Made by a program: the position numbers and the translations under genes
Shown: in pieces, positions 1-64,000 of the stretch
How positions within the stretch are numbered: the first letter of the stretch is position 1
How the letters are laid out: each line of letters starts with the position of its first letter
Source: a virus
IMG/VR virus record: IMGVR_UViG_3300028920_002946
Span: 118,678-182,677 of that record
Direction: 5' to 3' (one strand)
Length of the DNA: 64,000 nucleotides
Notes under the pieces: generated by a model
What the model was told of the DNA's origin: nothing
The model's database searches: none
What the model saw: only the letters and a program-made list of their open reading frames with translations

Positions 1-275
1 CTGAGGAACTCCAGCCTCCGGATGGCCCTGCAGAGCCTGTGGCTGACGGCCCCCTGGGTGACGCCGAAGAACGCGGCGATCTCCTTCTGCTTCTTCCTGG
101 CGCGGCAGTACATCTCGATGAGGTCCTGCTCGCGCTGCGGCAGCCGGCTGATGAACTCCTGGTAGTCCTCCAGCCTGAACTGGCTGCTCTGCAGCTTGTA
201 GAAGGAGTACTTCTCGGAGGAGAAGCGGTTCTGTATCTCGAGCGGGTCCATGCTGCGATAGCGCCTTGATGACAT
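1..275 (-). CDS. Sigma-70 region 4 / HTH-containing protein (runs off window edge)
   Basis: Own translation (not in ORF track): MSSRRYRSMDPLEIQ...LPQREQDLIEMYCRARKKQKEIAAFFGVTQGAVSHRLCRAIRRLEFL, a sigma r4-type HTH; ATG at 275 with AGGTGG RBS. Confidence 0.7.
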   Translation of the reverse strand, partial: MSSRRYRSMDPLEIQNRFSSEKYSFYKLQSSQFRLEDYQEFISRLPQREQDLIEMYCRARKKQKEIAAFFGVTQGAVSHRLCRAIRRLEFL

Positions 276-288
276 CAACCACCACCTT

Positions 289-1215
289 TCAGAACAGCGA
301 GTACGTCTCCACCTTCTCGGCCGTGACGGATTCCCCGTATCTCACATTGAGGGACGAGGCGAACAGATCCCCCACGGCATCCGGATCCACTGACTTGACG
401 CTGTAGGATTTCAGCACCTCGGCCATAACCCCCTTGTCCACGGACCCCGGCGTCTCGACGATGCCGCCGACGTCCTCCCTCAGCTTCATAAGCGCCATAT
501 TTCGGTAGGCCGCGTCCCTGAATCCCTTGAAAGCCGCCCTCTCCCTCTCGGTAAGCGACGCAGCCCCCAACGCGGAGTAGAGCGCGTCAATCCCCTTGTG
601 TTCGGAGATGAGCGACGCCACGACCTTGCGCCTCACGCGGGGTATCCCGCCGAGGCCGTCGCTCTGGTCGCCGTCGAAGCTCCTGAACTGCGCCAGGAGA
701 GCCGGCGGGACGCCGAACCGTTCGACCACGGCCGACTCGTCGTAGAACCTTTCGGGCTTCTGGCCGCTTTTGGGCCTGAACACGATTATCTTGCCGTCCT
801 CGACCAACTGAAGGAAGTCTTTGTCGTTTGAATATACCACTATATGGCCGTCCTGGCAACGCCAACGCGAAACCAAGGTCGCGACGACATCGTCGGCCTC
901 CTCGTCCGGGCATCTGTATTGGTCGACGCCGCAAGCGGTTAGGAACCTTTCCAGATCCCTGACCTCGTCCATCACAGGGTTCGGGAGGCGGGTGCGGTCG
1001 GCCTTGTAGTCAGGCTTGATCTCCAGCTTCCGCCTCGAGCGGCTGTCCCACACGACGGCAAACTTGTAGCCCCGGTATCGTTTCTTCAAAGAAACGATGG
1101 TGCGCACGAAGCCGAAGAACATGCCGGACGGCCTGCCATCCGCCGTCTTCAGTTCGAAGTTGGCGTTGTGCGACCTGTGGGCCAGGTTCATGCCGTCTAT
1201 GACGAATCTGTTCAT
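289..1215 (-). CDS. 5'-3' exonuclease / flap endonuclease (PolI N-terminal-like)
   Basis: FVIDGMNLAHRS, EADDVVAT, YSNDKDFLQL, GDQSDGLGGIPRV motifs; start reassigned to MNRFVIDG. Confidence 0.9.
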   Translation of the reverse strand: MNRFVIDGMNLAHRSHNANFELKTADGRPSGMFFGFVRTIVSLKKRYRGYKFAVVWDSRSRRKLEIKPDYKADRTRLPNPVMDEVRDLERFLTACGVDQYRCPDEEADDVVATLVSRWRCQDGHIVVYSNDKDFLQLVEDGKIIVFRPKSGQKPERFYDESAVVERFGVPPALLAQFRSFDGDQSDGLGGIPRVRRKVVASLISEHKGIDALYSALGAASLTERERAAFKGFRDAAYRNMALMKLREDVGGIVETPGSVDKGVMAEVLKSYSVKSVDPDAVGDLFASSLNVRYGESVTAEKVETYSLF

Positions 1216-1223
1216 ACCGCCCC

Positions 1224-1928
1224 TCACTGTTGCTGTATCTCCATGTTGAGGACGCTGATCGGGGCCTGCACGGTGCGCGAGGACCGCTTGAACACCACGC
1301 TCGCCGTTCTCCTGTCCCGCGCGACCGACTTGACCTTCCCCTCGAGATTCTTGAACGTGCCGACCTTCGGGACGATGATATCGCCCCTCTTCGGGGCGAG
1401 ATCCTTGATGGAGGAGACGATTTGCCTCTTGAACTTGTTGATCTCCCCGCCGGTGACGGTGTCCGGGCGGTTGCCCCGTATCTCGCCCCTCAGGTACGGG
1501 CTCTGCATCTTGGCGAGCATCGACTCGGATTCCTCCGTCTTCTCGATGAAGACGTACCCCGCTATGAGGTCTATCCCGACGCACTTGTCCTTGACCCTCT
1601 CCACGTAGGCCGGTATGAAAAAGCCGGTGCGATCGCCGAATATGCGGACGATCTCGCACTCCAGGAGGTCGTACATCGTGTGCGTGTCGGACTCCTGATC
1701 GTGCAACTCGACGATCATCCACACACCGTCGCGCCTGTGCTTGGAGGACAGGTCGCGCGAGGCCGCCACATTCGCCGGCACCGCCTTCGGCCTCGTCCTC
1801 GAGCCCTTCGGCCTGCCCCTCCTTCTCTTGGGGGGGCCCGCCCCGATCGCCCTGCGCCCCCTTTTTCTCGCCACCTTCTTGGCCGGCCTGCGGCCCCGCG
1901 CCGGAGCGCGGTCAGATTTTCTCCCCAT
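1224..1928 (-). CDS. nusG: NusG-family transcription factor (NGN+KOW) with basic N-terminal extension
   Basis: WMIVE...FIPAY...IAGYVFIE (NGN) and KRGDIIVPKVGTFKNLEGKVKSV (KOW). Confidence 0.75.
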   Translation of the reverse strand: MGRKSDRAPARGRRPAKKVARKRGRRAIGAGPPKRRRGRPKGSRTRPKAVPANVAASRDLSSKHRRDGVWMIVELHDQESDTHTMYDLLECEIVRIFGDRTGFFIPAYVERVKDKCVGIDLIAGYVFIEKTEESESMLAKMQSPYLRGEIRGNRPDTVTGGEINKFKRQIVSSIKDLAPKRGDIIVPKVGTFKNLEGKVKSVARDRRTASVVFKRSSRTVQAPISVLNMEIQQQ

Positions 1929-3273
1929 CTGTGCTTCCCTTGAGAACGCGTTCCACGTCATCCCTCGAAACCGGCCGCCTGTGCGGCAGCTCCTCGATTT
2001 TCTCTTTTTGCTCGGGTCCCCAAATCTTGGACACCCTCTCCGGGACGCGTTCATCGACCCTCTGCCTTCTCCTGCCCTCCTTGTACCCTCTGACGACATC
2101 CTCCCTCTTGCCGCTCGGCAACTGCGCCAGTTCGCTTATGGACGGCGCGCGCGACACGCCAGCCTCCGGCCCCTCCTCCCGCCGGCCCTTGGCCTGCGGC
2201 CGCTCCTGCCGCGCCGGGACCTCCTGAGGCACGAACGAACCCCTTCTGAACCTGTAATGTATGATCAATAGGTCGCTCTGGAACATGGGGAGGTCGTTCA
2301 GCCTGTTCCTCGAAACTATGTAGTCCAGTACCTCGAACGCCATGGCCCCGTACTTGCGGTTCACGGCCTCGACGAGATCGCGGTACCGCCCGGGGGCGAA
2401 GGGGAGCCCGTTCGCCAGCTTCACGGCGTCGATCAGTATCCTCACGGCGAGAGCGTATATGCGGTGCACCGACATCTTGGACACGAGATAGTTGGCAAAG
2501 GTGAGCGCCTTCGCGAGATCGTCCGGGATGGTCATCAGCATACCCGCCGTCTCGTCCGTGTACATCGCCACGGCCTTCTTGACGTTGTCGCGGGTGATGT
2601 CGCCGAGCATCGACACCTGCCGCAGCCTGTTCTCGGCGTCGCGGTAGTGCCTCCCGACTGCCCTGACGATCTCGTCGAGCGCGCCGTCCTCGTGCTCCAG
2701 GCCCTTCGCCACGCATATCATCTCCAGCTTCGACCGGATGTTCCCGTCGCTCGGCTCCTGGATGGAGAACTCCATGCACCTCGACCGCAGGGTCTGGTGC
2801 ATCTTCTCCGGGGCCGTGGTGCAGAATATGATGATGACATTGGGGTCGCGTTTCTCCAAATGCGTCAGGAGCGCGTCCTTGCCCGCGTCCGATATGTCGT
2901 GCGCCTCGTCGAAGAGGATTATCTTGCGGCTGGACAGGGTTTCGTAGCGGAGGCTGTCCTTGATGTCCTGGATCCTCTCCTTGGTGCCCTGGTTGGCGGC
3001 GTCTATCTCGAGGTAGGCCGAGTTCCTGTCCTCCAAGAACTCCCGGCAGGATCGGCACTCGTTGCAGGGGGACATGTCCCCGCGCCGGTTCTCGCACAGC
3101 ACGGCCCGCGCGAATATCCTCCCGAGCGTGGTCTTCCCCGTGGCGTGCGACCCGCCGAAGATGTAGCCCTGGTCGTAGTCCTGCCTGCGCAGGATGTTGC
3201 GCAGTATCTCCTTGACGTCCTCCAACCCGAGGACCTCGTCGAACACCAGCGGTCTGAACTCTACACCGAACAA
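1912..3273 (-). CDS. dnaX: DNA polymerase III gamma/tau-like clamp loader subunit
   Basis: FRPLVFDEVLG, Walker A ATGKTT, C4 zinc CEN..PCNECRSC, EIDAAN, DEAH, SRC motif. Confidence 0.9.
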   Translation of the reverse strand: MFGVEFRPLVFDEVLGLEDVKEILRNILRRQDYDQGYIFGGSHATGKTTLGRIFARAVLCENRRGDMSPCNECRSCREFLEDRNSAYLEIDAANQGTKERIQDIKDSLRYETLSSRKIILFDEAHDISDAGKDALLTHLEKRDPNVIIIFCTTAPEKMHQTLRSRCMEFSIQEPSDGNIRSKLEMICVAKGLEHEDGALDEIVRAVGRHYRDAENRLRQVSMLGDITRDNVKKAVAMYTDETAGMLMTIPDDLAKALTFANYLVSKMSVHRIYALAVRILIDAVKLANGLPFAPGRYRDLVEAVNRKYGAMAFEVLDYIVSRNRLNDLPMFQSDLLIIHYRFRRGSFVPQEVPARQERPQAKGRREEGPEAGVSRAPSISELAQLPSGKREDVVRGYKEGRRRQRVDERVPERVSKIWGPEQKEKIEELPHRRPVSRDDVERVLKGSTDGEKI

Positions 3274-3845
3274 GTGTCACCCCGTTTCTTCTTTTTTCGC
3301 ACCATCTCGCATCGGCCCGTGCCCTCCCCGGGCAGCGAGCCGACCCCAACATACCCGCCCACGGTCTCCGAAGCCGGCCTGCTGAGCATCACGACCTTGT
3401 ACTCCCGAAGCCGGTTGGACTTTATCACGTCGGAGATGGAGGCTGCGAAATCCTTCGGCTTGACGTACATGTCGACAAGCACGGGCCTCAAGGTTTTCCA
3501 TTCGCCGCCTTTGAAACTGATGGAGGGCTTCTTGACGCTTTCGCCCACGGTGTACGTTCTCCTGAACCACCTCGTGTAGAGGGGGATCTCCGCCCACCCG
3601 ACGCGCTGCAGGTCAATCTTGCCCCGATCCACCCCGAACCCCGACACATAGTCGGCAATGGACTCGGCGTCCCAGCCGAACTTTGACACATAGTGGCCAT
3701 AACTCGACCTATCGAGGGCTTTGAGCGCCGTCCGAAGGAGGCTCCTGCCGGGCCGAAAGGCGAAATCAATGCTCCATTCGCCCGACTTCGTGCACCTCAA
3801 GCCGGTGGATTCCATGATTTTGACCACCTCGGACTGTGACTTCAT
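3261..3845 (-). CDS. Hypothetical protein
   Basis: ATGA overlap with primase stop; MKSQSEVVK start. Confidence 0.6.
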   Translation of the reverse strand: MKSQSEVVKIMESTGLRCTKSGEWSIDFAFRPGRSLLRTALKALDRSSYGHYVSKFGWDAESIADYVSGFGVDRGKIDLQRVGWAEIPLYTRWFRRTYTVGESVKKPSISFKGGEWKTLRPVLVDMYVKPKDFAASISDVIKSNRLREYKVVMLSRPASETVGGYVGVGSLPGEGTGRCEMVRKKKKRGDTCSV

Positions 3846-4543
3846 GCGGCGTCCTCCTGCAGCACGCGGGGGACGCGCGACTTGACATGCCTCACGAACC
3901 TGTCCGGCCCCATCACCTTGAGAAGGTCGTTGGCGTCCGAGTCCCCCATGCTCACGAACTCCAGCCTCGACGTCCCGTACTCCTGGGCCAGCTTGTACCG
4001 CCCTATGTCTCCGGCCTTGTCCTGGTCGAACACGACGATGACGAGGTCCACCAGGAACGTGAGCAGTTCGTACTGGGCCTTCCCGAGGAAGGATGTCAGG
4101 CAGGCGACGGAGTTGGGGAACGCCTTGGAGAAGGCCATGCAGTTGAACGCGCCCTCGTGCACGAACACCCTCCTCGTCCTGCGGATTTCCGGCAGCGCCT
4201 CGCGCAGCCCGAAGAAGGCGCCGATGGCCTTCGCCTCGGACAGCAGGAACTGCACGTACCTCTTCTCCGACAGCGCGCGCGTCTGCAGCCCGTTCACGTT
4301 GCCGAGGATGTTGCGCAGCGGGATGAGGATGCGGTTCTCGAGCCCCTTGAACCCGTAGCTGGCCTCCTTGAGGTCCTCGTAGTCGGGCGACTTCGACTTG
4401 GGGGGCCGCGCCACACGGGTGTACCCGATGCCCCACTTGGACATGTCCCCCGTGGAGAAGCCGCGCGACGCCATGTAGCGCACCGCCTCCTCGTGCTCCA
4501 GGGCGGACCGGGAGGCCCTATCGACCAGACCGTCGAGATACAC
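3842..4543 (-). CDS. DnaG-like primase catalytic core (TOPRIM), no zinc-binding domain
   Basis: RILIPLRN, VHEGAFNC, VFDQDKAG, DANDLL motifs. Confidence 0.8.
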   Translation of the reverse strand: MYLDGLVDRASRSALEHEEAVRYMASRGFSTGDMSKWGIGYTRVARPPKSKSPDYEDLKEASYGFKGLENRILIPLRNILGNVNGLQTRALSEKRYVQFLLSEAKAIGAFFGLREALPEIRRTRRVFVHEGAFNCMAFSKAFPNSVACLTSFLGKAQYELLTFLVDLVIVVFDQDKAGDIGRYKLAQEYGTSRLEFVSMGDSDANDLLKVMGPDRFVRHVKSRVPRVLQEDAA

Positions 4544-5012
4544 GTCCCTTGCCTTTCTTCCCTGAGGGCTTCCCGGCGGCCCGCCTTGCGGGCTTTTTGG
4601 CCGTTTTCGCCCCCGGTTTCTCGAGCCTGAACAGAGCCTGCTTCCTCTCCTTGAGAATGTCGTCCAAAACCCATGCCGGCATGGGCGAGAAAAGTTCGAG
4701 CTCGGTCCCCGGGAACCTCCGCGGCATGACCTCCTCGATCACCATGCCACGCTGGCCGTCATTGACCAGCTCGGGGTAGAATATGGACAGGACGAACTTG
4801 AAGTCGCGCGGATCCAGCTTGCCCCACTTGCCCGACTTCTCCCGGGCCTCCAGAAGCATCCGGCCCTCCTCGGTGTCCCAATCGAACACCTTCGACACGC
4901 GGGCCAGCCTGTTGGCCATCGGGATGTTGAAACGGGGGTTCGCGTCGCGGAGCCACCTGTCGGCGTGCGCCGTGATGAATACGACCCTGTTGAGAAGTTC
5001 GCTGTCCTCCAT
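4518..5012 (-). CDS. Hypothetical protein with Lys/Ala-rich tail
   Basis: ORF directly downstream of a TATATT promoter at 5018-5046. Confidence 0.6.
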   Translation of the reverse strand: MEDSELLNRVVFITAHADRWLRDANPRFNIPMANRLARVSKVFDWDTEEGRMLLEAREKSGKWGKLDPRDFKFVLSIFYPELVNDGQRGMVIEEVMPRRFPGTELELFSPMPAWVLDDILKERKQALFRLEKPGAKTAKKPARRAAGKPSGKKGKGRVSRRSGR

Positions 5013-5017
5013 GCCTA

Positions 5018-5046
5018 AATATAACGGCATGGCAGGCGGAAATTAA
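5018..5046 (-). promoter_or_regulatory. Sigma70-like promoter TTAATT-17-TATATT
   Basis: Same TATATT -10 and 17-nt spacer as other promoters in the window. Confidence 0.6.
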
Positions 5047-5077
5047 ACGGGATCCTCAGGTTCGGTCGCATTAACCG

Positions 5078-5407
5078 CTAAAGCGAGCGTATGATGTCGA
5101 GGACGTCGATATCCCTCTGAAGCAGATGGTGCAGCTCCTCCATGCTCCTCGTGCTCACGATATCCTTCGCCTCGGCGCTCAGCTTGGTGGCCGTGATGTT
5201 GCCGCACGGGCGCACCCTGTGCAGCCTCATCAGTTCCGTGACCGCGGAAACGGGCACCGTGAACAGCCTGTTCTGGTGCATGACGAGCACCCTGCCGCAC
5301 CCGGCGCATATGATCATGACCGGGCTGGCCTCCTCGCACACCATCTTCGTCTGCGTCTGGCACGTGGGGCACTTCACCAGGTATTCGGACATTTCGACTT
5401 CATTCAT
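5078..5407 (-). CDS. Zinc-ribbon hypothetical protein
   Basis: CPTC and CAGC pairs. Confidence 0.6.
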   Translation of the reverse strand: MNEVEMSEYLVKCPTCQTQTKMVCEEASPVMIICAGCGRVLVMHQNRLFTVPVSAVTELMRLHRVRPCGNITATKLSAEAKDIVSTRSMEELHHLLQRDIDVLDIIRSL

Positions 5408-5420
5408 GAGCCATCCCCCT

Positions 5421-5981
5421 TCAGCTGACCACGACCGACAGCGAATTCGCCAACAGGTTGACGCCGAGCGCGTGAAGGTACTCGTCGGAGGAGGATGTCA
5501 GCGCCTCCGGCACAACCACCTCGTAGTCCCTGTTCCTCAGCTCCTCCGCCGTGAAAAGCACGGCCATGTGCGTCTCGAGGCCGACGACGTGCACCCGCTC
5601 CGGCCTCGCCTTACCCAACTCCGAGTCGAGCATCGTCGCGAAGAAGGCGCTCGGCCTGGTGGCGTTCACGATGAGCTTCAAGTGGGGCTTGAACGCCTCC
5701 GGTATGTCCACGTCGTGCGACCCGACGACCGAGTGGCTCCTGCCCCTGCGGTAGAAGGTGTCGCTGGCGTGGTGCACCTCCCGCACCCCGAATATCAACC
5801 CCCCGCGCGCCCTCTGCTCGCGCAGGTAGGACTCCATCCTCACCTTCAGCACGTCCGCCCGGTCCCCGAGGTACATCGAGCCCTTCTTCGAGAACCACGC
5901 GTTCTGCAGCCCGCAGGCTATCACCGCATCCACGACGACACCGCCCGGACGACCCCCGACCACCATATCCGGATCCGGCAC
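5421..5981 (-). CDS. Isochorismatase/nicotinamidase-fold protein lacking the catalytic triad
   Basis: GLQNAWF, TRPSAFF, GLETHMAVLFTA align to xDxQND, KxxxSAF, GxxTxxCVxxTA; true start probably near 5933. Confidence 0.75.
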   Translation of the reverse strand: MPDPDMVVGGRPGGVVVDAVIACGLQNAWFSKKGSMYLGDRADVLKVRMESYLREQRARGGLIFGVREVHHASDTFYRRGRSHSVVGSHDVDIPEAFKPHLKLIVNATRPSAFFATMLDSELGKARPERVHVVGLETHMAVLFTAEELRNRDYEVVVPEALTSSSDEYLHALGVNLLANSLSVVVS

Positions 5982-6072
5982 CAGAGCGAAAGCCTTATGA
6001 CGGCCCGCCTGTCGGGTGGCGACGCGACGAACGAAAAGTCCACGAGCCTGTAGCCCTCCGAAACTTCGGCCA

Positions 6073-6306
6073 TCACCAGTCCTCCTCCGGATCCTCCCCG
6101 AGCACCTCTATGCACGCCTGGCGGAACGCCTGCTGGCGGACGTCGGCGAGGGCCTTCATCTCCTCATTGTACCGCCGCCTCTCCCTCCAGGTCAACCTCC
6201 CGAACTTGGGCTTCAGCATCCTGTCGCCATGCCCACCGAAACCGACCTCGCACGACACCTTGTCGATCACCTTCTTCAGCTTCCTCGGGACCTTCGGCCG
6301 CCTCAT
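6073..6306 (-). CDS. Small hypothetical protein
   Basis: ATGA overlap with upstream gene. Confidence 0.5.
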   Translation of the reverse strand: MRRPKVPRKLKKVIDKVSCEVGFGGHGDRMLKPKFGRLTWRERRRYNEEMKALADVRQQAFRQACIEVLGEDPEEDW

Positions 6307-6791
6307 CTCGCCCCCGCCTGCTTGCAGTTGTCGGAGCAATACTTCGCGTACTTCCCCTTGTGGGAGAAAAACCTCTTGCACACGGGGCAGCGCTTCAACT
6401 CACGGATGCCGTACATCTTCAGGTAAAGGCACATGTTGTAGCACACCACGGCCTCCGGCCACGGGGCGTCGGCCGCCTTTATGGCCACATTCCTCTTCTC
6501 CCCCGCCCTGCCGCCCTGCAGCGGCTCCACGAACTCCTCCAGGGACGGCTTCATGTAGGAGTCGACGTAGTTGACGACCCGCCTGGACACGCCGTTCTCG
6601 ACGAGGTCCACGAGCATCTTTTTGAAGTCGGCCCTGAACTGCGACATGTCCGGCAGGCTCTCGACCGCCCTCCCGGCCGTCTCCGCCGTGAACCCGTGGT
6701 CTGACTCGGACAGCGCGGAAACGACGTCCTGCGCGCCCGCGTCGCCGTTGGCGAACCTCACGAAGAGTGGCTCGACCCTTCCCGCCGGCAT
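6303..6791 (-). CDS. Hypothetical protein with C-terminal CGNR-like zinc finger
   Basis: LKRCPVCKRFF...KYCSDNC. Confidence 0.65.
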   Translation of the reverse strand: MPAGRVEPLFVRFANGDAGAQDVVSALSESDHGFTAETAGRAVESLPDMSQFRADFKKMLVDLVENGVSRRVVNYVDSYMKPSLEEFVEPLQGGRAGEKRNVAIKAADAPWPEAVVCYNMCLYLKMYGIRELKRCPVCKRFFSHKGKYAKYCSDNCKQAGAR

Positions 6792-6795
6792 CGCG

Positions 6796-7116
6796 CTACC
6801 CCAGTATCCTCATGAACCTGTTCATCCTCGCCGCCCTCTTCTTCTGCGCCGAGAGGAGATGGACCTTCCTGCGCTTCGGGTCAACCCTCAGCCGGAGATC
6901 CGGCACCTTTTCGCAGCCGATCGGTATCACGAACACGGCCGCCGTGATGCCCGCCGCAATCTGCCTCTCGAGGTGGCCCAGGACATCCCCCTTGCCGACG
7001 AGCATCCCGGATCCGACGTGCTCCTCGACCATGCGGTAGGCCTCGGACACCACCTCCCGGAGCCTGTCGACGTCGAGATCCAGCCTCGGCCTTGGAACTT
7101 CGGAACCCACGGGCAC
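6796..7116 (-). CDS. Hypothetical protein
   Basis: ORF packed in the operon. Confidence 0.55.
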   Translation of the reverse strand: MPVGSEVPRPRLDLDVDRLREVVSEAYRMVEEHVGSGMLVGKGDVLGHLERQIAAGITAAVFVIPIGCEKVPDLRLRVDPKRRKVHLLSAQKKRAARMNRFMRILG

Positions 7117-7180
7117 CCCCTCATGGGCGCAGACTAAATCAACTCGTTATTACGTGTTTGACCTGCGCGACACGGCCCCG

Positions 7181-8176
7181 TCACGTAACACTTTGGTATC
7201 CCGCGGCCGCGAGGGCCCGGCGCATGCCCGAAACCAGGAACCTGCTCCCCCCGAACACCACGAGCACGGACGGGAACGGGGCGCTGTTGCTCATGCCCCC
7301 GAACTTGAGCCGGCCCTTTATGTATATGCGATATCCGTTAGAAGCGTACTCGTGCCACCACTTCGTGTCTGTACGTGAGGGTACAAGACAAACAACCATA
7401 CATCCCTGCAAACTTTCCTCATAAGCTTTCTGCATCCACTTCACCACACTTCTACCATAAGGAGGATTAAGCCACAAGGATATCTTGTCCGTCATTAAAG
7501 ATTTGATGAACCCGCCAAAAATGGGTATAATAGCGTTATGAACAACACAACCATCGCTTACTGCGCCGGGCTTTTCGATGGTGAGGGCTGTATTCACATC
7601 AAGAAAAGAATTTCCAAGGCCCCCAGCCGAAAAGAGAGGTCTCCCAACTACATGCTTACTGTCAAGCTGAAAATGGTGCACAAACCAACGATTGAACTGT
7701 TCAAGAAAGTATTCAAGGTTGGGACAATAACATTCGAGAAACCTGGAAAGAACAACAAGCGCATTGCATGGAGATGGAATGTCGCCGCCCATGATGCCAT
7801 CACAGTTCTCACAACAATGCGGCCCTACCTCAAAATCAAAGTCGGAGAAGTCGATACTGCCCTTGAATTCATCAAGATTAACACCAGATCCGTCTACGGA
7901 GTCAGAACCGTCCCTTCTCACATCCTTGCTGAAAGAGAACGACTTTACCAGAAAATGCGCTTTCTCAAGAAATTCGAATGGAAAGTGCCTGTTTGCCAAT
8001 GACCAACTACAAGACAACCCATCATCTCGTTCTGTGTAATATCGGCCACATTTGGAGTTGTCGTGCGACGCGCAGACGTCGATGTCGAAGTGGCACACGG
8101 AGTCCACGGCCTTGTAGAAGTCATCCGGGGTCTCCCACTCCGTGCTGTTGCTGCTGAACATGACCTTGGTGTCCAT
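7181..8176 (-). CDS. Phage Dam-type N6-adenine DNA methyltransferase with ~170-codon in-frame insertion
   Basis: MFSSNSTEWETP..FDIDVCAS..DDGLSCSW and WLNPPYG..LVPSRTDTKWWH..KGRLKFGG..APFPS halves flank the insert (about 7493-8002). Confidence 0.85.
   Translation of the reverse strand: MDTKVMFSSNSTEWETPDDFYKAVDSVCHFDIDVCASHDNSKCGRYYTERDDGLSCSWSLANRHFPFEFLEKAHFLVKSFSFSKDVRRDGSDSVDGSGVNLDEFKGSIDFSDFDFEVGPHCCENCDGIMGGDIPSPCNALVVLSRFLECYCPNLEYFLEQFNRWFVHHFQLDSKHVVGRPLFSAGGLGNSFLDVNTALTIEKPGAVSDGCVVHNAIIPIFGGFIKSLMTDKISLWLNPPYGRSVVKWMQKAYEESLQGCMVVCLVPSRTDTKWWHEYASNGYRIYIKGRLKFGGMSNSAPFPSVLVVFGGSRFLVSGMRRALAAAGYQSVT
7503..7531 (+). promoter_or_regulatory. Sigma70 promoter for the nested endonuclease (probably leaderless)
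   Basis: TTGATG-17-TATAAT, ATG 7 nt after the -10, no SD. Confidence 0.7.
7538..8002 (+). mobile_element. Single-motif LAGLIDADG homing endonuclease gene, antisense inside the methylase
   Basis: IAYCAGLFDGEGCIHI motif; YLKIK; lower GC than flanks. Confidence 0.9.
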
Positions 8177-8179
8177 AGG

Positions 8180-9157
8180 CTACCCCTTGAGCAACGCCTT
8201 GATGTCTATGGCCCCCGCGTCAATCCTGCCCCTGTCGTAGTACCTCCAGCGGGCCTTCCAGTTGTCCATCGCGTCCAGCTTCCTCGGCATGTGGGGCCAC
8301 GTTATGTGCTGGAAGGTCAGCTTGCCCTGTCCGTCGGTGCCCGTGTAGGACTTGGCGTTGAACTGCATCTCGCGGATCTGCTCCATGGTGCACATCGCCC
8401 GGGCGCCGCCGCCCTCGCCGGGGTTCACGAAGAACTTCATCCCCTTGAGGGCCCTACCGATTCCCGTCCGAAGGCGCTTGTACTTGCCGTAGGGCGTGCC
8501 GTAATACGCGTATCCGCTGCATATCGCGAGGATGTGCGTGTGGTGCCCCTCGTTCAGCCACCCGTTCGCGCGCGCCTGGACATACGCCTTGGTGAGCGGG
8601 AGGTTGAATATGCCCACCCCGCCGTCGGTCCATATCTTCCCGCGGTCGGTGTCGAGCATCTCGCCGAAGAACCACATGGCGGCGAACGACCTGCAGGCCG
8701 CCTCCGCCATCCCGAGGCCGCCGTCCTTGGCCTCCCAACTCTTGAAGAAATGCGTCCTGCCCCCTACCTCGTCCACGCTGGTGCATATGAACGGCACGAC
8801 GGAGTCGCCCAAGAGGGCCCCGCCGCCGAAATGCTTCGCATGAACGTCAACATACGGCTTGCGCGGGTACAGCGGCACCTTCAGGAATCCCCGCTTGGTA
8901 AACATCCTCTTGATGACGGCGGCGGTTTTCCTGTCAGACTCCCCGCGCCTGCCCATCAGAATGCCATTGAATTCCTCGCACGCCATGCCGAGCGAGAGGC
9001 AGCTCATGACAACCGAGCCGGCGGACGTCGTGACCGCCATGTCAATGAGATCCGTGATCCTCTTGTTCGTCTGGCGCTCGATGTGCTCTATCTGGGCCGT
9101 CTCGTAGGGCATCTTCGCCCCGCCGCCCTCGACGACCAAAACCACGTGCCTCTCCAT
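8180..9157 (-). CDS. Patatin-like phospholipase
   Basis: LVVEGGGAK oxyanion loop, TTSAG nucleophile elbow, TDGG catalytic Asp. Confidence 0.8.
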   Translation of the reverse strand: MERHVVLVVEGGGAKMPYETAQIEHIERQTNKRITDLIDMAVTTSAGSVVMSCLSLGMACEEFNGILMGRRGESDRKTAAVIKRMFTKRGFLKVPLYPRKPYVDVHAKHFGGGALLGDSVVPFICTSVDEVGGRTHFFKSWEAKDGGLGMAEAACRSFAAMWFFGEMLDTDRGKIWTDGGVGIFNLPLTKAYVQARANGWLNEGHHTHILAICSGYAYYGTPYGKYKRLRTGIGRALKGMKFFVNPGEGGGARAMCTMEQIREMQFNAKSYTGTDGQGKLTFQHITWPHMPRKLDAMDNWKARWRYYDRGRIDAGAIDIKALLKG

Positions 9158-9182
9158 GCCCAACCCTCCCCGGGGACGGCGG

Positions 9183-9605
9183 TCACAGCCTGTCGCCCCT
9201 CTTCATGTCGATCCGCATGCTGCCGAACGCCACGTCGCCGTCCCGCCCGTAGGCCAGGATGTCGCCGGGCCGCACGGACACCTTGCGTATGGCGCATTTT
9301 CTCACGGGGTCCATGAACCGGAGGGTGTCCTTCGCCCTCCGCTCCTCCGCATATGCGTGGTACGCGCCGCCCCAGACGCCCTCGTCGCCGTCGGGCGGAC
9401 CCCCGCCCCCGAACGGGTCGACGGCCGTCAGAATCCCCCCGTCGTCGGACAGCTCGTCGGAGTAGCGGGACTGGGCCTGGAACAGCGGCGCGAGCCTGTT
9501 TCCGTCAACGATGGAGAACACCTTCCAGAACTCGACGTCCTGGCCGGCCTTCTTGATCTCGCGCAGGGCCTTCTTCGTCTTTTTCCTGTCCACCACCAAA
9601 CACAT
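9183..9605 (-). CDS. Hypothetical protein
   Basis: ORF packed in the operon. Confidence 0.55.
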   Translation of the reverse strand: MCLVVDRKKTKKALREIKKAGQDVEFWKVFSIVDGNRLAPLFQAQSRYSDELSDDGGILTAVDPFGGGGPPDGDEGVWGGAYHAYAEERRAKDTLRFMDPVRKCAIRKVSVRPGDILAYGRDGDVAFGSMRIDMKRGDRL

Positions 9606-9613
9606 GGGTCGCC

Positions 9614-10000
9614 TCAGTCTATGTCAAGGTCGTCCGAGCCGCAACGGGGGCACCTCTTGTCGGGCTCCCTCTTGAAGTCGCCGTACGTGCGCCACCTCTG
9701 GTCCCCCAGCTTCCGGAGCATGCGCCGGAACTGCCACCATATGAGCCACCAGGAGTGCGGGTCGCGCCTCCCCCACCCGCACTCGTCGGCGAACCATTGG
9801 TCGTGGTCCATCCGCCGCGGCCACCAATACTCGCTGACGTATGACAGGAAGAGGGAGAAGGGGTTGTAGCCCCACCCCACACGCACCGGCCACCGGACGA
9901 AGTCGAAGTAGCCGCCAAAACGCCCAACCTTCAGACCGAAGTCCCAAAAGTCGTCCTGCGACCAATGGCAGGAGTGGCAGTGGAGGTACGCCATGGTCAT
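9614..10000 (-). CDS. Trp-rich hypothetical protein with terminal CxxC pairs
   Basis: CHSC and CPRC; ATGA overlap with upstream gene. Confidence 0.6.
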   Translation of the reverse strand: MTMAYLHCHSCHWSQDDFWDFGLKVGRFGGYFDFVRWPVRVGWGYNPFSLFLSYVSEYWWPRRMDHDQWFADECGWGRRDPHSWWLIWWQFRRMLRKLGDQRWRTYGDFKREPDKRCPRCGSDDLDID

Positions 10001-10929
10001 ATCCTCATCAGTCTGGCGACCGTCGCCTCGAGGAGCTCGCGCCTGGGCAGCCGGGAGACCCTCGACGACACGTCCGCCGCGGAGAGAAGGTCCATAAGCC
10101 TGAGTATCCTGCCGCGCCCGAGCTGGGCCGCCACCGGCGCGATCTTGGTCCTCACTATGTACGGCGGGAGGCCCAGCAGCCCCGCCACGTCCTCGTTTGA
10201 CATCCCCGCGTCCTTGTGCAGCGAGCAGAGGTACAGCCTCCTCGCCTGCGCCTGCATGAGGTGCACGAGCGAGACCAGCTCCCCGGTGTCCATCGTGGAC
10301 GACATGGACAGGGACGGGCCCCACCTCCTGCGCAGCACGGAGTCGACGAGGTCGTACAGCTTCGCGCCCCTCGGGGCGACCATGGCCGACAGGCATGACG
10401 GGCGGTCGAGGCGGCGACCCAGGAACGACAGCTTCCGGCACTCCGACCGTATGGCCGCGAGGTCGGTGCCGTGCCTCTCCACCACCGCCTCCGGGACGTC
10501 GGCGTCGAACTCGCACCCCGCCTTCCGCAGCTGGTGGGCGGCGTAGGCCCTGCACCCCCTCTCGTCGAAGCCCTCGAGGGTGAGCAGCTCGCAGTCGGCC
10601 CTCAGCCTCGTGTACTGCCTGCTTTTGGGGATCGAGCGCCGCTGGACGAAGAGCAGCACGTGGCCCGACGCCGACGAGAGGGCCTGCGAGGCGGCGGCGA
10701 GCCCGTCGGCGTCCAGCTCCCAGAGAACGAGGATCTTGCGGTCGTCGTCGAACAGGCTCGTGCCGACCGCGGCGGACGCGAACCCGACGGGGTCGTCGTG
10801 GACCGACAGCGGCATCGACGGCAGCTCCTCCCGGAGCGAGTCCAGAAGGTCGGACACGAGCGCCGGCTCCTTGGCGTCCACCAATATGCGCCTCGACCCG
10901 GCCTCTATCATCTTGGAGCAGGTGCTCAC
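9997..10929 (-). CDS. holA: DNA polymerase III delta (HolA)-like clamp loader subunit
   Basis: SLFDDDRKILVL, DLAAIRSECRKL, LYDLVDSV..., LGLPPYIV, LSAADVSSR pattern of delta subunits. Confidence 0.7.
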   Translation of the reverse strand: MSTCSKMIEAGSRRILVDAKEPALVSDLLDSLREELPSMPLSVHDDPVGFASAAVGTSLFDDDRKILVLWELDADGLAAASQALSSASGHVLLFVQRRSIPKSRQYTRLRADCELLTLEGFDERGCRAYAAHQLRKAGCEFDADVPEAVVERHGTDLAAIRSECRKLSFLGRRLDRPSCLSAMVAPRGAKLYDLVDSVLRRRWGPSLSMSSTMDTGELVSLVHLMQAQARRLYLCSLHKDAGMSNEDVAGLLGLPPYIVRTKIAPVAAQLGRGRILRLMDLLSAADVSSRVSRLPRRELLEATVARLMRI

Positions 10930-11198
10930 CGGGACATCCTCCTGGCGAACGACAGCCTGCCGCCGGCGCTGGAGAACCACTTCCTCTCCTCGACCGTCAT
11001 CTCGCCCCTGTCGACGGAGAGCTTCAGCGGGACGATGCCGATCGCAACGCGCCCGACCATGGACCGCCGGGACACCTCGCGCCGGAAGCCGCACTGCCTG
11101 CGCGCGGGGTCGTCTTGGAGCTCCCAGCGCCCCCTGTTCCTGCGCATCACCCTCTTCAACTCCTTGAAACTCTTGGCAATAACCTCCCTGCCCTTCAT
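10926..11198 (-). CDS. Small basic hypothetical protein
   Basis: Overlapping stop/start with both neighbours. Confidence 0.5.
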   Translation of the reverse strand: MKGREVIAKSFKELKRVMRRNRGRWELQDDPARRQCGFRREVSRRSMVGRVAIGIVPLKLSVDRGEMTVEERKWFSSAGGRLSFARRMSR

Positions 11199-12181
11199 TG
11201 GATCCCCCTTGCCTCCATGGACTGTTTGACGTACGCCGCCATCCACCCGATCGCCGCGAACAGGCGCGGGCCCGGCTTGAGGTTCAGGGGCGACCGCGCC
11301 GCGTCCAGAACCTCGGACAGCCTCGCGCACGAGGCTATGCAGGCATCGTCGCCCCACCGCTCCGTCAAGGCGTCTATCTCGGCGGCCTTCGACTGGCTGG
11401 ATATCTGCAAAGGGCTGTCATAATGCGTCTTGAGGATGTCGGACAGCGCGGACAGCATGGCCTCGGCGAAGTGCACGGACTCACCGGCCTCGTCGGCGGC
11501 CTGCGCCGCGGACAGGACGTCGTCGACGGAGCCGGACGCGACCGACCTCAGCGCCCCCGGCATCTGGTCGAGGTAGTAGGAGTACCTCGCGTACTCCCGC
11601 AGCACGCTGCGGCTGAGGTAGGGCATCGCCCTGCAGACATCGTCGAGGTTCGCGCGCGAGTGCCCCTGCCTCCTCAGTATCTCGGAGACGTCCGACGGCG
11701 ACAGCGGCCCGAACCTCACCGGCGTCGCCCTGGACCTCACCGCCGGGCTGAGCCTGCCCTCGTCCGACGCGACCATGACGACGACGGCGCCCGCCACCTC
11801 CTCCAGCGTCTTCAGCAGCCCGTAGGAGGCCTGCCTGTTCATCGTCTCGGCGTCGTCGATGACGACCGCGCGCCGCGGCCCCGAGTAGGGCGCCAGGGAC
11901 AGGTGCGAGGCGACCGACTTCGCGTCGGCCGCCTTTATGACCCTTGACGAGCCGCCCACGTGGAGGAGGTCGGGGACGTCCGGGAAAAGCCTGCAGTTCA
12001 CGCAGGCGCAGCCCGGGTCCATCGTCCCGGAGCAGACGGCCATCCTCGCGAACTCCCTCGCGACGGCGTTCTTGCCCACCGACCCCGGGCCGTGGAACAG
12101 GTAGACACCGGAGGGGTCGCCGGACAGCGCCTTTTCCAGAAGGGACAGCACCTCCTTGTGGCCCACTATCCTCTCGAACAC
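11195..12181 (-). CDS. holB: DNA polymerase III delta-prime-like clamp loader subunit
   Basis: FERIVGH, YLFHGPGSVGK, CxxxxxxCxCxxC, IDDAETMN, LLKTLEE, VRSR. Confidence 0.85.
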   Translation of the reverse strand: MFERIVGHKEVLSLLEKALSGDPSGVYLFHGPGSVGKNAVAREFARMAVCSGTMDPGCACVNCRLFPDVPDLLHVGGSSRVIKAADAKSVASHLSLAPYSGPRRAVVIDDAETMNRQASYGLLKTLEEVAGAVVVMVASDEGRLSPAVRSRATPVRFGPLSPSDVSEILRRQGHSRANLDDVCRAMPYLSRSVLREYARYSYYLDQMPGALRSVASGSVDDVLSAAQAADEAGESVHFAEAMLSALSDILKTHYDSPLQISSQSKAAEIDALTERWGDDACIASCARLSEVLDAARSPLNLKPGPRLFAAIGWMAAYVKQSMEARGIQ

Positions 12182-12211
12182 GGCAGGCTCCGATTTTTCC
12201 GGTCTCGCTTT

Positions 12212-12243
12212 GCCGGGCGGCGAAGCCCCCGGCGCGTTTTTTC
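12212..12243 (+). terminator. Hairpin plus U-tract (plus-strand terminator-like)
   Basis: GCCGGG...CCCGGC followed by GCGTTTTTT. Confidence 0.4.
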
Positions 12244-12275
12244 TCTTCTGTATTGGCTACGGTATTTGTTGTTTC
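12243..12275. repeat. 33-bp exact direct repeat, copy 1
   Basis: CTCTTCTGTATTGGCTACGGTATTTGTTGTTTC, identical at 13080-13112. Confidence 0.9.
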
Positions 12276-12541
12276 GGCTCGTTCTCATGCCATTTCGTCG
12301 ACCGTCGCAACCCGTTGCCACTCATAAGGTTGCGGCTGAAGGCCTGCGGCTCCTCCGCCGCTCGGCGGAAGCGTCCAGTGGGCGGTTGAACCCCTCCCAT
12401 GCGGGAGTGGGCAGGTTCTGACGCGTGCGGGCAGGCCCCCTTCCGGCATTCTTTCCCCCGCCGCTCGCCGTCCCCTATGTCCCCCTGCCGAGGGGGCCTT
12501 CGGTCGCGGCTGCCATAACGGGGTGAGTCCCGCACAACGCG

Positions 12542-12570
12542 AATATAACGGCATGGCACGCCCGTTTTAC
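12542..12570 (-). promoter_or_regulatory. TATATT-type promoter ~360 nt upstream of holB
   Basis: GTAAAA-17-TATATT; shares GCCATGCCGTTATATT with the promoter at 5018. Confidence 0.55.
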
Positions 12571-12641
12571 CCAACTTTCTGCGGTAGGCCGGACGCGGCC
12601 GGCAGAATCCCGCCGCGAGCGGTCGGAAACGCCCGCCCGAA

Positions 12642-13004
12642 TCACGGTCCCTCCCCCGATGCGGCCCCCTCGAAGGACGAAACGACATTTTCCGTCCATC
12701 CGGGGCAGCTTTTCAGCACCTCCGGGTGCGTGCTGTACAGGTCGAACGCCACCACGCAGTCCGCCCTCTCCATAAGGACGGGCGGCACCTTGGCGGGGGA
12801 GACCCTGCGCCTCGTCTTGTGCCTGAACACGATGTCCCTGCCGGGCATGTCGGACAGCGCCCCCTCGACGATGGCGGACTGCGCCTCGGCCGACAGGAGC
12901 GCGTTGATGTTCACCAGGGCGGCGCCCGGCAGGGCCCCCTTGGACAGGAAGTCCGTGAACATGCCTATGGACACCGGGTCGGGCGACGTGACTGCCACAA
13001 TCAT
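12642..13004 (-). CDS. Hypothetical protein
   Basis: GGAGG RBS; TATATT promoter at 13038-13043. Confidence 0.6.
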   Translation of the reverse strand: MIVAVTSPDPVSIGMFTDFLSKGALPGAALVNINALLSAEAQSAIVEGALSDMPGRDIVFRHKTRRRVSPAKVPPVLMERADCVVAFDLYSTHPEVLKSCPGWTENVVSSFEGAASGEGP

Positions 13005-13079
13005 ACCTTCCTCCCTTCAGGTTCGGGCCGCACCCATAATATAACGGATGGACCCTCCGGGATCCAACGGTCTCCCCGC

Positions 13080-13112
13080 CTCTTCTGTATTGGCTACGGT
13101 ATTTGTTGTTTC
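13080..13112. repeat. 33-bp exact direct repeat, copy 2
   Basis: Identical to 12243-12275. Confidence 0.9.
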
Positions 13113-13233
13113 CACTCCCGCTCCGCGGGAGCGGGGAACAGATCCATACTTCGTATGTATCTATTCCTTAAGGAGGGGGATCCGGGAACGGGGATCCGGG
13201 AGGGGGGCCGCGAAAATTTATCAAGTTCGCCGT

Positions 13234-13262
13234 TTAATGCCGGGGCGTCTTCGTAGTATATT
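13234..13262 (+). promoter_or_regulatory. Promoter TTAATG-17-TATATT
   Basis: Heads the plus-strand methylase block. Confidence 0.6.
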
Positions 13263-13292
13263 CGAACATAGGCAAACCTGAAAGGACAGGGC

Positions 13293-13673
13293 GTGGAAGG
13301 CGAACTGCAGGAGAGGATGGACGAGTTCAACGAACTGCTGCTCCGCAACACGGCGCTCACCTTCAGCACGGAGGGGGTGACCCGCGACCTGAAGGCGCTG
13401 CTGGCCAGGAAGGCCGATTTCGTCGCGCAGTCGGCGGACGCCGCCGCCAGGATCGCCGCGGCGCCCTGCAAGTCGGCTGTCAGGTCCAAGTCCGTGGACG
13501 AACTCGTCAGGCACGTGGTCGAGGAGATCAAGGGCACGAACTCGACCCTCAACTACGTCATCATGAAGGTTGTCGAGCGGGAGCAGGCCCTGTCGACGGA
13601 GGCCGAGGACTCAAAGCCCAAGCGGAAACCGCCGAAAAGGACTCGAAGGCGCAAGGGGCCGGGCGGTGCCTGA
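13293..13673 (+). CDS. Hypothetical protein
   Basis: GTG start after RBS; basic tail. Confidence 0.6.
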   Translation: MEGELQERMDEFNELLLRNTALTFSTEGVTRDLKALLARKADFVAQSADAAARIAAAPCKSAVRSKSVDELVRHVVEEIKGTNSTLNYVIMKVVEREQALSTEAEDSKPKRKPPKRTRRRKGPGGA

Positions 13674-14196
13674 GCCCGAAAAAGACATCCTGTCCGGCAT
13701 ACACCGGGACATCGAGGAGAACGGCTTCTCCTGGCCCGTGGGGCAGGAGCTGCTGATGACCAAGACGGGGGTGCGCCCGAGCGGGGGCGGCGATAACCAC
13801 GAGGTTTGGACAACGCTCGTGTTCGAGAGGACCGTCGTCGAGATGCGCGCCGCGGAGTGGTGCGGGTATTCGAAGTACGGCGTGGAGATACGCGCCGAGG
13901 ACAGGAATTGGGAAGAGGAGGCCGCAGGCTCCATGCCCATAACAGGCCCGAGGGGGATCGGAGGCGTTATGGACAAGGAAGTTCTGGAACAGCACGAAGA
14001 GCTGAGGCTGAGGGTCGAGGTTCTGTCGGCGAAGCAGGAGATGCTGAGGAGGGCGATTGAAACCGGCACGCACGCGATGACCACGTGCGTGAAGTCCGGC
14101 GTCGACGCGGACAAGGGGCTGCCGGACATGGTGGAGGCGGCCGTCGTCATGTTGCGCCGCAGCCTGGACGACATGGAAGGCCAACTCGAACTGTAA
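13666..14196 (+). CDS. Hypothetical protein
   Basis: GTG start overlapping upstream stop. Confidence 0.55.
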   Translation: MPEPEKDILSGIHRDIEENGFSWPVGQELLMTKTGVRPSGGGDNHEVWTTLVFERTVVEMRAAEWCGYSKYGVEIRAEDRNWEEEAAGSMPITGPRGIGGVMDKEVLEQHEELRLRVEVLSAKQEMLRRAIETGTHAMTTCVKSGVDADKGLPDMVEAAVVMLRRSLDDMEGQLEL

Positions 14197-14257
14197 CCCT
14201 CGAGGCCCCGTGAGCGGGGGCCTGCGGCTGTATGCTTTAAGCGAACGATTGTATGCC

Positions 14258-17200
14258 ATGACCATACGATACGGCAGCGTGTGCAGCGGGATAGAGGCGG
14301 CGACGGTCGCGTGGCACCCCCTGGGGTGGGAGCCGGCCTGGTTCAGCGAAATCGAGGCGTTCCCGAAGGAGGTGCTGAGGCACCATTACCCGCACGTCCC
14401 CGACTTGGGGGACATGACCAGGATAGCCACGGCGATCCGTGGCGGGACGGTCGAGGCCCCGGATGTGCTGGTGGGCGGGACGCCGTGCTTCACCGAGGAC
14501 ACGGTAGTGTTGACCAAGCGCGGGTTGCTGCCAATTAACGAGGTGGTGCCCGGAGATTGGGCGTGGACACACCAAAACAGGTGGAGAAGGGTTGTCGCCT
14601 CCATGTCGAGGCTGGCGGACACCATCGTCCTCAAGGGACAGGGCCACCACGGCCTTGAGACGACCATGGAACACCCCTTCCTTGCCAGGGAGAAGAAATC
14701 GAGGACGACCCGAAAAAACGGCAAACCCATTCGAAAGACATGGGTAGAACCCCCTGAGTGGGTTGATGCCTATGCCATGAGCGGATCGTTTTGGGCCACG
14801 CCGAGTCACATCAACAAGATCCAAATGCCGAAGTTCAAACTCCGCAGTAGCGAAGGCCGCAATCTGCCAAACGGATTCGACGAGGACTTCTTCTGGTTTT
14901 TGGGGGCCTGGGTAGGCGATGGCTGGCTACGCACAGATCAAAGGTCTAACAGGCCAAAAGGCCAGATAAACGGGCACGTGCTTCTTTGTGGAAACAAAAA
15001 AGACCGTGAATTCCTGGAGGGCAAGATAGCCAAGACGGGCCTGTCGGCATCCGTTGCAAATGAACGAACAACTGTGCGCTTCCAGATATCGTCAAAGCCC
15101 CTCTGCCGATGGATCGAGAGGCACTTTGGCAGATATGCCGACGGTAAGAAAATACCAGCATGGATGTTCGGGGCTCCCGAAAAAATCAGAAATGCATTCC
15201 TTGACGGATACATGTTTGCCGACGGCGGCCGCTACACACAGCCAAAAGGCGGTGGAAAGCTGTACAGGTCCGCATCCATCAACAGGCACCTCGTGGTTGG
15301 TCTCAAGATGCTGTACGCCACCCTCGGACGCGCTTCCACTGTTGTGCGCTGCTCCCCGAAAAGGGACCTCAAGATAGAGGGTAGAAAGGTCAAGGAAAGA
15401 CCGTTCTACCAGCTGTCCGTATACGACAAGTCGCGCAGTGCGTTCTTCGCCGACGGGTTTCTGTGGGGAAAGGTGAGAAGAGTCTGTAAAGGCCGCAAAA
15501 AGATAAGAGTCTACAACATTGAGGTGGCGGACGACAATTCGTACGTCGCCGACGGGTACGTTGTACACAACTGTCAGGCGTTTTCGGTCGCGGGCCTTAG
15601 GAGGTCGCTTGACGACGAGCGGGGAAACCTGTCACTGGAGTACGTGAGGATAGCCGATGCAATTGACGACGTTCGATCTGTTCGAGGAGAACAGCCAGTC
15701 ACCACCCTCTGGGAAAACGTCCCGGGGGTCCTCAACACCAAGGACAATGCCTTCGGATGCCTTTTGGGAGCACTTGCCGGCGAAGACGTGCCAATGGAAC
15801 CGCCAGGGGGAAGATGGAAGAACGCTGGTTGTGTGTTTGGACCCAAAAGGTCCATATGTTGGCGAGTACTTGATGCCCAATTTTTCGGTCTCGCCCAGAG
15901 ACGCCGACGTGTGTTTGTTGTCTCAAGTGCTAGAGAGGGGTTCCGTCCACAGGAAATACTATTTGAGTTCGAAGGCGGCCGCGGGGATACTGCGCCGGGC
16001 CGAGAGGAGGGGCAAGGAGCTGCCGGGCCAGCTCAGGGCGGCGCTGGAGCAGGCGGCGCGAACACCTACGACCTGAGGGGCCACGGGGACGGCGACACGA
16101 TCAACGCCCTCGTGGGCGACCACGCCAACCGCCCCACCGACTACACCCCCGTCGTGACGCACGAGCCGGAGCCGCCCCGCGACACCGCGTCGACCCTGAC
16201 GGCCCGCTACCCCGGCGCGAGCCACCAGTGGGCGCCCCACAACGAGGCCGACAACCTCATACCCATGAAGTCGGTGCTCCCGTTCGACACCACGCAGGTG
16301 ACATCCAAGTACAACTACAGCCACCCGAAGGAGGGCGACCCGTGCCACCCGCTCGCTGCGGGCGCGCACCCGCCGGCGGTGGCCATGGGGTCGGAGACCG
16401 GGCAGGTGGCCGTGGACGTCCGCAACGGCACCCTGGGGGACACGTCGCAGACGGTGCAGTCCGGCGGGGCAAGCCCCAGCGAGAACACCATCCCGCACGT
16501 GATATCGCTGCAGGATGTCGGGGCGCGCGACAAGGCCCAGAACGGGCGCGGATGGAACGACGATGGTGTCAGCTACACGGTGGACGCCGCGGCCACGCAG
16601 GGTGTCGCCTTCGGGGCAGATCTGTCGCAGAAGGCCGAGGGGATAGGGTTCAAGGAGGAGCAGGCGCCGTGCGTGGCCCCCGGCACGCACCCCGGGCACG
16701 GGACTCATGCGATTGTACCCATGTCCGGCGAGACCGGGGCCTGCATGGCGTTCAGCTCCAAGGATGACGGACGAGACGCCTCGGAGGAGGTGTCGCCGAC
16801 CCTGAGGGCCGGGGCGCACGACGGGAGCCACGCCAACAGCGGGGCCCCGCCGGCGGTCGTGACTGAGATGGAGCCGCTCGCCTTCAAGGCGGGGCAGGGT
16901 CCGAAGGCGAGGAGCCTGGGTATAGGGGAGAACGTGTCGCCCACGCTCACCAGCGAAGACAGCGGGAACACGCGCACCCCGACCGTGGCGTTCCAGGCGT
17001 GCGGCGCCCGGGCCGACCCCGGCGTCAGCTGCAGCGAGGAGCGCGCCTACACCCTCCCGGCGAACCCGATGAGCGACCGCGGCCAGGCCGTGGCCTTCAA
17101 GTCGAGCCACTACACCAGGGGCAAGGACGGGGCGCCGTCGGAGGTCTGCCCGCCCCCGACGAAGGAGGCGGACAAGGGCGACCAGGACCCGCTCGTGCTC

Positions 17201-17437
17201 GCCGGCGACGAGCCGCCCGCCCGCAGGGTCTACCAGGTGCGCAGGCTCACTGCTCGTGAATGCGAGCGTTTGCAAGGGTTCCCGGACGACTACACCCGGA
17301 TACCGTGGAGGAAAAAGGGGGCGGAGGACTGCCCGGATGGCCCCAGGTACAAAAGCCTTGGTAACAGCATGGCCGTCACGGTCATGGCGTGGATAGGCCG
17401 GAGGATAGACGCTCACCTAAAAGGCGGCACCGCATGA
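14258..17437 (+). CDS. C5 cytosine DNA methyltransferase 1 (intein-containing, long repeated variable region)
   Basis: SVCSGIEAA (I), GGTP|CQ (IV), ENVPG (VI), QRRRRVF (VIII), RRLTARECERLQGFP (IX), YKSLGNS (X). Confidence 0.9.
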   Translation: MTIRYGSVCSGIEAATVAWHPLGWEPAWFSEIEAFPKEVLRHHYPHVPDLGDMTRIATAIRGGTVEAPDVLVGGTPCFTEDTVVLTKRGLLPINEVVPGDWAWTHQNRWRRVVASMSRLADTIVLKGQGHHGLETTMEHPFLAREKKSRTTRKNGKPIRKTWVEPPEWVDAYAMSGSFWATPSHINKIQMPKFKLRSSEGRNLPNGFDEDFFWFLGAWVGDGWLRTDQRSNRPKGQINGHVLLCGNKKDREFLEGKIAKTGLSASVANERTTVRFQISSKPLCRWIERHFGRYADGKKIPAWMFGAPEKIRNAFLDGYMFADGGRYTQPKGGGKLYRSASINRHLVVGLKMLYATLGRASTVVRCSPKRDLKIEGRKVKERPFYQLSVYDKSRSAFFADGFLWGKVRRVCKGRKKIRVYNIEVADDNSYVADGYVVHNCQAFSVAGLRRSLDDERGNLSLEYVRIADAIDDVRSVRGEQPVTTLWENVPGVLNTKDNAFGCLLGALAGEDVPMEPPGGRWKNAGCVFGPKRSICWRVLDAQFFGLAQRRRRVFVVSSAREGFRPQEILFEFEGGRGDTAPGREEGQGAAGPAQGGAGAGGANTYDLRGHGDGDTINALVGDHANRPTDYTPVVTHEPEPPRDTASTLTARYPGASHQWAPHNEADNLIPMKSVLPFDTTQVTSKYNYSHPKEGDPCHPLAAGAHPPAVAMGSETGQVAVDVRNGTLGDTSQTVQSGGASPSENTIPHVISLQDVGARDKAQNGRGWNDDGVSYTVDAAATQGVAFGADLSQKAEGIGFKEEQAPCVAPGTHPGHGTHAIVPMSGETGACMAFSSKDDGRDASEEVSPTLRAGAHDGSHANSGAPPAVVTEMEPLAFKAGQGPKARSLGIGENVSPTLTSEDSGNTRTPTVAFQACGARADPGVSCSEERAYTLPANPMSDRGQAVAFKSSHYTRGKDGAPSEVCPPPTKEADKGDQDPLVLAGDEPPARRVYQVRRLTARECERLQGFPDDYTRIPWRKKGAEDCPDGPRYKSLGNSMAVTVMAWIGRRIDAHLKGGTA
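14486..15571 (+). mobile_element. Intein with LAGLIDADG endonuclease, inserted before the catalytic Cys
   Basis: Starts CFTEDT, ends VYNIEVADDNSYVADGYVVHN|C; LGAWVGDGW and LDGYMFADG blocks. Confidence 0.95.
15657..16076 (+). CDS. Overprinted alternative-frame ORF resembling the beta polypeptide of M.EcoHK31I-type methylases
   Basis: GEYLMPN..CLLSQVLE..KYYLSSKAAAGILRRAERRGKELP, in a different frame inside methylase 1. Confidence 0.65.
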   Translation: MQLTTFDLFEENSQSPPSGKTSRGSSTPRTMPSDAFWEHLPAKTCQWNRQGEDGRTLVVCLDPKGPYVGEYLMPNFSVSPRDADVCLLSQVLERGSVHRKYYLSSKAAAGILRRAERRGKELPGQLRAALEQAARTPTT

Positions 17438-17604
17438 GCAATTATGCCTTAGAGAGCGTCTTGGCGAGGGAGTACACCAAGAAAACAGGCCGGGAGGCTT
17501 ACGAATTGGTGCAGGATTGGCGACAGAGGCAACTGTGGTACCCCTCCATGCGATACGTGGTATGGCTCGAGAGCAAACTCCGCAAGGCAGGGAAGGCAAA
17601 ATGA
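17434..17604 (+). CDS. Small hypothetical protein
   Basis: ATGA overlaps at both ends. Confidence 0.55.
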   Translation: MSNYALESVLAREYTKKTGREAYELVQDWRQRQLWYPSMRYVVWLESKLRKAGKAK

Positions 17605-18155
17605 GGATACCCGGGCCCGTCCATTCCATGTACAAGAACGAGCGCGACTACGAGTCGGCCGTGGAGGCCTTGGACAGGTTCATGGGCGAGAGGGCCGAGG
17701 TGCCGTCCGAGGACGCCGCGGACCACCTCAAGGGGGTCGTCGGCTACGCGTGCCGCAGCCACCTCGTCGAGATAGCCATGAGGGACAGGCGCTTCATGAT
17801 GAACGGCGACGAGACCGTCAAGAGGCGCATCATCAAGGATGTGCGGCCGCCCGAGACCCTGTGGTTCGGCACGGTCCTTGGCATGGTGGACTCGTTCGTG
17901 AGGAACGGGGCGTCCAGCAAGACCAAGGGGTACATAAAGGTCCACGGGACCCCGGGGGCGGCCCTCATCCACGCCAGGCGGTACAAGATGCGCGGGCGCA
18001 TGGCGGCCGTCAAGGTGGACGCCGAGGCCATGGTGGCGGACGGCAAGAGGTTCACCATGTACGAGGACGGTGTCTACTGCGTGAGGAGCATAGAACCGGG
18101 GTACTTCGTGAGGCTCGACGGAGGACCCGTGATCGAAATGGAGAGCCCGTACTAG
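17601..18155 (+). CDS. Divergent KptA/Tpt1 (RNA 2'-phosphotransferase)-like protein
   Basis: PPETLWFGT, VKVDAEAMVADGKRF..EDGVYCV..IEPGYF match the Tpt1 NAD-binding lobe; RH and RAxQGH motifs absent. Confidence 0.65.
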   Translation: MRIPGPVHSMYKNERDYESAVEALDRFMGERAEVPSEDAADHLKGVVGYACRSHLVEIAMRDRRFMMNGDETVKRRIIKDVRPPETLWFGTVLGMVDSFVRNGASSKTKGYIKVHGTPGAALIHARRYKMRGRMAAVKVDAEAMVADGKRFTMYEDGVYCVRSIEPGYFVRLDGGPVIEMESPY

Positions 18156-18194
18156 GGCGCCGCCGGGGCACTTCCACGGAAAGGGGGACGTTTC

Positions 18195-18443
18195 ATGCTC
18201 AAACTGAAGGCTTTCGTCTTGATTTTCCCGCTTATCGGGTTCGTGGTGGCTTCCACGCAATGGGCGTTCATGGACGCGGCCTGCATGTCCGCGCTGACGG
18301 CGATATGGCGCGGGATCTGCGTGGGGGTCGTGTGCGTCGTCGGCGCGGCTCTGCTCCTGGTCCTCTACGGGATGTTCAGGAAGGGGTTGGACTTGGCCGA
18401 GGAGGCCAAGAGGAGAAAGAGGGAGAAGCGGCGGAAACGTTGA
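18195..18443 (+). CDS. Small membrane protein
   Basis: Two hydrophobic segments, basic tail. Confidence 0.55.
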   Translation: MLKLKAFVLIFPLIGFVVASTQWAFMDAACMSALTAIWRGICVGVVCVVGAALLLVLYGMFRKGLDLAEEAKRRKREKRRKR

Positions 18444-18500
18444 CACGTGGGCACGGTGCGCAAGTTCCGTGACAAAGGGCAATAAAGGGGCAATAGGGGT

Positions 18501-20786
18501 TTGGACACGATAAAAGGCGTGGTGCAGAGGATAGTGTACGAGGCGGGCTCCAGCGACTTCAAGGTCTTCAGGCTGCGCCGCAAGGACAGATCGATCATAT
18601 CGGTGACGGGCGACTTCCCGAGCCTGATACAGGGCGCCGCCATCGAGGTGCACGGCAACTTCAAGACCCACCCGAAGTACGGCGTGGGGTTCAAGGCCGA
18701 CGCCCACACGCACACGCACGACGGGTCGGCGAGGGGGATGTGCCTGTACCTGATGTCGATCGCCAAATTCGTGGGTCCGGACAAGTCCGCGAGGCTCGCG
18801 GAGCACTTCGGGGAGGGCCTCGAGAAGGTCATCGAGAGCGAGCCGGACAGGCTCACGGAGGTCGAAGGCATCGGCCCGGGCGTGGCGTCGAGCATCGTCG
18901 AGGCTTGGGCCATGAACAAGACGCTCAAGGATGTCAAGATATTCCTGCACGGCCTCGGGCTGACCGACAGGCGCATCCGCAGGATACTGACGTCGTACGG
19001 GCCCGACAGCGAGAGTATTTTGAAGGAGGACCCCTGGAGCCTGACCGTGCACGGGTTCGGGTTCGGGACGTGCGACCACATCGCGCAGAGGCTCGGCAAG
19101 GACAGGGGCGATCCGCTGCGCTGGCGCGGGTTCACGGTTCACGCGCTCGCGAAGTGCTCCGGGGCGGGCCACCTGTTCCTGACCCGCGACAACCTCATCG
19201 CCGCCTACAACCAATACAGCACCGCGTCGCAGTGGCCGTTCATGGACGGGGAGATACTGTGGGGGCACATCGAGCCGCACATCGGGTCCGCCGTGTCCCT
19301 CGGCATGGTGGTCGTCGACGGCCCGCGGCTGTACGGCACCCCCTCGTTTTTCCACGAGAGCGAGTCGGCCCGCCTCGTCCACAAGATGCTCTCCACGGAC
19401 GGGAAGCTGGACCTGGGCAGGGTAAACCCCGACAAGTTCATCGGGAAATACGAGGAGCTGGAGGGCATCACCCTCTCGGACGCGCAGCGGGACGCCGTCC
19501 GCTCCTTCCTGACCGACAAGATGCTCATCATCACGGGCGGCCCGGGGACGGGCAAGACGACCATAGTCCGCGCCCTTGTGTCCATCCTGAGCATGCTCAA
19601 CGCCTCCTTCGAGCTGCTGACGCCGACGGGCATCTCCGCGAAGAAGCTCGGCACGACGGCGGGGTGCCCGGCCTACACGATACACCGGCGGCTCGGCTAC
19701 AAGGGGGATCGGTGGGACTTCAACGCCCTCGTCAAGTACCCGACGCAGGCCGTCATAGTCGACGAGACGTCCATGGTGGACCAGGAGGTGCTGTACAGGC
19801 TGCTGTCGGCGCTCCTGCCGTCCACGAAGATCGTGTTCGTCGGCGACAACGACCAGCTCCCGTCCGTCGGCCCGGGGTCGGTGCTGCGGGAGCTGATCGA
19901 GTCGGGGTGCGTCAAGACGATATTCCTGGACAAGATATTCAGGCAGGAGCGCCAGTCGGACATCATCAAGGCGGCGAAGAGGATACGCGACGGGGACCCC
20001 GACCTGTCCCTGTTCAAGGCCGACAAGGCGGCCGACATATGGCTCGTCCGGGGCAGGGACCACTCGGCGCTGGAGAGGACGGTCGTGTCGCTGGCGACGC
20101 AGATCATGGCGCACAACCGGGCCTCCGCGGACAAGAAGCACTTCCAGATCATAACGCCTCGCAACAGCGGCCCGCTGAGCGTGGACTCCCTGAACGAGGC
20201 CCTGCAGGCGGCCCTGAACCCGCCGTCGCCCGACAAGAAGGAGTTCATGGTGAACCGGGTTCCGATACGCAAGGGCGACCGGGTCATCGTGAAGAAGAAC
20301 AACTACCAGCTGGAGGTGTTCAACGGCGACATCGGCAAGGTGGCGTTCGTGACGCCCGACCACGTGACCGTGGACATAGAGGATTACAACGATGCGACCC
20401 GGCGAGTGGACATACCGATGCGCGAGGCCGACGAAATGCTGCGGATGGCGTATGCCATAACGGTGCACCGGGCGCAGGGCCTGGAGTACCCGCTGGTGAT
20501 CATGCCGTTCGTGCAGGCCCACGGCCGCATGCTCCTGCAGCGCAACCTCCTCTACACGGCCTTGACGCGCGCAAAGCGCAAGGTCATAGTGCTGGGGCAG
20601 GCGAGCGCCTTGGAGAAGGCGATAGCGAACGACAGGATACAGCGCAGGAACACCCTCCTCGCGGAGCGCATCAGGCAGTGGGGGAGGGGCGAGGGGCGCA
20701 CGCTTCGGTCGCTGTTCCCGAACCCGGAGGATTACAGAGCGGCCGAAACCCTGAAAAGGCTGCTTTCGTACGAGGCAAACTCCTGA
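18501..20786 (+). CDS. recD2: RecD2-like SF1B helicase
   Basis: HhH repeats, ITGGPGTGKTT, VDETSM, VGDNDQLPSVGPG, YAITVHRAQG. Confidence 0.92.
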   Translation: MDTIKGVVQRIVYEAGSSDFKVFRLRRKDRSIISVTGDFPSLIQGAAIEVHGNFKTHPKYGVGFKADAHTHTHDGSARGMCLYLMSIAKFVGPDKSARLAEHFGEGLEKVIESEPDRLTEVEGIGPGVASSIVEAWAMNKTLKDVKIFLHGLGLTDRRIRRILTSYGPDSESILKEDPWSLTVHGFGFGTCDHIAQRLGKDRGDPLRWRGFTVHALAKCSGAGHLFLTRDNLIAAYNQYSTASQWPFMDGEILWGHIEPHIGSAVSLGMVVVDGPRLYGTPSFFHESESARLVHKMLSTDGKLDLGRVNPDKFIGKYEELEGITLSDAQRDAVRSFLTDKMLIITGGPGTGKTTIVRALVSILSMLNASFELLTPTGISAKKLGTTAGCPAYTIHRRLGYKGDRWDFNALVKYPTQAVIVDETSMVDQEVLYRLLSALLPSTKIVFVGDNDQLPSVGPGSVLRELIESGCVKTIFLDKIFRQERQSDIIKAAKRIRDGDPDLSLFKADKAADIWLVRGRDHSALERTVVSLATQIMAHNRASADKKHFQIITPRNSGPLSVDSLNEALQAALNPPSPDKKEFMVNRVPIRKGDRVIVKKNNYQLEVFNGDIGKVAFVTPDHVTVDIEDYNDATRRVDIPMREADEMLRMAYAITVHRAQGLEYPLVIMPFVQAHGRMLLQRNLLYTALTRAKRKVIVLGQASALEKAIANDRIQRRNTLLAERIRQWGRGEGRTLRSLFPNPEDYRAAETLKRLLSYEANS

Positions 20787-22306
20787 TGCCCGGCGTGTAC
20801 TACAACGAGATAGATCCCAAGGCCGCCGCATGGTTGAGGCAGCTAATGGAGGACGGTCTGATACCCAGGGGGGTAGTCGATGAACGAAGCATCGCGGAGG
20901 TTGGAGACGATGAACCTCTTCGATACACCCAATGCCACTTCTTCGCAGGCATCGGGGGGTGGGCAAGGAGCCTCCGGCTCGCGGGGTGGCCGGAGGACAG
21001 GCCAATCTGGACAGGGTCGTGCCCCTGCCAGCCGTTCTCGAACGCCGGTAAGCGAAAAGGTGCGGGCGATTCGCGCCACCTCTGGCCAGAGTTCTTCCGC
21101 CTCATCGAGGAGTGTCGACCTCCAACTGTCGTTGGAGAGCAGGTTGCGAGCGCGGATGGGCGCCTCTGGCTCGCCGGAGTACGGGCTGATCTGGAGACAT
21201 TGGGATATGGCGTTGGGGGCGCCGATCTGTGCGCTGCGGGGGTCGGTGCCCCGCACATCAGGCAACGGCTCTGGTGGGTCGCAGACTCCGACGGCGGGGG
21301 CCCAGCGCAAGAGCAGGCGGGCGATAATGAAGTCGGTGGACAACGGCCGGAGGTCGGGCGGCGGTCAGTCAAGCTCGCCGGGCCTGGGGCAGGGGGCGGA
21401 GCCGACCAGGGGGAAGTCGGGGCTGCAGGACGCGGCGGGGTGGCCCACGCCACAGACGTACGACGTGGGCGAGGCCCGCAAGGACAGAATGCCAGGGCAG
21501 ATGCCGACCCACTCGTATCGTTGGAATCTGAAGGATGCGGCGCAGATAGTGGACAACAGGGCCGGGTGGCGGTCCCCAAATCTCGGGAGCGGGATAACGC
21601 TGGACAGGCTGGTGACGAAGGACGGGGAGCCGTGGACTCCGGGTCAGAGGGCCTACGACAAGGACACGGGAAGGCTGTGCGAGGTGGGCCTGGACCAGGA
21701 GGTGCAGCTGGCGGGGTGGCTCAGCCCGCAGGCGGACGACTCGAGAGGGGTCGGCGGGGCCGGGAGCAGGGAGAACCACCAGTCGATGCTCCACCACCAG
21801 GTGCAAAAGGCGGAGGGCGCGGCGGGGTGGCCGACGGCCCGGGCGACGGATTCGATAGTCCGGCACAGCCAGCGGTGGATGAGGAAGCGGATCGAGGAGC
21901 ACAGGGACGTGGATTTGACGACGATGGCGAACACGGCGGGGTATCCGACGCCGAGGACGGTGACGGGCGGCCCCGAGAGCGGAGAGAGGAAAAAGGAGCT
22001 GGGGAGGACGAAGAGCGGCGGGGGCGACCTGCAGTCGGCGGCGCTCCTGTTTGGAACGGGCCAACCGAGTGGCACATCTGCTCAGACGGGAAGGCCAGGA
22101 GGATTCCGGCTCAATCCGTTCTTCGCGGGGTGGATGATGGGATACCCGAGGGAATGGACCTTTTCGGGGCTGAGGGCTGTTACCCGCTCGCCCGGAAAAT
22201 CGAAGGGCGGTCGCCAATCCTCAAAGGGTACGGCAACGCGATAGTGCCGCAGGTCGGCGCGGAGTTTGTCATGGCCTATTTGGAAACGACCGAAAGCGCG
22301 AGGTAG
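20786..22306 (+). CDS. C5 cytosine DNA methyltransferase 2 (alpha-type chain)
   Basis: HFFAGIGG, SCPCQPFS, GEQV, HIRQRLWW, LKGYGNAIVPQ; central part is low-complexity in this frame; no motif IX. Confidence 0.88.
   Translation: MPGVYYNEIDPKAAAWLRQLMEDGLIPRGVVDERSIAEVGDDEPLRYTQCHFFAGIGGWARSLRLAGWPEDRPIWTGSCPCQPFSNAGKRKGAGDSRHLWPEFFRLIEECRPPTVVGEQVASADGRLWLAGVRADLETLGYGVGGADLCAAGVGAPHIRQRLWWVADSDGGGPAQEQAGDNEVGGQRPEVGRRSVKLAGPGAGGGADQGEVGAAGRGGVAHATDVRRGRGPQGQNARADADPLVSLESEGCGADSGQQGRVAVPKSRERDNAGQAGDEGRGAVDSGSEGLRQGHGKAVRGGPGPGGAAGGVAQPAGGRLERGRRGREQGEPPVDAPPPGAKGGGRGGVADGPGDGFDSPAQPAVDEEADRGAQGRGFDDDGEHGGVSDAEDGDGRPRERREEKGAGEDEERRGRPAVGGAPVWNGPTEWHICSDGKARRIPAQSVLRGVDDGIPEGMDLFGAEGCYPLARKIEGRSPILKGYGNAIVPQVGAEFVMAYLETTESAR
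20880..22244 (+). CDS. Overprinted partner (beta-type) ORF with about six GWPTP-type modules and a motif-IX-like end
   Basis: LQLSLESRL, repeated AGW(P/R/L)(T/S)P units, RLNPFFAGWMMGYPREW. Confidence 0.75.
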   Translation: MNEASRRLETMNLFDTPNATSSQASGGGQGASGSRGGRRTGQSGQGRAPASRSRTPVSEKVRAIRATSGQSSSASSRSVDLQLSLESRLRARMGASGSPEYGLIWRHWDMALGAPICALRGSVPRTSGNGSGGSQTPTAGAQRKSRRAIMKSVDNGRRSGGGQSSSPGLGQGAEPTRGKSGLQDAAGWPTPQTYDVGEARKDRMPGQMPTHSYRWNLKDAAQIVDNRAGWRSPNLGSGITLDRLVTKDGEPWTPGQRAYDKDTGRLCEVGLDQEVQLAGWLSPQADDSRGVGGAGSRENHQSMLHHQVQKAEGAAGWPTARATDSIVRHSQRWMRKRIEEHRDVDLTTMANTAGYPTPRTVTGGPESGERKKELGRTKSGGGDLQSAALLFGTGQPSGTSAQTGRPGGFRLNPFFAGWMMGYPREWTFSGLRAVTRSPGKSKGGRQSSKGTATR

Positions 22307-22307
22307 G

Positions 22308-23198
22308 ATGGGCGGGGCGTATTACAACGAGATAGATCCCAAGGCCGCGGCATGGCTCAGGGAACTCATAAAGGAAGGGCTGATACCCGATGGAGAAGTC
22401 GATGAACGGAGCGTCGCCGAAGTTGGAGACGATGAACCTCTTCGATACACCCAATGCCACTTCTTCGCAGGCATCGGGGGGTGGGCAAGGAGCCTCCGGC
22501 TCGCAGGCTGGCCCGACGACCGACCGGTCTGGACGGGATCCTGCCCCTGCCAGCCATTCTCCTGTGCGGGGCGCGGACTCGGAACTGACGACCCCCGCCA
22601 TCTTTGGCCCCAGTTCAGAAGGCTCGTCGCCGAGTGCCGCCCTCCAGTCGTCTTTGGAGAGCAGGTTGCGAGCAAGGCTGGGCGCCTATGGCTCTCCGGA
22701 ATACAGGCTGACCTGGAAGCATTGGGATATGCCGTCGGGGCTGCCGATCTGTGCGCTGCGGGCATCGGCGCGCCGCATATCAGGCAAAGGCTCTGGTGGG
22801 TGGCCGACTCCAATGCAGATGGATCATTGGATGACGAACAATCCGAGGAAGGACGGGAGACAGAACCAACTTCCAAACATAGCGGCGCAGGCGGGATGGC
22901 CCAGCCCGATGGCAAACGAGAAGCGCAACCGCACGGTGAACCGGACGAACCCGGGGGCGGCGTGGGAGCCGAAGACAAGCCTGACGGACCTCGCATACAT
23001 GGATTCTGGGCGGACGCAGCCTACATCCCCTGTGCAGACGGAAAAGCGAGGCGCATTGAACCCGGAATTAGCCCGTTGGCTTATGGGGTATCCGGCAGAG
23101 TGGGGCTCCTGCGGGGCTACGGCAATGCGATCGTTCCAGAAGTCGCGGCGGAGTTCGTCCGGGCGTACACGGAGGTGAAGAATGAAAGTGCTGGTTGA
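22308..23198 (+). CDS. C5 cytosine DNA methyltransferase 3 (paralog of methylase 2)
   Basis: Same motifs; 5' DNA nearly identical to 20786-21000. Confidence 0.88.
   Translation: MGGAYYNEIDPKAAAWLRELIKEGLIPDGEVDERSVAEVGDDEPLRYTQCHFFAGIGGWARSLRLAGWPDDRPVWTGSCPCQPFSCAGRGLGTDDPRHLWPQFRRLVAECRPPVVFGEQVASKAGRLWLSGIQADLEALGYAVGAADLCAAGIGAPHIRQRLWWVADSNADGSLDDEQSEEGRETEPTSKHSGAGGMAQPDGKREAQPHGEPDEPGGGVGAEDKPDGPRIHGFWADAAYIPCADGKARRIEPGISPLAYGVSGRVGLLRGYGNAIVPEVAAEFVRAYTEVKNESAG
22390..23178 (+). CDS. Overprinted partner (beta-type) ORF with two GWP(T/S)P modules
   Basis: LQSSLESRL, GWPTP, GWPSP, ALNPELARWLMGYPAEW. Confidence 0.75.
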   Translation: MEKSMNGASPKLETMNLFDTPNATSSQASGGGQGASGSQAGPTTDRSGRDPAPASHSPVRGADSELTTPAIFGPSSEGSSPSAALQSSLESRLRARLGAYGSPEYRLTWKHWDMPSGLPICALRASARRISGKGSGGWPTPMQMDHWMTNNPRKDGRQNQLPNIAAQAGWPSPMANEKRNRTVNRTNPGAAWEPKTSLTDLAYMDSGRTQPTSPVQTEKRGALNPELARWLMGYPAEWGSCGATAMRSFQKSRRSSSGRTRR

Positions 23199-23556
23199 GT
23201 TCCTCAAGTTGAAGTTCGTAGAGACAAGCGGGGCCATCAAGTCGCTTGGAAGATGCCTGCTCGAGTTTTCGGTTGTGCTGGCTCTGATGGTTGCCGCAGC
23301 AGTTGCCATGTGGATTCCGGGGTATCTGGCGATAGGGATCCTCGCATGGGTCAACATGCCGTTGGTTGTGGTTATCCTGAATTCATTCGAATCCGATGCA
23401 CTCTTGTGCGGACCAATCTTGATGGCATCGGCGCTCACAATCCTCGGGCTATTGGGTTTTCTTGCCTGGGAGATGCTCAAATGGCTGCACTCCAATTGGG
23501 AACAGGCGAAGAGAAACGTTCAGGATCGGGAGTCGGCAGGTCAGATTTCAGGTTAA
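23182..23556 (+). CDS. Membrane protein
   Basis: Multiple hydrophobic segments. Confidence 0.55.
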   Translation: MKVLVEFLKLKFVETSGAIKSLGRCLLEFSVVLALMVAAAVAMWIPGYLAIGILAWVNMPLVVVILNSFESDALLCGPILMASALTILGLLGFLAWEMLKWLHSNWEQAKRNVQDRESAGQISG

Positions 23557-23581
23557 ATCCGGCCGCCCGCGGTAGTATATT
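23553..23581 (+). promoter_or_regulatory. Promoter TTAAAT-17-TATATT
   Basis: Heads the recombination/replication block. Confidence 0.6.
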
Positions 23582-23680
23582 CGGTTAGGCGGCAAAGTTT
23601 CAGGTTCCGAGCGCACCCGATCGGGTGCAAAAAAGCGTCAGACGGCAACGTCATACCCGAACGGGTATAAAGGAGAACAC

Positions 23681-24730
23681 ATGAGCGTCGAACCCGCCGT
23701 GATCTACGACGAACTCCTTGCGGTCAAGGTCGAATTGGACTTCGAGGACGACCCCCGCCCCTCCACCCTGCAGGACAAGATCATCGAGTGCAACGGGGCC
23801 ATGCGCAAGGTCGAGAAGCGCATGATACAGGTGACCCGCGAACTCGCGGGGCGCGAGAAGGATCTCAAGATCGAGGAGGCCCGCCTGGAGGTCAAGAAGC
23901 GCAGCCTTCTGATCAACGACCCTGAGATAAAGAAGAAGCCGACCGGCAAGGAGCGGGAGGCGGCCGCGGACGAGATGCTCGAAGGTGATCTCAAGAAGCT
24001 TCTCGATATGGGGAACGCGGTGGCGGAACTGCACAACCTGCAGTCCTCCATCAAGCTGGTCCACCAGAACTTGAAGACGACCAACTCCGACATCCGCACT
24101 CTCATGCGGATTATGGAGCAGCAGATATCCAGGCTCAACGTCGGCACGAGGGACGACAAAGAGGTCAAGGATCTCATGGACGGCCTGGGGGAGGCCGACG
24201 AACTGGACGGGGAGATGACGTTGGACGATGTCGAGTCATCGGCCGAGGGGGACGAGGCGCGGGAGCCGGACGGCCCGGCAGGGGAGGGGATCCAAGATCA
24301 GACGGACACCCCCTCCGACGGGGACGGTAGCGACGGCGCCGAGGACGAACTCGATTCGCTGGAGTCGTTCATCGCCGACGGGGATTCGGAGTCCAATGGG
24401 GGCGAAGAGGCCCCCGACGACGAACCCAAAGGCGACGGCGACGACGGATCCGCTCAATCGGCGGTCGCGATCGAAGGCGAGCCAGACAACGCTCAAAACG
24501 TAGACGCGACGGAGGCCGCCGGAAACGGCGGCGGAGGATCCGACGAAGGGGGGCTCGACATCGACTTGGGCGACATCCTGGGGGGCGACGCGGAGGCGGC
24601 GCCACCGAAACCCCAGGACAAGCCCGCGGAGCCGGCGGGGGAGACGAAGCCGGAGGGGCCGCCCCCCAAGCAGGATGGTTCGGGGGACGACTTCGACATC
24701 GAGGACCTCCTTGGGAGCCTCGATGTCTAG
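23681..24730 (+). CDS. Coiled-coil protein with long acidic tail (possibly UvsY-like recombination mediator)
   Basis: Helical N-terminal half, D/E/G-rich C-terminal half; upstream of SSB and RecA. Confidence 0.5.
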   Translation: MSVEPAVIYDELLAVKVELDFEDDPRPSTLQDKIIECNGAMRKVEKRMIQVTRELAGREKDLKIEEARLEVKKRSLLINDPEIKKKPTGKEREAAADEMLEGDLKKLLDMGNAVAELHNLQSSIKLVHQNLKTTNSDIRTLMRIMEQQISRLNVGTRDDKEVKDLMDGLGEADELDGEMTLDDVESSAEGDEAREPDGPAGEGIQDQTDTPSDGDGSDGAEDELDSLESFIADGDSESNGGEEAPDDEPKGDGDDGSAQSAVAIEGEPDNAQNVDATEAAGNGGGGSDEGGLDIDLGDILGGDAEAAPPKPQDKPAEPAGETKPEGPPPKQDGSGDDFDIEDLLGSLDV

Positions 24731-24746
24731 CGAGGGCCGGAAGGGC

Positions 24747-25064
24747 ATGGACATAGGCCAGATCGTCATGGACGGCATGAGAGACGTCGTCCGCGAGCGC
24801 CTCGGCGAAAAGGCCGCGTCCAAGCTTGACTGCAAGGATGCGCGGAAGCGCATCTCCAAGAGGGTCTTCCAGTACTTATTCCACGAGCTGTTGGCCACCG
24901 GGAAGGTGCGACTCCCGCCCGGGCTCGGCACGCTGCAGGTGATGGGCGTGAAGCGGAAGGTGGTCAAGGTCTTCGACAAAAAGAGCAACACAATGGTCGA
25001 GAGGCGTGTGAGCGGCAAAAGGGTCGTTTACAGGCCGGGAGACACAATCCGCGAATTCCTATAG
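24747..25064 (+). CDS. HU/IHF-like DNA-binding protein
   Basis: GKVRLPPGLGTLQV...RVVYRPGDTIRE pattern. Confidence 0.65.
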   Translation: MDIGQIVMDGMRDVVRERLGEKAASKLDCKDARKRISKRVFQYLFHELLATGKVRLPPGLGTLQVMGVKRKVVKVFDKKSNTMVERRVSGKRVVYRPGDTIREFL

Positions 25065-25086
25065 GGAGCGCAAGAGGAGAGTAGCC

Positions 25087-25728
25087 ATGGCTGTTGAGGA
25101 GTTTGGATTCGACAGGGAAGACATCCAGCCCACCAGGTTCAAGAAGTACAAGGGCAAGGCCGGAAAGACAGACCGCGTCGCCATCGTGTTCGACGAGGGG
25201 CAGAAGCCCTGCGTCGGCGCTACGTGCCACTTCAAGGACAGGTACTTCCTGTGCAAGAGCACGGACGAGAAGAAGGAGATCTGCTGCCTGCACAGCTACG
25301 AAGGGAACATACCGAAGACGCGGGTGGCATGCATCATCATCATCTACGACATCGCCGAGAAGGAGGGCAAGAAGTCCCTCCGGGGCTACGAGCTGATCCC
25401 GTGGATCTTCAGCGAGGCGACCTACAGGAAGCTCAACATCCTCGGCAAGGAGTGGCCGCTGGACAAGCACGACCTCCTGCTGACGTGCACGAACGAGGAT
25501 TTCCAGACCATCGAGGTCAACAACTGCAAGGAGTGCTTCTGGAAGTCCAGCGACGACCTCAAGAGGAAGATCATCGCCGAGGCCGACAAGCTGCGGCCGA
25601 CGCTCGGGCGCCAGCTCGCCGCCGATCTCAGCATCTCGGAGATCCGTGAGCAGCTGGGCATCGACGCCCCGGGCGCCGAGGACGCCGCCGTCGACGTGAA
25701 CATCGGCGACGTCGTCGGGAACCTGTAG
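25087..25728 (+). CDS. Putative single-stranded DNA-binding protein (gp32-like)
   Basis: Cys cluster, aromatic core, acidic tail, position next to ruvC/recA. Confidence 0.55.
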   Translation: MAVEEFGFDREDIQPTRFKKYKGKAGKTDRVAIVFDEGQKPCVGATCHFKDRYFLCKSTDEKKEICCLHSYEGNIPKTRVACIIIIYDIAEKEGKKSLRGYELIPWIFSEATYRKLNILGKEWPLDKHDLLLTCTNEDFQTIEVNNCKECFWKSSDDLKRKIIAEADKLRPTLGRQLAADLSISEIREQLGIDAPGAEDAAVDVNIGDVVGNL

Positions 25729-25731
25729 CCC

Positions 25732-26451
25732 ATGCCGCGCATTCTCGGGCTGGATCCATCCCTGCAGAAGGCGGGGTACGTCGTATTGGACAGCGGCGGC
25801 CCGGACTCGGAGACGGTCGAGAGGGGGCTCCTCAAGACGTCGCCGAGGGACGGCGTCACCGTCCAGAGGCTCGTGATCCAGTCCGAGCGCGTGGGCGCGC
25901 TCATGTCGAGGCACGGAATCAGGTTCGTGGGCATGGAGGCCCCGTTCTTCGGGGCGGGAAGCACGGAGGTGCTGTTCGCGCTGAACCAATTCCTCCACCG
26001 GGTCTTTTTGGACGCCGGGGCCTACGTGGTGTGTTTCCCGCCCCAGATGCTGAAGAAGCTGGTGTTCCCCGACACGAGCGTGGCCGAGGTCCACAAGCCG
26101 CACATGATCCACAGGGCAAAAGAGGCCTTGGGCCTCGTCGGAAAGAGGCTCGCGGAGGATGTCGCGGACGCCTATTGGGCCGGGATCTTCGGCGAGAGGT
26201 TCTACAGGTGGCACATAGAAAAGACGCTGCCGACGGAGGGGCTCGGCGAGTACGAGCGGCACACCTTCTGCGGCAAGCACGAGTACACCCGCGGCCCGAA
26301 GAAGGGCTACACCGATCTCACCGGGATCGTGTACAGGGAGAACGAACTGTTCTTCGACTTTGAGGCCATCAAAAGGAGAGCGAAGGAAGCCCATGCCAAG
26401 AAAAAAGCCGAAGCAAAAGTCAAAGGCGCCAAAAGAGCCAAGCAGCGGTAA
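25732..26451 (+). CDS. ruvC: RuvC-like Holliday junction resolvase
   Basis: ILGLDPS, VGMEAPF, EDVADA catalytic acidic residues. Confidence 0.85.
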   Translation: MPRILGLDPSLQKAGYVVLDSGGPDSETVERGLLKTSPRDGVTVQRLVIQSERVGALMSRHGIRFVGMEAPFFGAGSTEVLFALNQFLHRVFLDAGAYVVCFPPQMLKKLVFPDTSVAEVHKPHMIHRAKEALGLVGKRLAEDVADAYWAGIFGERFYRWHIEKTLPTEGLGEYERHTFCGKHEYTRGPKKGYTDLTGIVYRENELFFDFEAIKRRAKEAHAKKKAEAKVKGAKRAKQR

Positions 26452-27691
26452 GGCGTCCGACGCCGAGGCCCTCGCCTTCATAGAGGGTTTGAAGAAGGAG
26501 GGCGTCGTCGGCGACATCAAGAAGAAGATCGACTTCGTGTCGACCGGATCGTGGGTCGTCAACCGCCTCATCGGCGACGGCACCCACGACGACCGCCCGG
26601 GCGGCGTGCCGCGCGGATACATGACGGAGATATATGGCGACGAGGGGTGCGGCAAGACGACCCTCGGGCTGCACATCGCCAAACAGGCCATCGACGCGGG
26701 CGAACGCGTGGTCTACGCGGACTTCGAGAAGAGCCTCCGGACGCAGTTCAAGTACATAGAGAACATCGGGCTGGACATTTCGCCGCCGAATTTCCTCCAT
26801 CTCGAGCCGAACAACTTCGAGGAGGGCGTGAAGCTCATCGGGAAGGCGATGATGATGCTGTCCCCGGCGGTCATCATCGTGGACTCGGTGACGACCATGA
26901 TACCGAAGGCCGCGTTCGAGGCCGACGCCGACGAGGGCGTCCAGGTCGGGCTCCACGCGAAGCTGACCGGCTCGTGGCTGAATTGGATGCAGAAGCGTTT
27001 GACGAGGAAGAACGTCGCCCTCGTGCTCATCAACCAGATGCGGAGCAACATCAAGACCGACATCTACGACACCGCCCCGAAGGAGATAACTTCCGGCGGC
27101 CGCGCCATCCGGTTCTACACGACGGTCAGAGTCCACATGCGGACGTCGTCCAAAGAGATGGTCGACAACATAAGCGTCATCACCGGGGTGTCCGAAAAGA
27201 AAGCCATCAGCCAGACCATCAAGGTCTTCATCGAGAAGAACAAGCTGGACATGCCGTTCAAGTCCGGGCCGATCTACATCCAGTTCGGGCAGGGCATCGA
27301 CAACGTCCTGTCGCTCGTCGAACTGGCATGCAACCGCAAGATCATCAAGGGGAGCGGCGCCTGGTTCTCGTGGGAGGACAAGGACACCGGGCTCTCGTTC
27401 AAGGTGCAGGGAAAGTCGGCCCTCAAGAAGCACCTCGAGGAGAACCCCGAGATACTCGAGGTCATCAAGCCCAAGCTCGTCCCCAGCCGCGACGAAACCG
27501 AGATGGACAACGCGATGAGGAAGCTTGAGGCCAGGGGCATCGGCAACCTCACCAAGGAGGAGAAGGAGCAGCTGAAGGCGATACGCAAGGCCAAGGGGAT
27601 GTCCGTCAACGACCTCGACATGAATTCGGAGGACGCCGACGACCTCGCCGAGCTGGAAGAGGCCATCGACACGGGCAAGAAGGAGGAGTAG
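26393..27691 (+). CDS. recA: RecA recombinase
   Basis: EIYGDEGCGKTT, IIVDSV, LINQMR, SGGRAIRFY, IEKNK..PFK. Confidence 0.95.
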   Translation: MPRKKPKQKSKAPKEPSSGKASDAEALAFIEGLKKEGVVGDIKKKIDFVSTGSWVVNRLIGDGTHDDRPGGVPRGYMTEIYGDEGCGKTTLGLHIAKQAIDAGERVVYADFEKSLRTQFKYIENIGLDISPPNFLHLEPNNFEEGVKLIGKAMMMLSPAVIIVDSVTTMIPKAAFEADADEGVQVGLHAKLTGSWLNWMQKRLTRKNVALVLINQMRSNIKTDIYDTAPKEITSGGRAIRFYTTVRVHMRTSSKEMVDNISVITGVSEKKAISQTIKVFIEKNKLDMPFKSGPIYIQFGQGIDNVLSLVELACNRKIIKGSGAWFSWEDKDTGLSFKVQGKSALKKHLEENPEILEVIKPKLVPSRDETEMDNAMRKLEARGIGNLTKEEKEQLKAIRKAKGMSVNDLDMNSEDADDLAELEEAIDTGKKEE

Positions 27692-27694
27692 GGT

Positions 27695-28870
27695 TTGGTA
27701 CGGGTCGAGATAACGAACTACGAGTCCATCGACCACGCCGTCATCGAGATCGACGGCTTCACGACGGTCGTGGGGCCCAACTACAGCGGCAAGAGCGCCG
27801 CGATGAGGGCGATCAACGCGGCCCTCACCAACCAATCGGGCATGGAGTTCGTGCGGTGGGGGCAGGACTACTGCGAGGTGCGCATAGAGGCCCCCGGCCT
27901 CGACCTGCTGTGGCACAAGGAGGAGGGGAACAACCATTACGTCGTCAACGGGAGCAGATACGCCAAGATAGGACGCGACGAGCCGCCGCGCGAGGTCAGC
28001 CAGCTCGGCTACGGCACCGTCAAGGTGTCCGGGCAGAAGCACGACCTCCACTACGCCGACCAGTTCACCCCGCTGTTCCTCGTGGACGACCAAAACACGA
28101 AGACGGCCGACCTGGTGGCGTCCGTCTACGGGCTGGACAGGCTCTACAAGGCGTCGGAACTGTGCAGCAAGGATCAGCGCTCGAACGACTCGCTGCTGAA
28201 GGTGCGCAAGAGGGACTTGGAGGACGCAAGGTCGGATCTCAAGAGGTTCGAGGGTCTCGACGACGTGCTACGCAAGGCGAAGGCCATCAAGGCGGCGCGC
28301 GAGCGGATAGACGAGGGCCGGGCGCAAATAGATCGGGCCTCCTCCTGGGCGAGGGCCATGTCGGAGGCCTCCATCAAGTGCAAGAGGCTGAGGCCGGCCG
28401 CTGGCGTGCCGATTCCGGAATCCGACACCCTCGCGGGGGATCTTCAAAGGTACGGCGCCGCCCGGGGATTCCTCGACCGCATCGGGCGGCTGCAGTCGGA
28501 GACGGCGGCGTTGAGGCCGGCCGCGGAGGCGGTGCTGCCGGATTCCGGGCCGCTCGGCGCGCGCGTGGGGGAGCTAAGTGGTGCGAGGGGCATGCTGTCC
28601 AGACTCCAGGCGGTCGCCGCGGAGGAGCGGGGGCTGAGGGGCGTTTTGGAGGTTTCAGTCCCCGAGTCCATGTCGGCCGGCCTGCGCGACTCGATGGAGA
28701 GGGTTTCCCGCGCCAAGGGGTATATCGAGTCTCTCAAGTCCGGCAAAGCGGAGATTTCCTCGCTGAAGACCCAACTGTCGAAATGCGAGGCCGATCTGGA
28801 AACGGTCGAGGATGAGCGGGCGTCATTTGACAGGTGTCCGCTCTGCAACCAGAAGTTGGAGGCGGCGTGA
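27695..28870 (+). CDS. SbcC/Rad50-like ATPase, N-terminal half ending at the zinc hook
   Basis: VEITNYESI, VGPNYSGKS, Q-loop DQF, coiled coil, terminal CPLC. Confidence 0.85.
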   Translation: MVRVEITNYESIDHAVIEIDGFTTVVGPNYSGKSAAMRAINAALTNQSGMEFVRWGQDYCEVRIEAPGLDLLWHKEEGNNHYVVNGSRYAKIGRDEPPREVSQLGYGTVKVSGQKHDLHYADQFTPLFLVDDQNTKTADLVASVYGLDRLYKASELCSKDQRSNDSLLKVRKRDLEDARSDLKRFEGLDDVLRKAKAIKAARERIDEGRAQIDRASSWARAMSEASIKCKRLRPAAGVPIPESDTLAGDLQRYGAARGFLDRIGRLQSETAALRPAAEAVLPDSGPLGARVGELSGARGMLSRLQAVAAEERGLRGVLEVSVPESMSAGLRDSMERVSRAKGYIESLKSGKAEISSLKTQLSKCEADLETVEDERASFDRCPLCNQKLEAA

Positions 28871-29904
28871 TGCTCGAAACGGCTACAAGGTTCATCACGT
28901 TCGCCGACGTGCATGCCAGCGCCATCAACCCCGGGTCGCGCATCGGCGACTATCTGGGCGACATCCTCGCGAAGCTCGTGCAGATAGGCAGGGTCGGGAG
29001 GAAGGTCGGCGCGCACTTCTACATCCTCGCCGGCGACCTGTTCAACTTGAAACAGCCGATTCGCAACCCCCATAGCCTGAACCGGGTGCTCGCGGAGGTG
29101 TTCAAGGAATACGGCGCCCCGATATACGCGACCGAGGGCAACCACGATCTGCGAAACGACAGTTACGAGACATTCGACGAGCAGCCCCTTAGCGTGCTCT
29201 ACGAGACCGGGGTCCTCGTACAGGCCCGGGACGAGCTGTTCACCTTGGAAAACGGGATGTCCATACAGATACGGTCGTTCCCGTTCGAGGAGAATCCCGA
29301 CATCAACTCGATGCCGGCATGCAACAGGGTGGCCGACTACCACATAGCCATCCTACACCTGTACTCCAGCCCCTCGGGGGGCAGCCTTCATGGCATGCGG
29401 GTCTACTCCTACCCGGAGATAGCCGGGTTGGGGGACGACATGTTCGTCATGGGCCACTACCACATAGACCAAGGCATCCGGGTCGTGCGCCACGGCGACC
29501 GTGACGCGACGTTCGTGAACGTCGGGGCCATAAGCCGCGGTAGCTTGGTCGATGACAACCTCGACAGGATCCCGCGAATCGGATATGTGACGCTCCACAA
29601 CATTGTCAGGGAGGGCCCGATGGGACCCAAGGTGATGGACGGGGCGACGGTGGACGCGAAGTCCGTGCGGCTGAAGGTCAAACCGGCCGGGGAGGTGTTC
29701 GACCTCGAGGCCAAAGAGGACGAAAAGAGGAGGATGGGCGAGGCCGAGGCCTTCGTGGAGAAGTTGAGGATCGAGGAGGACGAGGAGGGGGGCACGGACA
29801 GGCTGGACGAGGCCATCGACTCCCTCGACGTGGACAAGGACGTGCTCGACAGCGTGCGGCACTACCTGCAGGAAGCGGACATATCGCTCAAGGACGTCAA
29901 ATGA
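28870..29904 (+). CDS. sbcD: SbcD/Mre11-like metallophosphoesterase nuclease
   Basis: DVH, GDLF, GNHD, LH, GHYH motifs. Confidence 0.88.
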   Translation: MLETATRFITFADVHASAINPGSRIGDYLGDILAKLVQIGRVGRKVGAHFYILAGDLFNLKQPIRNPHSLNRVLAEVFKEYGAPIYATEGNHDLRNDSYETFDEQPLSVLYETGVLVQARDELFTLENGMSIQIRSFPFEENPDINSMPACNRVADYHIAILHLYSSPSGGSLHGMRVYSYPEIAGLGDDMFVMGHYHIDQGIRVVRHGDRDATFVNVGAISRGSLVDDNLDRIPRIGYVTLHNIVREGPMGPKVMDGATVDAKSVRLKVKPAGEVFDLEAKEDEKRRMGEAEAFVEKLRIEEDEEGGTDRLDEAIDSLDVDKDVLDSVRHYLQEADISLKDVK

Positions 29905-30734
29905 AGCTGTCGTACACGGAATACCGAAGGTATCTCGACTGCCCGCGCCTCTATAGGATGAAAAGGGACAGGATCGAGCCGCCCGAGAGGGAGAGCAGGT
30001 ACTTTGCGCTGTACGGCCTCCTCGTTGAGAGATTCTTCGAGAGGTACACGAACCGCATCTGCAAAACCGGGCGCGTCCTCAAGGACGAGGAGGTCCGATA
30101 CCTCCTCGGGGAAATGTGGAAGATAACCCTCGACGAGAACTACGTCGTGTGGACCGACCCGTGGGTCAAGCAGACCGAGGATCAGATTTTCGAGACGGCC
30201 TATGAGGATGTCCTCGAAAATATGAGGAAGTTCGACTTCTGGGGGCACGCGAGGGCTGAAGTCCCCTTCCGCATCAACCTGAGGAAGTCCGGGGACGCAC
30301 TGACCTGCCGCATGGACTTCATCCACACCCCGGAGGACGGCTCCGGCGTCGAGATACTCGACGGCAAGGGCAAGATGAAGATCGACAAGGACGCCGACTT
30401 GGAGCAGCTGTATTTTTACGCACTCGTGTATCTGCTCCGCAACGGGCGGCTTCCGAAGAGAATCGGCTTCCTCTACTACAGGTTCAAGCTCATAAAGTAC
30501 ATCGACTTCGATGCGGACACGATACTCTCGTTCAGGGACAAGCTCGCCCTCGTGAAGACTTCGATAAAGAGGGACACCGAGTTCGCCCCAAAGGTGAAAC
30601 TGAGCAAGCACTGCCGCTGGTGCCCGTACAGGTTCGACTGCGACGCCTTCCGCATGAAGAAGGAGGCCAACGCCAAGAAGCGGAACAAGGGCATCGAGGG
30701 TTGGGCGGGGCAGGCCGTGGAACTGGATCTATAG
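29901..30734 (+). CDS. PD-(D/E)XK exonuclease, Cas4/AddB-like with 4-Cys staple
   Basis: YLDCPR, RMDFI..ILDGK, QLYFY, HCRWCPYRFDC. Confidence 0.8.
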   Translation: MKLSYTEYRRYLDCPRLYRMKRDRIEPPERESRYFALYGLLVERFFERYTNRICKTGRVLKDEEVRYLLGEMWKITLDENYVVWTDPWVKQTEDQIFETAYEDVLENMRKFDFWGHARAEVPFRINLRKSGDALTCRMDFIHTPEDGSGVEILDGKGKMKIDKDADLEQLYFYALVYLLRNGRLPKRIGFLYYRFKLIKYIDFDADTILSFRDKLALVKTSIKRDTEFAPKVKLSKHCRWCPYRFDCDAFRMKKEANAKKRNKGIEGWAGQAVELDL

Positions 30735-30743
30735 GAGGGCCGG

Positions 30744-31007
30744 ATGGCCGACCAGGTTGAGAGATTCAAGGAGCTCGAGGCGCGGAGGCAGGAACTGTCC
30801 ACCAAGAAGATAAGGCTGGAGGAGCAGTACAACGCCAAGCGCGAAACCCTGGCCGCCCTCATCGAGGAGGTCAAGGGGGCCGGCTACGACCCGAAGACGT
30901 TGAAGAAGACCATATCGGAGATGGAAAAGAAACTCGCCGCGGACATCGAGGAGTTTGAGGCGGCCATAAACAATGCCTCCCGGCAGCTGGCATCAATCGA
31001 GTCCTGA
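30744..31007 (+). CDS. Small coiled-coil protein
   Basis: Heptad-rich 87 aa ORF with RBS. Confidence 0.65.
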   Translation: MADQVERFKELEARRQELSTKKIRLEEQYNAKRETLAALIEEVKGAGYDPKTLKKTISEMEKKLAADIEEFEAAINNASRQLASIES

Positions 31008-31030
31008 CCGGGGGCGAAAGGAGACTCAAG

Positions 31031-32182
31031 ATGGAGATACGCGTTTCGAAAAAGGAACTCCAAAGGGCGGTGTCCGTCACGCGAAGGGCCCTTTCCAAGG
31101 TCATCATCCAGCAGGAGCGCGGCCATATCCTGATGTCGGTGTCCGATGGGAAGATGGTGGTGTCCGGGACCAACAACGACTTGAAGGCGCTGTGCGTCGT
31201 GGATGTCCAATGCTCGGGCGGGGGCAGGGCGGAGTTCACGGCGGATCCCAAGATATTGGGGAACGTGCTGAACAAGGTCGATCTCGCGGAGGTCACCATG
31301 TCCTACGACGAGGGGGAGCAGTCCGTCAAGGTGTACACGGCGGACGGGGGTTCATCGTTCGCGACCCTGCAGTCGTTCCCGGCTTCGATGATGCTCTCCT
31401 TCACCCCGAACACCAACAGGCAGGCCACGCCCGTCCCGAGGGCGATGCTTCAGTCGTCGCTTGACTACGCCGTCCGCTACCTGTCGAAGATGACCGAGGA
31501 CTCCCGCAACTTCGACATCGTGACCGTGTCCAAGGGCATCATGTACGCGGCCAACGGCCTCAACATGCTCGGGTTCATGGTTTCGAAATCCCTGGAGGCG
31601 GTCAGCGACCTGCGGCTCCGCAAGGCCGTCATCCCCATGCTGTCCGGCGTCCTCAAGGAGATCGACGACGAAACAGTCAGCGTCATCCAGACGGCGTCCG
31701 AGGTGGGGATCGAAACCCCGTCGGCGTATTTCACGGCGCTCAAGCCGGCCGCGGAGCCACCCTCCGTCCCTACCGAACTCATAAAGTCGGAGGGCCCGCA
31801 CACGGTCGTCGACCGCAAGCTGCTGCTGAGGCACCTCGACAGGCTTGCCATATCGCACACCGGGACGCCGGGCATCATCGGCATCGACATAACCGTCGGC
31901 GGGGCCGGGGACTCGTCCTACATCGACATGTCCCTGCAATCGTCCAAAAGCATCGAGAGGGTGCCGTGCCAGAGGGTGGACGACGGCAACGCGGAACCGG
32001 TCACGCACATGGTCGAGTACAAGATCCTGAAGGCGGTCCTCGGTTCGTTCGAGCATGGGGATCGCGTCCGGCTGCACATCAACGAGGAGGGCGGCAAGTC
32101 GTTCAAGGCCTATGACAAGGGCACCATCGGCGAGGATCAGTTCGTGGCGGTCGGCATCGGCGGCTACGCCAAGCTGAGGTAG
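31031..32182 (+). CDS. dnaN: DNA polymerase III beta sliding clamp-like protein
   Basis: 383 aa three-domain size; VSKKELQRAV, ILMSV.DGKMVVSGTNN, SYA...YAANG pattern. Confidence 0.75.
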   Translation: MEIRVSKKELQRAVSVTRRALSKVIIQQERGHILMSVSDGKMVVSGTNNDLKALCVVDVQCSGGGRAEFTADPKILGNVLNKVDLAEVTMSYDEGEQSVKVYTADGGSSFATLQSFPASMMLSFTPNTNRQATPVPRAMLQSSLDYAVRYLSKMTEDSRNFDIVTVSKGIMYAANGLNMLGFMVSKSLEAVSDLRLRKAVIPMLSGVLKEIDDETVSVIQTASEVGIETPSAYFTALKPAAEPPSVPTELIKSEGPHTVVDRKLLLRHLDRLAISHTGTPGIIGIDITVGGAGDSSYIDMSLQSSKSIERVPCQRVDDGNAEPVTHMVEYKILKAVLGSFEHGDRVRLHINEEGGKSFKAYDKGTIGEDQFVAVGIGGYAKLR

Positions 32183-32185
32183 ACC

Positions 32186-32797
32186 ATGGACGCCGCCGTC
32201 TACGAATCCTTTGTCAAGAGGGTCAGCATCGCCGAGGGCATGCGGAGGTCAAAGCTGGAGGACGAGAGCCGCCTGTCCGGGGAGGTGTCGGGGCTCCAGG
32301 AGAGGTCGGATCTCCTCCGTCTGACCGAAAAGGTCATCAAGCACCTCATTGACAGGCTTGCCAAGGGCGATCTCGAGCGCATGGACAGGCTCGTGACCTA
32401 CGGGCTTGAAACGGTGTTCCCCGGCCGCAACATAACTTTCGCATCGCGCCTCGAGGAGCGCGGCAAGCGGATGCGCGTCGCGCTCAGGACCATCCAAGAC
32501 GACATGGAGGTGTCCCCGGCATCCAAGAGCAGCGTGCAGGTCATCGAAAGCTTCATACTCCGGCTCATCTGCATGCGCAAGCTCAAGCGGGCGCCGCTTA
32601 TGATGCTCGACGAAACGTTCGCCGCCGTGGACAGTACGAACATAGACAACGTGGGGAAGCTCATAACGCAGCTGTCGGAGAAAACGGGGATGGATATCCT
32701 TGTCGTGACGCATCTTCCGCAATTCGCCGAATGGGGCCGCCACATATACAGGATAAGCCAGCGCGGAGGCACCGCCCGCGTGGAGAAAATACGATGA
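32186..32797 (+). CDS. SbcC/Rad50-like ATPase, C-terminal half
   Basis: Coiled coil, Walker B/D-loop MMLDETFAAVD, H-loop LVVTH; signature degenerate (KSS). Confidence 0.8.
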   Translation: MDAAVYESFVKRVSIAEGMRRSKLEDESRLSGEVSGLQERSDLLRLTEKVIKHLIDRLAKGDLERMDRLVTYGLETVFPGRNITFASRLEERGKRMRVALRTIQDDMEVSPASKSSVQVIESFILRLICMRKLKRAPLMMLDETFAAVDSTNIDNVGKLITQLSEKTGMDILVVTHLPQFAEWGRHIYRISQRGGTARVEKIR

Positions 32798-33357
32798 GAG
32801 TGTATATCCAGCTGGATGTCCAGAACCTGTTTTTCGCCGCCAAGGACATCGGCAAACGCGTCGACTTCATGAAGATCCGCGACCATTTCAAATCCACGGA
32901 CGATGAGATAGTCGAGATGGTGGCGTACACCATTCGGACGCCGGACGCGGACTACAAGCGGTTTGAGCATTTCATGAAGTCGCTCGGTTACCTCCTTTCG
33001 GTGAAGAAGGCGCAGGTCACCACGGGCGCGGACGGACAGCGGGTGTACAAGAACACCGACCAGGACATGGCCATCTGCATCGACTGCCTTGAGAATGTGG
33101 ACAAGTTCGACAAGTGGGTGATCATGTCCGGGGACGGCGACTTCATCGACCTCTGCCGGCACCTCAAGTCGAAGGGCAAGGCGGTGGAGGTGTGGTCGCT
33201 CGGGGGATCCAGTTTCAACAAGGGGTTCTGCGACTACGCCGACGTCATCAGGTTCCTCAACAAGAATTTCTTCTTCGAGAAGCCGTCCCATGACGACGCG
33301 TATCGCGGGTGCGGATACACCGGACGAAGCGGCGCGGGGGAGGGGGAGGGCGGATGA
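32794..33357 (+). CDS. NYN/LabA (PIN-fold) domain protein
   Basis: LDVQNL, DMAICID, SGDGDF, GKAVEVW. Confidence 0.85.
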   Translation: MRVYIQLDVQNLFFAAKDIGKRVDFMKIRDHFKSTDDEIVEMVAYTIRTPDADYKRFEHFMKSLGYLLSVKKAQVTTGADGQRVYKNTDQDMAICIDCLENVDKFDKWVIMSGDGDFIDLCRHLKSKGKAVEVWSLGGSSFNKGFCDYADVIRFLNKNFFFEKPSHDDAYRGCGYTGRSGAGEGEGG

Positions 33358-33809
33358 AAAGCCCGGGCGTGATATACAGGCAGTACAGGCAGGCCCGGAA
33401 GCTGGCGTTCATACGGGCCGTGTCCAAGGCGCGGAGAAAGACCCACGAGAGCTGCCACTATTCGGCCTGCATCAACTACAACGATGTCGACGGGGCCGAG
33501 AAAAGCGTCAAGCTGTGTCTGCTGCGGCCAGACAACCTGGACGTGTGCACGAACCCCAGGGACTGCAACGCGTTCGCCCGGCGCTGGTCGGACGCGCAGG
33601 TCGCCGAGGAGTTCGAACGCATCATGGCCAACGACGCCGAGAAGAAAAAGACCTTCCCGGAACTCTGGGCCTACGAGTGGGTGCTGGACAAGTCCCTCAA
33701 GGAGGCAAGGGACTCCGGCGGTGTCTTTACCTCTTTGGTCGTTTTCCTCATATCGTTCCTGGAGTCGATTCTAAGGGCTGTCGGCGGCAGGAAGAGGCTG
33801 ATGGAGTAG
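33354..33809 (+). CDS. Hypothetical protein with C-terminal membrane anchor
   Basis: ATGA overlap; hydrophobic C-terminal segment. Confidence 0.55.
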   Translation: MKSPGVIYRQYRQARKLAFIRAVSKARRKTHESCHYSACINYNDVDGAEKSVKLCLLRPDNLDVCTNPRDCNAFARRWSDAQVAEEFERIMANDAEKKKTFPELWAYEWVLDKSLKEARDSGGVFTSLVVFLISFLESILRAVGGRKRLME

Positions 33810-33812
33810 AAT

Positions 33813-34367
33813 ATGCCCGCCGCGCGCAAAAGGAAGTGGGAGGCGCAGGAGACATGCGTCTGCTTCAACTTCATTAACCTCCTCAGGAATGTGAGGTCGG
33901 AGGTGCGGACCCGCGTCGACCGCGGAAAGGAGCCGGAGCGATACCGGGCGGAGATATTGGCGGGGCTGGAGGCGTACGAGGTCAACGGGCAGAGGTTCAA
34001 GTACTCCACCGTGCCGAACAGGCTCGGGGGCGTGCGGTGGTATGTGCGCTGCCCCAAGTGCGATTCCAGGACGATGAAGCTGTTTCTGCCGACTCGCTAC
34101 CCCGACAGGGAGCAGCGGTATCTTTGCGCCAAGTGCCACAGACTCCAGCAGACCTCCCTGGTGAAAGGTAAGTCCAAGAAATACAAGACGATAATACGGC
34201 CGCTGAAGCGGATGCAGAAACTGAAGGACATGCTGATGAACACCCATCTGACACCCGACGAGGCGAAGCCGTTGATAGACGAATACGAGAATCTGTCGAA
34301 AAACCTGAAAAACACGCCGGAATACCGACTGTGGAAGTTCAAGATGGAACACGGGGGGCTGGGCTGA
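33813..34367 (+). CDS. Zinc-binding hypothetical protein
   Basis: GGVRWYVRCPKC...YLCAKCHRL. Confidence 0.6.
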   Translation: MPAARKRKWEAQETCVCFNFINLLRNVRSEVRTRVDRGKEPERYRAEILAGLEAYEVNGQRFKYSTVPNRLGGVRWYVRCPKCDSRTMKLFLPTRYPDREQRYLCAKCHRLQQTSLVKGKSKKYKTIIRPLKRMQKLKDMLMNTHLTPDEAKPLIDEYENLSKNLKNTPEYRLWKFKMEHGGLG

Positions 34368-34373
34368 CACCGT

Positions 34374-34386
34374 TAATCTATTCATA
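34374..34386 (+). promoter_or_regulatory. Second-class (putative late) promoter motif TAATCTATTCATA
   Basis: Variants at 36258, 37029, 49037, 61109, weaker at 56307, and minus-strand 44653-44665, all just upstream of genes. Confidence 0.55.
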
Positions 34387-34422
34387 AGGCATTGGATGTG
34401 TAACCTATCGGGGGACACGTCC

Positions 34423-34839
34423 ATGATTGAGTCGGTGATGCGGGTCGTTACCGCATACAAAAGGCGCTTCGTCAGGAAGCTCAAGCGAAGAAGCCCCGCC
34501 GAACGCCTGAAGTCCCGCAGGTATTACCGGGCGAACAAGAACAAGATACGGATTCAAAGGAGACGGTATCTCCGGAAGAACCGCCTCTTCATGCGGTCGA
34601 GGAAGCTTTTCAAGAGGGTGAAGCCCAGCTGGCTGTCCCCGAAGAAGACGAAGCCGCCGACGATGAAGTCAAAGAGGAAGGCGCCCAAGAGGCACACCCC
34701 GGTCAGCAGACCGAGGAAGATCAACATAGCGAAGCCGCCAAAGCCGCGGGCCAGGAAGGCACATGTCCCCAAAAGACGCACCCCGTCCGCCCCAAAGCCG
34801 TCCAGGCCAAGACCGAGATCCACAAGGGCGCACGCCTAG
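34423..34839 (+). CDS. Extremely Arg/Lys/Pro-rich basic protein (nucleic-acid condensing candidate)
   Basis: Composition; follows the putative late motif. Confidence 0.6.
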   Translation: MIESVMRVVTAYKRRFVRKLKRRSPAERLKSRRYYRANKNKIRIQRRRYLRKNRLFMRSRKLFKRVKPSWLSPKKTKPPTMKSKRKAPKRHTPVSRPRKINIAKPPKPRARKAHVPKRRTPSAPKPSRPRPRSTRAHA

Positions 34840-34867
34840 CAGCCCCCCGGGGGATTTCACCGGATTC

Positions 34868-35212
34868 GTGGCCGTATACAAGGACGGCACCGTCGTCCCG
34901 GAGCGCGAGAACTACTACAGCGAGCGCTTACGCAAGAAGATGGCCACCAACTGGCTCGAGGTCGACAAGTCGGCCGTCGAGCGCCTTGAGATTCATTGGC
35001 GCGGCAGGAAGATGGCCTCCATCAGCAAGGCCGAGCACCCCGAGATAAAGCCCTCCGATTGGTTCTTCAGCCACACGGGCTGTCTGGACATGTCGACCCA
35101 CAGCGTGCGCGTGGTCGCCCGGAACATAGGCTACAGGGACCGTAGCGGCCTCACAAACGTGATATCCATCCTGGAGTGCGACGGCACCATGAAGGGCTAC
35201 GCGCGTGCCTGA
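34868..35212 (+). CDS. Hypothetical protein
   Basis: ORF 34763-35212; start uncertain. Confidence 0.5.
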   Translation: MAVYKDGTVVPERENYYSERLRKKMATNWLEVDKSAVERLEIHWRGRKMASISKAEHPEIKPSDWFFSHTGCLDMSTHSVRVVARNIGYRDRSGLTNVISILECDGTMKGYARA

Positions 35213-36257
35213 CGACATCAAAATCTACTTGGTGTCCGACGCGACGCACTTCGCCATAAGCGACGTCTACCACGGGTACGCCAACGCGTTGAGGGAACTT
35301 AAGGTGCCCCACGAGGAGTTCCCCTACCACCTGTTTCGGACCGTCCTTTCAGACGAAATCTCCTACCACGTGATCCACTCCACGGCTCTGATGAGGTCCA
35401 AGGGCTTCACCCACGCCATGTTCATCGGCGGCATGCGCAACGTCCCGGACTGGATGCTTGAAAGCCTCTACGGCGTGAAAAGCGTCGTCGTCGCGACCGA
35501 GGACCCCCACAGCTTCGACCCGAACAAGAAACGGCTGGGGAAGATCGACTACTACTTCAGCAACGAGAGGTCGGTCGGCGAGTGCGGCCGGTACGGGAAC
35601 ACCTACTACTGCCCGACGGGCGCCTGCAGCCAGGAGTGCGGCGTCACCCCGCGCGCCTATATCGATGAGAGATACCACAGCGACATACTGTTCCTGGGGG
35701 CGCTCTACCCCAACAGACAGAAGATGCTGGAGCGGATAATCCCGATGGTGGAGCGCAACGGCTTGGACTTCAAGATCTGCGGCCATGTGGGCTACATGAA
35801 GAAGTCCAGCCCGCTCAAGAAGTACATCGCCGACGCCCGGACGATACCGCACCGCGAAACGGTCAAATACTACAACGGAGCCAGGGCGGTCATCAACATC
35901 CTCCGCGACACGACGTGGAGTCCGAGGACGAAGAGCCAGCGAAACCCCTTCAACAAGAGCCGTTTCGCGCCCGAGAGCCTCAACCCCAGGGCGTACGAAG
36001 TGCCCCTCTGCGGGCCGCTGATGTTCCTTGAGGACACGAGACCCGAGTCTCGGGAACTGTTCACCGAGGACGAGGTCGTCTTCTTCTCCGACGGCGAACA
36101 GCTTTCCGACAGGCTTGAGTCTTACCTGGTGTCCAAGGACCCCTCCGTGGCGCGCGATATGTCCCTCGCCGCCTTCCAAAAGGTGGCGGCGGCCCACACG
36201 TACGTCCACCGCCTCGTGACCATCTTGGGCGTGCTGAGGGCAGGGGGCCTAAAATAA
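35205..36257 (+). CDS. Glycosyltransferase (CgeB/YkvP-like GT-B)
   Basis: DILFLGA...YNGARAVINI...NPRAYEVPLCG...EVVFFSD. Confidence 0.8.
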   Translation: MPDDIKIYLVSDATHFAISDVYHGYANALRELKVPHEEFPYHLFRTVLSDEISYHVIHSTALMRSKGFTHAMFIGGMRNVPDWMLESLYGVKSVVVATEDPHSFDPNKKRLGKIDYYFSNERSVGECGRYGNTYYCPTGACSQECGVTPRAYIDERYHSDILFLGALYPNRQKMLERIIPMVERNGLDFKICGHVGYMKKSSPLKKYIADARTIPHRETVKYYNGARAVINILRDTTWSPRTKSQRNPFNKSRFAPESLNPRAYEVPLCGPLMFLEDTRPESRELFTEDEVVFFSDGEQLSDRLESYLVSKDPSVARDMSLAAFQKVAAAHTYVHRLVTILGVLRAGGLK

Positions 36258-36270
36258 TACTCTACTCATA
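36258..36270 (+). promoter_or_regulatory. Putative late promoter motif TACTCTACTCATA
   Basis: Variant of the 34374 motif. Confidence 0.45.
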
Positions 36271-36308
36271 CATAGGGTATTTCGTACGGTTCACCAGAGG
36301 GACGATTC

Positions 36309-37025
36309 ATGGGCGAGAGGGACATCGCAGCCTTCAGGATGCCGCAGGTGGAGGAGCCGACCCCGTCGGGGCCGCTGTACCACAAGGGCAGGACGGTGGG
36401 GAGCGCCGCGGCGGTCCTCGACTTCAGCAAGATGATGGACCTCATCCTGTCGAATCGGGCCTTCTTCGCCAGCCTGCCGGCTAACGTCCAAAAAAGCCTC
36501 GCCAAACTACACAGGATGTCCTCGAACGCTTTCAAGTTCGCCTCCGATCGGGAGGCTTACTTCGCCGGCCAAGGACGGCCGGCACTCGGCGACTTGAAGA
36601 AGTACATCGAGAACGTCATCGGCATAAAGGGCCTTCCGGAATCCGTCAGAAATGCCTTGGAGGGCGTCCAAACGGCAATCAAGCGGGAAATGAGCGGCGA
36701 GCCGGCACCGCAGCCGAAGGCCGCCCCGGCACAACCCGCACCCGACGAGGTCGGAAAGCCGCAGGAGTCGGCCCCAACGTCAGAGAAACCCGCGCCAACG
36801 GGGCGCGCGACGGACATGAAGGTACCATCGGGGCGCGGCGACCCCTACGAAAAGCTACAGGCCATGTTCAAGAAAAGCAGGCACTATGCGGACATATACC
36901 CGGCGCTTCCCTTCGAAATACGCCAGGAATTGCAGAGAGTAGGGCTGGACTTGGAATCCCTCAAGGGTTTTGCCAAGCAGGCCTCTCTAGGCATCGTCAG
37001 CAGATACCTGGCATCAAGGCGGTAG
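36309..37025 (+). CDS. Hypothetical protein with Pro/Ala linker
   Basis: ORF after putative late motif. Confidence 0.6.
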   Translation: MGERDIAAFRMPQVEEPTPSGPLYHKGRTVGSAAAVLDFSKMMDLILSNRAFFASLPANVQKSLAKLHRMSSNAFKFASDREAYFAGQGRPALGDLKKYIENVIGIKGLPESVRNALEGVQTAIKREMSGEPAPQPKAAPAQPAPDEVGKPQESAPTSEKPAPTGRATDMKVPSGRGDPYEKLQAMFKKSRHYADIYPALPFEIRQELQRVGLDLESLKGFAKQASLGIVSRYLASRR

Positions 37026-37028
37026 AAT

Positions 37029-37041
37029 TTATCTGTTCATA
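37029..37041 (+). promoter_or_regulatory. Putative late promoter motif TTATCTGTTCATA
   Basis: Variant of the 34374 motif. Confidence 0.5.
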
Positions 37042-37090
37042 AAAAAGAGCACCTTGACGGGACAGGCCCGTACACGAGGACAGGACATCG

Positions 37091-37531
37091 ATGAAGATAA
37101 GGACGTACAGTCCGCAGACGGGAAACCTTCTCGCGGAAGACATCACGGGGATCAACTTCGGCAGCGTCCGCCAAGGCAGGCACGGGGCGCTACCCGTCCT
37201 CGTCAGGCCGTTCGCGGATGTCGAGGTGCTTACCGGGCTGGAATTGTATCTGCAGAACAACGGCGGCTTCTCCCACACCAGCTACGGGTATTTCACGAAC
37301 AGCGACTTCGTCCCCGGTGTGCACTCCTGGACGAGCGACGACAGCGCCTACCCCGCGATAAGCGACCATTTCACGGAGGTGTCCGACCCGCCACAGCCGT
37401 ACGGGGGTGTCAGCCTGGGAGTAGACGGGGACGGGTACGGGGACTACGTCTGGCTGGATGTGCAGCCCGGGCAGACCGAAACGGGATCGACATCATCCAT
37501 CAATTACCGCTTCATTTTCGAGTACTCGTAG
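37091..37531 (+). CDS. Putative beta-sandwich virion protein, paralog A
   Basis: INFGSVRQG, YVWLD, YRFIFEYS; aligns with 37551-37991. Confidence 0.6.
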   Translation: MKIRTYSPQTGNLLAEDITGINFGSVRQGRHGALPVLVRPFADVEVLTGLELYLQNNGGFSHTSYGYFTNSDFVPGVHSWTSDDSAYPAISDHFTEVSDPPQPYGGVSLGVDGDGYGDYVWLDVQPGQTETGSTSSINYRFIFEYS

Positions 37532-37550
37532 ACCAAGAAGGACGTGAGCC

Positions 37551-37991
37551 ATGAGGATTGAATCGTACAACCCCGAGACGATGGTCATGCTGGAGTCGGA
37601 CGCGGCGTCTGTCGACTTCGGCACGGTGGCCAGGGGCCACCACAACTCCACCGCCGTGTCCGTGAGGCCCGTGGCTGGCGCAGGGGAAACCCTCAGCCGG
37701 CTGGCCCTGTTCCTCGAGGACAACGCAGACCTCAACAACACGCAGTTCGGAAAATTCAAGTGGCCGACGCCGATTGCCGGCATCGAACCCGGAGACCCGC
37801 GGCTGAGCGACTATTTCATACCGGCCCCGGGCGTCTCGGACTTCGAGGACTACGGCGAACTCAGCGACTACGGGGTCCCGATGGACCCCGACACGCCGGA
37901 GTACGTCTGGATGGACGCGGAGGCGGCCACGTCGGAGATGAACCTCGGTGACAAGACCGTGAACTTCAGATTCGTGTTCGAGTATGTCTAA
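37551..37991 (+). CDS. Putative beta-sandwich virion protein, paralog B
   Basis: VDFGTVARG, YVWMD, FRFVFEYV; same length (146 aa). Confidence 0.6.
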   Translation: MRIESYNPETMVMLESDAASVDFGTVARGHHNSTAVSVRPVAGAGETLSRLALFLEDNADLNNTQFGKFKWPTPIAGIEPGDPRLSDYFIPAPGVSDFEDYGELSDYGVPMDPDTPEYVWMDAEAATSEMNLGDKTVNFRFVFEYV

Positions 37992-38376
37992 GGGATCCGC
38001 CAGAAGAACCGTCGGCGCAGTCGTCGCCGATGCCGCATACACCTTGATAGCCGCCGGCACGGGCTTGAGCGACGCCGACGTGAGGAGGCTCCGCGAGGAG
38101 GCCCCGAGGCTTGCCAAGAGGGTGCAGGTCAGCAAAGACGAGAAAAACCCGTTCAAAGGGTTCTCGGACGACGAGAAGCGCCTTCTTCTGGCTTATGTCG
38201 TGTATCTGCGGCAGAACCTCATTATGGACTCGACCACGCACCCGAACGACGAGGATGCGGCGAAGATACTGCACGGCGAGGTGTTCCCGGGGACGGACAG
38301 GAAAACGATGAAACGGCTGGTTGAGGAGCTGGTGAGGCAACTGCAGAAGGCCGGCGTGAAGTTCAACGACGACTAA
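37984..38376 (+). CDS. Hypothetical protein
   Basis: ORF packed in the operon. Confidence 0.55.
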   Translation: MSKGSARRTVGAVVADAAYTLIAAGTGLSDADVRRLREEAPRLAKRVQVSKDEKNPFKGFSDDEKRLLLAYVVYLRQNLIMDSTTHPNDEDAAKILHGEVFPGTDRKTMKRLVEELVRQLQKAGVKFNDD

Positions 38377-38390
38377 GAACGGAGTCAAAA

Positions 38391-38882
38391 ATGGCACTCG
38401 GAAAAAAGGATCTCATCGGTGACATATCGGTCATCGACTTCAGAATCGTGTTTGGGACGGCCGCCGTCAGTTCGGATCACCAGAAGGTGGTCATCAACTA
38501 CACCGGCTACGCGTTCCCGGCGCTGGCGAACGGGGAACTCACCACGTACGAGTACTCGCTCGACAACGGGAGCACATGGCAGGCAATGACGCCGTCGTCC
38601 GGCACCGACCTCACGTCGCTCGGGTTCTCCGCGGGCGGCACGGCCCACACGTTCGAGTGGGAGGCGAAGGCGGACGAGGGGACGGACTTCTACAACGTGA
38701 CTGTCAGAATCCGAATGAACGCGGAGAGCGGTTCGGACGAAACGGGAGTCACCTCGACCTCCTACTACTTCGAACGAACCTCCACGAACGTCGCGCAGTC
38801 GGCGCAGCCGTCGCCGTTCCCGGAAAGCTATGCGGGTCAATCCGGCAACGAGCTCATGAGGGGCTTGGCGCCGAGGCTGTAG
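38391..38882 (+). CDS. Putative beta-rich structural protein
   Basis: [11 protein letters not shown] motif, S/T-rich. Confidence 0.5.
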
Positions 38883-38928
38883 ATCTCGACAGACGGGGGC
38901 GCGCGCCGCCCCCGGCAAGGCATATAAG

Positions 38929-39939
38929 ATGGCAGACGGGGCTGATCCGCTCAGGATACTCGGCCTTTCCCCGGGCGCCAGCCTGGAGGACGCCAAGGAA
39001 CATTACCGCCGGCTCTGCCTGAGATACCATCCCGACAAAAACCCCGGGAACGAAACACAGTTCCGCAGGATCGCGGAGGCCTACGCCCAAGTGCGGGCGA
39101 AGCCATCCCTTCTCGAATCCGTGGCCCCCGAGCGGGGCGGCGTCGTAAGCTACCTCAGTAGCGGCATCAAGCTCAGCATGAGGGACATATACCTCGCGAG
39201 CGAGCAGACGGTGTCTTTTCAGCGCCTGACCAAATGCGGCAGATGTTCCGGGACGGGGGCCGCCGACGGCGCCAAGGGCGTGTGCGAGTGTTGCAGCGGC
39301 GTCGGCATCATCGACAGCGCCGTCCTCTCCATGATGGGGCGTGACAACCTCTGCCCGGTGTGCAAGGGGTCGGGCATCGTCGGGGAAGTCTGCCCCGCAT
39401 GCCACGGGGACAAGACGGTCTTGGAGAACGTCACGGCGACGTTTCGATCCACGCTTCATTGCTACTACAAGCGAGGGGTTCTCCTCAAGGGGTTCGGAAA
39501 CGTGCGCCCCGACGGCAGCTACGAGGATTTGATGGTCAAGCTGGACATCCACAAGGATCCCTATGTTTCCGTCGACGGGACTTCGTTCAAGGTGTACGTG
39601 TACGTCACGCCCGCGCAGCGGGTGTCGGGACACAGGGGGGTGCTCCACATATTCGACAGGGACGTGCCCTACAAGGTTGACCCCTGGGACTCCGAAAACA
39701 TCGTCTACGACGGCATACGGCCGGGGTTCCGGCGCGAGATAAGGGTCGTGTACAAGGAGGTCGTGCCCGAGGTGACCGACGAAACAAGGGAACTGTATCG
39801 GCGCATCAAGGACCTCGAGGGGAAATCATGCGACAAGGTGGGATCCCTCGCCCTGACGAAGTTGTGCGAGCCAAACCCGACTCCGAACGCGGGCGGCCCG
39901 GCCAAACGAGGAAAAAGCCGCGCGCGACACCGCTACTGA
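38929..39939 (+). CDS. dnaJ: DnaJ-like co-chaperone
   Basis: J-domain HPD; four CxxCxGxG-type repeats. Confidence 0.9.
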
Positions 39940-39944
39940 CTCCG

Positions 39945-40547
39945 TCACTCGGACGGGATGTTTTCCCTGAAGTCCTTCTGCTTGATGTGCGGGACGCCCG
40001 GGTACTTGTCCCGCACATAAGCTTCAACCCCGGTCACATCGGGGAACTCGATGAAGGCCGTGGTCCGTATCTCCACGGGCAGCTTGTGGGAGAGGATGTC
40101 CTCCATTGTCTCGTTGACCGCCGTGAGGTACTCGTCGGCGCTGATCGGCTTCCCTATGATCGGCCCGACGTTCTCCACCGCCTTCAAGTCCACGCTGTAG
40201 GCGTCGACCAGCCCCTCCTCGTTCAGCGCGTGTACGACGGGGGGCGAGTAGCCGTTTGTGTACACCTTGGTCAGCAGTCCCTTGGATCTTGCGTGACGGC
40301 AGGCCTCCAAGAGGCCCTTCTCCCATATGGTAGGTTCGCCGCCCAGGAACACGACCGCATCGTGGAGCGGCGTGACCAGGACATCGATCATCTCGATGGC
40401 GTCGCCGATGACGTTGTCGGGGTTGACGATTTGCTCGTAGTTGTAACAGCCGACGCACTTGAAGTTGCAGCCGAGGGAGAAGAGGATCACGGAAATGTGA
40501 TTCTCGTACTCCTGGAAGCCCTCCTGTATGTAGCTCACTATCTTCAT
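39945..40547 (-). CDS. nrdG: Anaerobic RNR activating enzyme (radical SAM)
   Basis: GCNFKCVGCYN, LGGEPT, YTNG; adjacent to nrdD. Confidence 0.88.
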   Translation of the reverse strand: MKIVSYIQEGFQEYENHISVILFSLGCNFKCVGCYNYEQIVNPDNVIGDAIEMIDVLVTPLHDAVVFLGGEPTIWEKGLLEACRHARSKGLLTKVYTNGYSPPVVHALNEEGLVDAYSVDLKAVENVGPIIGKPISADEYLTAVNETMEDILSHKLPVEIRTTAFIEFPDVTGVEAYVRDKYPGVPHIKQKDFRENIPSE

Positions 40548-40563
40548 GTCATTTCCTCGCGGC

Positions 40564-43500
40564 TTACCCGCCGACGGACACAAGCTGCCCGTTGCGGTAG
40601 AACACCCTCTTCGGGTACTCCCAGTCCCTGCGGATCCGGTTCCAGCTGCTGACCGGCGTGATGAACCCCACCACCCGCGTGTACTGCCGGACGATTTTCT
40701 CCCCGCATATCTTGCAGGTTTCGTGTTTTCCAATGGTGTAGTGCTCCCGCGCGCACTCGCTGTAGGCGTAGTTCACCGCGAAGTAGACGGTCCCGGTCTT
40801 CCGGGCCATGTCCATCATCCTCTTGAATTGGACCGGCGACAGGGGCTTCTCATCGTCTACGTTGATGTGGAGAATGGCCCCGCCGGTCGTCAGCTGGTCG
40901 ATGCTGCCCTGGATGCGGAAGCGATCATAGATGGAACCCTCCTCGATGAGCGGGATGTACTGGTTCGAGTAGATCTTGAACTTCTTCGGGTTGTACCCCA
41001 TAAGGGTGTCCAGCTCGCAGAGCCTGACGGCCATGGACTCGCCGGGGATCTGCTCGATGTTGTAGATGTTGCCCTCCGATCGTTCGTCCGACTGCCACCG
41101 GAGTATGTTGGACTCGACATTTTTCAAGACCTCGGCGAGCGCGTCGACCCCGTCGTTCGTCCGGATGTCCAGCCCCTTGTTGGACACGTACTCGTGTGCG
41201 CCGATGAAGCCGATGGTCGAGTACTGCTTGCGCAGATGTATCCAGTCATACGTGTAGAGCGGCATGTTCCCGCTGGCGATGAGGTGCTTGATGAGCTGCC
41301 GGTGCGCGTAGAGGATCTTGTGCAGGAGATTCAGGTCCCTCTTCAGTATCCCGGGGTCGTCCTTTTCGAGTACTGCTATCCTCGGCAGGTTCAGCCCGGC
41401 GACCCTGTGGGAGCCTATGGAGAGGCCGCCGACGCCGAAGCTGTTGTGGTATCCGGCGTCCGCGACCTTGCTGAAGTCGTTTCGCAGCCGGCAGCAGGAG
41501 GAGAAGCTCGTCGGGCTGGATTGGAAGACATTCGCGAGCGATTTCCTGCTGTTGATCTCGGCCGCCCAGTCGGCGAACTCGGGATCTATCAGTTCCCCGT
41601 CGTCGTCGACCGATATGGCGAGCGTCATCACGGGGAACGTGAACATACCCTCGGTGCCGTTGATGTCGCTGTAGTACTCGAAGAACAGCTTCGAGAGTTC
41701 GACGACGCTGGAGATGTCGGGTTCGTGGAAGTTGCCTTTCCCATCGGGGATGAGGTATTTGTTGCCGTTCATGTTCAACAGGGTTTCGAGGAACCCGTGG
41801 TCCATCACGCTCAAGTTCGTGAAGGCCGACTGGCTCCCCCTGAAGGGAAAGTTCATCGAGTAGATGAAGTTCTGGAACTGGTTCTTCACATGATACCACT
41901 CGGCGGCCTCGTGCGAGTCGATGCCCGCGTCGTGATCCCGCTTGCCCTTCCGGATGATAGCCGCGTAACCGTCCCCTTTCTCCCTGCGGTAGAACCAGTC
42001 GAGTATGACGAAGAAGTCGGGGTAGCTCGCGGCACCGACAATCTGGTTGCTGATGTAGGCCGTGCTTTGGATGATGAGCGCGATGAACGTGTCGCTCCGG
42101 CGCGGGGGCTTGATTGTCATGTTGCCGCGGAAGAACGCCATGCCGCCGGTCAGCAACTCCCTGAGATCGAAGGCGAAGCAGTTGTGCTGCTTCATTCCGT
42201 TTGCGTAGAAGGTACCCGTTTCCGTGGTGACGTCGTATACGTAATCCCCCAGCGACTCTCCCGAAAAAGTGGAGCGAAACTCCGAAACGGGAATCCGAAA
42301 TATCTTGGATACCTTGTCCGACCGGGGTGTTGTGTCCATATTTCCATTCGGTGTAGCATCGTCCCGGGATTGTAGTTTTTGGGAAAGGTCTTTCATCCCA
42401 GAAGAAGGCGTGAAAGAAATCCCGAACAGCCAATCCATATTGGATCCGCAGATGCGCTTGGAACTTTTCACCCCCATCGATGACAGCACGTCGTGTAGCT
42501 GATTGACCAGTCCGTACCCGGCAACCCTCAAGTTGATTGAGCCGGAGGGCGTAACGGTGCCATCGCTGTCGATCAGCCCGGCGACAAGCGCCTCGACTGA
42601 ATCTTCGTCCCAATCGAAAATGTTCGCCGGGAGTGCCTTCCTGAAAGCGCTGGAGGAATCCTTGATTCCGAAAAACTTGGCGAGAAGCATTTTCAGCCGC
42701 AGTGAACTGAATCGAATTTTCCTGTCAGCAATGATTTCAATGTAGCGATCATTGAGTAGCCTCTTCACCACCGAGTATATGCGAGAGCGCTTGATATCCT
42801 TCTGGTACACATACACCCAATTGCGAAGCTCGTCTATCTTGATGGCAACATCCTCGTTTGTGAGGTTGTTGCTGTCATGGTAGAACTTCGTCCGGCTGAC
42901 ATTTCCATCACCCAGGATAAAACCAATAAGGTAAGCCATGTCCGACGGGACCGATACGGTGCCTGATAGTTCGCCAACAGGCCTCGTAGAGTCGACGGCG
43001 TCCCCAACAGAGAGATCCCCGGCTTTTTTCTCGGAACCGTCGGACAAGATAACCGGATGGTCGTCCGTGACAAGCGCGAAGTCCCCGTTTTCGGTTTGGT
43101 ATGCTATCATGTCACGTTCGTTCTTGTGCCTCAGGATCCTCTTCAAGGGCACCCAAGACCCATCAGCATCAAGTATCTCAAGACGGTGCCTTTGGATGAC
43201 GGATTCGGAAAGAATATCATCCTTGTACCTGTGGCACATGCGGCCGCCATTGCTTTCAAGAGGCATCGTGAAATAGTCGATCGTCTTGAACACAGACCCG
43301 CAGTCTATGACGTCCATACCCGGGGCGGTTACCGCGTGTTCCTCGTATTCAAGGAAGAGGTCGCGCATCGTCAAGGTTCTCACCTTGCCGTTCACTTTGA
43401 TTGTCACGGGGGTCTGTTCATAATACGAATACGGCATGTGTGCGTGCGTAAGGTCGTTCACGAATATCTCGCCGTTCACGATCTTCTCGATGGCCTCCGT

Positions 43501-43827
43501 CGCCGTCTCCTCATCCGCCGTTTCCTTCACCCACTTGTAGAGGAGGAAGAGCGAGTTCAGCTTCATCAGCGACTTGTTGTTCTCCTGGTTGTACTGGTGG
43601 ATGTTTTTCTCTTTGACGTTGGCGTTCGCGTCCACGCTCACGTCCGCCACGCTCCCGGACTTGCCGAAGAACTCTTTCGAAAACTGAACGATGTCCATGT
43701 GCTTGTTGGCGATGCCCTGTATGGAGAACACCTCCTCCCCGTACCTCTTGTACAGGCTCTCCATCAAATCCACGAAGTCGTTCTCGAATGTCTGCTTGAC
43801 GTACCAGCCCTTGAGATGAACCGACAT
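40564..43827 (-). CDS. nrdD: Anaerobic (class III) ribonucleotide reductase, intein-containing
   Basis: PY|C, SCCRL finger loop, EQIPGES, C-terminal metal site and YTRVVGF glycyl-radical motif. Confidence 0.92.
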   Translation of the reverse strand: MSVHLKGWYVKQTFENDFVDLMESLYKRYGEEVFSIQGIANKHMDIVQFSKEFFGKSGSVADVSVDANANVKEKNIHQYNQENNKSLMKLNSLFLLYKWVKETADEETATEAIEKIVNGEIFVNDLTHAHMPYSYYEQTPVTIKVNGKVRTLTMRDLFLEYEEHAVTAPGMDVIDCGSVFKTIDYFTMPLESNGGRMCHRYKDDILSESVIQRHRLEILDADGSWVPLKRILRHKNERDMIAYQTENGDFALVTDDHPVILSDGSEKKAGDLSVGDAVDSTRPVGELSGTVSVPSDMAYLIGFILGDGNVSRTKFYHDSNNLTNEDVAIKIDELRNWVYVYQKDIKRSRIYSVVKRLLNDRYIEIIADRKIRFSSLRLKMLLAKFFGIKDSSSAFRKALPANIFDWDEDSVEALVAGLIDSDGTVTPSGSINLRVAGYGLVNQLHDVLSSMGVKSSKRICGSNMDWLFGISFTPSSGMKDLSQKLQSRDDATPNGNMDTTPRSDKVSKIFRIPVSEFRSTFSGESLGDYVYDVTTETGTFYANGMKQHNCFAFDLRELLTGGMAFFRGNMTIKPPRRSDTFIALIIQSTAYISNQIVGAASYPDFFVILDWFYRREKGDGYAAIIRKGKRDHDAGIDSHEAAEWYHVKNQFQNFIYSMNFPFRGSQSAFTNLSVMDHGFLETLLNMNGNKYLIPDGKGNFHEPDISSVVELSKLFFEYYSDINGTEGMFTFPVMTLAISVDDDGELIDPEFADWAAEINSRKSLANVFQSSPTSFSSCCRLRNDFSKVADAGYHNSFGVGGLSIGSHRVAGLNLPRIAVLEKDDPGILKRDLNLLHKILYAHRQLIKHLIASGNMPLYTYDWIHLRKQYSTIGFIGAHEYVSNKGLDIRTNDGVDALAEVLKNVESNILRWQSDERSEGNIYNIEQIPGESMAVRLCELDTLMGYNPKKFKIYSNQYIPLIEEGSIYDRFRIQGSIDQLTTGGAILHINVDDEKPLSPVQFKRMMDMARKTGTVYFAVNYAYSECAREHYTIGKHETCKICGEKIVRQYTRVVGFITPVSSWNRIRRDWEYPKRVFYRNGQLVSVGG
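42181..43428 (-). mobile_element. Intein (Ser1 start) with LAGLIDADG endonuclease in nrdD
   Basis: PY|SYYEQTPV ... YDVTTETGTFYANGMKQHN|C; LIGFILGDG and AGLIDSDG blocks; lower GC. Confidence 0.92.
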
Positions 43828-43879
43828 AGACAGTTTCCTCCAATAGGGGGCGCGCGGAAGGGTGCCGCGAGCCCTCGAA

Positions 43880-44572
43880 TTAGTGTCTCACGAATATCCC
43901 GATGATTGCCTGAAGCAGGGAACGGAAGCCGCCCCGAGGTTGCTCCCCGCCGTTCATGTGGAAGTCTCTATCTGGTACCGCAGCCACGGCCTCCGGAGCG
44001 GGTGGCTGTCCCTCTTCCGTCTGCGGAGGGTGTATGTCGGTGCGGAAACGTTTCCAGTCGAATAATCTGCCCGGGTCGATTTTTCTGCCCGGGGCGATGT
44101 CCTCGTGGCCGACTATGTTTTCCTCGGGTATCCCATGCTCCCCCATGAGCCCCTTGACCAACTCGGCCAACCGCTCGTATTGGAAGTCGGTGTATTCCAC
44201 GAGGTTTCCGTCGCCCTCGAGCTCGATGCCGATGCTGTATCTGTTGATGTTGGTCCTGGCCTCGCCCCCGACCGTCCAAGAGGATCTGCCCGCGTGGTAG
44301 GCCACGTCCTCGTGCTTCACGAGGGCTATCATGTCGGAGCGGCCCTCGTACGGCTCGCGGGGTATGATGTAGTGGGCGCTGACCTTGTTCTCGACCTTGC
44401 CGGTCTTCTTGTTGCGGTGCAGCTCCTCGTTCGTGAACCAGGCCACCGCGCCGCCGACGCCATACAGCTTCCCGCCCTTCGACCCGATGTGGTGGATGAT
44501 GATCATGTCGAGCGGGTCGGAGGCTGATCTCGGGTGCCTGAAAGGGCTTGGTATCCACCGCTTGATCAGCAT
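43880..44572 (-). CDS. N-acetylmuramoyl-L-alanine amidase (AmpD/amidase_2), endolysin candidate
   Basis: IIIHH, VSAHY, AYHAG, SIGIEL, GHEDIAPGRKIDPG. Confidence 0.9.
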   Translation of the reverse strand: MLIKRWIPSPFRHPRSASDPLDMIIIHHIGSKGGKLYGVGGAVAWFTNEELHRNKKTGKVENKVSAHYIIPREPYEGRSDMIALVKHEDVAYHAGRSSWTVGGEARTNINRYSIGIELEGDGNLVEYTDFQYERLAELVKGLMGEHGIPEENIVGHEDIAPGRKIDPGRLFDWKRFRTDIHPPQTEEGQPPAPEAVAAVPDRDFHMNGGEQPRGGFRSLLQAIIGIFVRH

Positions 44573-44652
44573 AGCTACGCTCCTCCCGGGCGGGCCGATC
44601 CCACCCTCGACACAATCGTCTCTGCATCAGGTTTGGGCAACTAGAAAACCCG

Positions 44653-44665
44653 TATTAGTTTAGTA
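44653..44665 (-). promoter_or_regulatory. Putative late promoter motif (TACTAAACTAATA on minus strand) upstream of the amidase
   Basis: Variant of the 36258/49037 motif. Confidence 0.4.
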
Positions 44666-44796
44666 TTGGCTATCGATTCTATGTGCCCATCCTTCAATGT
44701 AATGGTCGGGCGTCTTCGGATTAAACCGGCGGGCCAAGGGAACGAAAGAAAGAAAAACCGCAAGGAACATCTTTATCAAAAAGTATATTAATAGGA

Positions 44797-45924
44797 ATGA
44801 GGAGGCGATCCGTGGAGGAATCGTACGTGCTGGACCATGCCATCTTCGAAACGGTGACAGGCTCCCAGGCCTACGGGACGAACACGCCCCAGTCGGACAC
44901 CGACAGGACGGGTGTCATGGTGCCCGGCCCGGAGTACACGATGGGTTTGCAGAGGTTCGGCGAGTACAGCGACTTCGAGGGCGACGACCGCAAGTTCTAC
45001 GGCATCCAGAAGTTCATGGCGCTGTGCGTCGAGAACAACCCAAGCATCCTCGAACTGTTGTGGGCGCCGGAGAGGTGCGTCCGACAGACAACGCGGTATT
45101 GGGAGGCCATCCTGCCGGCACGCGATGGGCTACTCTCGAAGAAATGCGGCTACACCTACAGCGGATACGCCATCGAACAGCTGCACAGGATCGAGAGGCA
45201 CCGCAAATACCTCCTCGACCCCCCGAAAAGCCCCCCCTCACGGACGGAAATGGGCCTCCCGGAAACCCCGGTGTTCCCGACCTCGCAGCTGAAGGCCGTG
45301 TGCTCGGTCGCCATCGAGGCCATACCGGAGCACATGAGGACGGACTTCTTCTCGGAGCTCGACCAGATATATGGCGACTGGGTGATGCCCCTCTTCGCGA
45401 GGTACTTGATACCGTCGCAGAGGTCGATGGCCATGGATTGGCTGCAGAAGGGGTTGAGATCCCAGGCAAGGTCGCTCGCCACCCTCGGCAGGAGGTTCCT
45501 GCGGGACGAGTATGTCGAGATGGCGGCCAAGGAAATCGAGTACATGGACCGGCTGCAGGAGTGGCGGAGGTATCTGTCCTGGAAGAAGAGCCGGAACAAG
45601 AAACGCGCCGCGCTGGAGGAGAAGTTCGGGTACGATTGCAAGCACGCCATGCACCTCGTCCGGCTGATGCGCATGGGCGCCGAAATACTGCAGGACGGCA
45701 AAGTCAACGTGGATCGGACGGATATCGACGCGGAGGAGCTCCGGGAGATACGCAACGGGGCTTGGGAGTTCGGCCGGGTGCAAGCGTACGCCAGGGAACA
45801 GGACGAGCGTCTGAGGAGGCTGCGTCAGGAGTCGTCGCTGCCACAGGGGCCCAGCGGAAAAACGGCCCAAAAGGCCTGTGTGGAGGTCACGAAATTGTTC
45901 TATCGAGACTGCGGATATGTATAA
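44797..45924 (+). CDS. Pol-beta superfamily nucleotidyltransferase (RlaP/Nuc-transf-like)
   Basis: GSQAYGTNTPQSDTD, NNPSILELL, YDCKHAMHLVRL, LREIRNG. Confidence 0.85.
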   Translation: MRRRSVEESYVLDHAIFETVTGSQAYGTNTPQSDTDRTGVMVPGPEYTMGLQRFGEYSDFEGDDRKFYGIQKFMALCVENNPSILELLWAPERCVRQTTRYWEAILPARDGLLSKKCGYTYSGYAIEQLHRIERHRKYLLDPPKSPPSRTEMGLPETPVFPTSQLKAVCSVAIEAIPEHMRTDFFSELDQIYGDWVMPLFARYLIPSQRSMAMDWLQKGLRSQARSLATLGRRFLRDEYVEMAAKEIEYMDRLQEWRRYLSWKKSRNKKRAALEEKFGYDCKHAMHLVRLMRMGAEILQDGKVNVDRTDIDAEELREIRNGAWEFGRVQAYAREQDERLRRLRQESSLPQGPSGKTAQKACVEVTKLFYRDCGYV

Positions 45925-45968
45925 ATCATGGGCCTAAACGGTATATTACGGACATGGAGGATGCGCCA

Positions 45969-46217
45969 ATGGCGGAATGCCAAGGTTGGTGGGGCAAGAA
46001 ATTCGGGCATAAGTTCGACCATATCTTCGACGTGGAGAAGGGGGAGCCGACATTGTCGGGCTACCAAAGCTCCCGTAGAGGGCCGGGCATCTCCGGAGTC
46101 GATACCTCCCCGGGCATCATGGAGATCCTTGAGGCCAGCAGACCGGTCAAAAGGATCTATGTCTACAGCATATGCCGAAGATGCGGCCACATCATACACA
46201 GGGACGGCATGTCCTGA
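45969..46217 (+). CDS. Small hypothetical protein
   Basis: GGAGG RBS, TATATT at 45942; C..GH.F and CRRCG. Confidence 0.55.
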   Translation: MAECQGWWGKKFGHKFDHIFDVEKGEPTLSGYQSSRRGPGISGVDTSPGIMEILEASRPVKRIYVYSICRRCGHIIHRDGMS

Positions 46218-46242
46218 AAGGGCTTTTGACGGCAGAAATCAT

Positions 46243-46569
46243 ATGGAACCCAAACACGACGATCTACACGAGCGGACATACTTGGTGCAGTGTTGGGTAC
46301 ACCCAAGTTCCGGCAAGGATCTGATGGACAAGAACAGGATCCTGGAGGAGATGAGGACGTTCCTCGGACACGTCTTCACCGACGACAAGGGGCTGGAGGA
46401 GGGCATGAAGCAATTTGAGAGGCAGGTGGACGGCTTGGTCCTGCATCCGTTCTTCATGAGATCCCGCCGCCCCGTCGCCGACCCGGAGGGCGAGTTCATG
46501 GGCAGGATACGGGAGAGCCACCCCGAGGCGAAGTTCGCCTCCTGCCAGGAGATCCCGAACTCGAAATAG
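46243..46569 (+). CDS. Hypothetical protein
   Basis: ORF packed in the operon. Confidence 0.55.
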   Translation: MEPKHDDLHERTYLVQCWVHPSSGKDLMDKNRILEEMRTFLGHVFTDDKGLEEGMKQFERQVDGLVLHPFFMRSRRPVADPEGEFMGRIRESHPEAKFASCQEIPNSK

Positions 46570-46591
46570 TACTTACAGGAGGCGCATACTT

Positions 46592-48100
46592 ATGGCAGCG
46601 CACAACAAGAGCATTCTAGCGGAGGGCCTGCGGGCCATGGCGCGGACGTCCGTCTGCCCGTGGGACGACTACTACGCCCGCATGGCGCAGACGGACTGGC
46701 TGGAGTGGCGCCATGAGAAGCGTTGCACGAAGACATACTTCATCCGCAACTGCCCCTTCGGCGGCTCCTACGCGCTCCTGGGCGGCGTCACGGAGTTCCT
46801 GCGGCAGGTCCATGACTATCGGTTCACGGACGAGGCCCTCGAGGTCATGCGCGGACAGGGATACCGCGAGGACTTCCTCGAGTATCTCAAACAGAAGCGC
46901 CGCCTCTCGCTCATGACCCACAGCCTGCCCGAGGGTTCGATCTTCTTCCCGGGCGAGCCGGCCGTCGTCATCGGCGGGGCGCTCCTGGACGTGCGCCTCG
47001 CAGAGGGCATGCTCCTCGAGTGCGTGAACTTCCCGTCGCTGTCCATGACGAAATGGAGCCGCGTGGCGCACGCCACCGGCACGGGATCCGTCATGGAGTT
47101 CGCCAGGCGCAGGGCGCAGGATCCCTTCCGCACCAGCCTCTACGCCTACCTCGCCGGGGCGGCCGTGAGCAGCAACGACGAGATGGGGCAGTGGTTCGAC
47201 ATCCCCACCGTCGGCACGATGGGCCACGAGTGGATACAGAGCTACGGGCATGAGTTCGACGCCTTCGACCGGTGGCTGGCGCACAACCCCGACAGGCCCG
47301 TGCTCCTCGTCGACACCGTGGACACCCTGTCGTCCGGCGTCCCCAACGCCATCAAGGCCTTCAAGGCGCATAGGGGGGCCATAGGGGACGCCACCATGGG
47401 CATCCGGCTGGACTCCGGCGACCTGGCCTATCTGGCCATGATGGCCTACCAGAAGCTTGATATGGCAGGCCTGTTCAGCGTGAAGATATACATGACCAAC
47501 GACCTCGAGGAACACTCCATACAGGCCATACGGGGCCAGATAGAGCAGAACGCGGCCCGGTTCGGGTATCCGCCCGGGGAGATATTCCGCAAGCTCGTCT
47601 GGGCGTGCGGCACGAAGCCCGGCACCTGCTGGGACCAGCCGAGCATAGGCGGGGTGGCCAAGCTGACGTCGATGTCCTTCAAGGCCTCGGAGCAGCCCGT
47701 CATAAAGCTCGCGCGGGACAACCCCGTCAAGACGAGCATCCCCGGCAACAACAGGTCGGCGGCGCTGGTCAGCGAGGACGGTTTCCTCCAAGGCATCCTG
47801 ATCATGGGCGCCCGCGAGGATCCGAAGGAGATCCGGGAGTTCGTGCATCCGGACGACGAGAGCAAGAGGACGACCATACCGTTGGAATGGGCGGTCGCCC
47901 CCCGCCAAGTGGGCAGCAGCGACGCGCCGCCGCCATCGGAGACGCTGACGGCGGTGAGGGAGCGGGTACAGGAGCAGCTGGCCATGCTGCATTGGACGCA
48001 CCGGAGGCTCGACAAGCCGCACCGGGTGAAGGTCGGCCTCAGCCCGAGGCTCTTCGAGCTCCGGCAGAGGATGATAAGGAACGGGGCGCTCTACGACTAG
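46592..48100 (+). CDS. pncB: Nicotinate phosphoribosyltransferase
   Basis: FIRNCPFGG, EFARRRAQ, GTMGH, LVDT, GIRLDSGDL, TNDLEE. Confidence 0.85.
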   Translation: MAAHNKSILAEGLRAMARTSVCPWDDYYARMAQTDWLEWRHEKRCTKTYFIRNCPFGGSYALLGGVTEFLRQVHDYRFTDEALEVMRGQGYREDFLEYLKQKRRLSLMTHSLPEGSIFFPGEPAVVIGGALLDVRLAEGMLLECVNFPSLSMTKWSRVAHATGTGSVMEFARRRAQDPFRTSLYAYLAGAAVSSNDEMGQWFDIPTVGTMGHEWIQSYGHEFDAFDRWLAHNPDRPVLLVDTVDTLSSGVPNAIKAFKAHRGAIGDATMGIRLDSGDLAYLAMMAYQKLDMAGLFSVKIYMTNDLEEHSIQAIRGQIEQNAARFGYPPGEIFRKLVWACGTKPGTCWDQPSIGGVAKLTSMSFKASEQPVIKLARDNPVKTSIPGNNRSAALVSEDGFLQGILIMGAREDPKEIREFVHPDDESKRTTIPLEWAVAPRQVGSSDAPPPSETLTAVRERVQEQLAMLHWTHRRLDKPHRVKVGLSPRLFELRQRMIRNGALYD

Positions 48101-48115
48101 CGGAACGGAGGACAG

Positions 48116-49015
48116 ATGAACCCGACTCTCGTGGCGGACAGCATCAGGGACAGGTTGTCGAAATACGTCGCCGACCACAACCTCAAGGCTCTGGTGCTCG
48201 GGGTGTCCGGAGGCGTCGACAGCGCCGTCTGCGCCGCCCTCGCCAGGCCGGTGTGCGACCTCCACGGGATCGATCTCGTCGGGCGCAGCATCACCATCGC
48301 CTCGAACAAGCGGGGTGAGATAACACGCGCGCAGTTAGTCGGCGAGGCGTTCTGCACGGACTTCAAGGAGATCGATCTCGGGGACGAGTTCGCGTCGCTT
48401 GTGAAGATCCTCATCGAGGACGACGAGCCGGGCGACCTGACGCACGAGCGGAGGGTGCGCCGCGGCAACCTCAAGGCTCGCCTGCGCATGATCCGGCTCT
48501 ATGATCTGGCCAGCAAACACGGCGGCATGGTGCTCTCCACGGACAACCTCACGGAACTGCTCCTCGGCTTCTGGACCATCTGCGGCGATGTCGGGGACTA
48601 CGGCATGATACAGAAGCTGTGGAAGAGCGAGGTGTACGCCGTCGCGCGCTCTCTGTGCCGCGCATTCGAGGCGGAGAAGAGGTCGGACAGGAGCGAGGCC
48701 CTGCAGGCCTGCATAGCCGCCGTGCCCACGGACGGCCTGGGCGTGACCGACAGCGACCTCGACCAGTTCGGCGCCTCTGACTACGAGGAGGTCGAGCGCA
48801 TCCTCAAGACATGGCTCTGCCAGGACGAGGACGCGTTCGCCTGGGACTCCTGGCTGCGCTACGAGGGGCGCCCGGAGACGTTCAAGGAACTGCTGGAGGA
48901 GCGCGGGCGCATCGCCGACCACCCCGTGGTGTGTAGGCACGTCGCAACGGCCTACAAGCGCGACATACCCATCAGCATACCGCGGCACGACATAGACGGC
49001 CTTCCCGACGAGTAG
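48116..49015 (+). CDS. nadE: NH3-dependent NAD+ synthetase
   Basis: GVSGGVDSAV, GNLKARLRM, STDNLTE, GDVGD, KSEVY, PTDGL. Confidence 0.92.
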   Translation: MNPTLVADSIRDRLSKYVADHNLKALVLGVSGGVDSAVCAALARPVCDLHGIDLVGRSITIASNKRGEITRAQLVGEAFCTDFKEIDLGDEFASLVKILIEDDEPGDLTHERRVRRGNLKARLRMIRLYDLASKHGGMVLSTDNLTELLLGFWTICGDVGDYGMIQKLWKSEVYAVARSLCRAFEAEKRSDRSEALQACIAAVPTDGLGVTDSDLDQFGASDYEEVERILKTWLCQDEDAFAWDSWLRYEGRPETFKELLEERGRIADHPVVCRHVATAYKRDIPISIPRHDIDGLPDE

Positions 49016-49036
49016 CGCCAGGGGCCTTGGCGCCGC

Positions 49037-49049
49037 TAATCTATTAATA
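49037..49049 (+). promoter_or_regulatory. Putative late promoter motif TAATCTATTAATA
   Basis: Variant of the 34374 motif. Confidence 0.5.
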
Positions 49050-49058
49050 CCCGCTCAC

Positions 49059-49556
49059 ATGGGTATGATGGACGTCACCTCCATGCTCGACAGGGTAGCC
49101 GACAGGCTCGAGGCCGCCGGAAGGTTCCGCGAGGCCGAGGATGTCGATGTGCTGTCCAACACGATCGAGGCCGCGGGGTGGCGGCCGCTGCCGACGAGGA
49201 ACGTGGGCGGCGTCCCGCTCACCGAGCGGAAGATCGGCGACCCCAAGGGCATCAAGGAGAGGGGGGACAAACCCTCGAGATTCGATGTGGCGAAGGAGAT
49301 GGTGGACAGGCACATCGACGAGCGCAACGTCGCCATAGGGGCCGTCAAGGCGGGCATGGAGAGGTACGGGAGGATACTCGACGAAATCGCCAGGGAACAC
49401 CCGGATGTCGCCCCGAAGGCGCGCGAGTACAAGAAAAGGGTGAGCGACATGGCCGTTTCGGTCGAAAGGCAGCTGAAGGACTTCCTGCTCTATTTGATGC
49501 AGGTCAAGGGGGGCCCCGAGGTCACCGAATCCATGGTGGATTACCAAAGCAGTTGA
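49059..49556 (+). CDS. Hypothetical protein with conserved N-terminal helix motif
   Basis: LDRVADRLEAAGRFREAEDVD aligns with the N-terminus of 56363-56872. Confidence 0.6.
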   Translation: MGMMDVTSMLDRVADRLEAAGRFREAEDVDVLSNTIEAAGWRPLPTRNVGGVPLTERKIGDPKGIKERGDKPSRFDVAKEMVDRHIDERNVAIGAVKAGMERYGRILDEIAREHPDVAPKAREYKKRVSDMAVSVERQLKDFLLYLMQVKGGPEVTESMVDYQSS

Positions 49557-49581
49557 CACGGGGGCCTCTCCGTGCTATATT
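49553..49581 (+). promoter_or_regulatory. Promoter of tRNA cluster 1 (TTGACA-17-TATATT)
   Basis: Perfect -35, 17-nt spacer. Confidence 0.85.
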
Positions 49582-49600
49582 TGGTGCTTGGAGGAGAACC

Positions 49601-49660
49601 ATGACAAACGCCATGCTCAGGATAGTCGGAGAAGGTAGGGAGGGGAGAGGGCCGTCCTGA
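49601..49660 (+). CDS. Attenuator leader peptide 1 MTNAMLRIVGEGREGRGPS
   Basis: GGAGGAG RBS; codons AGG ATA GGA GAA GGT GAG GGG AGA match the downstream tRNAs. Confidence 0.85.
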   Translation: MTNAMLRIVGEGREGRGPS

Positions 49661-49684
49661 CGGGGCGTTTTGCGTTTGAACACC

Positions 49685-49720
49685 AACCCCCGTCAGGCCA
49701 GCCTGGCGGGGGTTTCTTTT
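49685..49720 (+). terminator. Intrinsic terminator (attenuator 1)
   Basis: AACCCCCGTCAGG/CCTGGCGGGGGTT plus U-tract; 5' arm alternatively pairs with 49656-49665. Confidence 0.85.
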
Positions 49721-49762
49721 TCTGTTCTTTGACAGTCTGCGGGTGCTAACAAGAACATCCAA

Positions 49763-49838
49763 GGCCCTATCGTCTAGTGGACCAGGACGGGTGGTTCTCA
49801 GCCATCAAACCGGGGTTCAATTCCCCGTAGGGCTACCA
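49763..49838 (+). tRNA. tRNA-Glu(CTC)
   Basis: Cloverleaf, loop TT-CTC-AG, CCA end. Confidence 0.92.
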
Positions 49839-49957
49839 TATAGCAAGCTTGTCGCGAGAGGACTCCGCGCGGGGTCTCCGCCCCCAAGGCCTGGCCCGGG
49901 CCGGCAGGGCGGGAGTAGCGGCGGCAGGGCGCTTTCACTACGGATCGGAGGAGGCCG

Positions 49958-50638
49958 ATGGATACTGCAATCGTGGAAATCAGGGCCGCCGAGGGCGGCG
50001 ACGACGCAAAGCTCCTCGTCGAGGAGCAACTGAAGATTTACGGCAAGGCGTGCATGCTGCATGGGCTATGACTGGCCATCCTGGAGATGCGGCCGGGATA
50101 CGTCTGCATCAAGGTGTCGGGACCCGGGGCCGGAAAACTCTTCGGGCCGGAGGGGGGCGGCCACAGGTGGCAGAGGGTGCCGCCGACGGAGAGGCGCGGC
50201 CGCGTCCAGACATCAACCGTCACGGTAGCGGTTCTTCGGGAGATCCCCGATCTGTCGCTCGACATCCCCGACGAGGACATTGAGATCACGACAGCCCGGG
50301 GATCCGGCAGGGGCGGCCAGCACCGCAACGTCACGGACTCCGCCGTGCAGATCAAACACGTCCCCACGGGCGTTATCGTGAGGTGCGAGTCGGAGCGCAG
50401 CCAGCACCGCAACATGGAACAGGCCATGGGTGTGCTGAAGCAGCGCATCCACCATCTGAGGGCCTCCTCGGTTTCAGAGGGGCGCAACAGCAGGCGCCGG
50501 CAGCAGGTGGGGAGCGGCATGCGCGGCGACAAGGTCAGGACCGTTCGCGTGAGGGACGGCAGGGTCGTCAACCATCTCAACGGCGGGCGCACGACGTACA
50601 AGCGGTATTCGCAGGGGCATATCGAGGATTTGTGGTAG
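49958..50638 (+). CDS. Class I peptide release factor-like protein (PPT, GGQ; no domain 1) with in-frame TGA at codon 38
   Basis: GGAGGAGG RBS; IVEIRAAEGGDDA...GL*LAIL...GGHRWQRVPPTE..GRVQTS..GGQHRN; TGA at 50069-50071. Confidence 0.8.
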
Positions 50639-50644
50639 CGACAC

Positions 50645-50720
50645 GGCCCGGTCGTCTAGTGGTTAGGACATTGGGTTTTCATCCCAAAGATCGCGAGTTC
50701 GATTCTCGTCCGGGCTACCA
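50645..50720 (+). tRNA. tRNA-Glu(TTC)
   Basis: Cloverleaf, loop TT-TTC-AT, CCA. Confidence 0.92.
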
Positions 50721-50756
50721 CCCACTCCGGGGGGCGCTATTGAAAAAGGTATTAAC

Positions 50757-50785
50757 TTTACAACAGCGCCCCTCGGGAGTATATT
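50757..50785 (+). promoter_or_regulatory. Internal promoter TTTACA-17-TATATT
   Basis: Immediately before tRNA(CAT). Confidence 0.6.
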
Positions 50786-50796
50786 GATGGGTTACA

Positions 50797-50873
50797 GGGC
50801 CCATAACTCAGTCGGTCAGAGTAGCGGACTCATAATCCGTCTGTCCAAGGTTCGAGCCCTTGTGGGCCCACCA
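50797..50873 (+). tRNA. tRNA(CAT), probably Ile2 (lysidine) rather than Met
   Basis: Ile2-like body GGGCCCA/CTCATAA; leader 1 contains the ATA codon. Confidence 0.85.
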
Positions 50874-50894
50874 CCCATCACAAGGAGCCCCCAA

Positions 50895-51170
50895 ATGATC
50901 ATCACGGCGAATTACGCCCCAGGGCAGCGTGTCTCGATAGTCGATGCCGAACTCACGGCGAGGGTCATGGGGGTGCTGTTCACCGACCGCGGCGTGTCGT
51001 ACATATGCCGATGGTATGACGGCCAGGAATTCCAAGAGAACGAGTTCGGTGACTCAGAGCTGTCCTCGACGGGAACACAGAACAGGGTGGCGGCGATATG
51101 CGGGGCGAGCGATGAAAAAGGCGACAAGGGAATTGCCGAAAAGGTTGCCGAGGCTAACCGCCGGAACTGA
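50895..51170 (+). CDS. Small hypothetical protein
   Basis: AGGAG RBS. Confidence 0.55.
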   Translation: MIITANYAPGQRVSIVDAELTARVMGVLFTDRGVSYICRWYDGQEFQENEFGDSELSSTGTQNRVAAICGASDEKGDKGIAEKVAEANRRN

Positions 51171-51600
51171 CATCAAGGCCTACCTCAAGGAGAAGCGCCG
51201 CTGTGAGTGCGCGCTTCTCAAGGCCATGCGCGAGGCCCACGCCGACCTCAAGGAACTCCTCAAAAAGATGGAGTCCCATTGGGAGTACGAGGATCTCGTC
51301 TACCGGTTCTACCACCACAGCTACAAGGCGCAGTTCGCCGCCGACCTCGGCAACGAGGTGTTCGACAGGCTCCTGTCTTTGGTGCCGTGGGGACACCGTG
51401 AATGCCCCGTGTTCGTACGCAGGCTGCGAGCGCGGTGCCGGCGGCCGTGGACCATGAGAAGGTCGAGGGCCGACATCGAACTGATGCTCCACGCGCGCTA
51501 CTTCCTGGAGATGGCCGTGAGGTACGGCAGGAGATACAAGCGGGGGCCGAATCCCATGCCGAGCGGGTATGCGGCCCTGATGTGCCTGTACGGATTATGA
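51112..51600 (+). CDS. Hypothetical protein
   Basis: ORF between tRNAs; HARYFLEMAVRYG. Confidence 0.55.
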   Translation: MKKATRELPKRLPRLTAGTDIKAYLKEKRRCECALLKAMREAHADLKELLKKMESHWEYEDLVYRFYHHSYKAQFAADLGNEVFDRLLSLVPWGHRECPVFVRRLRARCRRPWTMRRSRADIELMLHARYFLEMAVRYGRRYKRGPNPMPSGYAALMCLYGL

Positions 51601-51604
51601 TAAC

Positions 51605-51680
51605 GCCCCCGTAGCTCAGACGAATAGAGCCTCGGACTTCTAATCCGATTGCCCGGGTTTGAGTCCCGGCGGGGGTTCCA
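51605..51680 (+). tRNA. tRNA-Arg(TCT)
   Basis: Loop CT-TCT-AA, CCA; T-loop TTTGAGT variant. Confidence 0.88.
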
Positions 51681-51681
51681 C

Positions 51682-51756
51682 GCGGACGTAGCTCAATGGT
51701 AGAGCTCGACCCTTCCAAGGTCGCTGTTGTCGGTTCGAGTCCGATCGTCCGCTCCA
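51682..51756 (+). tRNA. tRNA-Gly(TCC)
   Basis: Loop CT-TCC-AA, U73, CCA. Confidence 0.92.
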
Positions 51757-51775
51757 ATTTGTCAAGCGGGATCAG

Positions 51776-52393
51776 ATGAGAAAATTTCGGGATCTATGGA
51801 AACCCTACATCAACCGGCAGAAGTGCTCGGAGTGCCAGCTTGTGACGGCGCTCAACGCGTACACCTATCTGCACGGCAGGCCATATTGCGAACAGGATTC
51901 GGACGAGTACGAGCGCCTTGTCGATATGGTGGGTGCCAGGCACGGGTCGGCGATACACATCGAGAGGGCGTGGAAGCTGTTGGGGATATGGCCCGTCGCC
52001 AGATATATCTCCTTCGATGATGTTCTGTCGCACAGCCCGAGCCACATTTACATGAAGAGGCTACCGCACGACAGGAACTCGAATTGGTCGAAGAGGGTGA
52101 CATGGGTCAAGCGCAACGGGACGATCCAGCGCCAGTCGAAGTCGAAGGCCGTGCTGCCGGCCGAGGTGACGATATGGCATCCGACGGTCGGCTACCACTC
52201 ATGTCTAATTATCGACCGCAACGAGGCCCTCGACATGGTGAGGGTGTCCAACTTCAAGCACGACACGCATTGGTCGGGCTGGATGTTCGTTTCGGAGCTC
52301 AAATGTCTCGAGAGCCGGGTCACGAGCGGGAAGGACGGCTTGAACAGCGATGGTCAGCAGTGGCTGTACAGGGTTTTCGGAACGCGGGAGTAA
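51776..52393 (+). CDS. Papain-fold (C39-like) peptidase candidate
   Basis: Q..SECQLVTALNA, YHSCL, VSNF; stop lies inside tRNA-Gly(CCC). Confidence 0.5.
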   Translation: MRKFRDLWKPYINRQKCSECQLVTALNAYTYLHGRPYCEQDSDEYERLVDMVGARHGSAIHIERAWKLLGIWPVARYISFDDVLSHSPSHIYMKRLPHDRNSNWSKRVTWVKRNGTIQRQSKSKAVLPAEVTIWHPTVGYHSCLIIDRNEALDMVRVSNFKHDTHWSGWMFVSELKCLESRVTSGKDGLNSDGQQWLYRVFGTRE

Positions 52394-52458
52394 CTCAGTG
52401 GCGGAGTCTCTGCTTCCCAAGCAGATGGTCGCGGGTTCGAACCCCGCCTCCCGCTCCA
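52384..52458 (+). tRNA. tRNA-Gly(CCC)
   Basis: Loop TT-CCC-AA, U73, CCA. Confidence 0.92.
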
Positions 52459-52473
52459 CCGTAAGGAAGTTTT

Positions 52474-52812
52474 ATGGCCTTAGACTACATCTTCGATGAG
52501 GATGCAGTTCTCAAGGAAGCGGGCGAGTGGCCCGAGATACATTGTAGTGCCGAGGTGTTTTGCAACAGGTGTCGGGTCAAGCACACTACACTCAAATTCA
52601 CCATGAGCCATCCAGATTACAAGCTACCCAAGGACGTTGTAGGTTGCTTCTATGGGCATGATATGCGCGCCTGTATGTGGTACAACGGAAGAATCGAAAA
52701 GGGGTGGTACAGGAGTAGCGACGTTATCTGCTGCCCCCAATGCGCCCCTAAAGAGAAACGTCATGAAAGATGGAGCTTGTTCTGGTGGAATTTCTGGGGT
52801 CGGTTTTTCTGA
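52474..52812 (+). CDS. Cys-rich hypothetical protein (lower GC)
   Basis: Flanked by duplicated CTCCCGCTCCA (52448, 52850). Confidence 0.55.
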   Translation: MALDYIFDEDAVLKEAGEWPEIHCSAEVFCNRCRVKHTTLKFTMSHPDYKLPKDVVGCFYGHDMRACMWYNGRIEKGWYRSSDVICCPQCAPKEKRHERWSLFWWNFWGRFF

Positions 52813-52865
52813 AGAGGAAGGCTTCACACGAAAGCTGAACAGTCCCCCTCTCCCGCTCCATATAT

Positions 52866-52941
52866 GCGGCAGTAGCTCATCCGGTAGAGCACCTGCTTGC
52901 CATGCAGGAGGTGGTCGGTTCGAGGCCGGCCTGCCGCACCA
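52866..52941 (+). tRNA. tRNA-Gly(GCC)
   Basis: Loop TT-GCC-AT, CCA. Confidence 0.9.
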
Positions 52942-52991
52942 GATTAATCCAGGACGCCCGACATATTATATTGGTGTATGGAAGCCGTAAA

Positions 52992-53106
52992 ACCCATGGG
53001 GCCGGAGGCAAGACAACCGACCGCGCGGCGGCGCCGACGGGGGACAACTTCCCCGGCCTCACGAAGCCGGGCGCCCTTGAGGTTAGAGTCGCCTTTCCCC
53101 ATGGGT
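52992..53106 (+). ncRNA. Unidentified structured RNA candidate (~115 nt)
   Basis: 10-bp terminal stem ACCCATGGGG/CCCCATGGGT, extended bulged helix, two apical hairpins; TTAATC-17-TATATT promoter at 52944-52972. Confidence 0.5.
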
Positions 53107-53120
53107 CCCGGCATATGTAA

Positions 53121-53197
53121 GCCCCTGTAGCTCAGCAGGATAGAGCACGAGTTTCCTAAACTCGGTGTCCCGCGTTCGAGTCGCGGCAGGGGTGCCA
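53121..53197 (+). tRNA. tRNA-Arg(CCT)
   Basis: Loop TT-CCT-AA, CCA. Confidence 0.92.
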
Positions 53198-53204
53198 AAT
53201 ACAG

Positions 53205-53783
53205 ATGGAGGATGTCATGAGGGCAACGCCCAAGAAGTCCGCATCGAAGGCCCCGCGCCCGAGGCGCAATAGCACCCGCAAGGCTGCCGCCAAGCCCAAG
53301 CCGAAAAAGAAGAATACCCCGCCCGACGAGGAGGGGTTCCTCCATGACCGCCTCCTGACGGTCGAATCGGCCCTCAAGAACTTGACCAAGCACGTCCGCC
53401 ACATCGAGAAGGCCCTCGATGACGCCGAGGGAAGGGGCCGGGAAAAAGCCGCCTGGGAGGGTTTCGGCGAGGGCATGAGCGCCCTGTCGGGCCTCATCAC
53501 CGACATCCGAACCATCGAGACCAACATCCGCGATATAGTGGCGCAGAATCCGACCGACCGCCTCGAAAACGCGCTCGGCCGCGCCGTCATGCTGTCGCTG
53601 CTGTGGTTCAGGGAGGGCGACCGCGAACCTCTGCAGATACACAGGATCCTCGTTGCGAAGGTGCTGGACATCTTGAAGGAGTGGGCCTCCAAGAAGGATG
53701 TCAAAACCTTCGAGGGCAGCATGGACCAAGCCCTCGCCAGGAGCGTGTACGACGCCCTCGGCGGCCATTCGATTCTCGACTGA
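53205..53783 (+). CDS. Hypothetical protein with basic N-terminal tail
   Basis: GGAGG RBS suggests start near 53217. Confidence 0.6.
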   Translation: MEDVMRATPKKSASKAPRPRRNSTRKAAAKPKPKKKNTPPDEEGFLHDRLLTVESALKNLTKHVRHIEKALDDAEGRGREKAAWEGFGEGMSALSGLITDIRTIETNIRDIVAQNPTDRLENALGRAVMLSLLWFREGDREPLQIHRILVAKVLDILKEWASKKDVKTFEGSMDQALARSVYDALGGHSILD

Positions 53784-53829
53784 CAACCAAACGAGGCGGC
53801 GCCGCCGCCGCAGAAGAAAGGCGTTCAAA

Positions 53830-54348
53830 ATGGCAATGACCGTACCGGACGACGTCGTGCCGATCATCACGCCGGCGATACGGAATCGTATCGCGCAGCT
53901 ACTCGAGGAGGCCTTCAAGCTCGCCTCGCTGGCAGACTGCTCGGATGTCCTCGAGGGAAGCATCGACAAGCTGACGGCGAAGTACTTCCAGGAGGGCGGG
54001 TCGCCGAGAGATCTCGATGACATGCCGGACAACTCCGACCCGCCGTCGATGTCGATCCTCACAACCGATCTTCCGTCGCCCCGGTCCCTCCTCGAGTCCG
54101 GCGGCCAATCCCGGGCGGTTGGCAGGAACGTCAAAAAGACCCGGGGGATCCCCGTCAGCGAGTTGGTTGAGGCCGACAACTATACGGCGCGCGGAAACCC
54201 CGTGTCCAGGTACAAGGGTGTGTCGTACAGCGGCATGGTGCGCAGGCCGTGGGTGGCCAGGTACAAGGGGAGGCGCCTGGGCTGCTACAAGGATGAGGTT
54301 TCCGCCGCGCAGGCATACGAGCGCGCGCGGTCGAGGAAAAGGGGTTGA
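53830..54348 (+). CDS. Protein with C-terminal AP2-like DNA-binding domain
   Basis: SRYKGVS...WVARY..RRLGCYKDEVSAAQAYE. Confidence 0.7.
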   Translation: MAMTVPDDVVPIITPAIRNRIAQLLEEAFKLASLADCSDVLEGSIDKLTAKYFQEGGSPRDLDDMPDNSDPPSMSILTTDLPSPRSLLESGGQSRAVGRNVKKTRGIPVSELVEADNYTARGNPVSRYKGVSYSGMVRRPWVARYKGRRLGCYKDEVSAAQAYERARSRKRG

Positions 54349-54373
54349 CATCGACCCGCAACGGCGGTATATT
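54345..54373 (+). promoter_or_regulatory. Promoter of tRNA cluster 2 (TTGACA-17-TATATT)
   Basis: Perfect -35, 17-nt spacer. Confidence 0.85.
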
Positions 54374-54427
54374 TGATGGATGTCTGCGCCGGGCGTGCCG
54401 CGGCGCAAACCAGCAGGGAGATTCGGA

Positions 54428-54496
54428 ATGTCTGTGACGGTCCTCAAACGAGTCGTTGTCAAGCGTCGGGTATCGACGCCAAGGGGGGCCGTGTAG
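54428..54496 (+). CDS. Attenuator leader peptide 2 MSVTVLKRVVVKRRVSTPRGAV
   Basis: GGGAG RBS; own translation; GTG GTC AAA CGA GTT AAG CGT CGG GTA match the downstream tRNAs. Confidence 0.85.
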   Translation: MSVTVLKRVVVKRRVSTPRGAV

Positions 54497-54527
54497 CCTA
54501 GTTTCCGTCTCACGCGATGAATACACG

Positions 54528-54561
54528 ACCCCCGGGCGAGCAGCCTGGGGGTTTTCTTTTT
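54528..54561 (+). terminator. Intrinsic terminator (attenuator 2)
   Basis: ACCCCCGGGC/GCCTGGGGGT plus TTTCTTTTT; 54522-54533 alternatively pairs with 54484-54495. Confidence 0.85.
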
Positions 54562-54637
54562 GGGTCCGTAGCTCAGTTGGTAGAGCTTGCGCCTTTTAAG
54601 CGTAAGGTCCCGGGTTCGAAACCCGGCGGGCCCACCA
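54562..54637 (+). tRNA. tRNA-Lys(TTT)
   Basis: Loop CT-TTT-AA, CCA. Confidence 0.92.
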
Positions 54638-54670
54638 GAGGGGACTTGCTATTCTATGCATATCCTTTTC

Positions 54671-54745
54671 GGGCGTGTAGCTCAGTCGGTGCAGAGCGCG
54701 TGTTTTACAGGCACGAGGTCGAGCGTTCGAGTCGCTCCGCGCCCA
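54671..54745 (+). tRNA. tRNA-Val(TAC), CCA not encoded
   Basis: Loop TT-TAC-AG. Confidence 0.85.
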
Positions 54746-54762
54746 CGGAAAGGGATGGTGCC

Positions 54763-55173
54763 ATGGGAAACGAGGAAATCGACGGCTTCAGCACGGAGAT
54801 GATAAGAGAACTCAGGAACGACTTTACATTCTTCATCGCCATGTCCATGCTGAAAATAATGGCGTCATCAACGCCGGACGCCAAGAAGTTCATTCGCGAG
54901 GTGGTCTGGAAATGGCGTGAAAAACAGGTGCAGGCACTGCACATAGTGGCGAGCGAGATGGACAAGAGGATGTTTGAGGACAAGGAGTTCTCCGAATTGT
55001 TCGGCCCCGTCATGAGGCAAGTGAACAAGACGCAGCGCGGGGTGATGATAGACTGCATACGCAAATTCTGCGACACCATGGAGGAAGCCCTCGTCGCGTC
55101 CATGTCGTCCGAAACGGACGGAGGCGACGGGGATCCCTTGAATGAAGAAGGCGAAGGCAACGTGCCCTCATAG
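54763..55173 (+). CDS. Hypothetical protein
   Basis: Stop lies inside tRNA-Lys(CTT). Confidence 0.55.
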   Translation: MGNEEIDGFSTEMIRELRNDFTFFIAMSMLKIMASSTPDAKKFIREVVWKWREKQVQALHIVASEMDKRMFEDKEFSELFGPVMRQVNKTQRGVMIDCIRKFCDTMEEALVASMSSETDGGDGDPLNEEGEGNVPS

Positions 55174-55239
55174 CTCAGCTGGTAGAGCAGCGGACTCTTA
55201 ATCCGCGAGTCCCAGGTTCGAACCCTGGTGGGGGTACCA
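55164..55239 (+). tRNA. tRNA-Lys(CTT)
   Basis: Loop CT-CTT-AA, CCA. Confidence 0.92.
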
Positions 55240-55256
55240 ATTTTTCAGGGCGGCAA

Positions 55257-55333
55257 GCCCCCGTAGCTCAGCGGATGAGAGCACCACGCTCCGGACGTGG
55301 GGGTCGCGCGTTCGAGTCGCGCCGGGGGTACCA
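55257..55333 (+). tRNA. tRNA-Arg(CCG)
   Basis: Loop CT-CCG-GA, CCA. Confidence 0.92.
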
Positions 55334-55347
55334 GCCAAGGGGTGGGC

Positions 55348-55854
55348 ATGGAAGGCGGATGGTTCGTCAAGCTTCTGCTTCTCACCGTCCAGAGGACGTG
55401 GGCCCTTCTGACGGGCGGGGTGGAGTCCCTGTTCTACCTGAAGCATTGGTCGAGGGGCCACAGGATCATCGCGAATGCGCGCGACCTGATAAGGGACACC
55501 GCCGAACTCGAGAGGTTCTACAAAGAGATGCACGTGGTCGAATACCGGCGGGATTGGCTTGACAGATGGTCGTTCCCGTGGGTCACGGCCGTCAAACGGA
55601 AGGGCGACTGCGAGGATTTCATGACGCTGTCGTACGCGATAATGAAGGAGAAGGCGAAGTGCGTGAGGACAGCCCTGTACGGTAGGAGGGACGGCAAGAG
55701 AGGCGGCCACGCCGTGCTGATCGTCCGCGAGTCCGGCGGGTGGGTCTTGATGAGCAACATGCACCGGTATATATGGTTCGACAATCCGCATGACGCGGCA
55801 CGGAAGCATTACGGAAAGGACACGACCAGGTACTACTTCCTGGACAGGACATAA
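55348..55854 (+). CDS. Transglutaminase-like cysteine peptidase
   Basis: KGDCEDF and GHAVL motifs. Confidence 0.7.
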   Translation: MEGGWFVKLLLLTVQRTWALLTGGVESLFYLKHWSRGHRIIANARDLIRDTAELERFYKEMHVVEYRRDWLDRWSFPWVTAVKRKGDCEDFMTLSYAIMKEKAKCVRTALYGRRDGKRGGHAVLIVRESGGWVLMSNMHRYIWFDNPHDAARKHYGKDTTRYYFLDRT

Positions 55855-55861
55855 AACATAC

Positions 55862-55938
55862 GCCCCCGTAGCTCAACTGGATAGAGCGTGCGGCTACGGA
55901 CCGCAAGGTTCCGGGTTCGACCCCTGGCGGGGGTGCCA
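55862..55938 (+). tRNA. tRNA-Arg(ACG)
   Basis: Loop CT-ACG-GA, CCA. Confidence 0.92.
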
Positions 55939-55944
55939 TCTTCA

Positions 55945-56021
55945 GGGCGGTTAGCTCAGCTGGTTAGAGTACGTGGTCGACATCCACGAGGTCGGGAGTT
56001 CGAATCTCCCACCGCCCACCA
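55945..56021 (+). tRNA. tRNA-Val(GAC) with C33
   Basis: Loop TC-GAC-AT, CCA. Confidence 0.85.
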
Positions 56022-56050
56022 TAGACATTCAGGCTGCTTGATGGTATATT
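56022..56050 (+). promoter_or_regulatory. Promoter TAGACA-17-TATATT
   Basis: Directly after tRNA-Val(GAC). Confidence 0.6.
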
Positions 56051-56058
56051 ACGGGCGT

Positions 56059-56298
56059 ATGAAACCTGAAACCGCCGACACACCGACGAAACCTGAAGCG
56101 GTTAACTACGTGGTCGTGTCATGTTGCGCCTGCAACAAGGTCATGTCGGACGACCGACAATGGTTCGACGGCACCGACCTATTGGCCGTCGTGCCCAAGC
56201 ACTTGGTGAGCCATTCCATCTGCCCTGAGTGCTTCGCCGCGCACTACCCTGAAATGCACGCCCGGTTCTCCAAACAGGGTAAAATACAGGCCGGCTGA
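56059..56298 (+). CDS. Small zinc-binding protein
   Basis: CCACNK...W...SHSICPEC. Confidence 0.6.
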   Translation: MKPETADTPTKPEAVNYVVVSCCACNKVMSDDRQWFDGTDLLAVVPKHLVSHSICPECFAAHYPEMHARFSKQGKIQAG

Positions 56299-56362
56299 CT
56301 CCCTAATAATGCTTTAATCGCCACACCTGCTGTACGGACATCAGCAATCAAGGGGATGCCAC

Positions 56363-56872
56363 ATGCAGGCCAGGACTGCCGCTGCCGTTGTGCGCGCAAT
56401 GGACTCGATAGCCTCATCACTCGAGAAAAAGGGACTCCTCAGGGAAGCCGAGGAACTCGATGCGGCGACCAACGCCGTCCAGCGACACGCGACCGACCCA
56501 AGCCAGAACTCGTTCACTTACGACACGTTGCAGCAATATCCCGACTTGATGAAGGCGATCCCTGGTGAGATTCTGTCGGTCATGAAGGCAATGAAAGATT
56601 CAAGCCTATGGTGGCGCGATGACGGTGCCTCCGTTACATTCGACCAATACACATTGGATTCCTCACAGATCAAGACGCTTGCAGCCGCCGGATCCCTCGT
56701 CAAGATATTTCCGGAAGAACACGATAAGTACGGGGATGGGTATCCCGTGCACGACGGATACACAGCGGAATTCAATGTCAAAAGAACGCCACAATTTGAA
56801 CAAGCAGGCACCGCCGCGCTCCAAGATCTCCTCAGGAAAAAGGAATACAAGGAGTTCGACCCGGCCATATAG
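56363..56872 (+). CDS. Hypothetical protein with conserved N-terminal helix motif
   Basis: MDSIASSLEKKGLLREAEELD shared with 49059-49556. Confidence 0.6.
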   Translation: MQARTAAAVVRAMDSIASSLEKKGLLREAEELDAATNAVQRHATDPSQNSFTYDTLQQYPDLMKAIPGEILSVMKAMKDSSLWWRDDGASVTFDQYTLDSSQIKTLAAAGSLVKIFPEEHDKYGDGYPVHDGYTAEFNVKRTPQFEQAGTAALQDLLRKKEYKEFDPAI

Positions 56873-56881
56873 GTGACAGCA

Positions 56882-57229
56882 ATGGACGATGCCAATAAAG
56901 TAGTGCAAGCATACCTCGCCGGGAAGTCAAAGGAAGCGATGGACTTCTCGTCCATCGCGCCGCTGCTCAAGTCCGAGAAGAAAATGGACGACCGCGAGAT
57001 AGCGCGCGCCCTACGGCTCGCCATAGCCGCGGAACACGACGCGGCCCACCTGTACGAACTCATCGCGGACAGTTGCGAGAACAAGGTTGTCCGCGAACTG
57101 CTTCAGGACATCGCCAACGAGGAAAAGGTCCATGTCGGGGAGCTCCAATGGCTCCTCTCCCACATCGACAGGGACAACGGAAGGCTTCTCCAAGAGGGCG
57201 TGGAGGAGGCGCAGGAAATAGCAGAGTAG
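56882..57229 (+). CDS. Ferritin-like/rubrerythrin-type di-iron protein
   Basis: AIAAEHDAAHLYE and DIANEEKVHVGE ExxH motifs. Confidence 0.8.
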   Translation: MDDANKVVQAYLAGKSKEAMDFSSIAPLLKSEKKMDDREIARALRLAIAAEHDAAHLYELIADSCENKVVRELLQDIANEEKVHVGELQWLLSHIDRDNGRLLQEGVEEAQEIAE

Positions 57230-57288
57230 CACATCCCACATCCAGCATCGACACGATCAATAACGACAACGGCAAACAGGGGAGAGCA

Positions 57289-57543
57289 ATGATGAGGGTC
57301 GTCATTGCCTTGGTTGCGCTCGTGTTCTTTTCATGCGCGCCGAGGTTCACGGTCTACCTCCACAGGGAGGACAAGATGAACACGGACGGCATCGTCGTCC
57401 TGTCCATCGACACGCTTGAGGGGGTGCACAAAGGCAAGAGGGTGGTGTACGTCATTAGAAGGGATCTCGGCAGCATCGGGAGCGCGGTCTACGGCGCGAG
57501 GCAGAGAAAAATACAGCCAGAGGTTGACAGTCTCTCGAGATGA
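57289..57543 (+). CDS. Small lipoprotein candidate
   Basis: Signal peptide ending FFSC. Confidence 0.5.
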   Translation: MMRVVIALVALVFFSCAPRFTVYLHREDKMNTDGIVVLSIDTLEGVHKGKRVVYVIRRDLGSIGSAVYGARQRKIQPEVDSLSR

Positions 57544-57552
57544 GGGTATATT
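57524..57552 (+). promoter_or_regulatory. Promoter of tRNA cluster 3 (TTGACA-17-TATATT)
   Basis: Perfect -35, 17-nt spacer. Confidence 0.85.
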
Positions 57553-57574
57553 TGGTTGCACAAGGAGTGATGTA

Positions 57575-57655
57575 ATGGTCTACACGGCGAACAACCCAAA
57601 CCCCGTCCAGCAACCGCGGAACCGCGTTCCGTCGGGGTTGGTGGTATTGCCGTAA
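57575..57655 (+). CDS. Attenuator leader peptide 3 MVYTANNPNPVQQPRNRVPSGLVVLP
   Basis: AAGGAG RBS; AAC CCA CCC CAG CAA CCG match the downstream tRNAs. Confidence 0.85.
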   Translation: MVYTANNPNPVQQPRNRVPSGLVVLP

Positions 57656-57675
57656 GATCAGGCACCAAAAATACC

Positions 57676-57715
57676 AAAGCCCCGGCGGACGAAAGTTCTC
57701 CGGGGCTTTTTCGTT
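57676..57715 (+). terminator. Intrinsic terminator (attenuator 3)
   Basis: AAAGCCCCGG/CCGGGGCTTT with GAAA apex plus U-tract; 57670-57684 alternatively pairs with 57633-57648. Confidence 0.85.
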
Positions 57716-57735
57716 TGGTTCACCTAGGAAAAGAG

Positions 57736-58140
57736 ATGAACACGAAGGATATAGGCGAACGATCCGAGGCACAAGTATTGGCCACCCTCTTAAAAGGGGG
57801 TAAGACAGTACTGAAACCATTCGGAGATAACCAAAGGTACGACCTCGTGGTCGACGAGGATGGAGAATTCCTGAGAGTTCAGTGTAAGACAGGAGTATTG
57901 AAAAAGGGATCAATATACTTCCCGACTTGCAGTAGTTACGGACACCGAGGAAGAGGGAAGAAAGGCTATAAGAGAGAAGCAGACATCTTTGCCGTCTATT
58001 GTCCTGCTACTGACAAGGTCTACATTATCCCTGTCGAAGAAGCACCCGAAAGGCAGTGTTACCTACGGGTAGAGAAAACGAAGAACTCTCAAGACAAAAG
58101 AATTCGATGGGCCGAGAAATACGAATACACGGGTGCGTAG
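57736..58140 (+). CDS. PD-(D/E)XK endonuclease, I-Ssp6803I-like homing endonuclease family
   Basis: GERSE..PFGDNQRYDLV..RVQCKT..DIFAVY; lower GC; stop inside tRNA-Asn. Confidence 0.75.
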   Translation: MNTKDIGERSEAQVLATLLKGGKTVLKPFGDNQRYDLVVDEDGEFLRVQCKTGVLKKGSIYFPTCSSYGHRGRGKKGYKREADIFAVYCPATDKVYIIPVEEAPERQCYLRVEKTKNSQDKRIRWAEKYEYTGA

Positions 58141-58205
58141 CTCAATGGTAGAGCAAGTGGCTGTTAACCACTGGGTTGGGGGTTCAAGTCCCTCCGTGCC
58201 CGCCA
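58131..58205 (+). tRNA. tRNA-Asn(GTT)
   Basis: Loop CT-GTT-AA, G73, CCA. Confidence 0.92.
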
Positions 58206-58230
58206 AATTCAGACCGGTCGCAAATGGCTC

Positions 58231-58704
58231 ATGAATGGCTCAAACGGCTCATGTTATGAGAGATTGACCGGTGAGAAGTTCGTGACGACCGCAATCTACC
58301 CGAACAGGGAGAGGGACAGGCGCGAACTGGAGCGGCTGTCCGACCTCAAGGAGGGCGGCGACGCCTCGATGCTCTTTCACAGCAGGAACGGTACGCTTCT
58401 GGCCCGGGGGTACGCCCGGGTGGTGTACGGAGACCACGGCCCCTACGTCGAGATGTTCAGGGATCAGGTGGAGTGGGCGGCGTGGGAACTCGAACGGTCG
58501 GACATCGGATACTACAACAAGTGGTGGACGAAGGACGGGACCCGCGTCATGCTGTACGAACAGAGGAAGACGGTTGCCGACCTGCCCAACCCGCCCGCCG
58601 GCAAGCGGTCGCACAGGGGGAACAGGAAGGAAGGATACGCTGACTACCGGATAGGAAGACTGTATTTGGATCCTTACGAGGTGGTCATGAAACACGGAGT
58701 GTAG
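58231..58704 (+). CDS. Hypothetical protein
   Basis: VYGDHGPYVE; stop inside tRNA-Pro(TGG). Confidence 0.55.
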   Translation: MNGSNGSCYERLTGEKFVTTAIYPNRERDRRELERLSDLKEGGDASMLFHSRNGTLLARGYARVVYGDHGPYVEMFRDQVEWAAWELERSDIGYYNKWWTKDGTRVMLYEQRKTVADLPNPPAGKRSHRGNRKEGYADYRIGRLYLDPYEVVMKHGV

Positions 58705-58772
58705 CGAAGCCTGGTTATCGCACAAGCTTTGGGAGCTTGGGATCGTCCGTTCAAATCGGACCGCTCCGACCA
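58695..58772 (+). tRNA. tRNA-Pro(TGG)
   Basis: C1, loop TT-TGG-GA, A73, CCA. Confidence 0.9.
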
Positions 58773-58779
58773 GATTTGA

Positions 58780-58855
58780 TGGGGCGTGGCTCAGTTGGTA
58801 GAGCGGCTGACTCTGGATCAGCAGGTCGGAGGTTCGAGCCCTCCCGTCCCAGCCA
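58780..58855 (+). tRNA. tRNA-Gln(CTG)
   Basis: U1-A72, loop CT-CTG-GA, G73, CCA. Confidence 0.92.
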
Positions 58856-58934
58856 GTTTCACCCCCCGGGGTGCGGCCTGTAGCGGGCCGCGCGGCCACA
58901 CGGCGGAAATCAGGCTCCGCCACGGGAGACCAAT

Positions 58935-59009
58935 TGGGGTGTAGCTCAGTGGTAGAGCGGCGGCCTTTGGAGCCGCGCGTCGGGCGTTCGAACCGCCCCA
59001 CCCCAGCCA
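58935..59009 (+). tRNA. tRNA-Gln(TTG)
   Basis: U1-A72, loop CT-TTG-GA, G73, CCA. Confidence 0.92.
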
Positions 59010-59020
59010 TGGAGGAAGTA

Positions 59021-59278
59021 GTGTCAAAGAAAATAGGCAAGGACTCAACGATTGAAGAGGCGATAGCCTATGCCTTTGATCTTGACGGTAGGATGAAGTG
59101 CACGGACTTCAACGGTGTCGCCCACATCATCCATCTGGACGGGTCGACGTTCACGATCAAAAACGCGATCATCAAGAGGTACGGGAGGTTCGTGGTTGTC
59201 TATGCGGAGCACCAGCACCCGATGGTGTGGTTCAAAGACGACCTGTACCGATTCGGATTGACGAAGTACGGAGTGTAG
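59021..59278 (+). CDS. Small hypothetical protein
   Basis: GGAGG RBS + GTG; stop inside tRNA-Pro(CGG). Confidence 0.55.
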   Translation: MSKKIGKDSTIEEAIAYAFDLDGRMKCTDFNGVAHIIHLDGSTFTIKNAIIKRYGRFVVVYAEHQHPMVWFKDDLYRFGLTKYGV

Positions 59279-59345
59279 CTCAGTCTGGTGGAGCGCTGCG
59301 TTCGGGACGCAGAGGTCGCCGGTTCAAATCCGGCCACTCCGACCA
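59269..59345 (+). tRNA. tRNA-Pro(CGG)
   Basis: Loop TT-CGG-GA, CCA. Confidence 0.92.
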
Positions 59346-59373
59346 ATCTTTCACCTGTTTACGATCTTGCGAA

Positions 59374-59450
59374 CGGGAAAGCCCAGTCTGGTCAGAGCAC
59401 TACGTTTAAGGCGTAGGGGGTCGTCAGTTCGAATCTGGCCTACCCGACCA
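59374..59450 (+). pseudogene. Degenerate tRNA, Pro-like body with TAA at the anticodon position
   Basis: Good anticodon and T arms and ACCA end; broken acceptor stem and positions 8-9. Confidence 0.55.
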
Positions 59451-59490
59451 ACTCATGTTGTCCTTTGACAACACTTTCTGTTCAAACAAC

Positions 59491-59519
59491 TTGTAATAAG
59501 TTCCGTTAGGGACTATATT
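59491..59519 (+). promoter_or_regulatory. Promoter TTGTAA-17-TATATT heading the low-GC islet
   Basis: Motif match. Confidence 0.55.
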
Positions 59520-59581
59520 AAGTGGGTAATGATGCGATGCTTATGCACTTCATTCTGTACAAATACTCAAAGGAGAGGGTC

Positions 59582-60145
59582 ATGCATTACCCAACTGTTT
59601 TTGCTGTGTTCTTTCTGCTGCTGGTTGCATGCAATAACAACGATGTGGTGCTCCCGGAAAACTGCACTGAACCAAACGTTGTCGCAGCCTTAGGAACAGG
59701 GTGTAATTCAAGTGCTTCGGAGCTCACGCTTGATTTGGTAGATTCAGCAGAATACTGTGACGCTGAACGTTTGAGATGGACATACGACCAAAACACGTGC
59801 GTGTTACGCTTAGTACACAGCCGCAGCATTCTCAACTGTGCCACCAAGCTTGATGTACGTGCGCGAATTAACAGAGACACAATATTCGTCACCGAATACG
59901 ATGTCCGTTTAGATGATTTACCAAATATTGTAGCCGCTTGTTGTCTGTGCCCGTTTGATACCTACGTAGAAGTGGCAGATGCCCCGTCAGAGGAAATAAT
60001 AGTCGTCCTCTACAGACAACTTTGTATTGGTGCTGGGGAATATAGGGATACCCTCGTGACGCGCACACCACTCGACATTGACACCTCCCCGTCACCATTC
60101 TGTAATGGCTATGTTATACTACAATTAAGGGAAGCGGATGGGTAG
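59582..60145 (+). CDS. Cys-rich lipoprotein (low GC)
   Basis: Lipobox LLVAC. Confidence 0.65.
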   Translation: MHYPTVFAVFFLLLVACNNNDVVLPENCTEPNVVAALGTGCNSSASELTLDLVDSAEYCDAERLRWTYDQNTCVLRLVHSRSILNCATKLDVRARINRDTIFVTEYDVRLDDLPNIVAACCLCPFDTYVEVADAPSEEIIVVLYRQLCIGAGEYRDTLVTRTPLDIDTSPSPFCNGYVILQLREADG

Positions 60146-60232
60146 CAGTTGGCAGATATGATCAAGGAATCTCAAAGCGTAAGGCAAATGGTAACGGAAA
60201 ATCATCGAGATTCTTGAAGAAAGAAGATAAAG

Positions 60233-60667
60233 ATGCCTTGTGCGACACATCTACAGATGGTAGATGAAAACTCGTGTTCATACACGAGCACAATTTATGA
60301 CCTCAAGCACTACATAGAAACTGTCGGTTTCAAGGTGGACCTTCATGCAGCCATTGGGTGTAGGTCTAAACCGTTTGACAGTACTTCTAAAAAGTATGTC
60401 AGTGGAAGGACCTATTACGATCACGATGAGCCATTCCAACGTTTGGTACAAATAGACGAGCCCTGCGTTATATGCGCTGTTATGACGATTGCGCATGAAG
60501 GGGGACACGCACTCCATTATGTGCAAAGCAACAAAGAAAACCAACCTCCTTGTGAGGAAAGAGAACGTAGAGCGTACAGATTGGGGTGGAAGATACTTAA
60601 GGCACTCTCAGTAAGTTTCATTACGAGAGAAATGTGGAAGGAACACCACGAATTGTTAGTCGGGTAG
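60233..60667 (+). CDS. HExxH metallopeptidase-like protein (ImmA/IrrE-like)
   Basis: TIAHEGGH...EERRA; low GC. Confidence 0.55.
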   Translation: MPCATHLQMVDENSCSYTSTIYDLKHYIETVGFKVDLHAAIGCRSKPFDSTSKKYVSGRTYYDHDEPFQRLVQIDEPCVICAVMTIAHEGGHALHYVQSNKENQPPCEERERRAYRLGWKILKALSVSFITREMWKEHHELLVG

Positions 60668-60740
60668 TAGCTTAGCTTGGTAGAGCATTTGACTTTGGGA
60701 GCCAGAGATTTCGTCCGTTCAAATCCGGCCACTCCGACCA
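60661..60740 (+). pseudogene. Degenerate/chimeric tRNA-Pro(TGG)
   Basis: TTTGGGA loop; mismatched stems; last 25 nt identical to the tRNA-Pro(CGG) 3' end. Confidence 0.55.
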
Positions 60741-60745
60741 AATTT

Positions 60746-60822
60746 CGGGGCGTAGCGCAGCCTGGTAGCGCACGTGAATGGGGTTCACGTGGTCGCTGGT
60801 TCAAATCCAGTCGCCCCGACCA
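60746..60822 (+). tRNA. tRNA-Pro(GGG)
   Basis: Loop AT-GGG-GT, A73, CCA. Confidence 0.9.
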
Positions 60823-60840
60823 ATTCACCGGAGGCATGAG

Positions 60841-61107
60841 ATGGTCTGGTACGTCTACATGCTCAGGTGCTCCAAGGGCGCCCTCTACACGGGCATCACG
60901 ACCAACGTCGAGGTGCGCCTCCAGACCCACAACTCGGGGCGCGGCTCGAAGGCCCTCAAAGCCCTCGGCCTGCCCGCGCGTCTCGCCTATTTGGAGAAAC
61001 GACCTTCCAAGTCGGACGCACTCAAACGCGAGGCGGCCTTGAAAAAGTTACCGAAATCGGAAAAGGAGACCCTCTCCGCCAATTTCCGAAGGTCCGCTTC
61101 GTTTTGA
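60841..61107 (+). CDS. GIY-YIG nuclease (YhbQ/UPF0213-like)
   Basis: WYVYMLRC..LYTGITT..RL..HN.G.G..ALKREAALKKL. Confidence 0.9.
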   Translation: MVWYVYMLRCSKGALYTGITTNVEVRLQTHNSGRGSKALKALGLPARLAYLEKRPSKSDALKREAALKKLPKSEKETLSANFRRSASF

Positions 61108-61108
61108 A

Positions 61109-61121
61109 TAATCTCTGCATA
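61109..61121 (+). promoter_or_regulatory. Putative late promoter motif TAATCTCTGCATA
   Basis: Variant of the 34374 motif. Confidence 0.4.
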
Positions 61122-61152
61122 CACAGCCCCCAATGTAAGTTATCGCGAGGGG

Positions 61153-61503
61153 TTGGATAAGGTGAAATACTACATGCCTGTCTTGTTCTTCGTCGCCGTG
61201 GGGTTGTGGCTGTCCTGCGGCTCGTCCATCAAGAGTAGCGTAAACATACAGAAATCAATCATCCCCGCCGCCGAGGCGGCGATGTACACCCCGAGCCGGG
61301 AACCCGAACCCCGAATCGAACCCTCCGTGTTTACCGACACCGGCGGCATCTCAATCAACCGCAGGGAGAAACGCGCACCCCATGCCGGACTCCCGCCGAA
61401 ACCCCTGATCGAGTGCCGCAGCATCCTCGACACCGTCTCCGTCCTCAACAGGGCCTCCTATGTCCTGATAAAGGAGACGAAAGAGGAACTTTCGGAGCCG
61501 TAA
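61153..61503 (+). CDS. Lipoprotein candidate
   Basis: Hydrophobic signal ending WLSC. Confidence 0.5.
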   Translation: MDKVKYYMPVLFFVAVGLWLSCGSSIKSSVNIQKSIIPAAEAAMYTPSREPEPRIEPSVFTDTGGISINRREKRAPHAGLPPKPLIECRSILDTVSVLNRASYVLIKETKEELSEP

Positions 61504-61563
61504 GTTTACGGCATCGGTTCTCCCAAAGTATATTATGATGTCACCCCTCCAAGGGATTCCGTC

Positions 61564-62187
61564 ATGGACTTGAAGGAAGCCTCCCTGGTTATGTGCCACC
61601 TTCTCATGCACGAGAAGGATGTCAAGGACGCACGCGAGGCCGCCGAAAAAGACTCGCCGGACAGCACCTTGGATCCCGACACCGAGGCCGAATTCGAGGA
61701 GAGGCTGCGCGAGGCCACAGCGGGCATCGCCGAATTCGGAAACCGCCTCGCCGCCATCCCCGCCTTTTTCGATGTCATGGAGTCGTGGCTCGTCACGGTC
61801 GTCGGCAGGCAGGGCGTGTCCGAGGAAACCATGAACGAGGCCGTGGAAACCAACGATCGGGACACCATGATAGAGCGCACCGGCGCCTTGGCCGCGTCCG
61901 TCCGCGACTATCTCAGATCCCAGGGATTCATCATACGAGACATGGGGGCTGGCGAGGACGGGTGGGACATGTGCGTCAGATGCGCCGAGAAGAAGTCCCG
62001 CACCCTCTGCTTCGACCTTCACCAACGGTTCGCGGACGCCATCAGGTTGAAGCTGATGCACGTTTCAAGGAGATTCGGCGGCCACTATCTGCCGGGCATC
62101 TACACATGGCGCGACGCCCAAAGGCTCCTCAAGGGGTTCGGCGACGGCCGCAACGGTCAGGAGGAAGCGGATGATCGAGGATCGTGA
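61564..62187 (+). CDS. Hypothetical protein
   Basis: TATATT promoter at 61529. Confidence 0.6.
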   Translation: MDLKEASLVMCHLLMHEKDVKDAREAAEKDSPDSTLDPDTEAEFEERLREATAGIAEFGNRLAAIPAFFDVMESWLVTVVGRQGVSEETMNEAVETNDRDTMIERTGALAASVRDYLRSQGFIIRDMGAGEDGWDMCVRCAEKKSRTLCFDLHQRFADAIRLKLMHVSRRFGGHYLPGIYTWRDAQRLLKGFGDGRNGQEEADDRGS

Positions 62188-62386
62188 CCTGGACATAATA
62201 TCGACCATGTCGGACATCATATCGGCGGTGACTGACGCCGCCCGGGAGGGGGTCGTCGACCGAGTCGTCGCCACCCAGCATGTGTCGATGTACTTGAAGG
62301 AAGCGGCGAAGTGCATTGATCGGGGGGCGGCCGGCGGCGAGAAAACTCGCAAGGGGGTGCCGGATGGATCAGACTCCGCAGGATGA
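62171..62386 (+). CDS. Small hypothetical protein
   Basis: GGAGG RBS. Confidence 0.45.
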   Translation: MIEDRDLDIISTMSDIISAVTDAAREGVVDRVVATQHVSMYLKEAAKCIDRGAAGGEKTRKGVPDGSDSAG

Positions 62387-62783
62387 GGGTGCGACTCTTG
62401 AGGAGGAGGCGCTGGAGCACGCGCTGACCACGTCGAGCTTCCTCATGTGCATGGCGTTTATAGAGAAGATAGTTCGGGGCGAACGGCCGAAGGATCCAAC
62501 GAAGAGGACCTTGAAGATATGGCTGCCAGAGGGCAAAACATCGCTCGGGATGAAGATAGCCGAGAACAACGAGGAGGCGCTCCTCTTGGTGAGGGATTCG
62601 GACGAGGCGGGCGAACTCGGCGGGAGGAAGAACAGAGTGCACGCGGCAGACTCGGAGGGGTTGAAGAACAGGAAATGCCTCGTCGCCATCGTGGACGACG
62701 CCAGCCAGATAACCGAAACGAGGATGGCGAAGATTATGAAGGCTCTCGAGTCGTGCCAGCCCGTGTACATCCTCATAGGGTGA
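62364..62783 (+). CDS. Hypothetical protein with degenerate P-loop-like features
   Basis: PEGKTS and AIVDDA. Confidence 0.45.
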   Translation: MDQTPQDEGATLEEEALEHALTTSSFLMCMAFIEKIVRGERPKDPTKRTLKIWLPEGKTSLGMKIAENNEEALLLVRDSDEAGELGGRKNRVHAADSEGLKNRKCLVAIVDDASQITETRMAKIMKALESCQPVYILIG

Positions 62784-63004
62784 GTCCAAGCCCGGTTAGG
62801 CTGTTCGTGCAAGCGATACCTCGAGAGTTTCCGGGGGCGAAAGCCCTGCGCCGCAAGTCGGCCGACGAGAACGTCATCATCGTGAGCGGCGTGGAGGACG
62901 GGGAGAAATTCGACAGGTTCATCGAGAACAGGCTCATTCTACCCCTGCTACAGACAGGGAAGGAGCCCCCCACGGTGGTGGTTGAAGGGGACAAAACCAT
63001 ATGA
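62780..63004 (+). CDS. Small hypothetical protein
   Basis: GTGA overlap with upstream stop. Confidence 0.4.
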   Translation: MSPSPVRLFVQAIPREFPGAKALRRKSADENVIIVSGVEDGEKFDRFIENRLILPLLQTGKEPPTVVVEGDKTI

Positions 63005-63107
63005 CGTAAGTGTCCGGGTTCACGTAAGTACGGGTGTTCAAGCCCCCCTGATTTCCTTGGTGCGTTGCCGTGCGTCAGCCGTTCAACAACAAACCAAGGA
63101 GACAAGG

Positions 63108-63344
63108 ATGAACTCCGAGAGATGGGGCACCCTCCAGGGCATCAAGGGGGAGATCAAGGAACTGGCAACCGACCTCCGCGAGAACAAGCGGTGGAAAACC
63201 AGGGAGTCACGGAGATGCAGGCACCTCCTCATAGCCTACGGGCTTCTTCGCGGGCGGCGGTATGAGCAGATTGAGCGCCCTCGTGAGGGCAATGAACCCG
63301 ATTGGCTGGCTGTCAAGGAGATCAAAGATGCCTGTCCAGCCTAG
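63108..63344 (+). CDS. Small hypothetical protein
   Basis: RHLLIAYGLLRGRRYEQIE; AAGGAG RBS. Confidence 0.6.
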   Translation: MNSERWGTLQGIKGEIKELATDLRENKRWKTRESRRCRHLLIAYGLLRGRRYEQIERPREGNEPDWLAVKEIKDACPA

Positions 63345-63636
63345 AATGTACGTGTTGGTCAGGCGCGACCTCTCCGACAACTACCGCATGGTGCAGGGCA
63401 AGCACGCGCTCGCCCAATACGCCCTGGACGAGCCCGTGCTGTTCAAGGTGTGGAACAACGGCACCATCGCGGTCCTCGGGGTCAGGAACCTGATAGAGAT
63501 GAAGATGTGGGAGCAGAAGCTGCTCGCCATGGAGAAGAGGTTCAGCGCGTTCCGAGAACCGGACCTTGACGGGCAGCTGACGTCCCTTGCCTGCTTTGAC
63601 GTGGGTGACATCTTCGCCAGCCTCAGGCCGGCGTGA
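63328..63636 (+). CDS. Peptidyl-tRNA hydrolase PTH2-like protein
   Basis: MYVLVRRDL..VQGKHA..FREPD.DGQLTSLA. Confidence 0.75.
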   Translation: MPVQPRMYVLVRRDLSDNYRMVQGKHALAQYALDEPVLFKVWNNGTIAVLGVRNLIEMKMWEQKLLAMEKRFSAFREPDLDGQLTSLACFDVGDIFASLRPA

Positions 63637-63644
63637 CACGGTGT

Positions 63645-63720
63645 GCGCCTGTAGCTCAACTGTCAGAGCAGTGGTCTTTAACACCATGCGTTGCGGGTTA
63701 GAGTCCCGCCAGGCGCGCCA
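63645..63720 (+). tRNA. Putative ochre suppressor tRNA (anticodon TTA)
   Basis: 7-bp acceptor GCGCCTG/CAGGCGC, loop CT-TTA-AC, CCA; T-loop TTAGAGT. Confidence 0.7.
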
Positions 63721-63775
63721 TTCATTCTATCGAAGGGAAACGGACATGTTATAGCACCCAACAAGGAGGCATGAC

Positions 63776-64000
63776 ATGTCACGTTCCTACCGCAGGCCGT
63801 GGGTGACGGAGCAGCAGAGGCGGGGCGCCCGCTACTCGAAGAGGTTGGCGAACCACAAGGTGCGCCGCACCCCGGACATAGCGAGCGGCAAGGCGTACCG
63901 CAAGGTGTTCGACCCGTGGAACATCCGCGATTGGAGCTATCGGTGGACTTGGGAGGACGACAACGAGTCCCGGCCGTTCTGGAGGGCCATCTGCAAATAG
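63776..64000 (+). CDS. Small basic hypothetical protein
   Basis: AGGAGG RBS; MSRSYRRP start. Confidence 0.6.
   Translation: MSRSYRRPWVTEQQRRGARYSKRLANHKVRRTPDIASGKAYRKVFDPWNIRDWSYRWTWEDDNESRPFWRAICK

Follow-up and report, generated by a model that had tools for sequence, protein, structure and literature searches.

The main finding in this stretch of DNA is a mobile cassette, made of a promoter and a gene for a homodimer-type LAGLIDADG homing endonuclease, that is inserted in a phage Dam methylase gene, antisense to it and codon-aligned with it, and that is probably read through by the ribosomes translating this gene; we would put the probability of this reading at about 0.7. The stretch (hereafter, the window) is 64,000 nucleotides long and was taken from an IMG/VR virus record of 182.7 kb, of which it covers bases 118678-182677. 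The nested architecture, the absence of the insert from relatives of the methylase, the host frames free of stops in three diverged elements and a recombinant tract around the insert are all read directly from the sequences (Table 1). From these observations we infer that the endonuclease is expressed from a leaderless mRNA and that the methylase frame is translated through the insert; the benefit of the open frame would then be an active methylase, unbroken translation of the operon, or both.

Table 1. Features of the interrupted methylase locus (positions in the window)
Feature	Position	Strand	Remarks
Patatin-like phospholipase gene	8180-9163	-	Pfam E 2.5e-8; directly upstream of the methylase, same operon
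Interrupted Dam-family (PF05869) N6-adenine methylase ORF	7181-8176	-	331 codons, open throughout
Methylase 5' part, codons 1-58	8003-8176	-	ends DDGLSCSW; codons 42-58 low GC3, foreign
Methylase 3' part, codons 231-331	7181-7486	-	KISLWLNPPYGR and rest of catalytic domain; codons 231-286 low GC3, foreign
Inserted cassette	7487-8002	.	~516 nt, 172 host-frame codons; missing from all 60 relatives
Single-motif LAGLIDADG homing endonuclease gene	7538-8002	+	154 aa; I-CreI/I-MsoI homodimer type
Sigma-70-like promoter	7503-7531	+	TTGATG-17-TATAAT; sole such site in 2 kb
Inverted repeat, left arm	7478-7496	.	junction-spanning; pairs with 7998-8019
Inverted repeat, right arm	7998-8019	.	junction-spanning; pairs with 7478-7496
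Foreign low-GC3 tract	7319-8053	.	~735 nt: insert, ~51 nt of 5' exon and ~168 nt of 3' exon

The 331-aa protein recurs, in a public protein set, on a contig of 463.8 kb, so that the element sits in a jumbo phage; this phage is uncultured, has a GC content of about 64%, and the sample is a marine sediment metagenome. The surroundings are a tightly packed block of minus-strand genes with a GC3 of about 0.9 (0.87-0.92 in the genes adjoining the methylase). The Dam gene starts 3 nt past the stop of the patatin-like gene and has a Shine-Dalgarno-like AAGGGG upstream; the block continues downstream with minus-strand genes at 6796-7116, 6303-6791 and beyond, and there is no terminator-like site within 2 kb of the locus. 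No second copy of either the Dam or the LAGLIDADG gene is present elsewhere in the 182.7-kb record, and positions 6000-10000 have no DNA match in the phage collection. Among sequencing runs, the locus was traced to one DNA run (the probable source) and to no RNA run; the reads of this DNA run gave the source contig alone, with neither an insert-less variant nor an insert-less joint. Elsewhere in the window, a cluster of 22 tRNA genes occupies 49763-63720 on the plus strand, and a high-scoring tRNA with the anticodon TTA (63645-63720) would read the stop codon TAA.

Pfam recognises the Dam family in two separated stretches of the 331-aa ORF (E 9e-21, 74.7 bits), the profile match taking in both the NPPY motif and the N-terminal cofactor-binding part, and the columns that are invariant across 40 homologues are kept in the interrupted protein (T16, P17, D33, W58, N237-Y240 and others). 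The insertion point precedes the catalytic NPPY by five to six codons. All the viral-contig relatives of the methylase (60/60) are uninterrupted there, with the spacing W-x4-W-x-NPPY. In the AlphaFold model of the 331-aa protein, the Dam core has a pLDDT above 90, and the insert (38-74) consists of four helices and long disordered stretches; the best fold matches found by Foldseek are N6-adenine methyltransferases, albeit weak ones, and a sequence comparison of the Dam family with solved structures gave no match. If this model is followed, the 331-aa Dam would carry a largely helical or disordered insert of 172 aa before strand beta-4. With an insertion beside the catalytic loop, the enzyme may well be inactive.

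The endonuclease ORF gives a Pfam LAGLIDADG_1 match of 27.3 bits (cut-off 23.1). Its motif is AGLFDGEG, with the acidic residue kept (DGEG), D14, G15, E16 and G17 are invariant in its clade, and the profile of this clade aligns full-length with I-MsoI (residues 5-152, E 4e-15), I-CvuI and I-CreI; it has, in other words, the motif, the acidic residue and the one domain of about 150-170 aa of the single-motif, homodimer-type enzymes. The promoter ends 6 nt before the endonuclease ATG, a gap so short that it suggests a leaderless mRNA, and the closest relative of the endonuclease (L062, described below) has kept both hexamers as well as the 6-nt distance from the -10 box to the ATG. At the other end of the gene, the endonuclease TGA (8000-8002) directly adjoins the Trp58 codon of the methylase (8003-8005), while towards NPPY the end of the cassette can be placed only to within about 3-6 nt; its size is about 513-516 nt. 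The inverted repeats across the junctions may be, and this is a guess, the half-sites of a pseudo-palindromic target; a similar junction-spanning repeat is present in the second nested relative, L065 (33-44 / 566-577). The public protein collection includes the 331-aa methylase ORF, and the endonuclease on the opposite strand is missing from it, so gene callers hide such nested genes.

Along the methylase, GC3 is 0.8-1.0 in codons 1-41, drops to 0.33-0.67 in codons 42-58, the insert and codons 231-286, and is 0.93 from there on. We read the resulting 735-nt tract as the footprint that co-conversion left when the cassette homed in from a donor allele of low GC, and both this tract and the 60 relatives devoid of the insert suggest indirectly that the endonuclease may be active in homing. 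In the mechanism that we propose, the endonuclease would cut insert-less Dam alleles in co-infecting phages, and repair would copy the cassette in along with flanking donor exon sequence. In place of removal by a ribozyme or an intein, the endonuclease gene would be kept without TTA, CTA and TCA codons; ribosomes on the methylase mRNA would translate straight through its mirror image, completing the gene, and selection would keep this read-through path free of stops. The locus seems to have been caught just after transfer, with the donor exon flanks still attached.

Much of this had been noticed in the earlier note, which was made from the letters and a list of reading frames. The antisense LAGLIDADG gene within a Dam-type methylase whose frame stays open over 331 codons is borne out by the ORFs and the Pfam matches, and so are the promoter, the TGA abutting Trp58, the lack of room for a group I core and the low GC reaching into the flanking methylase codons (a step in GC3 on both exon flanks). 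The insert had been given as 7493-8002 (510 nt); that it is an antisense cassette with its own promoter stands, but it rather extends from 7487 or 7490 to 8002. The inverted repeats given at 7483-7496 and 7998-8014 are present, with an outer arm that can be lengthened to 11 nt at 82%. The spacing taken there as usual for uninterrupted methylases (W-x5/6-W-x-NPPY) has to be corrected to that of the relatives given above.

The two closest relatives of the endonuclease, which come from other metagenomes, are also nested in this way. L062 (62% aa identity, the closest of all, on a 568-nt contig) is antisense, codon-aligned and at the same site as in the window, its host frame being open over the 568 nt into FLNPPYGR. 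L065 (the next closest, 50% identity, on a 652-nt contig) is likewise antisense and codon-aligned, at a different site directly after WCNPPYG, with a frame open over all 652 nt into IETWVRKA. These contigs are very short, and their host genes are identified by short motifs alone, namely NPPYG(R), DGL..W and W..KA. Two other relatives (P0278, 52% identity, and P0279, 50%) are flanked by opposite-strand genes; no further close ones were found in viral contigs, and the best matches reach 38% in metagenome contigs and 34% in genome contigs. Other arrangements with Dam exist as well: one endonuclease relative (L234:2001-3127) is in sense orientation directly upstream of a Dam gene, with a 4-nt overlap with the Dam start, and another (protein P0201) is fused in frame to the C-terminus of a Dam protein.

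The residue that precedes NPPY (window 7469-7471) is Leu in the window, Leu in L062 and Cys in L065, and uninterrupted relatives have Met (ATG) at this position in 30/39 and 45/55 cases. From an alignment position of this kind one may draw a weak hint that the residue swap in endonuclease-bearing alleles reflects changes conferring target-site immunity.

The comparison of frames among homologous inserts that the earlier note had recommended thus gives a clear result: neither L062 nor L065 has a stop or a frame break in the host frame, which favours translation straight through the insert. The note had left three ways for the host gene to survive. Tolerance of a read-through insert of about 170 aa is the favoured one; excision at the RNA level is without support, and the upstream frame meets no stop, so that no restart at Met 7495 is required.

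What the open frame is kept for is a different question. Here the strongest alternative, which we think unlikely though well worth taking seriously, is that the methylase is dead and that the frame is open merely to keep ribosomes on the operon mRNA, avoiding Rho-dependent polarity or decay and guarding the downstream genes. The packing of Dam in a tight minus-strand block, 3 nt from the upstream stop and away from any terminator-like site, agrees with this idea, as does the location of the insert at the catalytic motif, which is not an obviously permissive loop; moreover, antisense stops are also absent from distant LAGLIDADG genes placed in antisense orientation between other genes, where no host protein is at stake. 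However, in all three nested cases the frame runs beyond the insert end into the methylase 3' part, and the argument assumes both that the downstream genes are important and that the host uses Rho. A polarity benefit and the benefit of an active methylase are, in any case, not mutually exclusive, and the read-through mechanism is common to both.

Among these distant genes, the most striking is a double-motif LAGLIDADG gene (L160, 851-1933, plus strand) found between two phage structural genes, where a mirror ORF of 425 codons (L160:689-1966) has 0/53 bad Leu/Ser codons at a GC of 0.44; with no host protein to preserve, this case hints at a role in polarity or translation. In three others (L151:2438-2915, L139:391-1258 and L081:170-671) the stop-free part of the mirror frame coincides almost exactly with the LAGLIDADG body, and a mirror stop occurs every 30-50 nt in their AT-rich flanks.

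One could also imagine a simple knockout of a dispensable methylase, the open frame being due to chance aided by codon usage. We consider this improbable, but it deserves a numerical answer, inasmuch as no antisense frame is easier to keep open than a codon-aligned one (mirror stops arise only from TTA, CTA and TCA) and the window element was chosen for its openness. The window endonuclease has 10 Leu and 5 Ser codons, as the earlier note had counted, and 0 TTA, CTA or TCA among them. As a null we used 156 distant LAGLIDADG ORFs (GC3 0.45-0.66), in which codons giving antisense stops make up 21% of the Leu codons and 7% of the Ser codons; under this null the probability of an open frame is 0.065 for the window, a value that on its own would leave the knockout some credit, 0.0175 for L062 and 0.0175 for L065, and the joint probability that L062 and L065 are both open is about 3e-4. 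At conserved four-fold codons, the third base is identical in 26% of cases between the window and L062; this is saturation, so that the codon choices are independent, and the same codon is kept in only 1/11 conserved Leu/Ser columns. The non-coding 51 nt of the insert are stop-free in the host frame too (P ~0.34), and the host frame alone is open, the remaining two minus frames of the insert having 9 and 15 stops.

Relatives that are not nested provide a further test of the knockout hypothesis. Five of them, matched for clade and GC3, all have antisense stops (L234 10/33, L231 2/23, L063 3/19, L064 8/26, L067 6/16). In favour of chance, the antisense frame of L066 (44% identity, GC3 0.65) is open too, and no host gene is evident there; its openness may be due to chance, which may occur at higher GC. 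The remark in the earlier note that chance contributes was nevertheless too generous, each independent homologue having about a 2% chance of openness under the empirical null. Judging from these sequences, chance is insufficient to explain the open frame once the homologues are counted. The signal could partly correspond to a filter on arrival, and not to continued purifying selection, and intact exons are no proof of function, because each homing event enters a fresh allele.

Post-transcriptional or post-translational removal of the insert, by an intron, intein or bypass mechanism that we failed to recognise, is very improbable. The idea could draw on the inverted repeats across both junctions, here and in L065, and on the antisense LAGLIDADG genes known in actinophage inteins (bioRxiv 10.1101/2025.01.02.630785). 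Yet Rfam gives no match at E<=10 on either strand of window positions 7000-8400, L062 and L065, and the approximately 50 nt of the insert outside the endonuclease ORF leave no room for a ribozyme, so that neither a core recognised by covariance models nor the space for one is present, as would be expected for a self-splicing group I or II intron. The stem that the inverted repeats could form at the junction is absent from the minimum-energy folds of the methylase-sense RNA, and a role of these repeats in looping out RNA was dropped for that reason. The signatures of an intein are missing as well: the insert peptide matches no Pfam family at E<=10, Hint/intein included, the AlphaFold insert has no Hint-like beta fold, and the downstream junction (SLMT followed by DKIS) has no His-Asn followed by Cys, Ser or Thr. 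The first insert residues (S, L and S in the three elements) are simply the complements of the endonuclease stop codons. As for ribosomal bypass, there is no stop past the would-be take-off codon.

Hardly credible at all is a split gene, in which an N fragment of 58 aa would assemble with a C fragment, restarted at Met228 (7493-7495), into an active enzyme: an in-frame ATG does lie 3 codons ahead of the 3' part, and T4-like phages, with their gene-in-pieces enzymes created by endonuclease insertion (Aeh1 nrdA/mobE), set a precedent, but the N fragment has no terminating stop and therefore would not be made as a separate fragment, Met228 has no Shine-Dalgarno motif at the usual distance before it, and a stop-free insert, the very feature that is conserved, would be needless. 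Intein, group I or II intron, ribosomal bypass and split gene with restart were all rejected on the evidence given here against each of them. A different outcome of an insertion can be seen in L136:67-844, where the host strand carries, ahead of an antisense LAGLIDADG gene (251-745), a remnant of 30 aa from the N-terminus of an N6_N4-type methylase and, after that gene, a complete second copy of this N-terminus, into TSPPYW, the mirror frame being open for 227 codons and then meeting a stop; judging from this layout, the methylase appears to restart intact downstream of the insert.

Homing endonucleases are generally held to persist within genes only where an intron or an intein removes them. 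The locus and its two diverged relatives provide sequence evidence for a cassette on the opposite strand that would go unnoticed by the host ribosome through codon choice alone. We would therefore suggest, although only tentatively and as a possibility that falls somewhat short of an even bet, that such antisense translational transparency is a third route besides introns and inteins, and that the Dam enzyme is active with a 172-aa mirror-encoded loop by its catalytic motif. If the interrupted methylase works, a position adjacent to the catalytic site tolerates an arbitrary insert of 172 aa, which would be useful for enzyme engineering, and gene callers systematically hide endonucleases of this kind. 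If, on the other hand, the frame is open only against polarity, this would suggest a rule that holds generally for antisense genes within the operons of phages.

Several known systems share part of these features, and we found no paper in which a Dam gene carries a LAGLIDADG cassette that is antisense and devoid of an intein. Nuclear rDNA group I introns can carry homing endonuclease genes antisense to the host transcript, as here, but in their case a ribozyme core removes the insert, whereas in the window none is detectable and there is no room for one. Free-standing phage homing endonucleases split or adjoin their target gene (T4-like mobE/nrdA; intronless homing). They have in common with our element a promoter-bearing cassette, spread by double-strand-break repair and co-conversion of flanking markers; however, they lie between genes or split the host into separately translated pieces, whereas the host frame in the window is continuous.

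The only antisense LAGLIDADG genes reported so far are inside inteins, in the non-canonical inteins of actinophages that carry an antisense LAGLIDADG or VSR-like endonuclease (bioRxiv 10.1101/2025.01.02.630785). There too a LAGLIDADG gene lies opposite a host ORF that stays open across the endonuclease, but the host-frame peptide is a self-splicing intein, whereas the insert in the window has neither Hint blocks nor splice-junction residues and is almost wholly the mirror image of the endonuclease.

Together with these inteins, the closest published parallel is the ShiLan domain, in which a homing endonuclease of the HNH type is hidden in mycobacteriophage DNA methylases (Arsenault, Gosselin and Gogarten 2025, PMC11855218; Gosselin et al. 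2023, PMC9957025), to which one may add the methylase Taj_79, with its in-frame lone LAGLIDADG domain (PMC9957025). The predicted structure of ShiLan has the insert looped away from the methylase core, and its distribution suggests active homing (PMC11855218; PMC9957025). The window element resembles ShiLan in that an endonuclease gene is nested in a phage methylase gene with no detectable intron, intein or other splicing element, that the host frame, open in diverged copies, would be read through, and that the predicted structure loops the insert off the methylase core. In ShiLan, however, the endonuclease is of the HNH type, on the same strand in another frame and without a promoter of its own, whereas the endonuclease described here is a LAGLIDADG enzyme encoded on the opposite strand, codon-aligned with its host, with its own promoter and a probable leaderless start, and it has settled beside the NPPY motif of a PF05869 Dam methylase in an uncultured, high-GC jumbo phage.

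Follow-up and report, generated by a model that had tools for sequence, protein, structure and literature searches.

It has long been unclear why phages encode tRNAs, and as late as 2026 a review described the role of tRNAs in large phages as unknown (PMC13359090). The window analyzed here, a stretch of 64,000 nucleotides at the end of a jumbo-phage (giant phage) record of 182.7 kb that is 39% complete, contains three units in which a TTGACA-17-TATATT promoter is followed by a leader of 19-26 codons, alternative 1:2, 2:3 and 3:4 hairpins, an intrinsic terminator and a tRNA block. The most likely reading is that ribosome-mediated transcription attenuation controls the tRNA blocks and so puts tRNA supply under negative feedback; this is inferred from sequence, without data on expression, ribosomes or RNA 3' ends. 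The blocks and the features within them are:

49763..53197, plus strand: block 1, Glu(CUC), Glu(UUC), CAU (probably Ile2), Arg(UCU), Gly(UCC), Gly(CCC), Gly(GCC) and Arg(CCU), with ORFs interspersed
49958..50638, plus strand: release-factor-like gene within block 1; its reading frame contains a TGA at 50069-50071
50757..50785, plus strand: internal promoter-like site TTTACA-17-TATATT directly before the CAU tRNA, conserved in the related phage G001
54562..56021, plus strand: block 2, Lys(UUU), Val(UAC), Lys(CUU), Arg(CCG), Arg(ACG) and Val(GAC)
58131..60822, plus strand: block 3, Asn(GUU), Pro(UGG), Gln(CUG), Gln(UUG), Pro(CGG) and Pro(GGG)
59374-59447 and 60661-60740, plus strand: two degenerate Pro-like tRNA copies in block 3

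The acceptor stem of the CAU tRNA at 50797 has C4:G69 and C5:G68, which we take to be an Ile2 determinant, so this tRNA is probably an Ile2 reading ATA. No biosynthetic genes were recognized among the scanned ORFs of the blocks, and the DNA downstream of the leaders consists of tRNA genes and small ORFs. RtcB, TilS and the CCA-adding enzyme were not found in the record, but its incompleteness makes this result uninformative. The control regions in front of the blocks have the following parts:

49553..49581, plus strand: unit 1 promoter, TTGACA-17-TATATT (motif scan), with identical hexamers in G001
49601..49660, plus strand: leader 1, 19 codons, with control codons at 49619-49651 for Arg(AGR), Ile(ATA), Gly and Glu; orthologues in G001 and G004
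49654..49669, plus strand: unit 1 segment 2 (antiterminator arm), which includes the stop codon and can base-pair either with the 5' arm of the terminator or with the 5' part of the leader
49685..49723, plus strand: unit 1 intrinsic terminator (49685-49714) with its U-tract, from fold and U-tract
54345..54373, plus strand: unit 2 promoter, TTGACA-17-TATATT (motif scan)
54428..54496, plus strand: leader 2, 22 codons (a further possible start lies in frame at 54380), with control codons at 54434-54472 for Val, Lys and Arg(CGN)
54477..54494, plus strand: unit 2 segment 2 (antiterminator arm), predicted pairing
54527..54562, plus strand: unit 2 intrinsic terminator (54527-54553) with its U-tract, from fold and U-tract
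57524..57552, plus strand: unit 3 promoter, TTGACA-17-TATATT (motif scan)
57575..57655, plus strand: leader 3, 26 codons, with control codons at 57590-57622 for Asn, Pro and Gln
57625..57646, plus strand: unit 3 segment 2 (antiterminator arm), predicted pairing
57676..57717, plus strand: unit 3 intrinsic terminator (57676-57709) with its U-tract, from fold and U-tract

This anatomy is shown for all three units and meets three criteria for an attenuator. A short ORF with translation start signals lies between the promoter and the tRNA genes, its control codons are cognate to the products of the regulated genes, and a mutually exclusive terminator and antiterminator, together with a protector, are placed so that the position of the ribosome decides between them. 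The last criterion rests on predicted folds only, in which the 1:2, 2:3 and 3:4 pairings were found in 3/3 units of the window. The terminators have energies of approximately -23 to -26 kcal/mol each, all with a U-tract. Full-length equilibrium folding of units 1 and 2 favors the terminator over the antiterminator and the switch is not visible; thus, the switch must be kinetic. A rough ribosome model of the window units left 0.5-0.7 residual arm pairing with the ribosome at the stop codon. Matched codons are placed so that ribosome stalling there would keep segment 2 free (65% vs. 29%).

The sequence-only reading had claimed a shared architecture of promoter, leader ORF, hairpin with U-tract and alternative arm pairing, which held in all three units, and its list of the tRNA genes in each cluster agrees with the blocks above. 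Its claim that the unit promoters are the sole perfect TTGACA-17-TATATT copies in the window also held, with three further copies elsewhere in the record. The claimed strong RBS held in part, being strong for leaders 1 and 3 and moderate for leader 2, whose further in-frame start at 54380 lies near the likely transcription start. Of the two internal promoters that it had placed in block 1, the one at 50757 held as a motif conserved in the closest relative (G001), and the one at 52944 failed, with a -35 element matching only 3/6 and falling below the promoter-scan cut. The 50757 site may drive six block 1 tRNAs independently of the attenuator. An extra promoter candidate at 59491 lies upstream of the last Pro tRNAs of block 3. 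Internal promoters may supply basal tRNA expression, and the sites at 50757 and 59491 could bypass the attenuators for some tRNAs.

The leader codons cover the tRNAs of their own block in 8/8, 6/6 and 6/6 cases for units 1, 2 and 3, and the other blocks are not matched. The same counts, and those of 10/11, 11/13 and 9/11 codons in the control stretches read by tRNAs of the same cluster, had been given earlier and held, provided that the CAU tRNA at 50797 is the Ile2 reading ATA. Exact-anticodon cover is 7/8, 6/6 and 6/6, with chance probabilities under genome codon usage of 3e-4, 8e-5 and 2e-4. Selection at the synonymous level is unclear for the three leaders taken singly (P 0.013-0.18).

The sequence-only reading had proposed a test, that leader codons should track downstream anticodons in related genomes, and this was passed even with regrouped tRNA sets. 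Another 26 units in 10 related phages brought the total to 29 units in 11 phages; selection of the leaders in the relatives and typing of the CAU tRNAs were both by eye, and the window phage (W), G001 and G004 do not count as independent cases. The leaders cover 272/286 tRNA species in frame and 164 and 149 off frame, with 477/833 matched codons in frame vs. 215/833 and 218/833 off frame and 227 expected. In G006, G010, G011, G013, G014 and Tunturi_5 the tRNA blocks are regrouped, with corresponding differences in the leaders. The correct leader-to-block assignment gave the top score in 6/6 multi-unit metagenomic genomes, and the diagonal dominates the leader by block comparison in Tunturi_5. 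When synonymous codons were redrawn with the peptides fixed, exact cover was 176/238 vs. a null of 157 (P 3.5e-4) and wobble cover was 226/238 vs. a null of 200 (0 of 20,000); thus, the match exceeds amino-acid content. The 40-codon leader of unit 5 in G001 matches 20/20 anticodons exactly vs. a null mean of 12.2 (0 of 200,000). In split codon boxes (AGR/CGN, AGY/TCN, ATA/ATY and TTR/CTN), 57/66 codons agree with the downstream tRNA. The terminator and antiterminator covary across the related phages, and the pairing of the terminator arm is stronger with the cognate leader than with non-cognate leaders (-21.2 vs. -13.9 kcal/mol; 0 of 100,000 permutations, P<1e-5). The codon match, the covariation and the pairing geometry are thus shown. 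Weak antiterminators occur in phage G (-12.3) and two G011 units, and the leader ORF has a near-leaderless start in some relatives.

In the proposed mechanism, host RNA polymerase would initiate at the sigma70-type promoter, with a ribosome trailing on the leader. If all control codons are read fast, the ribosome would cover segment 2, the terminator would form and the tRNA block would stay off. Scarcity of any cognate charged tRNA would instead hold the ribosome at the codon concerned and leave segment 2 free to pair with the terminator 5' arm, and transcription would enter the tRNA block. The new tRNAs would then let the ribosome proceed, which would complete a loop of negative feedback. The anatomy, codon match and covariation support the earlier reading of trp/his/ilv-type logic with a stall freeing the antiterminator. 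Leader translation, termination in vivo (including its dependence on translation) and the trigger are inferred. The earlier claim that host-defence tRNA cleavage is the trigger remains inference only; defence nucleases, phage demand and starvation are all inferred candidates. The claim that a stall turns on exactly the tRNA genes concerned was overstated: sensing is per isoacceptor and the response per block, because stalling anywhere among the control codons would switch on the entire block. With 286 tRNA species sharing 477 matched codons, most isoacceptors have just one or two; thus, the device probably answers strong tRNA loss, inferred to come from cleavage by host anticodon nucleases, decay in infection or heavy phage demand, over mild shortage.

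The same attenuator could instead answer amino-acid starvation or general ribosome slowing, with blocks grouped by amino acid and leaders acting as multivalent sensors like ilvL and thrL. Uncharged and missing tRNAs slow identical codons, so starvation must open the switch too (PMC1183508), and synonymous choice is only weakly significant in the window alone. However, the Arg, Ser and Ile boxes are divided among the leaders by downstream isoacceptor, a split that an amino-acid sensor does not need; nor does it need a single leader in which each of 20 anticodons has one codon, and the scanned block ORFs lack recognizable biosynthetic genes. This reading is unlikely. Less likely still, the terminators might merely set basal read-through or timing, with most tRNA coming from internal promoters or a phage antiterminator and the leaders at most fine-tuning. 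In its favor, equilibrium favors the terminator in units 1 and 2, the 50757 site is kept in G001, and the fifth block of G001 has two further internal promoter-like sites. However, the leaders keep codons for tRNAs behind internal promoter sites across phages whose DNA neighbouring the units is only ~67% identical, and block 2 has no internal site ahead of its last tRNA.

A chance or compositional artefact, or small peptides functioning as proteins, is all but ruled out. DNA of 62% GC commonly contains short ORFs and hairpins, and the G-rich other frames of leader 1 also match in part (7/8 and 6/8). However, the match is frame-specific in the 29 units, in-frame stop codons are absent, the peptides are not conserved between differently grouped phages, pairing is specific to cognate leaders, and no such units were found in phage families without terminators. 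The covariation of leaders and tRNAs already refutes this explanation.

With attenuation preferred, the units resemble trpL, hisL, leuL, thrL and ilvL in the short leader ORF, control codons, 1:2/2:3/3:4 pairing, intrinsic terminator and read-through upon stalling (PMC1183508). Unlike the trpL, hisL and ilvL families, the phage units control tRNAs, the sensing molecules, rather than biosynthetic enzymes or synthetases. A phage leader carries one or two codons for each of 3 to >20 tRNA species, whereas amino-acid leaders have runs of one amino acid; unlike biosynthetic-operon leaders, the units are phage-encoded and several in parallel tile the genetic code. Rfam leader families gave no match at E<=0.1 in 48000-64000. 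In E. coli, pheMST is subject to leader-peptide attenuation of Phe-tRNA synthetase by the level of charged tRNA. It likewise attenuates a translation component, but it is chromosomal, concerns one amino acid and controls a synthetase. The T-box riboswitch is also a tRNA-responsive terminator/antiterminator with codon specificity; however, it binds uncharged tRNA directly without translation and is unable to sense a missing tRNA, and its Rfam model (stem I specifier loop, T-box sequence) had no match at the leaders. The Anabaena trn operon (L-array) is a mobile tRNA array that is normally silent and induced by translational stress (PMC8421152, PMC10272220), but it uses the TrcR protein repressor at the promoter without codon specificity, and the word "attenuation" is absent from PMC8421152. 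In T5-like phages, the tRNA-rich region counters retron-Eco7 PtuAB and tRNA-Lys counters PrrC (PMC11555353). Such replacement of host tRNAs destroyed by defences is a likely purpose for the phage units, but the T5-like region has a strong promoter and no described leader or attenuator (PMC11555353). The mechanism is already known from trp/his/ilv leaders. In the literature searched, which left out most subscription journals, no paper was found that applies it to tRNA genes; the sequence-only reading had likewise known of no such case.

On this reading, attenuation reaches beyond biosynthetic operons, to tRNA genes and to viruses. An on-demand switch argues that phage tRNAs are a conditional translation rescue rather than a constitutive codon-bias fix. 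Per-unit read-through would report which tRNAs fail in infection, and the leaders offer compact multi-codon tRNA sensors for synthetic biology. A bolder reading, which could as well be wrong as right, is that a large-phage lineage (phage G, Tunturi_5 and many uncultured jumbo phages) has code-wide tRNA surveillance. In this reading, parallel leaders with one codon per isoacceptor would detect any host tRNA loss, for example by an anticodon nuclease, and turn on the replacement block as an inducible counter-defence.

A search with release-factor homologues returned mostly distant phages with tRNA arrays that lack leader-terminator units (e.g. G025 and Mycobacterium phage Tonenili); thus, the system is not universal. 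Pattern scans with the leader DNA matched only G001 and G004, plus three chance matches inside coding genes, and a capsid search of bacterial genomes gave no match and hence no host assignment. Among cultured phages, the Tunturiibacter phage Tunturi_5 has three units and the Bacillus phage G also carries the design (gp86), so it is bench-testable now.

The virus record comprises 182,677 bases (62% GC, estimated to be 39% complete), with the window as its final 64 kb, and all of its 22 tRNA genes are located within window positions 49763-63720. Analysis of the window showed three perfect TTGACA-17-TATATT sites, each ahead of a short ORF, a GC hairpin with a U-tract and a tRNA block (blocks 1 to 3), as the sequence-only reading had described.

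49601-49660, plus strand: leader 1, short ORF 3' of a perfect promoter
54428-54496, plus strand: leader 2, short ORF 3' of a perfect promoter
57575-57655, plus strand: leader 3, short ORF 3' of a perfect promoter

In leader 1, 10/18 codons are read by the tRNAs of block 1, 1/18 by those of block 2 and 2/18 by those of block 3. The own block reads 12/21 codons of leader 2 (vs. 2/21 and 1/21 for the other blocks) and 11/25 of leader 3 (vs. 1/25 and 7/25). By these counts, the earlier claim that each leader is codon-matched to its own tRNA cluster also held. The probability of the exact-anticodon cover under the genome's codon usage is about 1e-4 to 3e-4 per leader. Arg codons are partitioned by isoacceptor: AGA/AGG occur in leader 1 (block tRNAs Arg(UCU) and Arg(CCU)), and CGN codons occur within the control stretch of leader 2 (block tRNAs Arg(ACG) and Arg(CCG)). 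Rfam showed no T-box, riboswitch or known leader at the three leader regions.

The major capsid protein of the window's phage shares 93% identity with that of the 467 kb IMG/VR genome G001, 48% with that of Tunturiibacter phage Tunturi_5 and 39% with that of Bacillus phage G. Relatives were found via the capsid gene, their tRNAs were located, and the regions were then fetched and scanned. The comparison covered 29 units in all, those of the window included. G001 and another relative, G004, have the window's three units plus two further ones, both of which the window's phage is inferred to carry, probably past the contig end. The tRNA grouping differs in more distant phages, and in the regrouped blocks of G009, G010, G011 and G013 the leader is rewritten each time in the codons of its own block.

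G001/G004, fourth unit: Phe/Asp/Met/Ile(GAU)/Ser(GCU)
G001/G004, fifth unit: Cys/His/Leu/Tyr/Thr/Ala/Trp/Ser(NGA)
G011: Pro/Ala/Ile/Glu/Gly/Lys; Ser/Cys/Asn/Leu; Val/Arg/Ile2/Asp/Gln; Trp/Phe/His/Thr/Met/Gly/Leu
G013: two large tRNA blocks
G010: one tRNA block
G009: Met/Gln block

In 6/6 multi-unit genomes, the true pairing of leaders with blocks outscores every other permutation. Over the 29 units, the reading frame matches 477 of 833 codons and 272 of 286 tRNA species, whereas the two off-frame readings give 215 and 218 for codons and 164 and 149 for species. When the peptides were fixed and synonymous codons redrawn, exact cover was 176/238 vs. 157 (P 3.5e-4). The fifth leader of G001 has the exact codon for every one of the 20 anticodons in its block (null mean 12.2), and split codon boxes track the downstream isoacceptor in 57/66 cases. 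The covariation check in related genomes was thus passed, the leader content tracking the downstream tRNA set. Both the choice of leaders and the typing of CAU tRNAs were done by eye, and close relatives do not count as independent cases. In another relative, G006, Asn/Pro/Gln-type leader-terminator units occur twice in tandem (merged region 50403 and 50969).

The window units have the same 1:2, 2:3, 3:4 layout as classical attenuators. In all three units, segment 2, the antiterminator arm, has two predicted partners: the terminator 5' arm (-24 to -32 kcal/mol) and, as an alternative, the leader's own 5' portion.

49654-49669, plus strand: unit 1 segment 2, at the stop codon or immediately 5' of it (predicted pairing)
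54477-54494, plus strand: unit 2 segment 2, at the stop codon or immediately 5' of it (predicted pairing)
57625-57646, plus strand: unit 3 segment 2, at the stop codon or immediately 5' of it (predicted pairing)

Each terminator arm pairs better with its own leader than with a foreign one (mean -21.2 vs. -13.9; 0/100,000 permutations), and in orthologous units the two arms have changed together. The predicted fold of the full transcript favours the terminator at equilibrium in units 1 and 2; therefore, the outcome must be settled during transcription, as it is in known attenuators. In a rough ribosome-masking model, the antiterminator stays available with the ribosome on the control codons and is reduced further on. 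Matched codons make up 65% of the permissive vs. 29% of the non-permissive positions of the 29 units in this model, a contrast stemming partly from pairing constraints on segment 2.

The codon-matched leader units ahead of tRNA blocks are real. They meet all three sequence-testable criteria of leader-peptide attenuators and, as inferred from sequence, share the mode of action of the trp/his/ilv leaders, in which transcription runs past the terminator when regulatory codons are read slowly (PMC1183508), but belong to neither the biosynthetic leader families nor the T-box family. In function, the nearest parallel is the Anabaena trn operon, which is controlled by a repressor (PMC8421152, PMC10272220). 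A literature search turned up no description of tRNA genes controlled by leader-peptide attenuation. Here the regulated product would be the tRNA itself, so that control would form a negative feedback loop; having one or two codons for each isoacceptor would suit the detection of a nearly absent tRNA, and a stall at any single codon would open the whole block. Phage tRNAs rescue infections in which defence nucleases destroy specific tRNAs (PMC11555353). No selecting stress behind the device has been demonstrated and no particular trigger shown. Promoter-like sites at 50757 (conserved in G001) and 59491 may give basal tRNA outside attenuator control.

The cultured phage Tunturi_5 carries three units, which cover 8/9, 14/15 and 16/16 tRNA species; its sole annotated leader is the hypothetical gp308, and leaders and attenuation go unmentioned in the Tunturi_5 paper (PMC11924767). 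In phage G, also cultured, the 44-codon ORF gp86, with no assigned function, precedes a terminator and the Cys/Asp/Phe/Tyr/Glu/Thr/Ser/Trp block, of which it covers 8/8 tRNAs, with a weak predicted antiterminator; no leader was found at the other tRNA cluster of phage G. In the 485 kb uncultured phage LR745208.1 (138000-204000), codon-matched leaders without intrinsic terminators stand ahead of the Glu/Asp, Arg/Gly, Thr, Pro/Ala and Leu tRNA groups. This may be a variant of the system that relies on Rho or differs in some other way.

Another gene of the window is likely a second translation sensor that regulates itself through read-through or frameshifting.

49958-50638, plus strand: release-factor-like gene with RF-1 and PCRF domains

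It has an in-frame TGA at codon 38, a position occupied by TAG in G001 and TGA in 20 distant loci; nine other homologues instead have a prfB-like SD and CTTTGA +1 frameshift site there.

Directly upstream of unit 1 are nicotinamide phosphoribosyltransferase-like and NAD synthetase genes (46592-49015, plus strand), an NAD-rebuilding pair whose inferred role could be to counter NAD-depleting defences. A PD-(D/E)XK endonuclease gene (57715-58140, plus strand) is inserted 3' of terminator 3, ahead of the first tRNA, and 3' of block 3 lies a GIY-YIG nuclease gene (60778-61107, plus strand); both are likely homing endonucleases. Two degenerate Pro-like tRNA copies were observed (59374-59447 and 60661-60740, plus strand), the former with a UAA loop and a score slightly below the Rfam cut-off. 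A suppressor-like tRNA with a UUA anticodon (63645-63720, plus strand) is located outside the three units, 3' of a hydrolase gene (63262-63636), and relatives have a similar one with a CUA anticodon after block 3.

Follow-up and report, generated by a model that had tools for sequence, protein, structure and literature searches.

Codon-matched putative attenuators ahead of the tRNA operons of a giant uncultured phage

The analysed window comprises 64,000 nucleotides of the IMG/VR virus record IMGVR_UViG_3300028920_002946 (positions 118,678 to 182,677 of that record), and all features discussed here lie on its plus strand. According to ARAGORN, it contains a cluster of eight tRNA genes at 49763-53197, which encode, in this order, tRNA-Glu(CTC) (49763-49838), tRNA-Glu(TTC) (50645-50720), a tRNA(CAT) (50797-50873), tRNA-Arg(TCT) (51605-51680), tRNA-Gly(TCC) (51682-51756), tRNA-Gly(CCC) (52384-52458), tRNA-Gly(GCC) (52866-52941), and tRNA-Arg(CCT) (53121-53197). 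The cluster is preceded by a sigma70-type promoter (TTGACA-17-TATATT, 49553-49581), a Shine-Dalgarno site (49590-49595), and a short leader ORF of 19 codons plus TGA (49601-49660), hereafter referred to as A1. The leader is followed by an intrinsic terminator with a 13-bp stem (49685-49714, -25.2 kcal/mol) and a U-tract, together spanning 49685-49722; the surrounding region 49665-49735 folds with z=-3.6. Three mutually exclusive helices can form in the leader transcript. Segment 1 (49606-49626) pairs with segment 2 in a protector helix (1:2, -23.4 kcal/mol), segment 2 (49656-49665) is the 5' strand of an antiterminator helix (2:3, -21.7 kcal/mol), and the terminator constitutes helix 3:4. As proposed in the preliminary description, segment 2 spans the leader stop codon (49658-49660) and is the exact reverse complement of 49688-49697, the 5' arm of the terminator. 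A 12-mer just after the terminator (49723-49734) appears to resemble rrn boxA and might represent a NusB/E site. It is conserved in the A1 alignment, and also occurs after unit A3 (see below) in a 98%-complete relative (G001).

Intriguingly, the leader is written in the codons that the downstream tRNAs read. The preliminary description reported codons 7-17 as AGG ATA GTC GGA GAA GGT AGG GAG GGG AGA GGG, matched by a one-to-one set of downstream anticodons, and this observation was confirmed. Ten of the codons in this control block (49619-49651) are read by the cluster, and all eight tRNAs are covered. In the whole leader, 10 of 18 codons are read by the cluster against 3.5 expected (P=8e-4), and the joint probability of this count and the 8/8 coverage is 1.7e-4 under genome codon usage. 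Shuffling the leader's own bases yields P=2e-4, and shuffling only the purine-rich block 4e-4. The 11-codon block is the only one of 294,268 windows in six frames of the genome with at least 10 matches and 8/8 coverage, although this criterion was chosen post hoc. The complete match is, however, restricted to this genome; the GGG codon is missing from codons 7-17 of all seven relatives in which the leader recurs, although those with enough DNA retain tRNA-Gly(CCC).

In these seven relatives (locus GC 47-60%) the promoter is conserved as well. The A1 leaders constitute eight distinct homologues of 19-20 codons. The Shine-Dalgarno site is absent in two of the relatives (L001 and L083), where the ATG lies 9 nt after the -10 box and translation is probably leaderless. 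The 21 Arg codons in the eight A1 leaders are exclusively AGA or AGG (21/21), and 11 of 12 Ile codons in the control blocks are ATA. Helices 2:3 and 3:4 are 90% and 99% paired, respectively, in the eight homologues, whereas slid controls give 32-59% and 35-64%, and a 1:2 helix folds in most of them. Covariation was not above that of shuffled alignments, however; the pairs are conserved rather than compensated, and in two relatives an A-C mismatch weakens helix 2:3.

The first protein gene behind the terminator encodes, as the preliminary description had suggested, a release factor homolog (49958-50638). This RF1-like protein of 226 aa contains the PPT and GGQ motifs and has its best hits to RF1, but it lacks domain 1 and scores below the NCBIfam cut-offs for prfA, prfB, and prfH. 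Notably, its gene contains an in-frame TGA (50069-50071) at codon 38, which is present in 9 of 9 close relatives. This is reminiscent of the +1 frameshift autoregulation of prfB, where a UGA-C also occurs early in a release factor gene, and more distant phage relatives appear to need a frameshift at the same position. Here, however, the stop is in frame and the protein is RF1-like without domain 1. A literature search on phage release factor read-through found no description of such a case, although most subscription papers lay outside its reach.

The preliminary description had read the tRNA(CAT) as a lysidine-type Ile2 tRNA, with the rare ATA codon in the leader as independent support. This assignment is backed by the identity elements G3-C70, which excludes Met and fMet, C4-G69, and C5-G68 (criteria in PMC1635315). 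G3 is present in the seven relatives in which ARAGORN called this tRNA and in a further locus, L167. Moreover, two other CAT tRNAs with C3 are located behind an ATG-bearing leader in G001. No phage TilS was found in G000 (39% complete) or G001, and the host enzyme is thus presumed to act on this tRNA. An internal promoter (TTTACA-17-TATATT, 50757-50785) lies 11 nt before tRNA(CAT) and is conserved in six relatives (L001, L082, L083, L165, L167, and L169). It bypasses the leader for six of the eight tRNAs, namely those for Ile2, Arg, and Gly, so that only tRNA-Glu(CTC), the release factor, and tRNA-Glu(TTC) depend on the upstream unit alone. A second, weak promoter-like site (TTAATC-17-TATATT) is found at 52944-52972, and a similar site precedes tRNA-Arg(CCT) in L082. 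No strong terminator was found inside the cluster.

A1 is one of three such units in the window. Unit A2 (54345-54553) consists of a promoter, a leader (54428-54496), and a terminator (54527-54553) ahead of Lys2, Val2, and Arg(CCG, ACG) tRNAs, and unit A3 (57524-57712) of a promoter, a leader (57575-57655), and a terminator (about 57676-57709) ahead of Asn, Pro, and Gln tRNAs. Each leader matches its own cluster and not the others (10/18, 12/21, and 11/25 codons; P=8e-4, 3e-5, and 5e-5; off-diagonal P at least 0.1). G001 encodes five such units (A1-A5), and a five by five comparison gave diagonal P values of 7e-5, 1e-4, 6e-5, 6e-8, and 3e-3, with off-diagonal values of at least 0.4. Strikingly, the five tRNA operons of G001 together read all 61 sense codons, and leader A5 has a codon for each of its 20 tRNAs. 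Of the codons for amino acids that are split between operons, 24 of 25 go with their own operon. Other lineages with other tRNA sets carry other matching leaders, as does the cultured phage phiCbK (P=6e-4). Many tRNA-rich relatives gave no matching leader within 20 kb loci, but these are uninformative since the cluster start may lie outside the locus, and a terminator pattern scan of viral contigs found only G001. The host could not be identified: the sigma factor of G001 has its nearest named cellular hits in Gemmatimonadaceae, Chitinivibrionales, and Sphaerochaeta at about 40% identity, and GTDB hits of the release factor share 58% identity or less, many of them being myxobacterial.

Taken together, these features are best explained by ribosome-mediated transcription attenuation that gates the phage tRNA operon and reports slow decoding at the isoacceptor level, plausibly as a response to host tRNA nucleases. 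In the absence of expression data, we assign this reading, of which the attenuator was already proposed in the preliminary description, a probability of about 0.85. In this model, RNA polymerase starts near 49588 and a ribosome translates the leader. If codons 7-17 are read quickly, the ribosome reaches the stop and covers segment 2 or, once released, lets helix 1:2 form; the terminator folds, and transcription ends near 49720. If any tRNA for those codons is scarce, cleaved, unmodified, or uncharged, the ribosome waits at codons 7-16, segment 2 captures segment 3 before segment 4 is made, and the polymerase reads on into the tRNA genes that decode those codons. This would constitute negative feedback at the isoacceptor level, with the sister units doing the same for the other tRNA sets and the internal promoter giving six of the eight tRNAs a basal supply. 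The geometry of the leaders is consistent with this model. In footprint folds of 15 leaders, with an assumed 15-nt ribosome front, the antiterminator energy collapses just after the last matched codon (A1 17/18, A2 15/17, A3 16/17-20, A4 21/22, A5 30/31-32), although segment 2 lies at different distances from the stop. At equilibrium, however, the full-length terminator wins for A1 and A2 at every ribosome position, so switching must be kinetic. In addition, most control codons occur only once or twice, which gives a weaker pause than the codon runs in classical leaders.

Alternative explanations appear unlikely but deserve consideration. The leader could be a general translation-status switch, in which any early stall, or pausing on the SD-like purine runs in codons 11-17, opens the terminator, and the codon match is a by-product of base composition. 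Indeed, any stall at codons 2-16 frees segment 2 in the footprint model. Nevertheless, composition-preserving shuffles give P=2e-4 to below 1e-5, the sister leaders differ considerably in composition while each matches its own tRNAs, and synonymous codon choice follows the isoacceptor set. Similarly doubtful is that the terminator is merely leaky, or a timing switch overridden by a phage antiterminator or Nus complex, with most tRNA stemming from internal promoters and little effect of the leader. The conserved promoter at 50757, the boxA-like motif, and the terminator being the equilibrium fold would agree with this view. The boxA-like motif, however, lies after the terminator and cannot help pass it, A2, A3, and A4 start with tRNAs that have no other promoter ahead of them, and the conserved leader length, codon content, and footprint fit would remain unexplained.

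A classical amino-acid starvation sensor (Glu, Gly, Arg, Ile) that happens to lie before tRNA genes would work by the same mechanics, and classical leaders also show biased synonymous codons through selective charging (PMC1183508). We consider this improbable, because no biosynthesis or synthetase gene was identified behind the unit, where tRNAs, the release factor homolog, and unknown ORFs are found, more tRNA presumably would not relieve amino-acid shortage, and Arg, Ile, Ser, and Val codons are split between leaders exactly as the tRNA genes are. As the switch would also respond to starvation, this alternative concerns purpose more than mechanism. Chance proximity of a short ORF and a hairpin to tRNA genes might be invoked because short ORFs are common and the block was picked after the fact, but it is effectively refuted by recurrence in eight A1 homologues, five unit types, and other lineages.

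The unit shares its promoter, short translated ORF with control codons, alternative helices, intrinsic terminator, and, as inferred here, slow decoding as the signal with the leader-peptide attenuators of amino-acid operons (trpL, hisL, leuL, pheL, and the multivalent thrL and ilvL; PMC1183508, PMC3082878). In contrast to these, its output is tRNA genes instead of enzymes, its codons list isoacceptors of several unrelated amino acids once or twice each rather than runs of one amino acid, it resides in a phage, and several units share out the whole code. No curated Rfam leader model matched at gathering score or at E up to 5; only tRNAs were detected. T-box riboswitches also couple codon-level sensing of tRNA to antitermination, but they bind uncharged tRNA directly without translation and would not be switched on by loss of the tRNA. 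No Rfam T-box or other riboswitch match was found here, and the leader is only about 135 nt long. In Streptomyces phage, UUA-dependent bypassing in the terminase gene also lets a phage read the host's tRNA status through a codon (PMC10732093), but it involves one codon, translational recoding, and a proposed lysis/lysogeny output, with neither an attenuator nor a tRNA output. The likely selective reason for supplying tRNAs is given by phage tRNAs that offset tRNA-cleaving defences such as retron-Eco7 PtuAB, PrrC, PARIS, OLD, and Schlafen (PMC11555353, PMC10264068, PMC12409363, PMC12445682). The solution described there is a strong promoter or cleavage-resistant tRNAs (PMC11555353), and no feedback control was seen in the passages and abstracts consulted. 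We found no published account of such control of tRNA genes, although most subscription papers were beyond the scope of the search.

More tentatively, the phage might audit the host's whole decoding apparatus, with five translated leaders that cover nearly every codon class and each release the matching tRNA operon on demand, while a leaky stop in the release factor gene adds a sensor for termination. Together, these could form an inducible counter-defence against tRNA-cleaving immunity whose leaders also name the tRNAs under attack. This possibility is not excluded by the evidence, but we consider it slightly less likely than not.

Such a switch would extend attenuation to control of tRNA genes, help assign CAT tRNAs, and offer compact isoacceptor-specific biosensors. 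Why phages carry tRNAs has been open for decades, with codon compensation and the replacement of tRNAs destroyed by host defences as the competing explanations. A feedback switch for each tRNA set makes this question testable, also in the cultured phiCbK, which has the same design, and would show that these tRNAs are supplied on demand.

The window comprises the last 64 kb of a 182,677-nt virus record with 62% GC, which is 39% complete. Since its proteins also lie on a 463,769-nt contig, this virus is a jumbo phage of about 460 kb, the host of which is unknown. The window holds 22 tRNA genes on the + strand, extending from 49763 to 63720. Genes for an RlaP-like nucleotidyltransferase, nicotinate phosphoribosyltransferase and NAD synthetase are located just upstream of the first attenuator unit (44797–49015) and are syntenic in relatives, and likely represent an NAD rebuilding module.

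Everything reported in the preliminary description, which proposed a codon-matched attenuator ahead of the first tRNA cluster, is present in the sequence. The promoter is located at 49553–49581 and is followed by the leader ORF (49601–49660), whose codons 7–17 are as listed there. The 10-mer spanning the stop codon (49656–49665) is the exact complement of 49688–49697 in the 5′ arm of a 13-bp terminator with a U-tract. In addition, a third helix pairs the start of the ORF with the stop region, and the calculated energies are −23.4 kcal/mol for helix 1:2, −21.7 kcal/mol for helix 2:3, and −25.2 kcal/mol for helix 3:4. Ten of the 18 leader codons are read by the eight downstream tRNAs, against 3.5 expected. 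The count and the full coverage together have P = 1.7e-4, compared with 2e-4 when the leader's own bases are shuffled and 4e-4 when only the purine-rich block is shuffled.

Two more units consisting of promoter, leader and terminator lie at 54345 (A2) and 57524 (A3). Each leader matches only its own cluster, with 12/21 codons for Lys, Val and Arg(CGN) in the former and 11/25 for Asn, Pro and Gln in the latter, whereas the off-diagonal comparisons gave P of 0.1 or more. By using the release factor encoded behind the first unit (A1) as bait, we found a 466,729-nt, 98% complete relative (72% identity; here called G001), whose 37-kb array of about 45 tRNAs is split by five such units. Units A1–A3 of G001 are orthologous to those of the window, while A4 precedes Phe, Asp, Met, Met, Ile(GAT) and Ser(GCT), and A5 precedes 20 tRNAs. 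Intriguingly, the five operons read all 61 sense codons, and leader A5 has a codon for each of its 20 tRNAs (0 of 100,000 shuffles). Among the codons of amino acids that are split between operons, 24 of 25 go with their own operon: AGR is found in A1 and CGN in A2, ATA in A1 and A5 but ATC/ATT in A4, and AGC in A4 but TCN in A5. G001 possesses both tRNA-Ile(TAT) and Ile2(CAT) (181254 and inside cluster A5), with ATA codons in both leaders, and internal promoters also occur inside cluster A5.

Eight distinct copies of A1 were aligned, with the GC content of the relatives' loci ranging from 47 to 60%. The length of 19–20 codons, the Glu-Gly-Arg-Glu-Gly core, the stop-spanning segment and the terminator are kept. 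All 21 Arg codons are AGA or AGG, and 11 of 12 Ile codons in the control block are ATA, a codon used at 1.35% in this genome. Helix 2:3 is 90% paired and helix 3:4 99%, far above slid controls, but there is almost no compensatory change and covariation thus adds nothing. The GGG codon is missing from the seven relatives, so that the perfect one-to-one set of codons and anticodons noted in the preliminary description is particular to this genome. In two relatives (L001:9509 and L083:9532) the A1 leader has no SD and starts 9 nt after the −10 box, and it is therefore probably leaderless.

To assess the geometry of the proposed switch, the nascent RNA was folded up to the end of segment 3, with everything up to 15 nt from the start of the P-site codon held unpaired. 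In this model, segment 3 stays captured with the A site at codons 2–16 and is released by codons 17–18, where the matched block ends. The same coincidence holds for A2 (last block codon 15, lost by 17), A3 (16; 17–20), A4 (21; 22) and A5 (30; 31–32), although segment 2 lies across the stop codon in A1, after it in A4, and well inside the ORF in A5. At equilibrium the finished terminator wins in A1 and A2, so control must be kinetic in these units, whereas A3 switches even at equilibrium for codons 12–15.

The tRNA(CAT) of the first cluster, which the preliminary description read as lysidine-Ile2, has G3-C70, C4-G69 and C5-G68. The G3-C70 pair excludes Met and fMet, and the other two pairs are needed by the E. 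coli TilS (PMC1635315). In G001, two further CAT tRNAs with C3 sit in A4, whose leader has internal ATG codons. No phage TilS was found in the 39% complete record or in G001.

A promoter 11 nt before tRNA(CAT) (50757) is conserved in six relatives, and a weaker one lies at 52944. Accordingly, A1 alone gates Glu(CTC), the release factor and Glu(TTC), while the Ile2, Arg and Gly tRNAs probably have a basal supply that A1 tops up; no strong terminator separates the two parts. The bypass by internal promoters, which the preliminary description had itself recognized as a possible objection, is the main uncertainty in this interpretation. A structured non-coding stretch (52990–53110; z = −2) lies behind the weak promoter and ahead of Arg(CCT). 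It is 80% alike to L165:14649–14712 in a relative, but has no Rfam match. A 12-mer that appears boxA-like follows the A1 terminator in most copies and may, by analogy to the role of boxA (PMC12360218), protect the long transcript from Rho.

The release factor (49958–50638) is RF1-like, lacks domain 1 and has an in-frame stop at codon 38 in nine of nine close relatives, which is TGA-C in eight and TAG in G001. Many more distant relatives have an in-frame TGA or appear to need a frameshift at the same position, and the family also occurs on myxobacterial chromosomes. This arrangement looks like a second, translational sensor. Notably, the window contains a tRNA with anticodon TTA (63645–63720), which is of the ochre-suppressor type, and G001, whose release factor carries the in-frame TAG, has a CTA (amber) tRNA (195864–195937) at the matching position after cluster A3.

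Elsewhere in the tRNA array, a gene for a PD-(D/E)XK nuclease (57715–58140; PF11645, E 2e-41) is inserted between the A3 terminator and tRNA-Asn and is absent there in G001. A tRNA-like element missed by ARAGORN (59374–59447; Rfam 28.5 bits) has a Pro-like body and a TAA anticodon and is preceded by a boxA-like motif at about 59459, and a weak-scoring extra tRNA-Pro(TGG) at 60661–60740 (22.5 bits) is possibly degenerate. Several ORFs end on a stop codon inside the 5′ end of the next tRNA gene (52391–52393, 55171–55173, 58138–58140 and 58702–58704).

An unbiased scan of the retrieved loci revealed matching leaders with other tRNA partitions in other lineages, namely in the loci L039, L068, L069 and L149 (P 1.5e-3 to 1e-7, best of several candidate starts), among many loci without a match. 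Including L044, L046 and L073, the partitions observed ahead of such tRNA clusters were Tyr/Leu, Pro/Met/Phe, Leu/Ile/Glu/Asn, Ser/His/Trp/Ile/Asn/Arg, and Arg/Ser/Gly. Moreover, in the cultured Caulobacter phage phiCbK a 32-codon leader before the Phe, Val, Ile and Gln tRNAs covers 6 of 6 anticodons (P = 6e-4), and the annotated gene gp083 holds Pro, Lys, Leu and Ser codons ahead of those tRNAs.

Taking together the anatomy, the codon match, the conservation and the geometry, the most likely interpretation (probability about 0.85) is a classical ribosome-coupled attenuation turned into negative feedback on tRNA supply, although translation of the leader, switching and purpose are inferred. 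Host tRNA nucleases are a plausible driver, since phage tRNAs are known to rescue phages from PtuAB and PrrC (PMC11555353). A general stall sensor appears unlikely, as does a terminator that is bypassed by other means. A sensor of amino acids is likewise improbable, but would overlap with the favored reading in mechanism, and a chance arrangement can be all but dismissed.

As inferred here, the unit works like trpL, hisL, thrL and ilvL and has the structural features of that class that could be tested. However, it is not a member of those operon families, because it controls tRNA genes and matches no Rfam leader, and it is not a T-box. No account of such a control of tRNA genes was found in the literature searched. 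Although the evidence is all computational, the sharing-out of the whole code is surprising, and it makes the purpose of phage tRNAs directly testable.

Follow-up and report, generated by a model that had tools for sequence, protein, structure and literature searches.

The window analysed here, a 64,000-nt stretch of a viral genome (positions 118,678 to 182,677 of IMG/VR record IMGVR_UViG_3300028920_002946), contains a block of six tRNA genes for Lys, Val, and Arg that lies directly behind a promoter, a short ORF, and an intrinsic terminator. Our analysis indicated that this arrangement (unit 2) is a ribosome-stalling transcription attenuator whose output is the same tRNAs that it tests, a reading to which we assign a probability of about 0.88; no RNA, ribosome, or reporter data are available. 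The phage probably makes the six tRNAs only when ribosomes stall on the matching codons.

Architecture of the Lys/Val/Arg unit

The following features were identified in unit 2.

54345..54373, + strand: sigma-70-type promoter (TTGACA-17-TATATT), predicted +1 near 54380
54382..54411, + strand: 5' hairpin, an insertion of ~29 nt present in this genome only
54415..54420, + strand: Shine-Dalgarno-like AGGGAG, 7 nt 5' of the ATG
54428..54496, + strand: leader ORF of 22 codons plus TAG, with its frame retained in nine orthologues
54437..54445, + strand: segment 1, the protector arm, pairing 9/9 with 54484-54492 (P=0.98) in the absence of a ribosome
54446..54472, + strand: control codons 7-15 of the leader, encoding KRVVVKRRV
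54463..54479, + strand: small hairpin
54484..54495, + strand: segment 2, the antiterminator 5' arm, covering the final leader codons and part of the stop codon
54522..54537, + strand: segment 3, the antiterminator 3' arm, of which 54527-54537 doubles as the terminator 5' arm
54527..54561, + strand: intrinsic terminator, with an 11-bp stem at 54527-54553 (-23.0 kcal/mol) and a U-tract to 54561
54562..54637, + strand: tRNA-Lys(UUU), abutting the U-tract
54671..54746, + strand: tRNA-Val(UAC), CCA not encoded
54763..55173, + strand: conserved, all-helical 136-aa passenger ORF, whose stop codon coincides with positions 8-10 of tRNA-Lys(CUU)
55164..55239, + strand: tRNA-Lys(CUU)
55257..55333, + strand: tRNA-Arg(CCG)
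55348..55854, + strand: transglutaminase-like (Peptidase_C93) passenger ORF with orthologues in loci L036 and L065
55862..55938, + strand: tRNA-Arg(ACG)
55945..56021, + strand: tRNA-Val(GAC)

The promoter consensus was identical in 9/9 orthologues, which also retain the short leader ORF and its ribosome-binding site behind it, and a promoter scan detected no further promoter of sigma-70 type between 54374 and 56021. Because the gap between the terminator and tRNA-Lys is too short for a promoter and none occurs within the block, the six tRNA genes are without promoters of their own. The leader and its codons 3-15 were located where the preliminary description had placed them, the six anticodons and their order agreed with it, and tRNA-Lys(UUU) indeed starts directly after the U-tract. 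Fold comparison of the 136-aa passenger ORF returned no match. An overlapping 41-codon ORF starting at ATG 54376 was rejected as the leader, having neither a ribosome-binding site nor a codon match; furthermore, its counterpart in the orthologues begins 5' of the likely +1.

Leader codons match the downstream tRNAs

Twelve of the 21 leader codons are decodable by tRNAs of the block, compared with 3.5 expected (P=3e-5), and the local density of 11 decodable codons out of 13 was unmatched in 49,106 gene windows, where the maximum was 10. Codons 7-15 form an unbroken nine-codon run, the longest such run among 50,952 gene codons being eight. Exact codons for all six downstream anticodons (6/6) were found within codons 5-15, a zone that includes five Val codons, and some of these exact codons are rare in the genome: AAA (14% of Lys codons), CGT (4% of Arg codons), and GTA (2% of Val codons). 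Given the peptide and the genome codon usage, six exact codons would be expected with P=0.002.

The window contains two sister units of the same construction, each heading its own tRNA block.

49553..49722, + strand: sister unit 1 (promoter, leader, terminator), heading the Glu/CAT/Arg/Gly block at 49763-53197
49601..49660, + strand: leader of sister unit 1 (Arg-AGR, Ile-ATA, Gly, Glu)
49685..49714, + strand: terminator of sister unit 1
57524..57715, + strand: sister unit 3 (promoter, leader, terminator), heading the Asn/Pro/Gln block at 58131-60822
57575..57655, + strand: leader of sister unit 3 (Asn, Pro, Gln)
about 57677..57708, + strand: terminator of sister unit 3

Comparison of the three leaders with the three blocks gave diagonal match scores of 10, 12, and 11. 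The contrast drawn earlier between Arg CGN codons in leader 2 and AGR codons in leader 1 is present, but taken alone it reaches only about p=0.015 (0.44^3 × 0.56^3, from the AGR share), and the fourth Arg codon of leader 2 is AGG, at codon 19; this codon lies outside the control zone and is missing in the orthologues.

RNA folding and the switch point

The antiterminator was recovered as previously proposed, with 54484-54495 pairing 11/12 with 54522-54533 and a single C-A mismatch; complementarity of this degree between segments 2 and 3 has P~0.002 relative to random genome segments. Bases 54477-54480 can alternatively lengthen this helix via 54535-54538. The terminator folded with z=-4.7. To these parts our analysis added a 9-bp protector helix between 54437-54445 and 54484-54492, which excludes the antiterminator just as the antiterminator excludes the terminator. 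The pause-like hairpin of the preliminary description exists at 54463-54479, but it is weak (-8.6 kcal/mol), its sequence is not conserved, and a role in pausing remains unshown.

In folding models, the antiterminator formed only as long as the ribosome had not passed codon 15 and was lost with the A-site at codons 16-17, such that any stall at codons up to 15 opened the switch. This switch point lies just past the last control codon in 9/9 orthologues, and sister units 1 and 3 share this position. At equilibrium, the terminator formed in the full-length RNA at every ribosome position (-23.0 vs -19.5 kcal/mol), and read-through must therefore depend on the order of folding.

Orthologues and a relative with five units

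In nine orthologous leaders, the reading frame and the switch point are retained, as is one codon per tRNA for all six species. Their indels are exclusively in-frame, and TAG/TAA and ATG/GTG swaps occur. GTA is codon 15 here, whereas the other eight have it four codons into the core. Two orthologues (L036 and L037) were found through NadE synteny, independently of the motif, whereas the search pattern that gave the other 7/9 already specifies part of the core. In the orthologues, segment 2 likewise pairs with the start of the leader, but via differing sequences. The antiterminator core is 84.5% paired across the set and conserved, with zero two-sided changes; an A-U pair of the terminator here corresponds to G-C in the orthologues, whose U-tracts are interrupted and weaker.

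A 467-kb, 98%-complete relative contained five such units, which together cover nearly the whole genetic code. Its 5x5 comparison of leaders and blocks gave a match of 73, the highest of 120 permutations (runner-up 56). Leader 5 carries exact codons for 20/20 downstream anticodons, a result reached by 0/200,000 synonymous shuffles. Isoacceptors were split between units: Arg AGR belongs to unit 1 and Arg CGN to unit 2, Ser AGC to unit 4 and Ser TCN to unit 5, and Val(CAC) occurs with a GTG codon in unit 5. Among 20 like promoters examined in this relative, a leader and a terminator-type hairpin followed only the five that head tRNA blocks. The relative encodes a sigma-70 but lacks an RNA polymerase beta subunit.

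No such leader/terminator units were detected in 18 unrelated tRNA-rich loci or in loci of unrelated phages selected by NadE or a release-factor-like gene. The unit filter requires a clean U-tract and a GGAG-type site and missed true orthologues, so it may under-count. The full promoter-to-terminator DNA pattern had no match in viral contigs. The single match to the core pattern in 185,579 cellular genomes had no adjacent tRNA and was judged to be chance, as were 14/22 metagenome and 15/16 viral matches. Taken with the codon match and the switch geometry, the nine orthologues and the five-unit relative support the proposal that a codon-matched attenuator controls the Lys/Val/Arg block.

Proposed mechanism

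Sequence or computation supplies the evidence for the individual parts, for the match between codons and tRNAs, for helices that exclude one another, for the switch point, and for the conservation of these features. Translation of the leader, coupling to the host polymerase, and kinetic precedence of the antiterminator are inferred; transcription-translation coupling is assumed, as the host is unassigned. RNA polymerase would start at the promoter, with a ribosome translating the leader behind it. With ample Lys, Val, and Arg(CGN) tRNAs, the ribosome would move past codon 16 and cover segment 2, allowing the terminator to fold and transcription to stop at the U-tract. Scarcity of even one of the six tRNA species would hold the ribosome within codons 7-15, where it would hide segment 1 and leave segment 2 exposed, and the antiterminator would be predicted to fold before the terminator 3' arm exists, letting the polymerase enter the six tRNA genes and the two passenger ORFs. 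Without a ribosome, the protector would hold segment 2 and the unit would stay off. Fresh tRNA would relieve the stall, which would close a negative feedback loop against tRNA shortage. The signal is inferred to be loss of functional tRNA, either through host anticodon nucleases or through decay after host shut-off; when a tRNA is cleaved, ribosomes are known to stall at its cognate codons (PMC13096801).

Alternative explanations

The same attenuator may have evolved specifically to raise an alarm, as a counter-defence, when host tRNA nucleases such as PrrC or PARIS AriB attack, a refinement of the attenuator reading that we consider a serious possibility at slightly less than even odds. PrrC and AriB target tRNA-Lys, and phage tRNA-Lys aids rescue of the infection (PMC11555353, PMC12409363). 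The tRNA-Lys(UUU) of unit 2 lacks the AriB site at positions 36-41, and 10/10 positions of its anticodon stem are changed between two relatives with 97.5% identity; however, anticodon stems vary in all tRNA types, as expected from the few identity elements located there. It can be inferred that a single codon per isoacceptor suits the detection of a hard stall on one destroyed tRNA, and the nearby PncB, NadE, and RlaP, as well as Acb1 and RNA ligases by the tRNA block of a relative, would fit such a role, but Lys is not special among the five units, which span nearly all tRNAs, and neither the host nor its defences have been identified. The link to PrrC and PARIS made in the preliminary description is thus a plausible lead only, since coverage of nearly the whole code by the relative's five units suggests a general tRNA-supply sensor rather than a Lys-specific one. 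It appears unlikely that the attenuator instead responds to amino-acid starvation (uncharged tRNA) or general ribosome slowing, with more tRNA as a stress response: an amino-acid shortage is not cured by extra tRNA, and the isoacceptor split of blocks and leaders (Arg AGR/CGN, Val(CAC), Ser AGC/TCN) would be unneeded, even though a stall anywhere up to codon 15 opens the switch in the model, codons 5-15 hold five Val codons, and leader-peptide attenuators usually read aminoacylation (PMC11857589).

Non-classical control, in which the ORF and hairpins are real but the peptide is incidental (for example a leaky terminator with a constant tRNA dose, a signal for processing, or a switch bound by a protein), draws support from the terminator being the equilibrium winner at all ribosome positions, from the interrupted U-tracts of the orthologues, and from the precedent of the similar-looking Streptomyces ilvB/leuA leaders, which failed mutational tests of classical attenuation (PMC1262725). 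We nevertheless regard it as improbable, as it leaves unexplained the 20/20 anticodon coverage, the block-by-block match, and a switch boundary that, across three units and nine orthologues, falls where the control codons end. A short GC-rich ORF lying by chance beside an ordinary terminator is conceivable at 62% GC, where short ORFs are common and several occur near each promoter, but the match of leader 2 (P=3e-5) recurs in two sister units, nine orthologues, and the relative's five units and is absent from the 18 unrelated tRNA-rich loci; conservation and the permutation tests already refute this reading, to which we give practically no credence.

Relationship to known regulatory systems

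Like the multivalent leader-peptide attenuators that control amino-acid operons (E. coli trpL, hisL, thrL, and ilvL; Corynebacterium ilvBNC, PMC11857589), unit 2 has a promoter, a short leader ORF with control codons, and three exclusive helices (protector, antiterminator, and terminator with U-tract) switched by ribosome position. It differs from them in that its output is tRNA genes rather than enzymes and its carrier is a phage, in that its leader has roughly one exact codon per downstream anticodon instead of tandem codons for a single amino acid, and in that the genetic code is shared out among several units. Aminoacyl-tRNA synthetase genes under attenuation (E. coli pheST; Streptomyces trpS and leuS, PMC1262725) likewise have a leader-peptide switch through which charged-tRNA supply regulates part of the translation apparatus, but there the controlled gene encodes the synthetase of one amino acid, whereas the molecule sensed by the phage unit is its own product.

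T-box riboswitches also choose between terminator and antiterminator according to tRNA status, and the tRNA-Asn genes of Clostridium acetobutylicum are reportedly under the control of one. A T-box contacts uncharged tRNA itself by means of a specifier loop and involves no translation, whereas the phage leader is an ORF under coding constraint. A T-box at this locus was ruled out: an Rfam scan of 48000-64000 to E=1 gave only tRNAs and weak chance matches, and neither a Stem I with specifier loop nor a T-box antiterminator bulge was present in that scan. The Anabaena trn tRNA array (PMC8421152, PMC10272220) is similarly silent and turned on under translational stress, but its control is exerted at initiation by a protein repressor, TrcR, and is global rather than codon-specific; PMC8421152 nowhere uses the word attenuation. 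The tRNAs that T5 and SP15 deploy against tRNA-cleaving defences (retron-Eco7, PrrC, and PARIS) share with unit 2 a tRNA-Lys(UUU) without the AriB cleavage sequence and the likely purpose of replacing host tRNA; in the accessible parts of these reports (PMC11555353, PMC12409363), however, their tRNA comes from a strong promoter and no sensor is described, whereas supply here is apparently on demand.

A literature search, with most subscription journals outside its coverage, revealed no published description of leader-peptide control of tRNA genes. Unit 2 would carry trp-style attenuation beyond enzymes, to tRNA genes, and beyond bacteria, to viruses, and such units would explain the amino-acid sorting of these tRNA arrays. 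The chances are evenly balanced that this jumbo-phage clade possesses a full monitor of the tRNA pool with isoacceptor resolution, in which about five leaders jointly probe almost all codons and each activates no block other than the one that would repair the stall, as a programmed sense-and-replace answer to tRNA-destroying immunity. The purpose of phage tRNA genes has been debated for decades between codon compensation and replacement of destroyed tRNA (PMC10264068); such a monitor, if real, would be direct evidence that replacing lost tRNA is what these tRNAs are for. Release of a block only by stalls on its own codons would identify on-demand replacement as its purpose, which makes the question testable with a 220-nt reporter. 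Units of this type could also serve as compact biosensors for tRNA-cleaving toxins and defence systems.

Genomic context

The phage is giant and uncultured, and its identity rests on the IMG/VR record and tail-fibre matches. Searches with Pfam profiles gave no matches to a T4-type capsid, portal, sheath, or terminase; matches to cultured phages were confined to tRNAs, and RecA had no close cultured relative. The neighbourhood of unit 2 includes PncB, NadE, and RlaP, and in one relative Acb1 and RNA ligases adjoin the tRNA block.

Organization of unit 2

Unit 2 (54345–56021) comprises a promoter, a short leader ORF, a terminator, and six Lys, Val, and Arg tRNA genes (block 2), over which the preliminary description had placed a codon-matched attenuator; all of its coordinates were correct on re-check. 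Our analysis establishes the parts and geometry of the unit. We consider it highly probable (about 0.88) that unit 2 is a ribosome-stalling attenuator feeding back on its own tRNAs, with translation, coupling, and the stall response being inferred.

Features of the unit 2 leader (strand as presented)
54428–54496: leader ORF, 22 codons, with a Shine-Dalgarno-like site 7 nt upstream
54484–54495 with 54522–54533: antiterminator, −19.5 kcal/mol
54527–54553: terminator, 11-bp stem with the U-tract running to 54561, −23.0 kcal/mol, z = −4.7

As previously described, tRNA-Lys(UUU) abuts the terminator, starting at the base next to 54561, and a search inside block 2 found no promoter consensus, so that its tRNAs would be made by read-through only. 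Block 1, unlike block 2, is not fully gated by its attenuator because of an internal promoter-like site (50757–50785) before tRNA(CAT), also present in the related loci L036 and L041.

The virus record (182,677 bases, 62% GC, 39% complete), of which the window is the end, encodes collagen-like tail fibres; window genes include RecA, NrdD with an intein, PncB, NadE, RlaP, and a release-factor-like gene. The full genome is probably about 464 kb, since a 463,769-base contig is also listed as carrying the record's NadE. No cultured relative was found when looked for. The 22 tRNA genes (49763–63720) are grouped by amino acid, and three TTGACA-17-TATATT promoters (49553, 54345, and 57524) each head one tRNA block.

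Codon match between leaders and tRNA blocks

The proposed match of leader 2 to its downstream tRNAs was borne out: the six tRNAs can read 12 of 21 post-start codons, where genome codon usage would predict 3.5 (P = 3 × 10⁻⁵), with 2 codons matching block 1 and 1 matching block 3. Codons 7–15 form an unbroken nine-codon run, the maximum in ordinary genes being eight (50,952 codons). Exact Watson–Crick codons, three of them genome-rare, for all six anticodons lie within codons 5–15; given the peptide, this coverage had P values of 0.002 (genome usage) and 0.09 (uniform usage). Leaders 1 and 3 also match their own blocks (10/18, P = 1 × 10⁻³, and 11/25, P = 3 × 10⁻⁵, respectively). The Arg CGN/AGR contrast previously drawn between leaders holds in the control zones, but AGG also occurs at codon 19 of leader 2, and the contrast alone reaches only about p = 0.015.

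In the interval 54380–54427, the predicted +1 (54380) coincides with an ATG that shares the reading frame of the leader. This makes possible a 38-codon extended leader, translated leaderless from 54380, whose path crosses a 29-nt hairpin insertion absent from orthologues.

Predicted RNA switch

The antiterminator complementarity is better than that of 99.8% of random genome segments. The preliminary description overlooked a helix in which 54437–54445 pairs 9/9 with 54484–54492, equivalent to the protector known from three-hairpin attenuators of the classical type (PMC11857589); in folding of the ribosome-free transcript it forms with P = 0.98 until segment 3 (54522–54537) appears. When a ribosome footprint was imposed on the transcript without the terminator 3′ arm, the leader held the terminator 5′ arm with the A-site at codons ≤15 and let it go from codon 16–17, coinciding exactly with the end of the control codons; the switch point also falls at the last control codons in sister units 1 and 3. 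Bases 54477–54480 can extend the antiterminator across the remainder of the terminator arm. For full-length RNA at equilibrium, the terminator always wins in computation, so the switch must be kinetic, which is also a property of known attenuators.

Under the proposed mechanism, rapid translation beyond codon 16 would block segment 2 (54484–54495) and let the terminator form, whereas shortage of any one of the six tRNA species would stall the ribosome in codons 7–15 and free segment 2. The antiterminator would then fold first, admitting polymerase to the tRNA genes, and newly made tRNAs would lift the stall and turn the unit off again. Without a ribosome, the protector would hold it off.

Orthologous leaders

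Syntenic phages were reached through NadE homologues; in two of these loci, L036 and L037, unit 2 was located ahead of tRNA-Lys(UUU) without motif use. A metagenome pattern scan added L045/L047, L046, L054/L057, and L056/L065, so that nine leaders (approximately six distinct versions) were compared. All nine have a promoter, a 21–22-codon ORF with the core KRVVxKRR, and a terminator, with tRNA-Lys(UUU) 117–123 nt from the core and the switch point directly after KRR. All ORF indels preserve the reading frame; TAA serves once as the stop codon and GTG once as the start codon. AAA, AAG, GTA, GTC, CGG, and an ACG-readable codon are retained throughout, CGG at a third position not fixed by the search pattern. 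GTA is likewise retained, at a free third position, in 8/8 orthologues where the window genome has GTT, the latter carrying GTA five codons downstream instead. The antiterminator core is 84.5% paired among orthologues yet nearly invariant, so covariation adds no support. The sequence of the pause-like hairpin noted earlier (54463–54479) is not conserved, and U-tracts are interrupted in orthologues.

Units in other genomes

The relative G001 (466,729 bases, 98% complete), which shares its unit-2 leader with L036, carries 47 tRNA genes and five units within the 60 kb examined. Units 1–3 correspond to those of the window.

Additional units of G001
Unit 4: heads Phe, Asp, Met, Ile, and Ser(GCU)
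Unit 5: 40-codon leader, heads 20 tRNAs

Leader 5 has the exact codon for 20/20 tRNAs, a value reached by 0 of 200,000 synonymous shuffles; block 5 includes Val(CAC), whose codon GTG occurs in leader 5. In the 5 × 5 leader/block comparison, the diagonal total of 73 was the best of 120 permutations (runner-up, 56). Among 20 like promoters examined, a leader and terminator-type hairpin followed five, only those before tRNA blocks. G001 encodes sigma-70 and no RNA polymerase beta subunit, which fits host-polymerase transcription. At G001:C1 near 173126 (minus strand, locus L103), a promoter precedes a 12-codon ORF ending VKRRVV, upstream of an HNH-like ORF; this ending resembles the unit-2 core, and a terminator is absent.

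In the more distant L038 (4248–4440), a different leader rich in Thr/Ala/Glu/Gly and a terminator hairpin precede a Glu/Thr/Ala/Gly tRNA block; this unit adjoins Acb1, and RNA ligase and PNKP genes lie downstream. No such units were seen in 18 tRNA-rich loci of unrelated phages, although the filter can miss weak ones.

Relation to known systems and possible triggers

In its proposed mode of action, unit 2 resembles the multivalent leader-peptide attenuators found in operons for amino acids and synthetases. Every feature of that family that sequence can reveal is present; covariation and the pause hairpin speak neither for nor against membership, and function remains an inference. Caution is advised by Streptomyces leaders of similar appearance, which did not pass mutational testing (PMC1262725). 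A T-box was ruled out, and the Anabaena tRNA array, unlike unit 2, is repressor-controlled (PMC8421152, PMC10272220). Literature searches turned up nothing on tRNA genes controlled by a leader peptide, or on such an arrangement in phages. Unit 2 is a real feature that would put a known mechanism to a new kind of output.

Loss of individual tRNAs fits better as the trigger than amino-acid starvation, because the leaders carry one codon per isoacceptor and because isoacceptors for Arg, for Val, and for Ser are divided between units; extra tRNA would, moreover, be no cure for starvation. tRNA cleavage stalls ribosomes at cognate codons (PMC13096801), and tRNA-Lys is the target of PrrC and AriB, both of which are countered by phage tRNAs (PMC11555353, PMC12409363). 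A trigger specific to such host tRNA nucleases would agree with the absence of the AriB site from the window tRNA-Lys(UUU) and with a tRNA-Lys(UUU) anticodon stem differing at all ten positions between L054 and L057 (97.5% identical relatives). However, every one of these tRNAs varies in its anticodon stem, and nearly the whole code is covered by the five units, leaving a defence-specific trigger at about even odds; ordinary decay of tRNA following host shut-off would do equally well.

Other genes and tRNAs in or near the blocks

In the L054/L057 tRNA-Lys(UUU) pair, anticodon-stem pairing is fully kept and the differences extend into the T-arm, which suggests exchange of part of the tRNA. Of the six tRNAs in unit 2, tRNA-Val(UAC) (54671–54746) alone lacks an encoded CCA end. 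Between it and Lys(CUU) lies a gene for a 136-aa three-helix protein (54763–55173), conserved in six relatives (36–52% identity), for which no family or fold match was found; its stop codon forms positions 8–10 of the adjoining tRNA-Lys(CUU). A transglutaminase-like/Peptidase_C93 gene (55348–55854) also lies within the attenuated block and is retained in L036 and L065.

The RlaP, PncB, and NadE genes (44797–49015), which immediately precede the tRNA array and show synteny in relatives, possibly provide RNA-repair and NAD-rescue functions. Block 3 contains two degenerate tRNA-like genes (59374–59447 and 60661–60740; Rfam 28.5 and 22.5 bits, under the cut-off) and is followed by a suppressor-type tRNA with anticodon UUA (63645–63720), or CUA in G001:C1 near 195937. 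An in-frame stop splits the release-factor-like gene (49958–50638) after codon 37; the recurrence of this 37-codon plus 183–188-codon split in three relatives (L036:12736–13416, L037:12965–13645, and L041:12736–13416) suggests regulated read-through.
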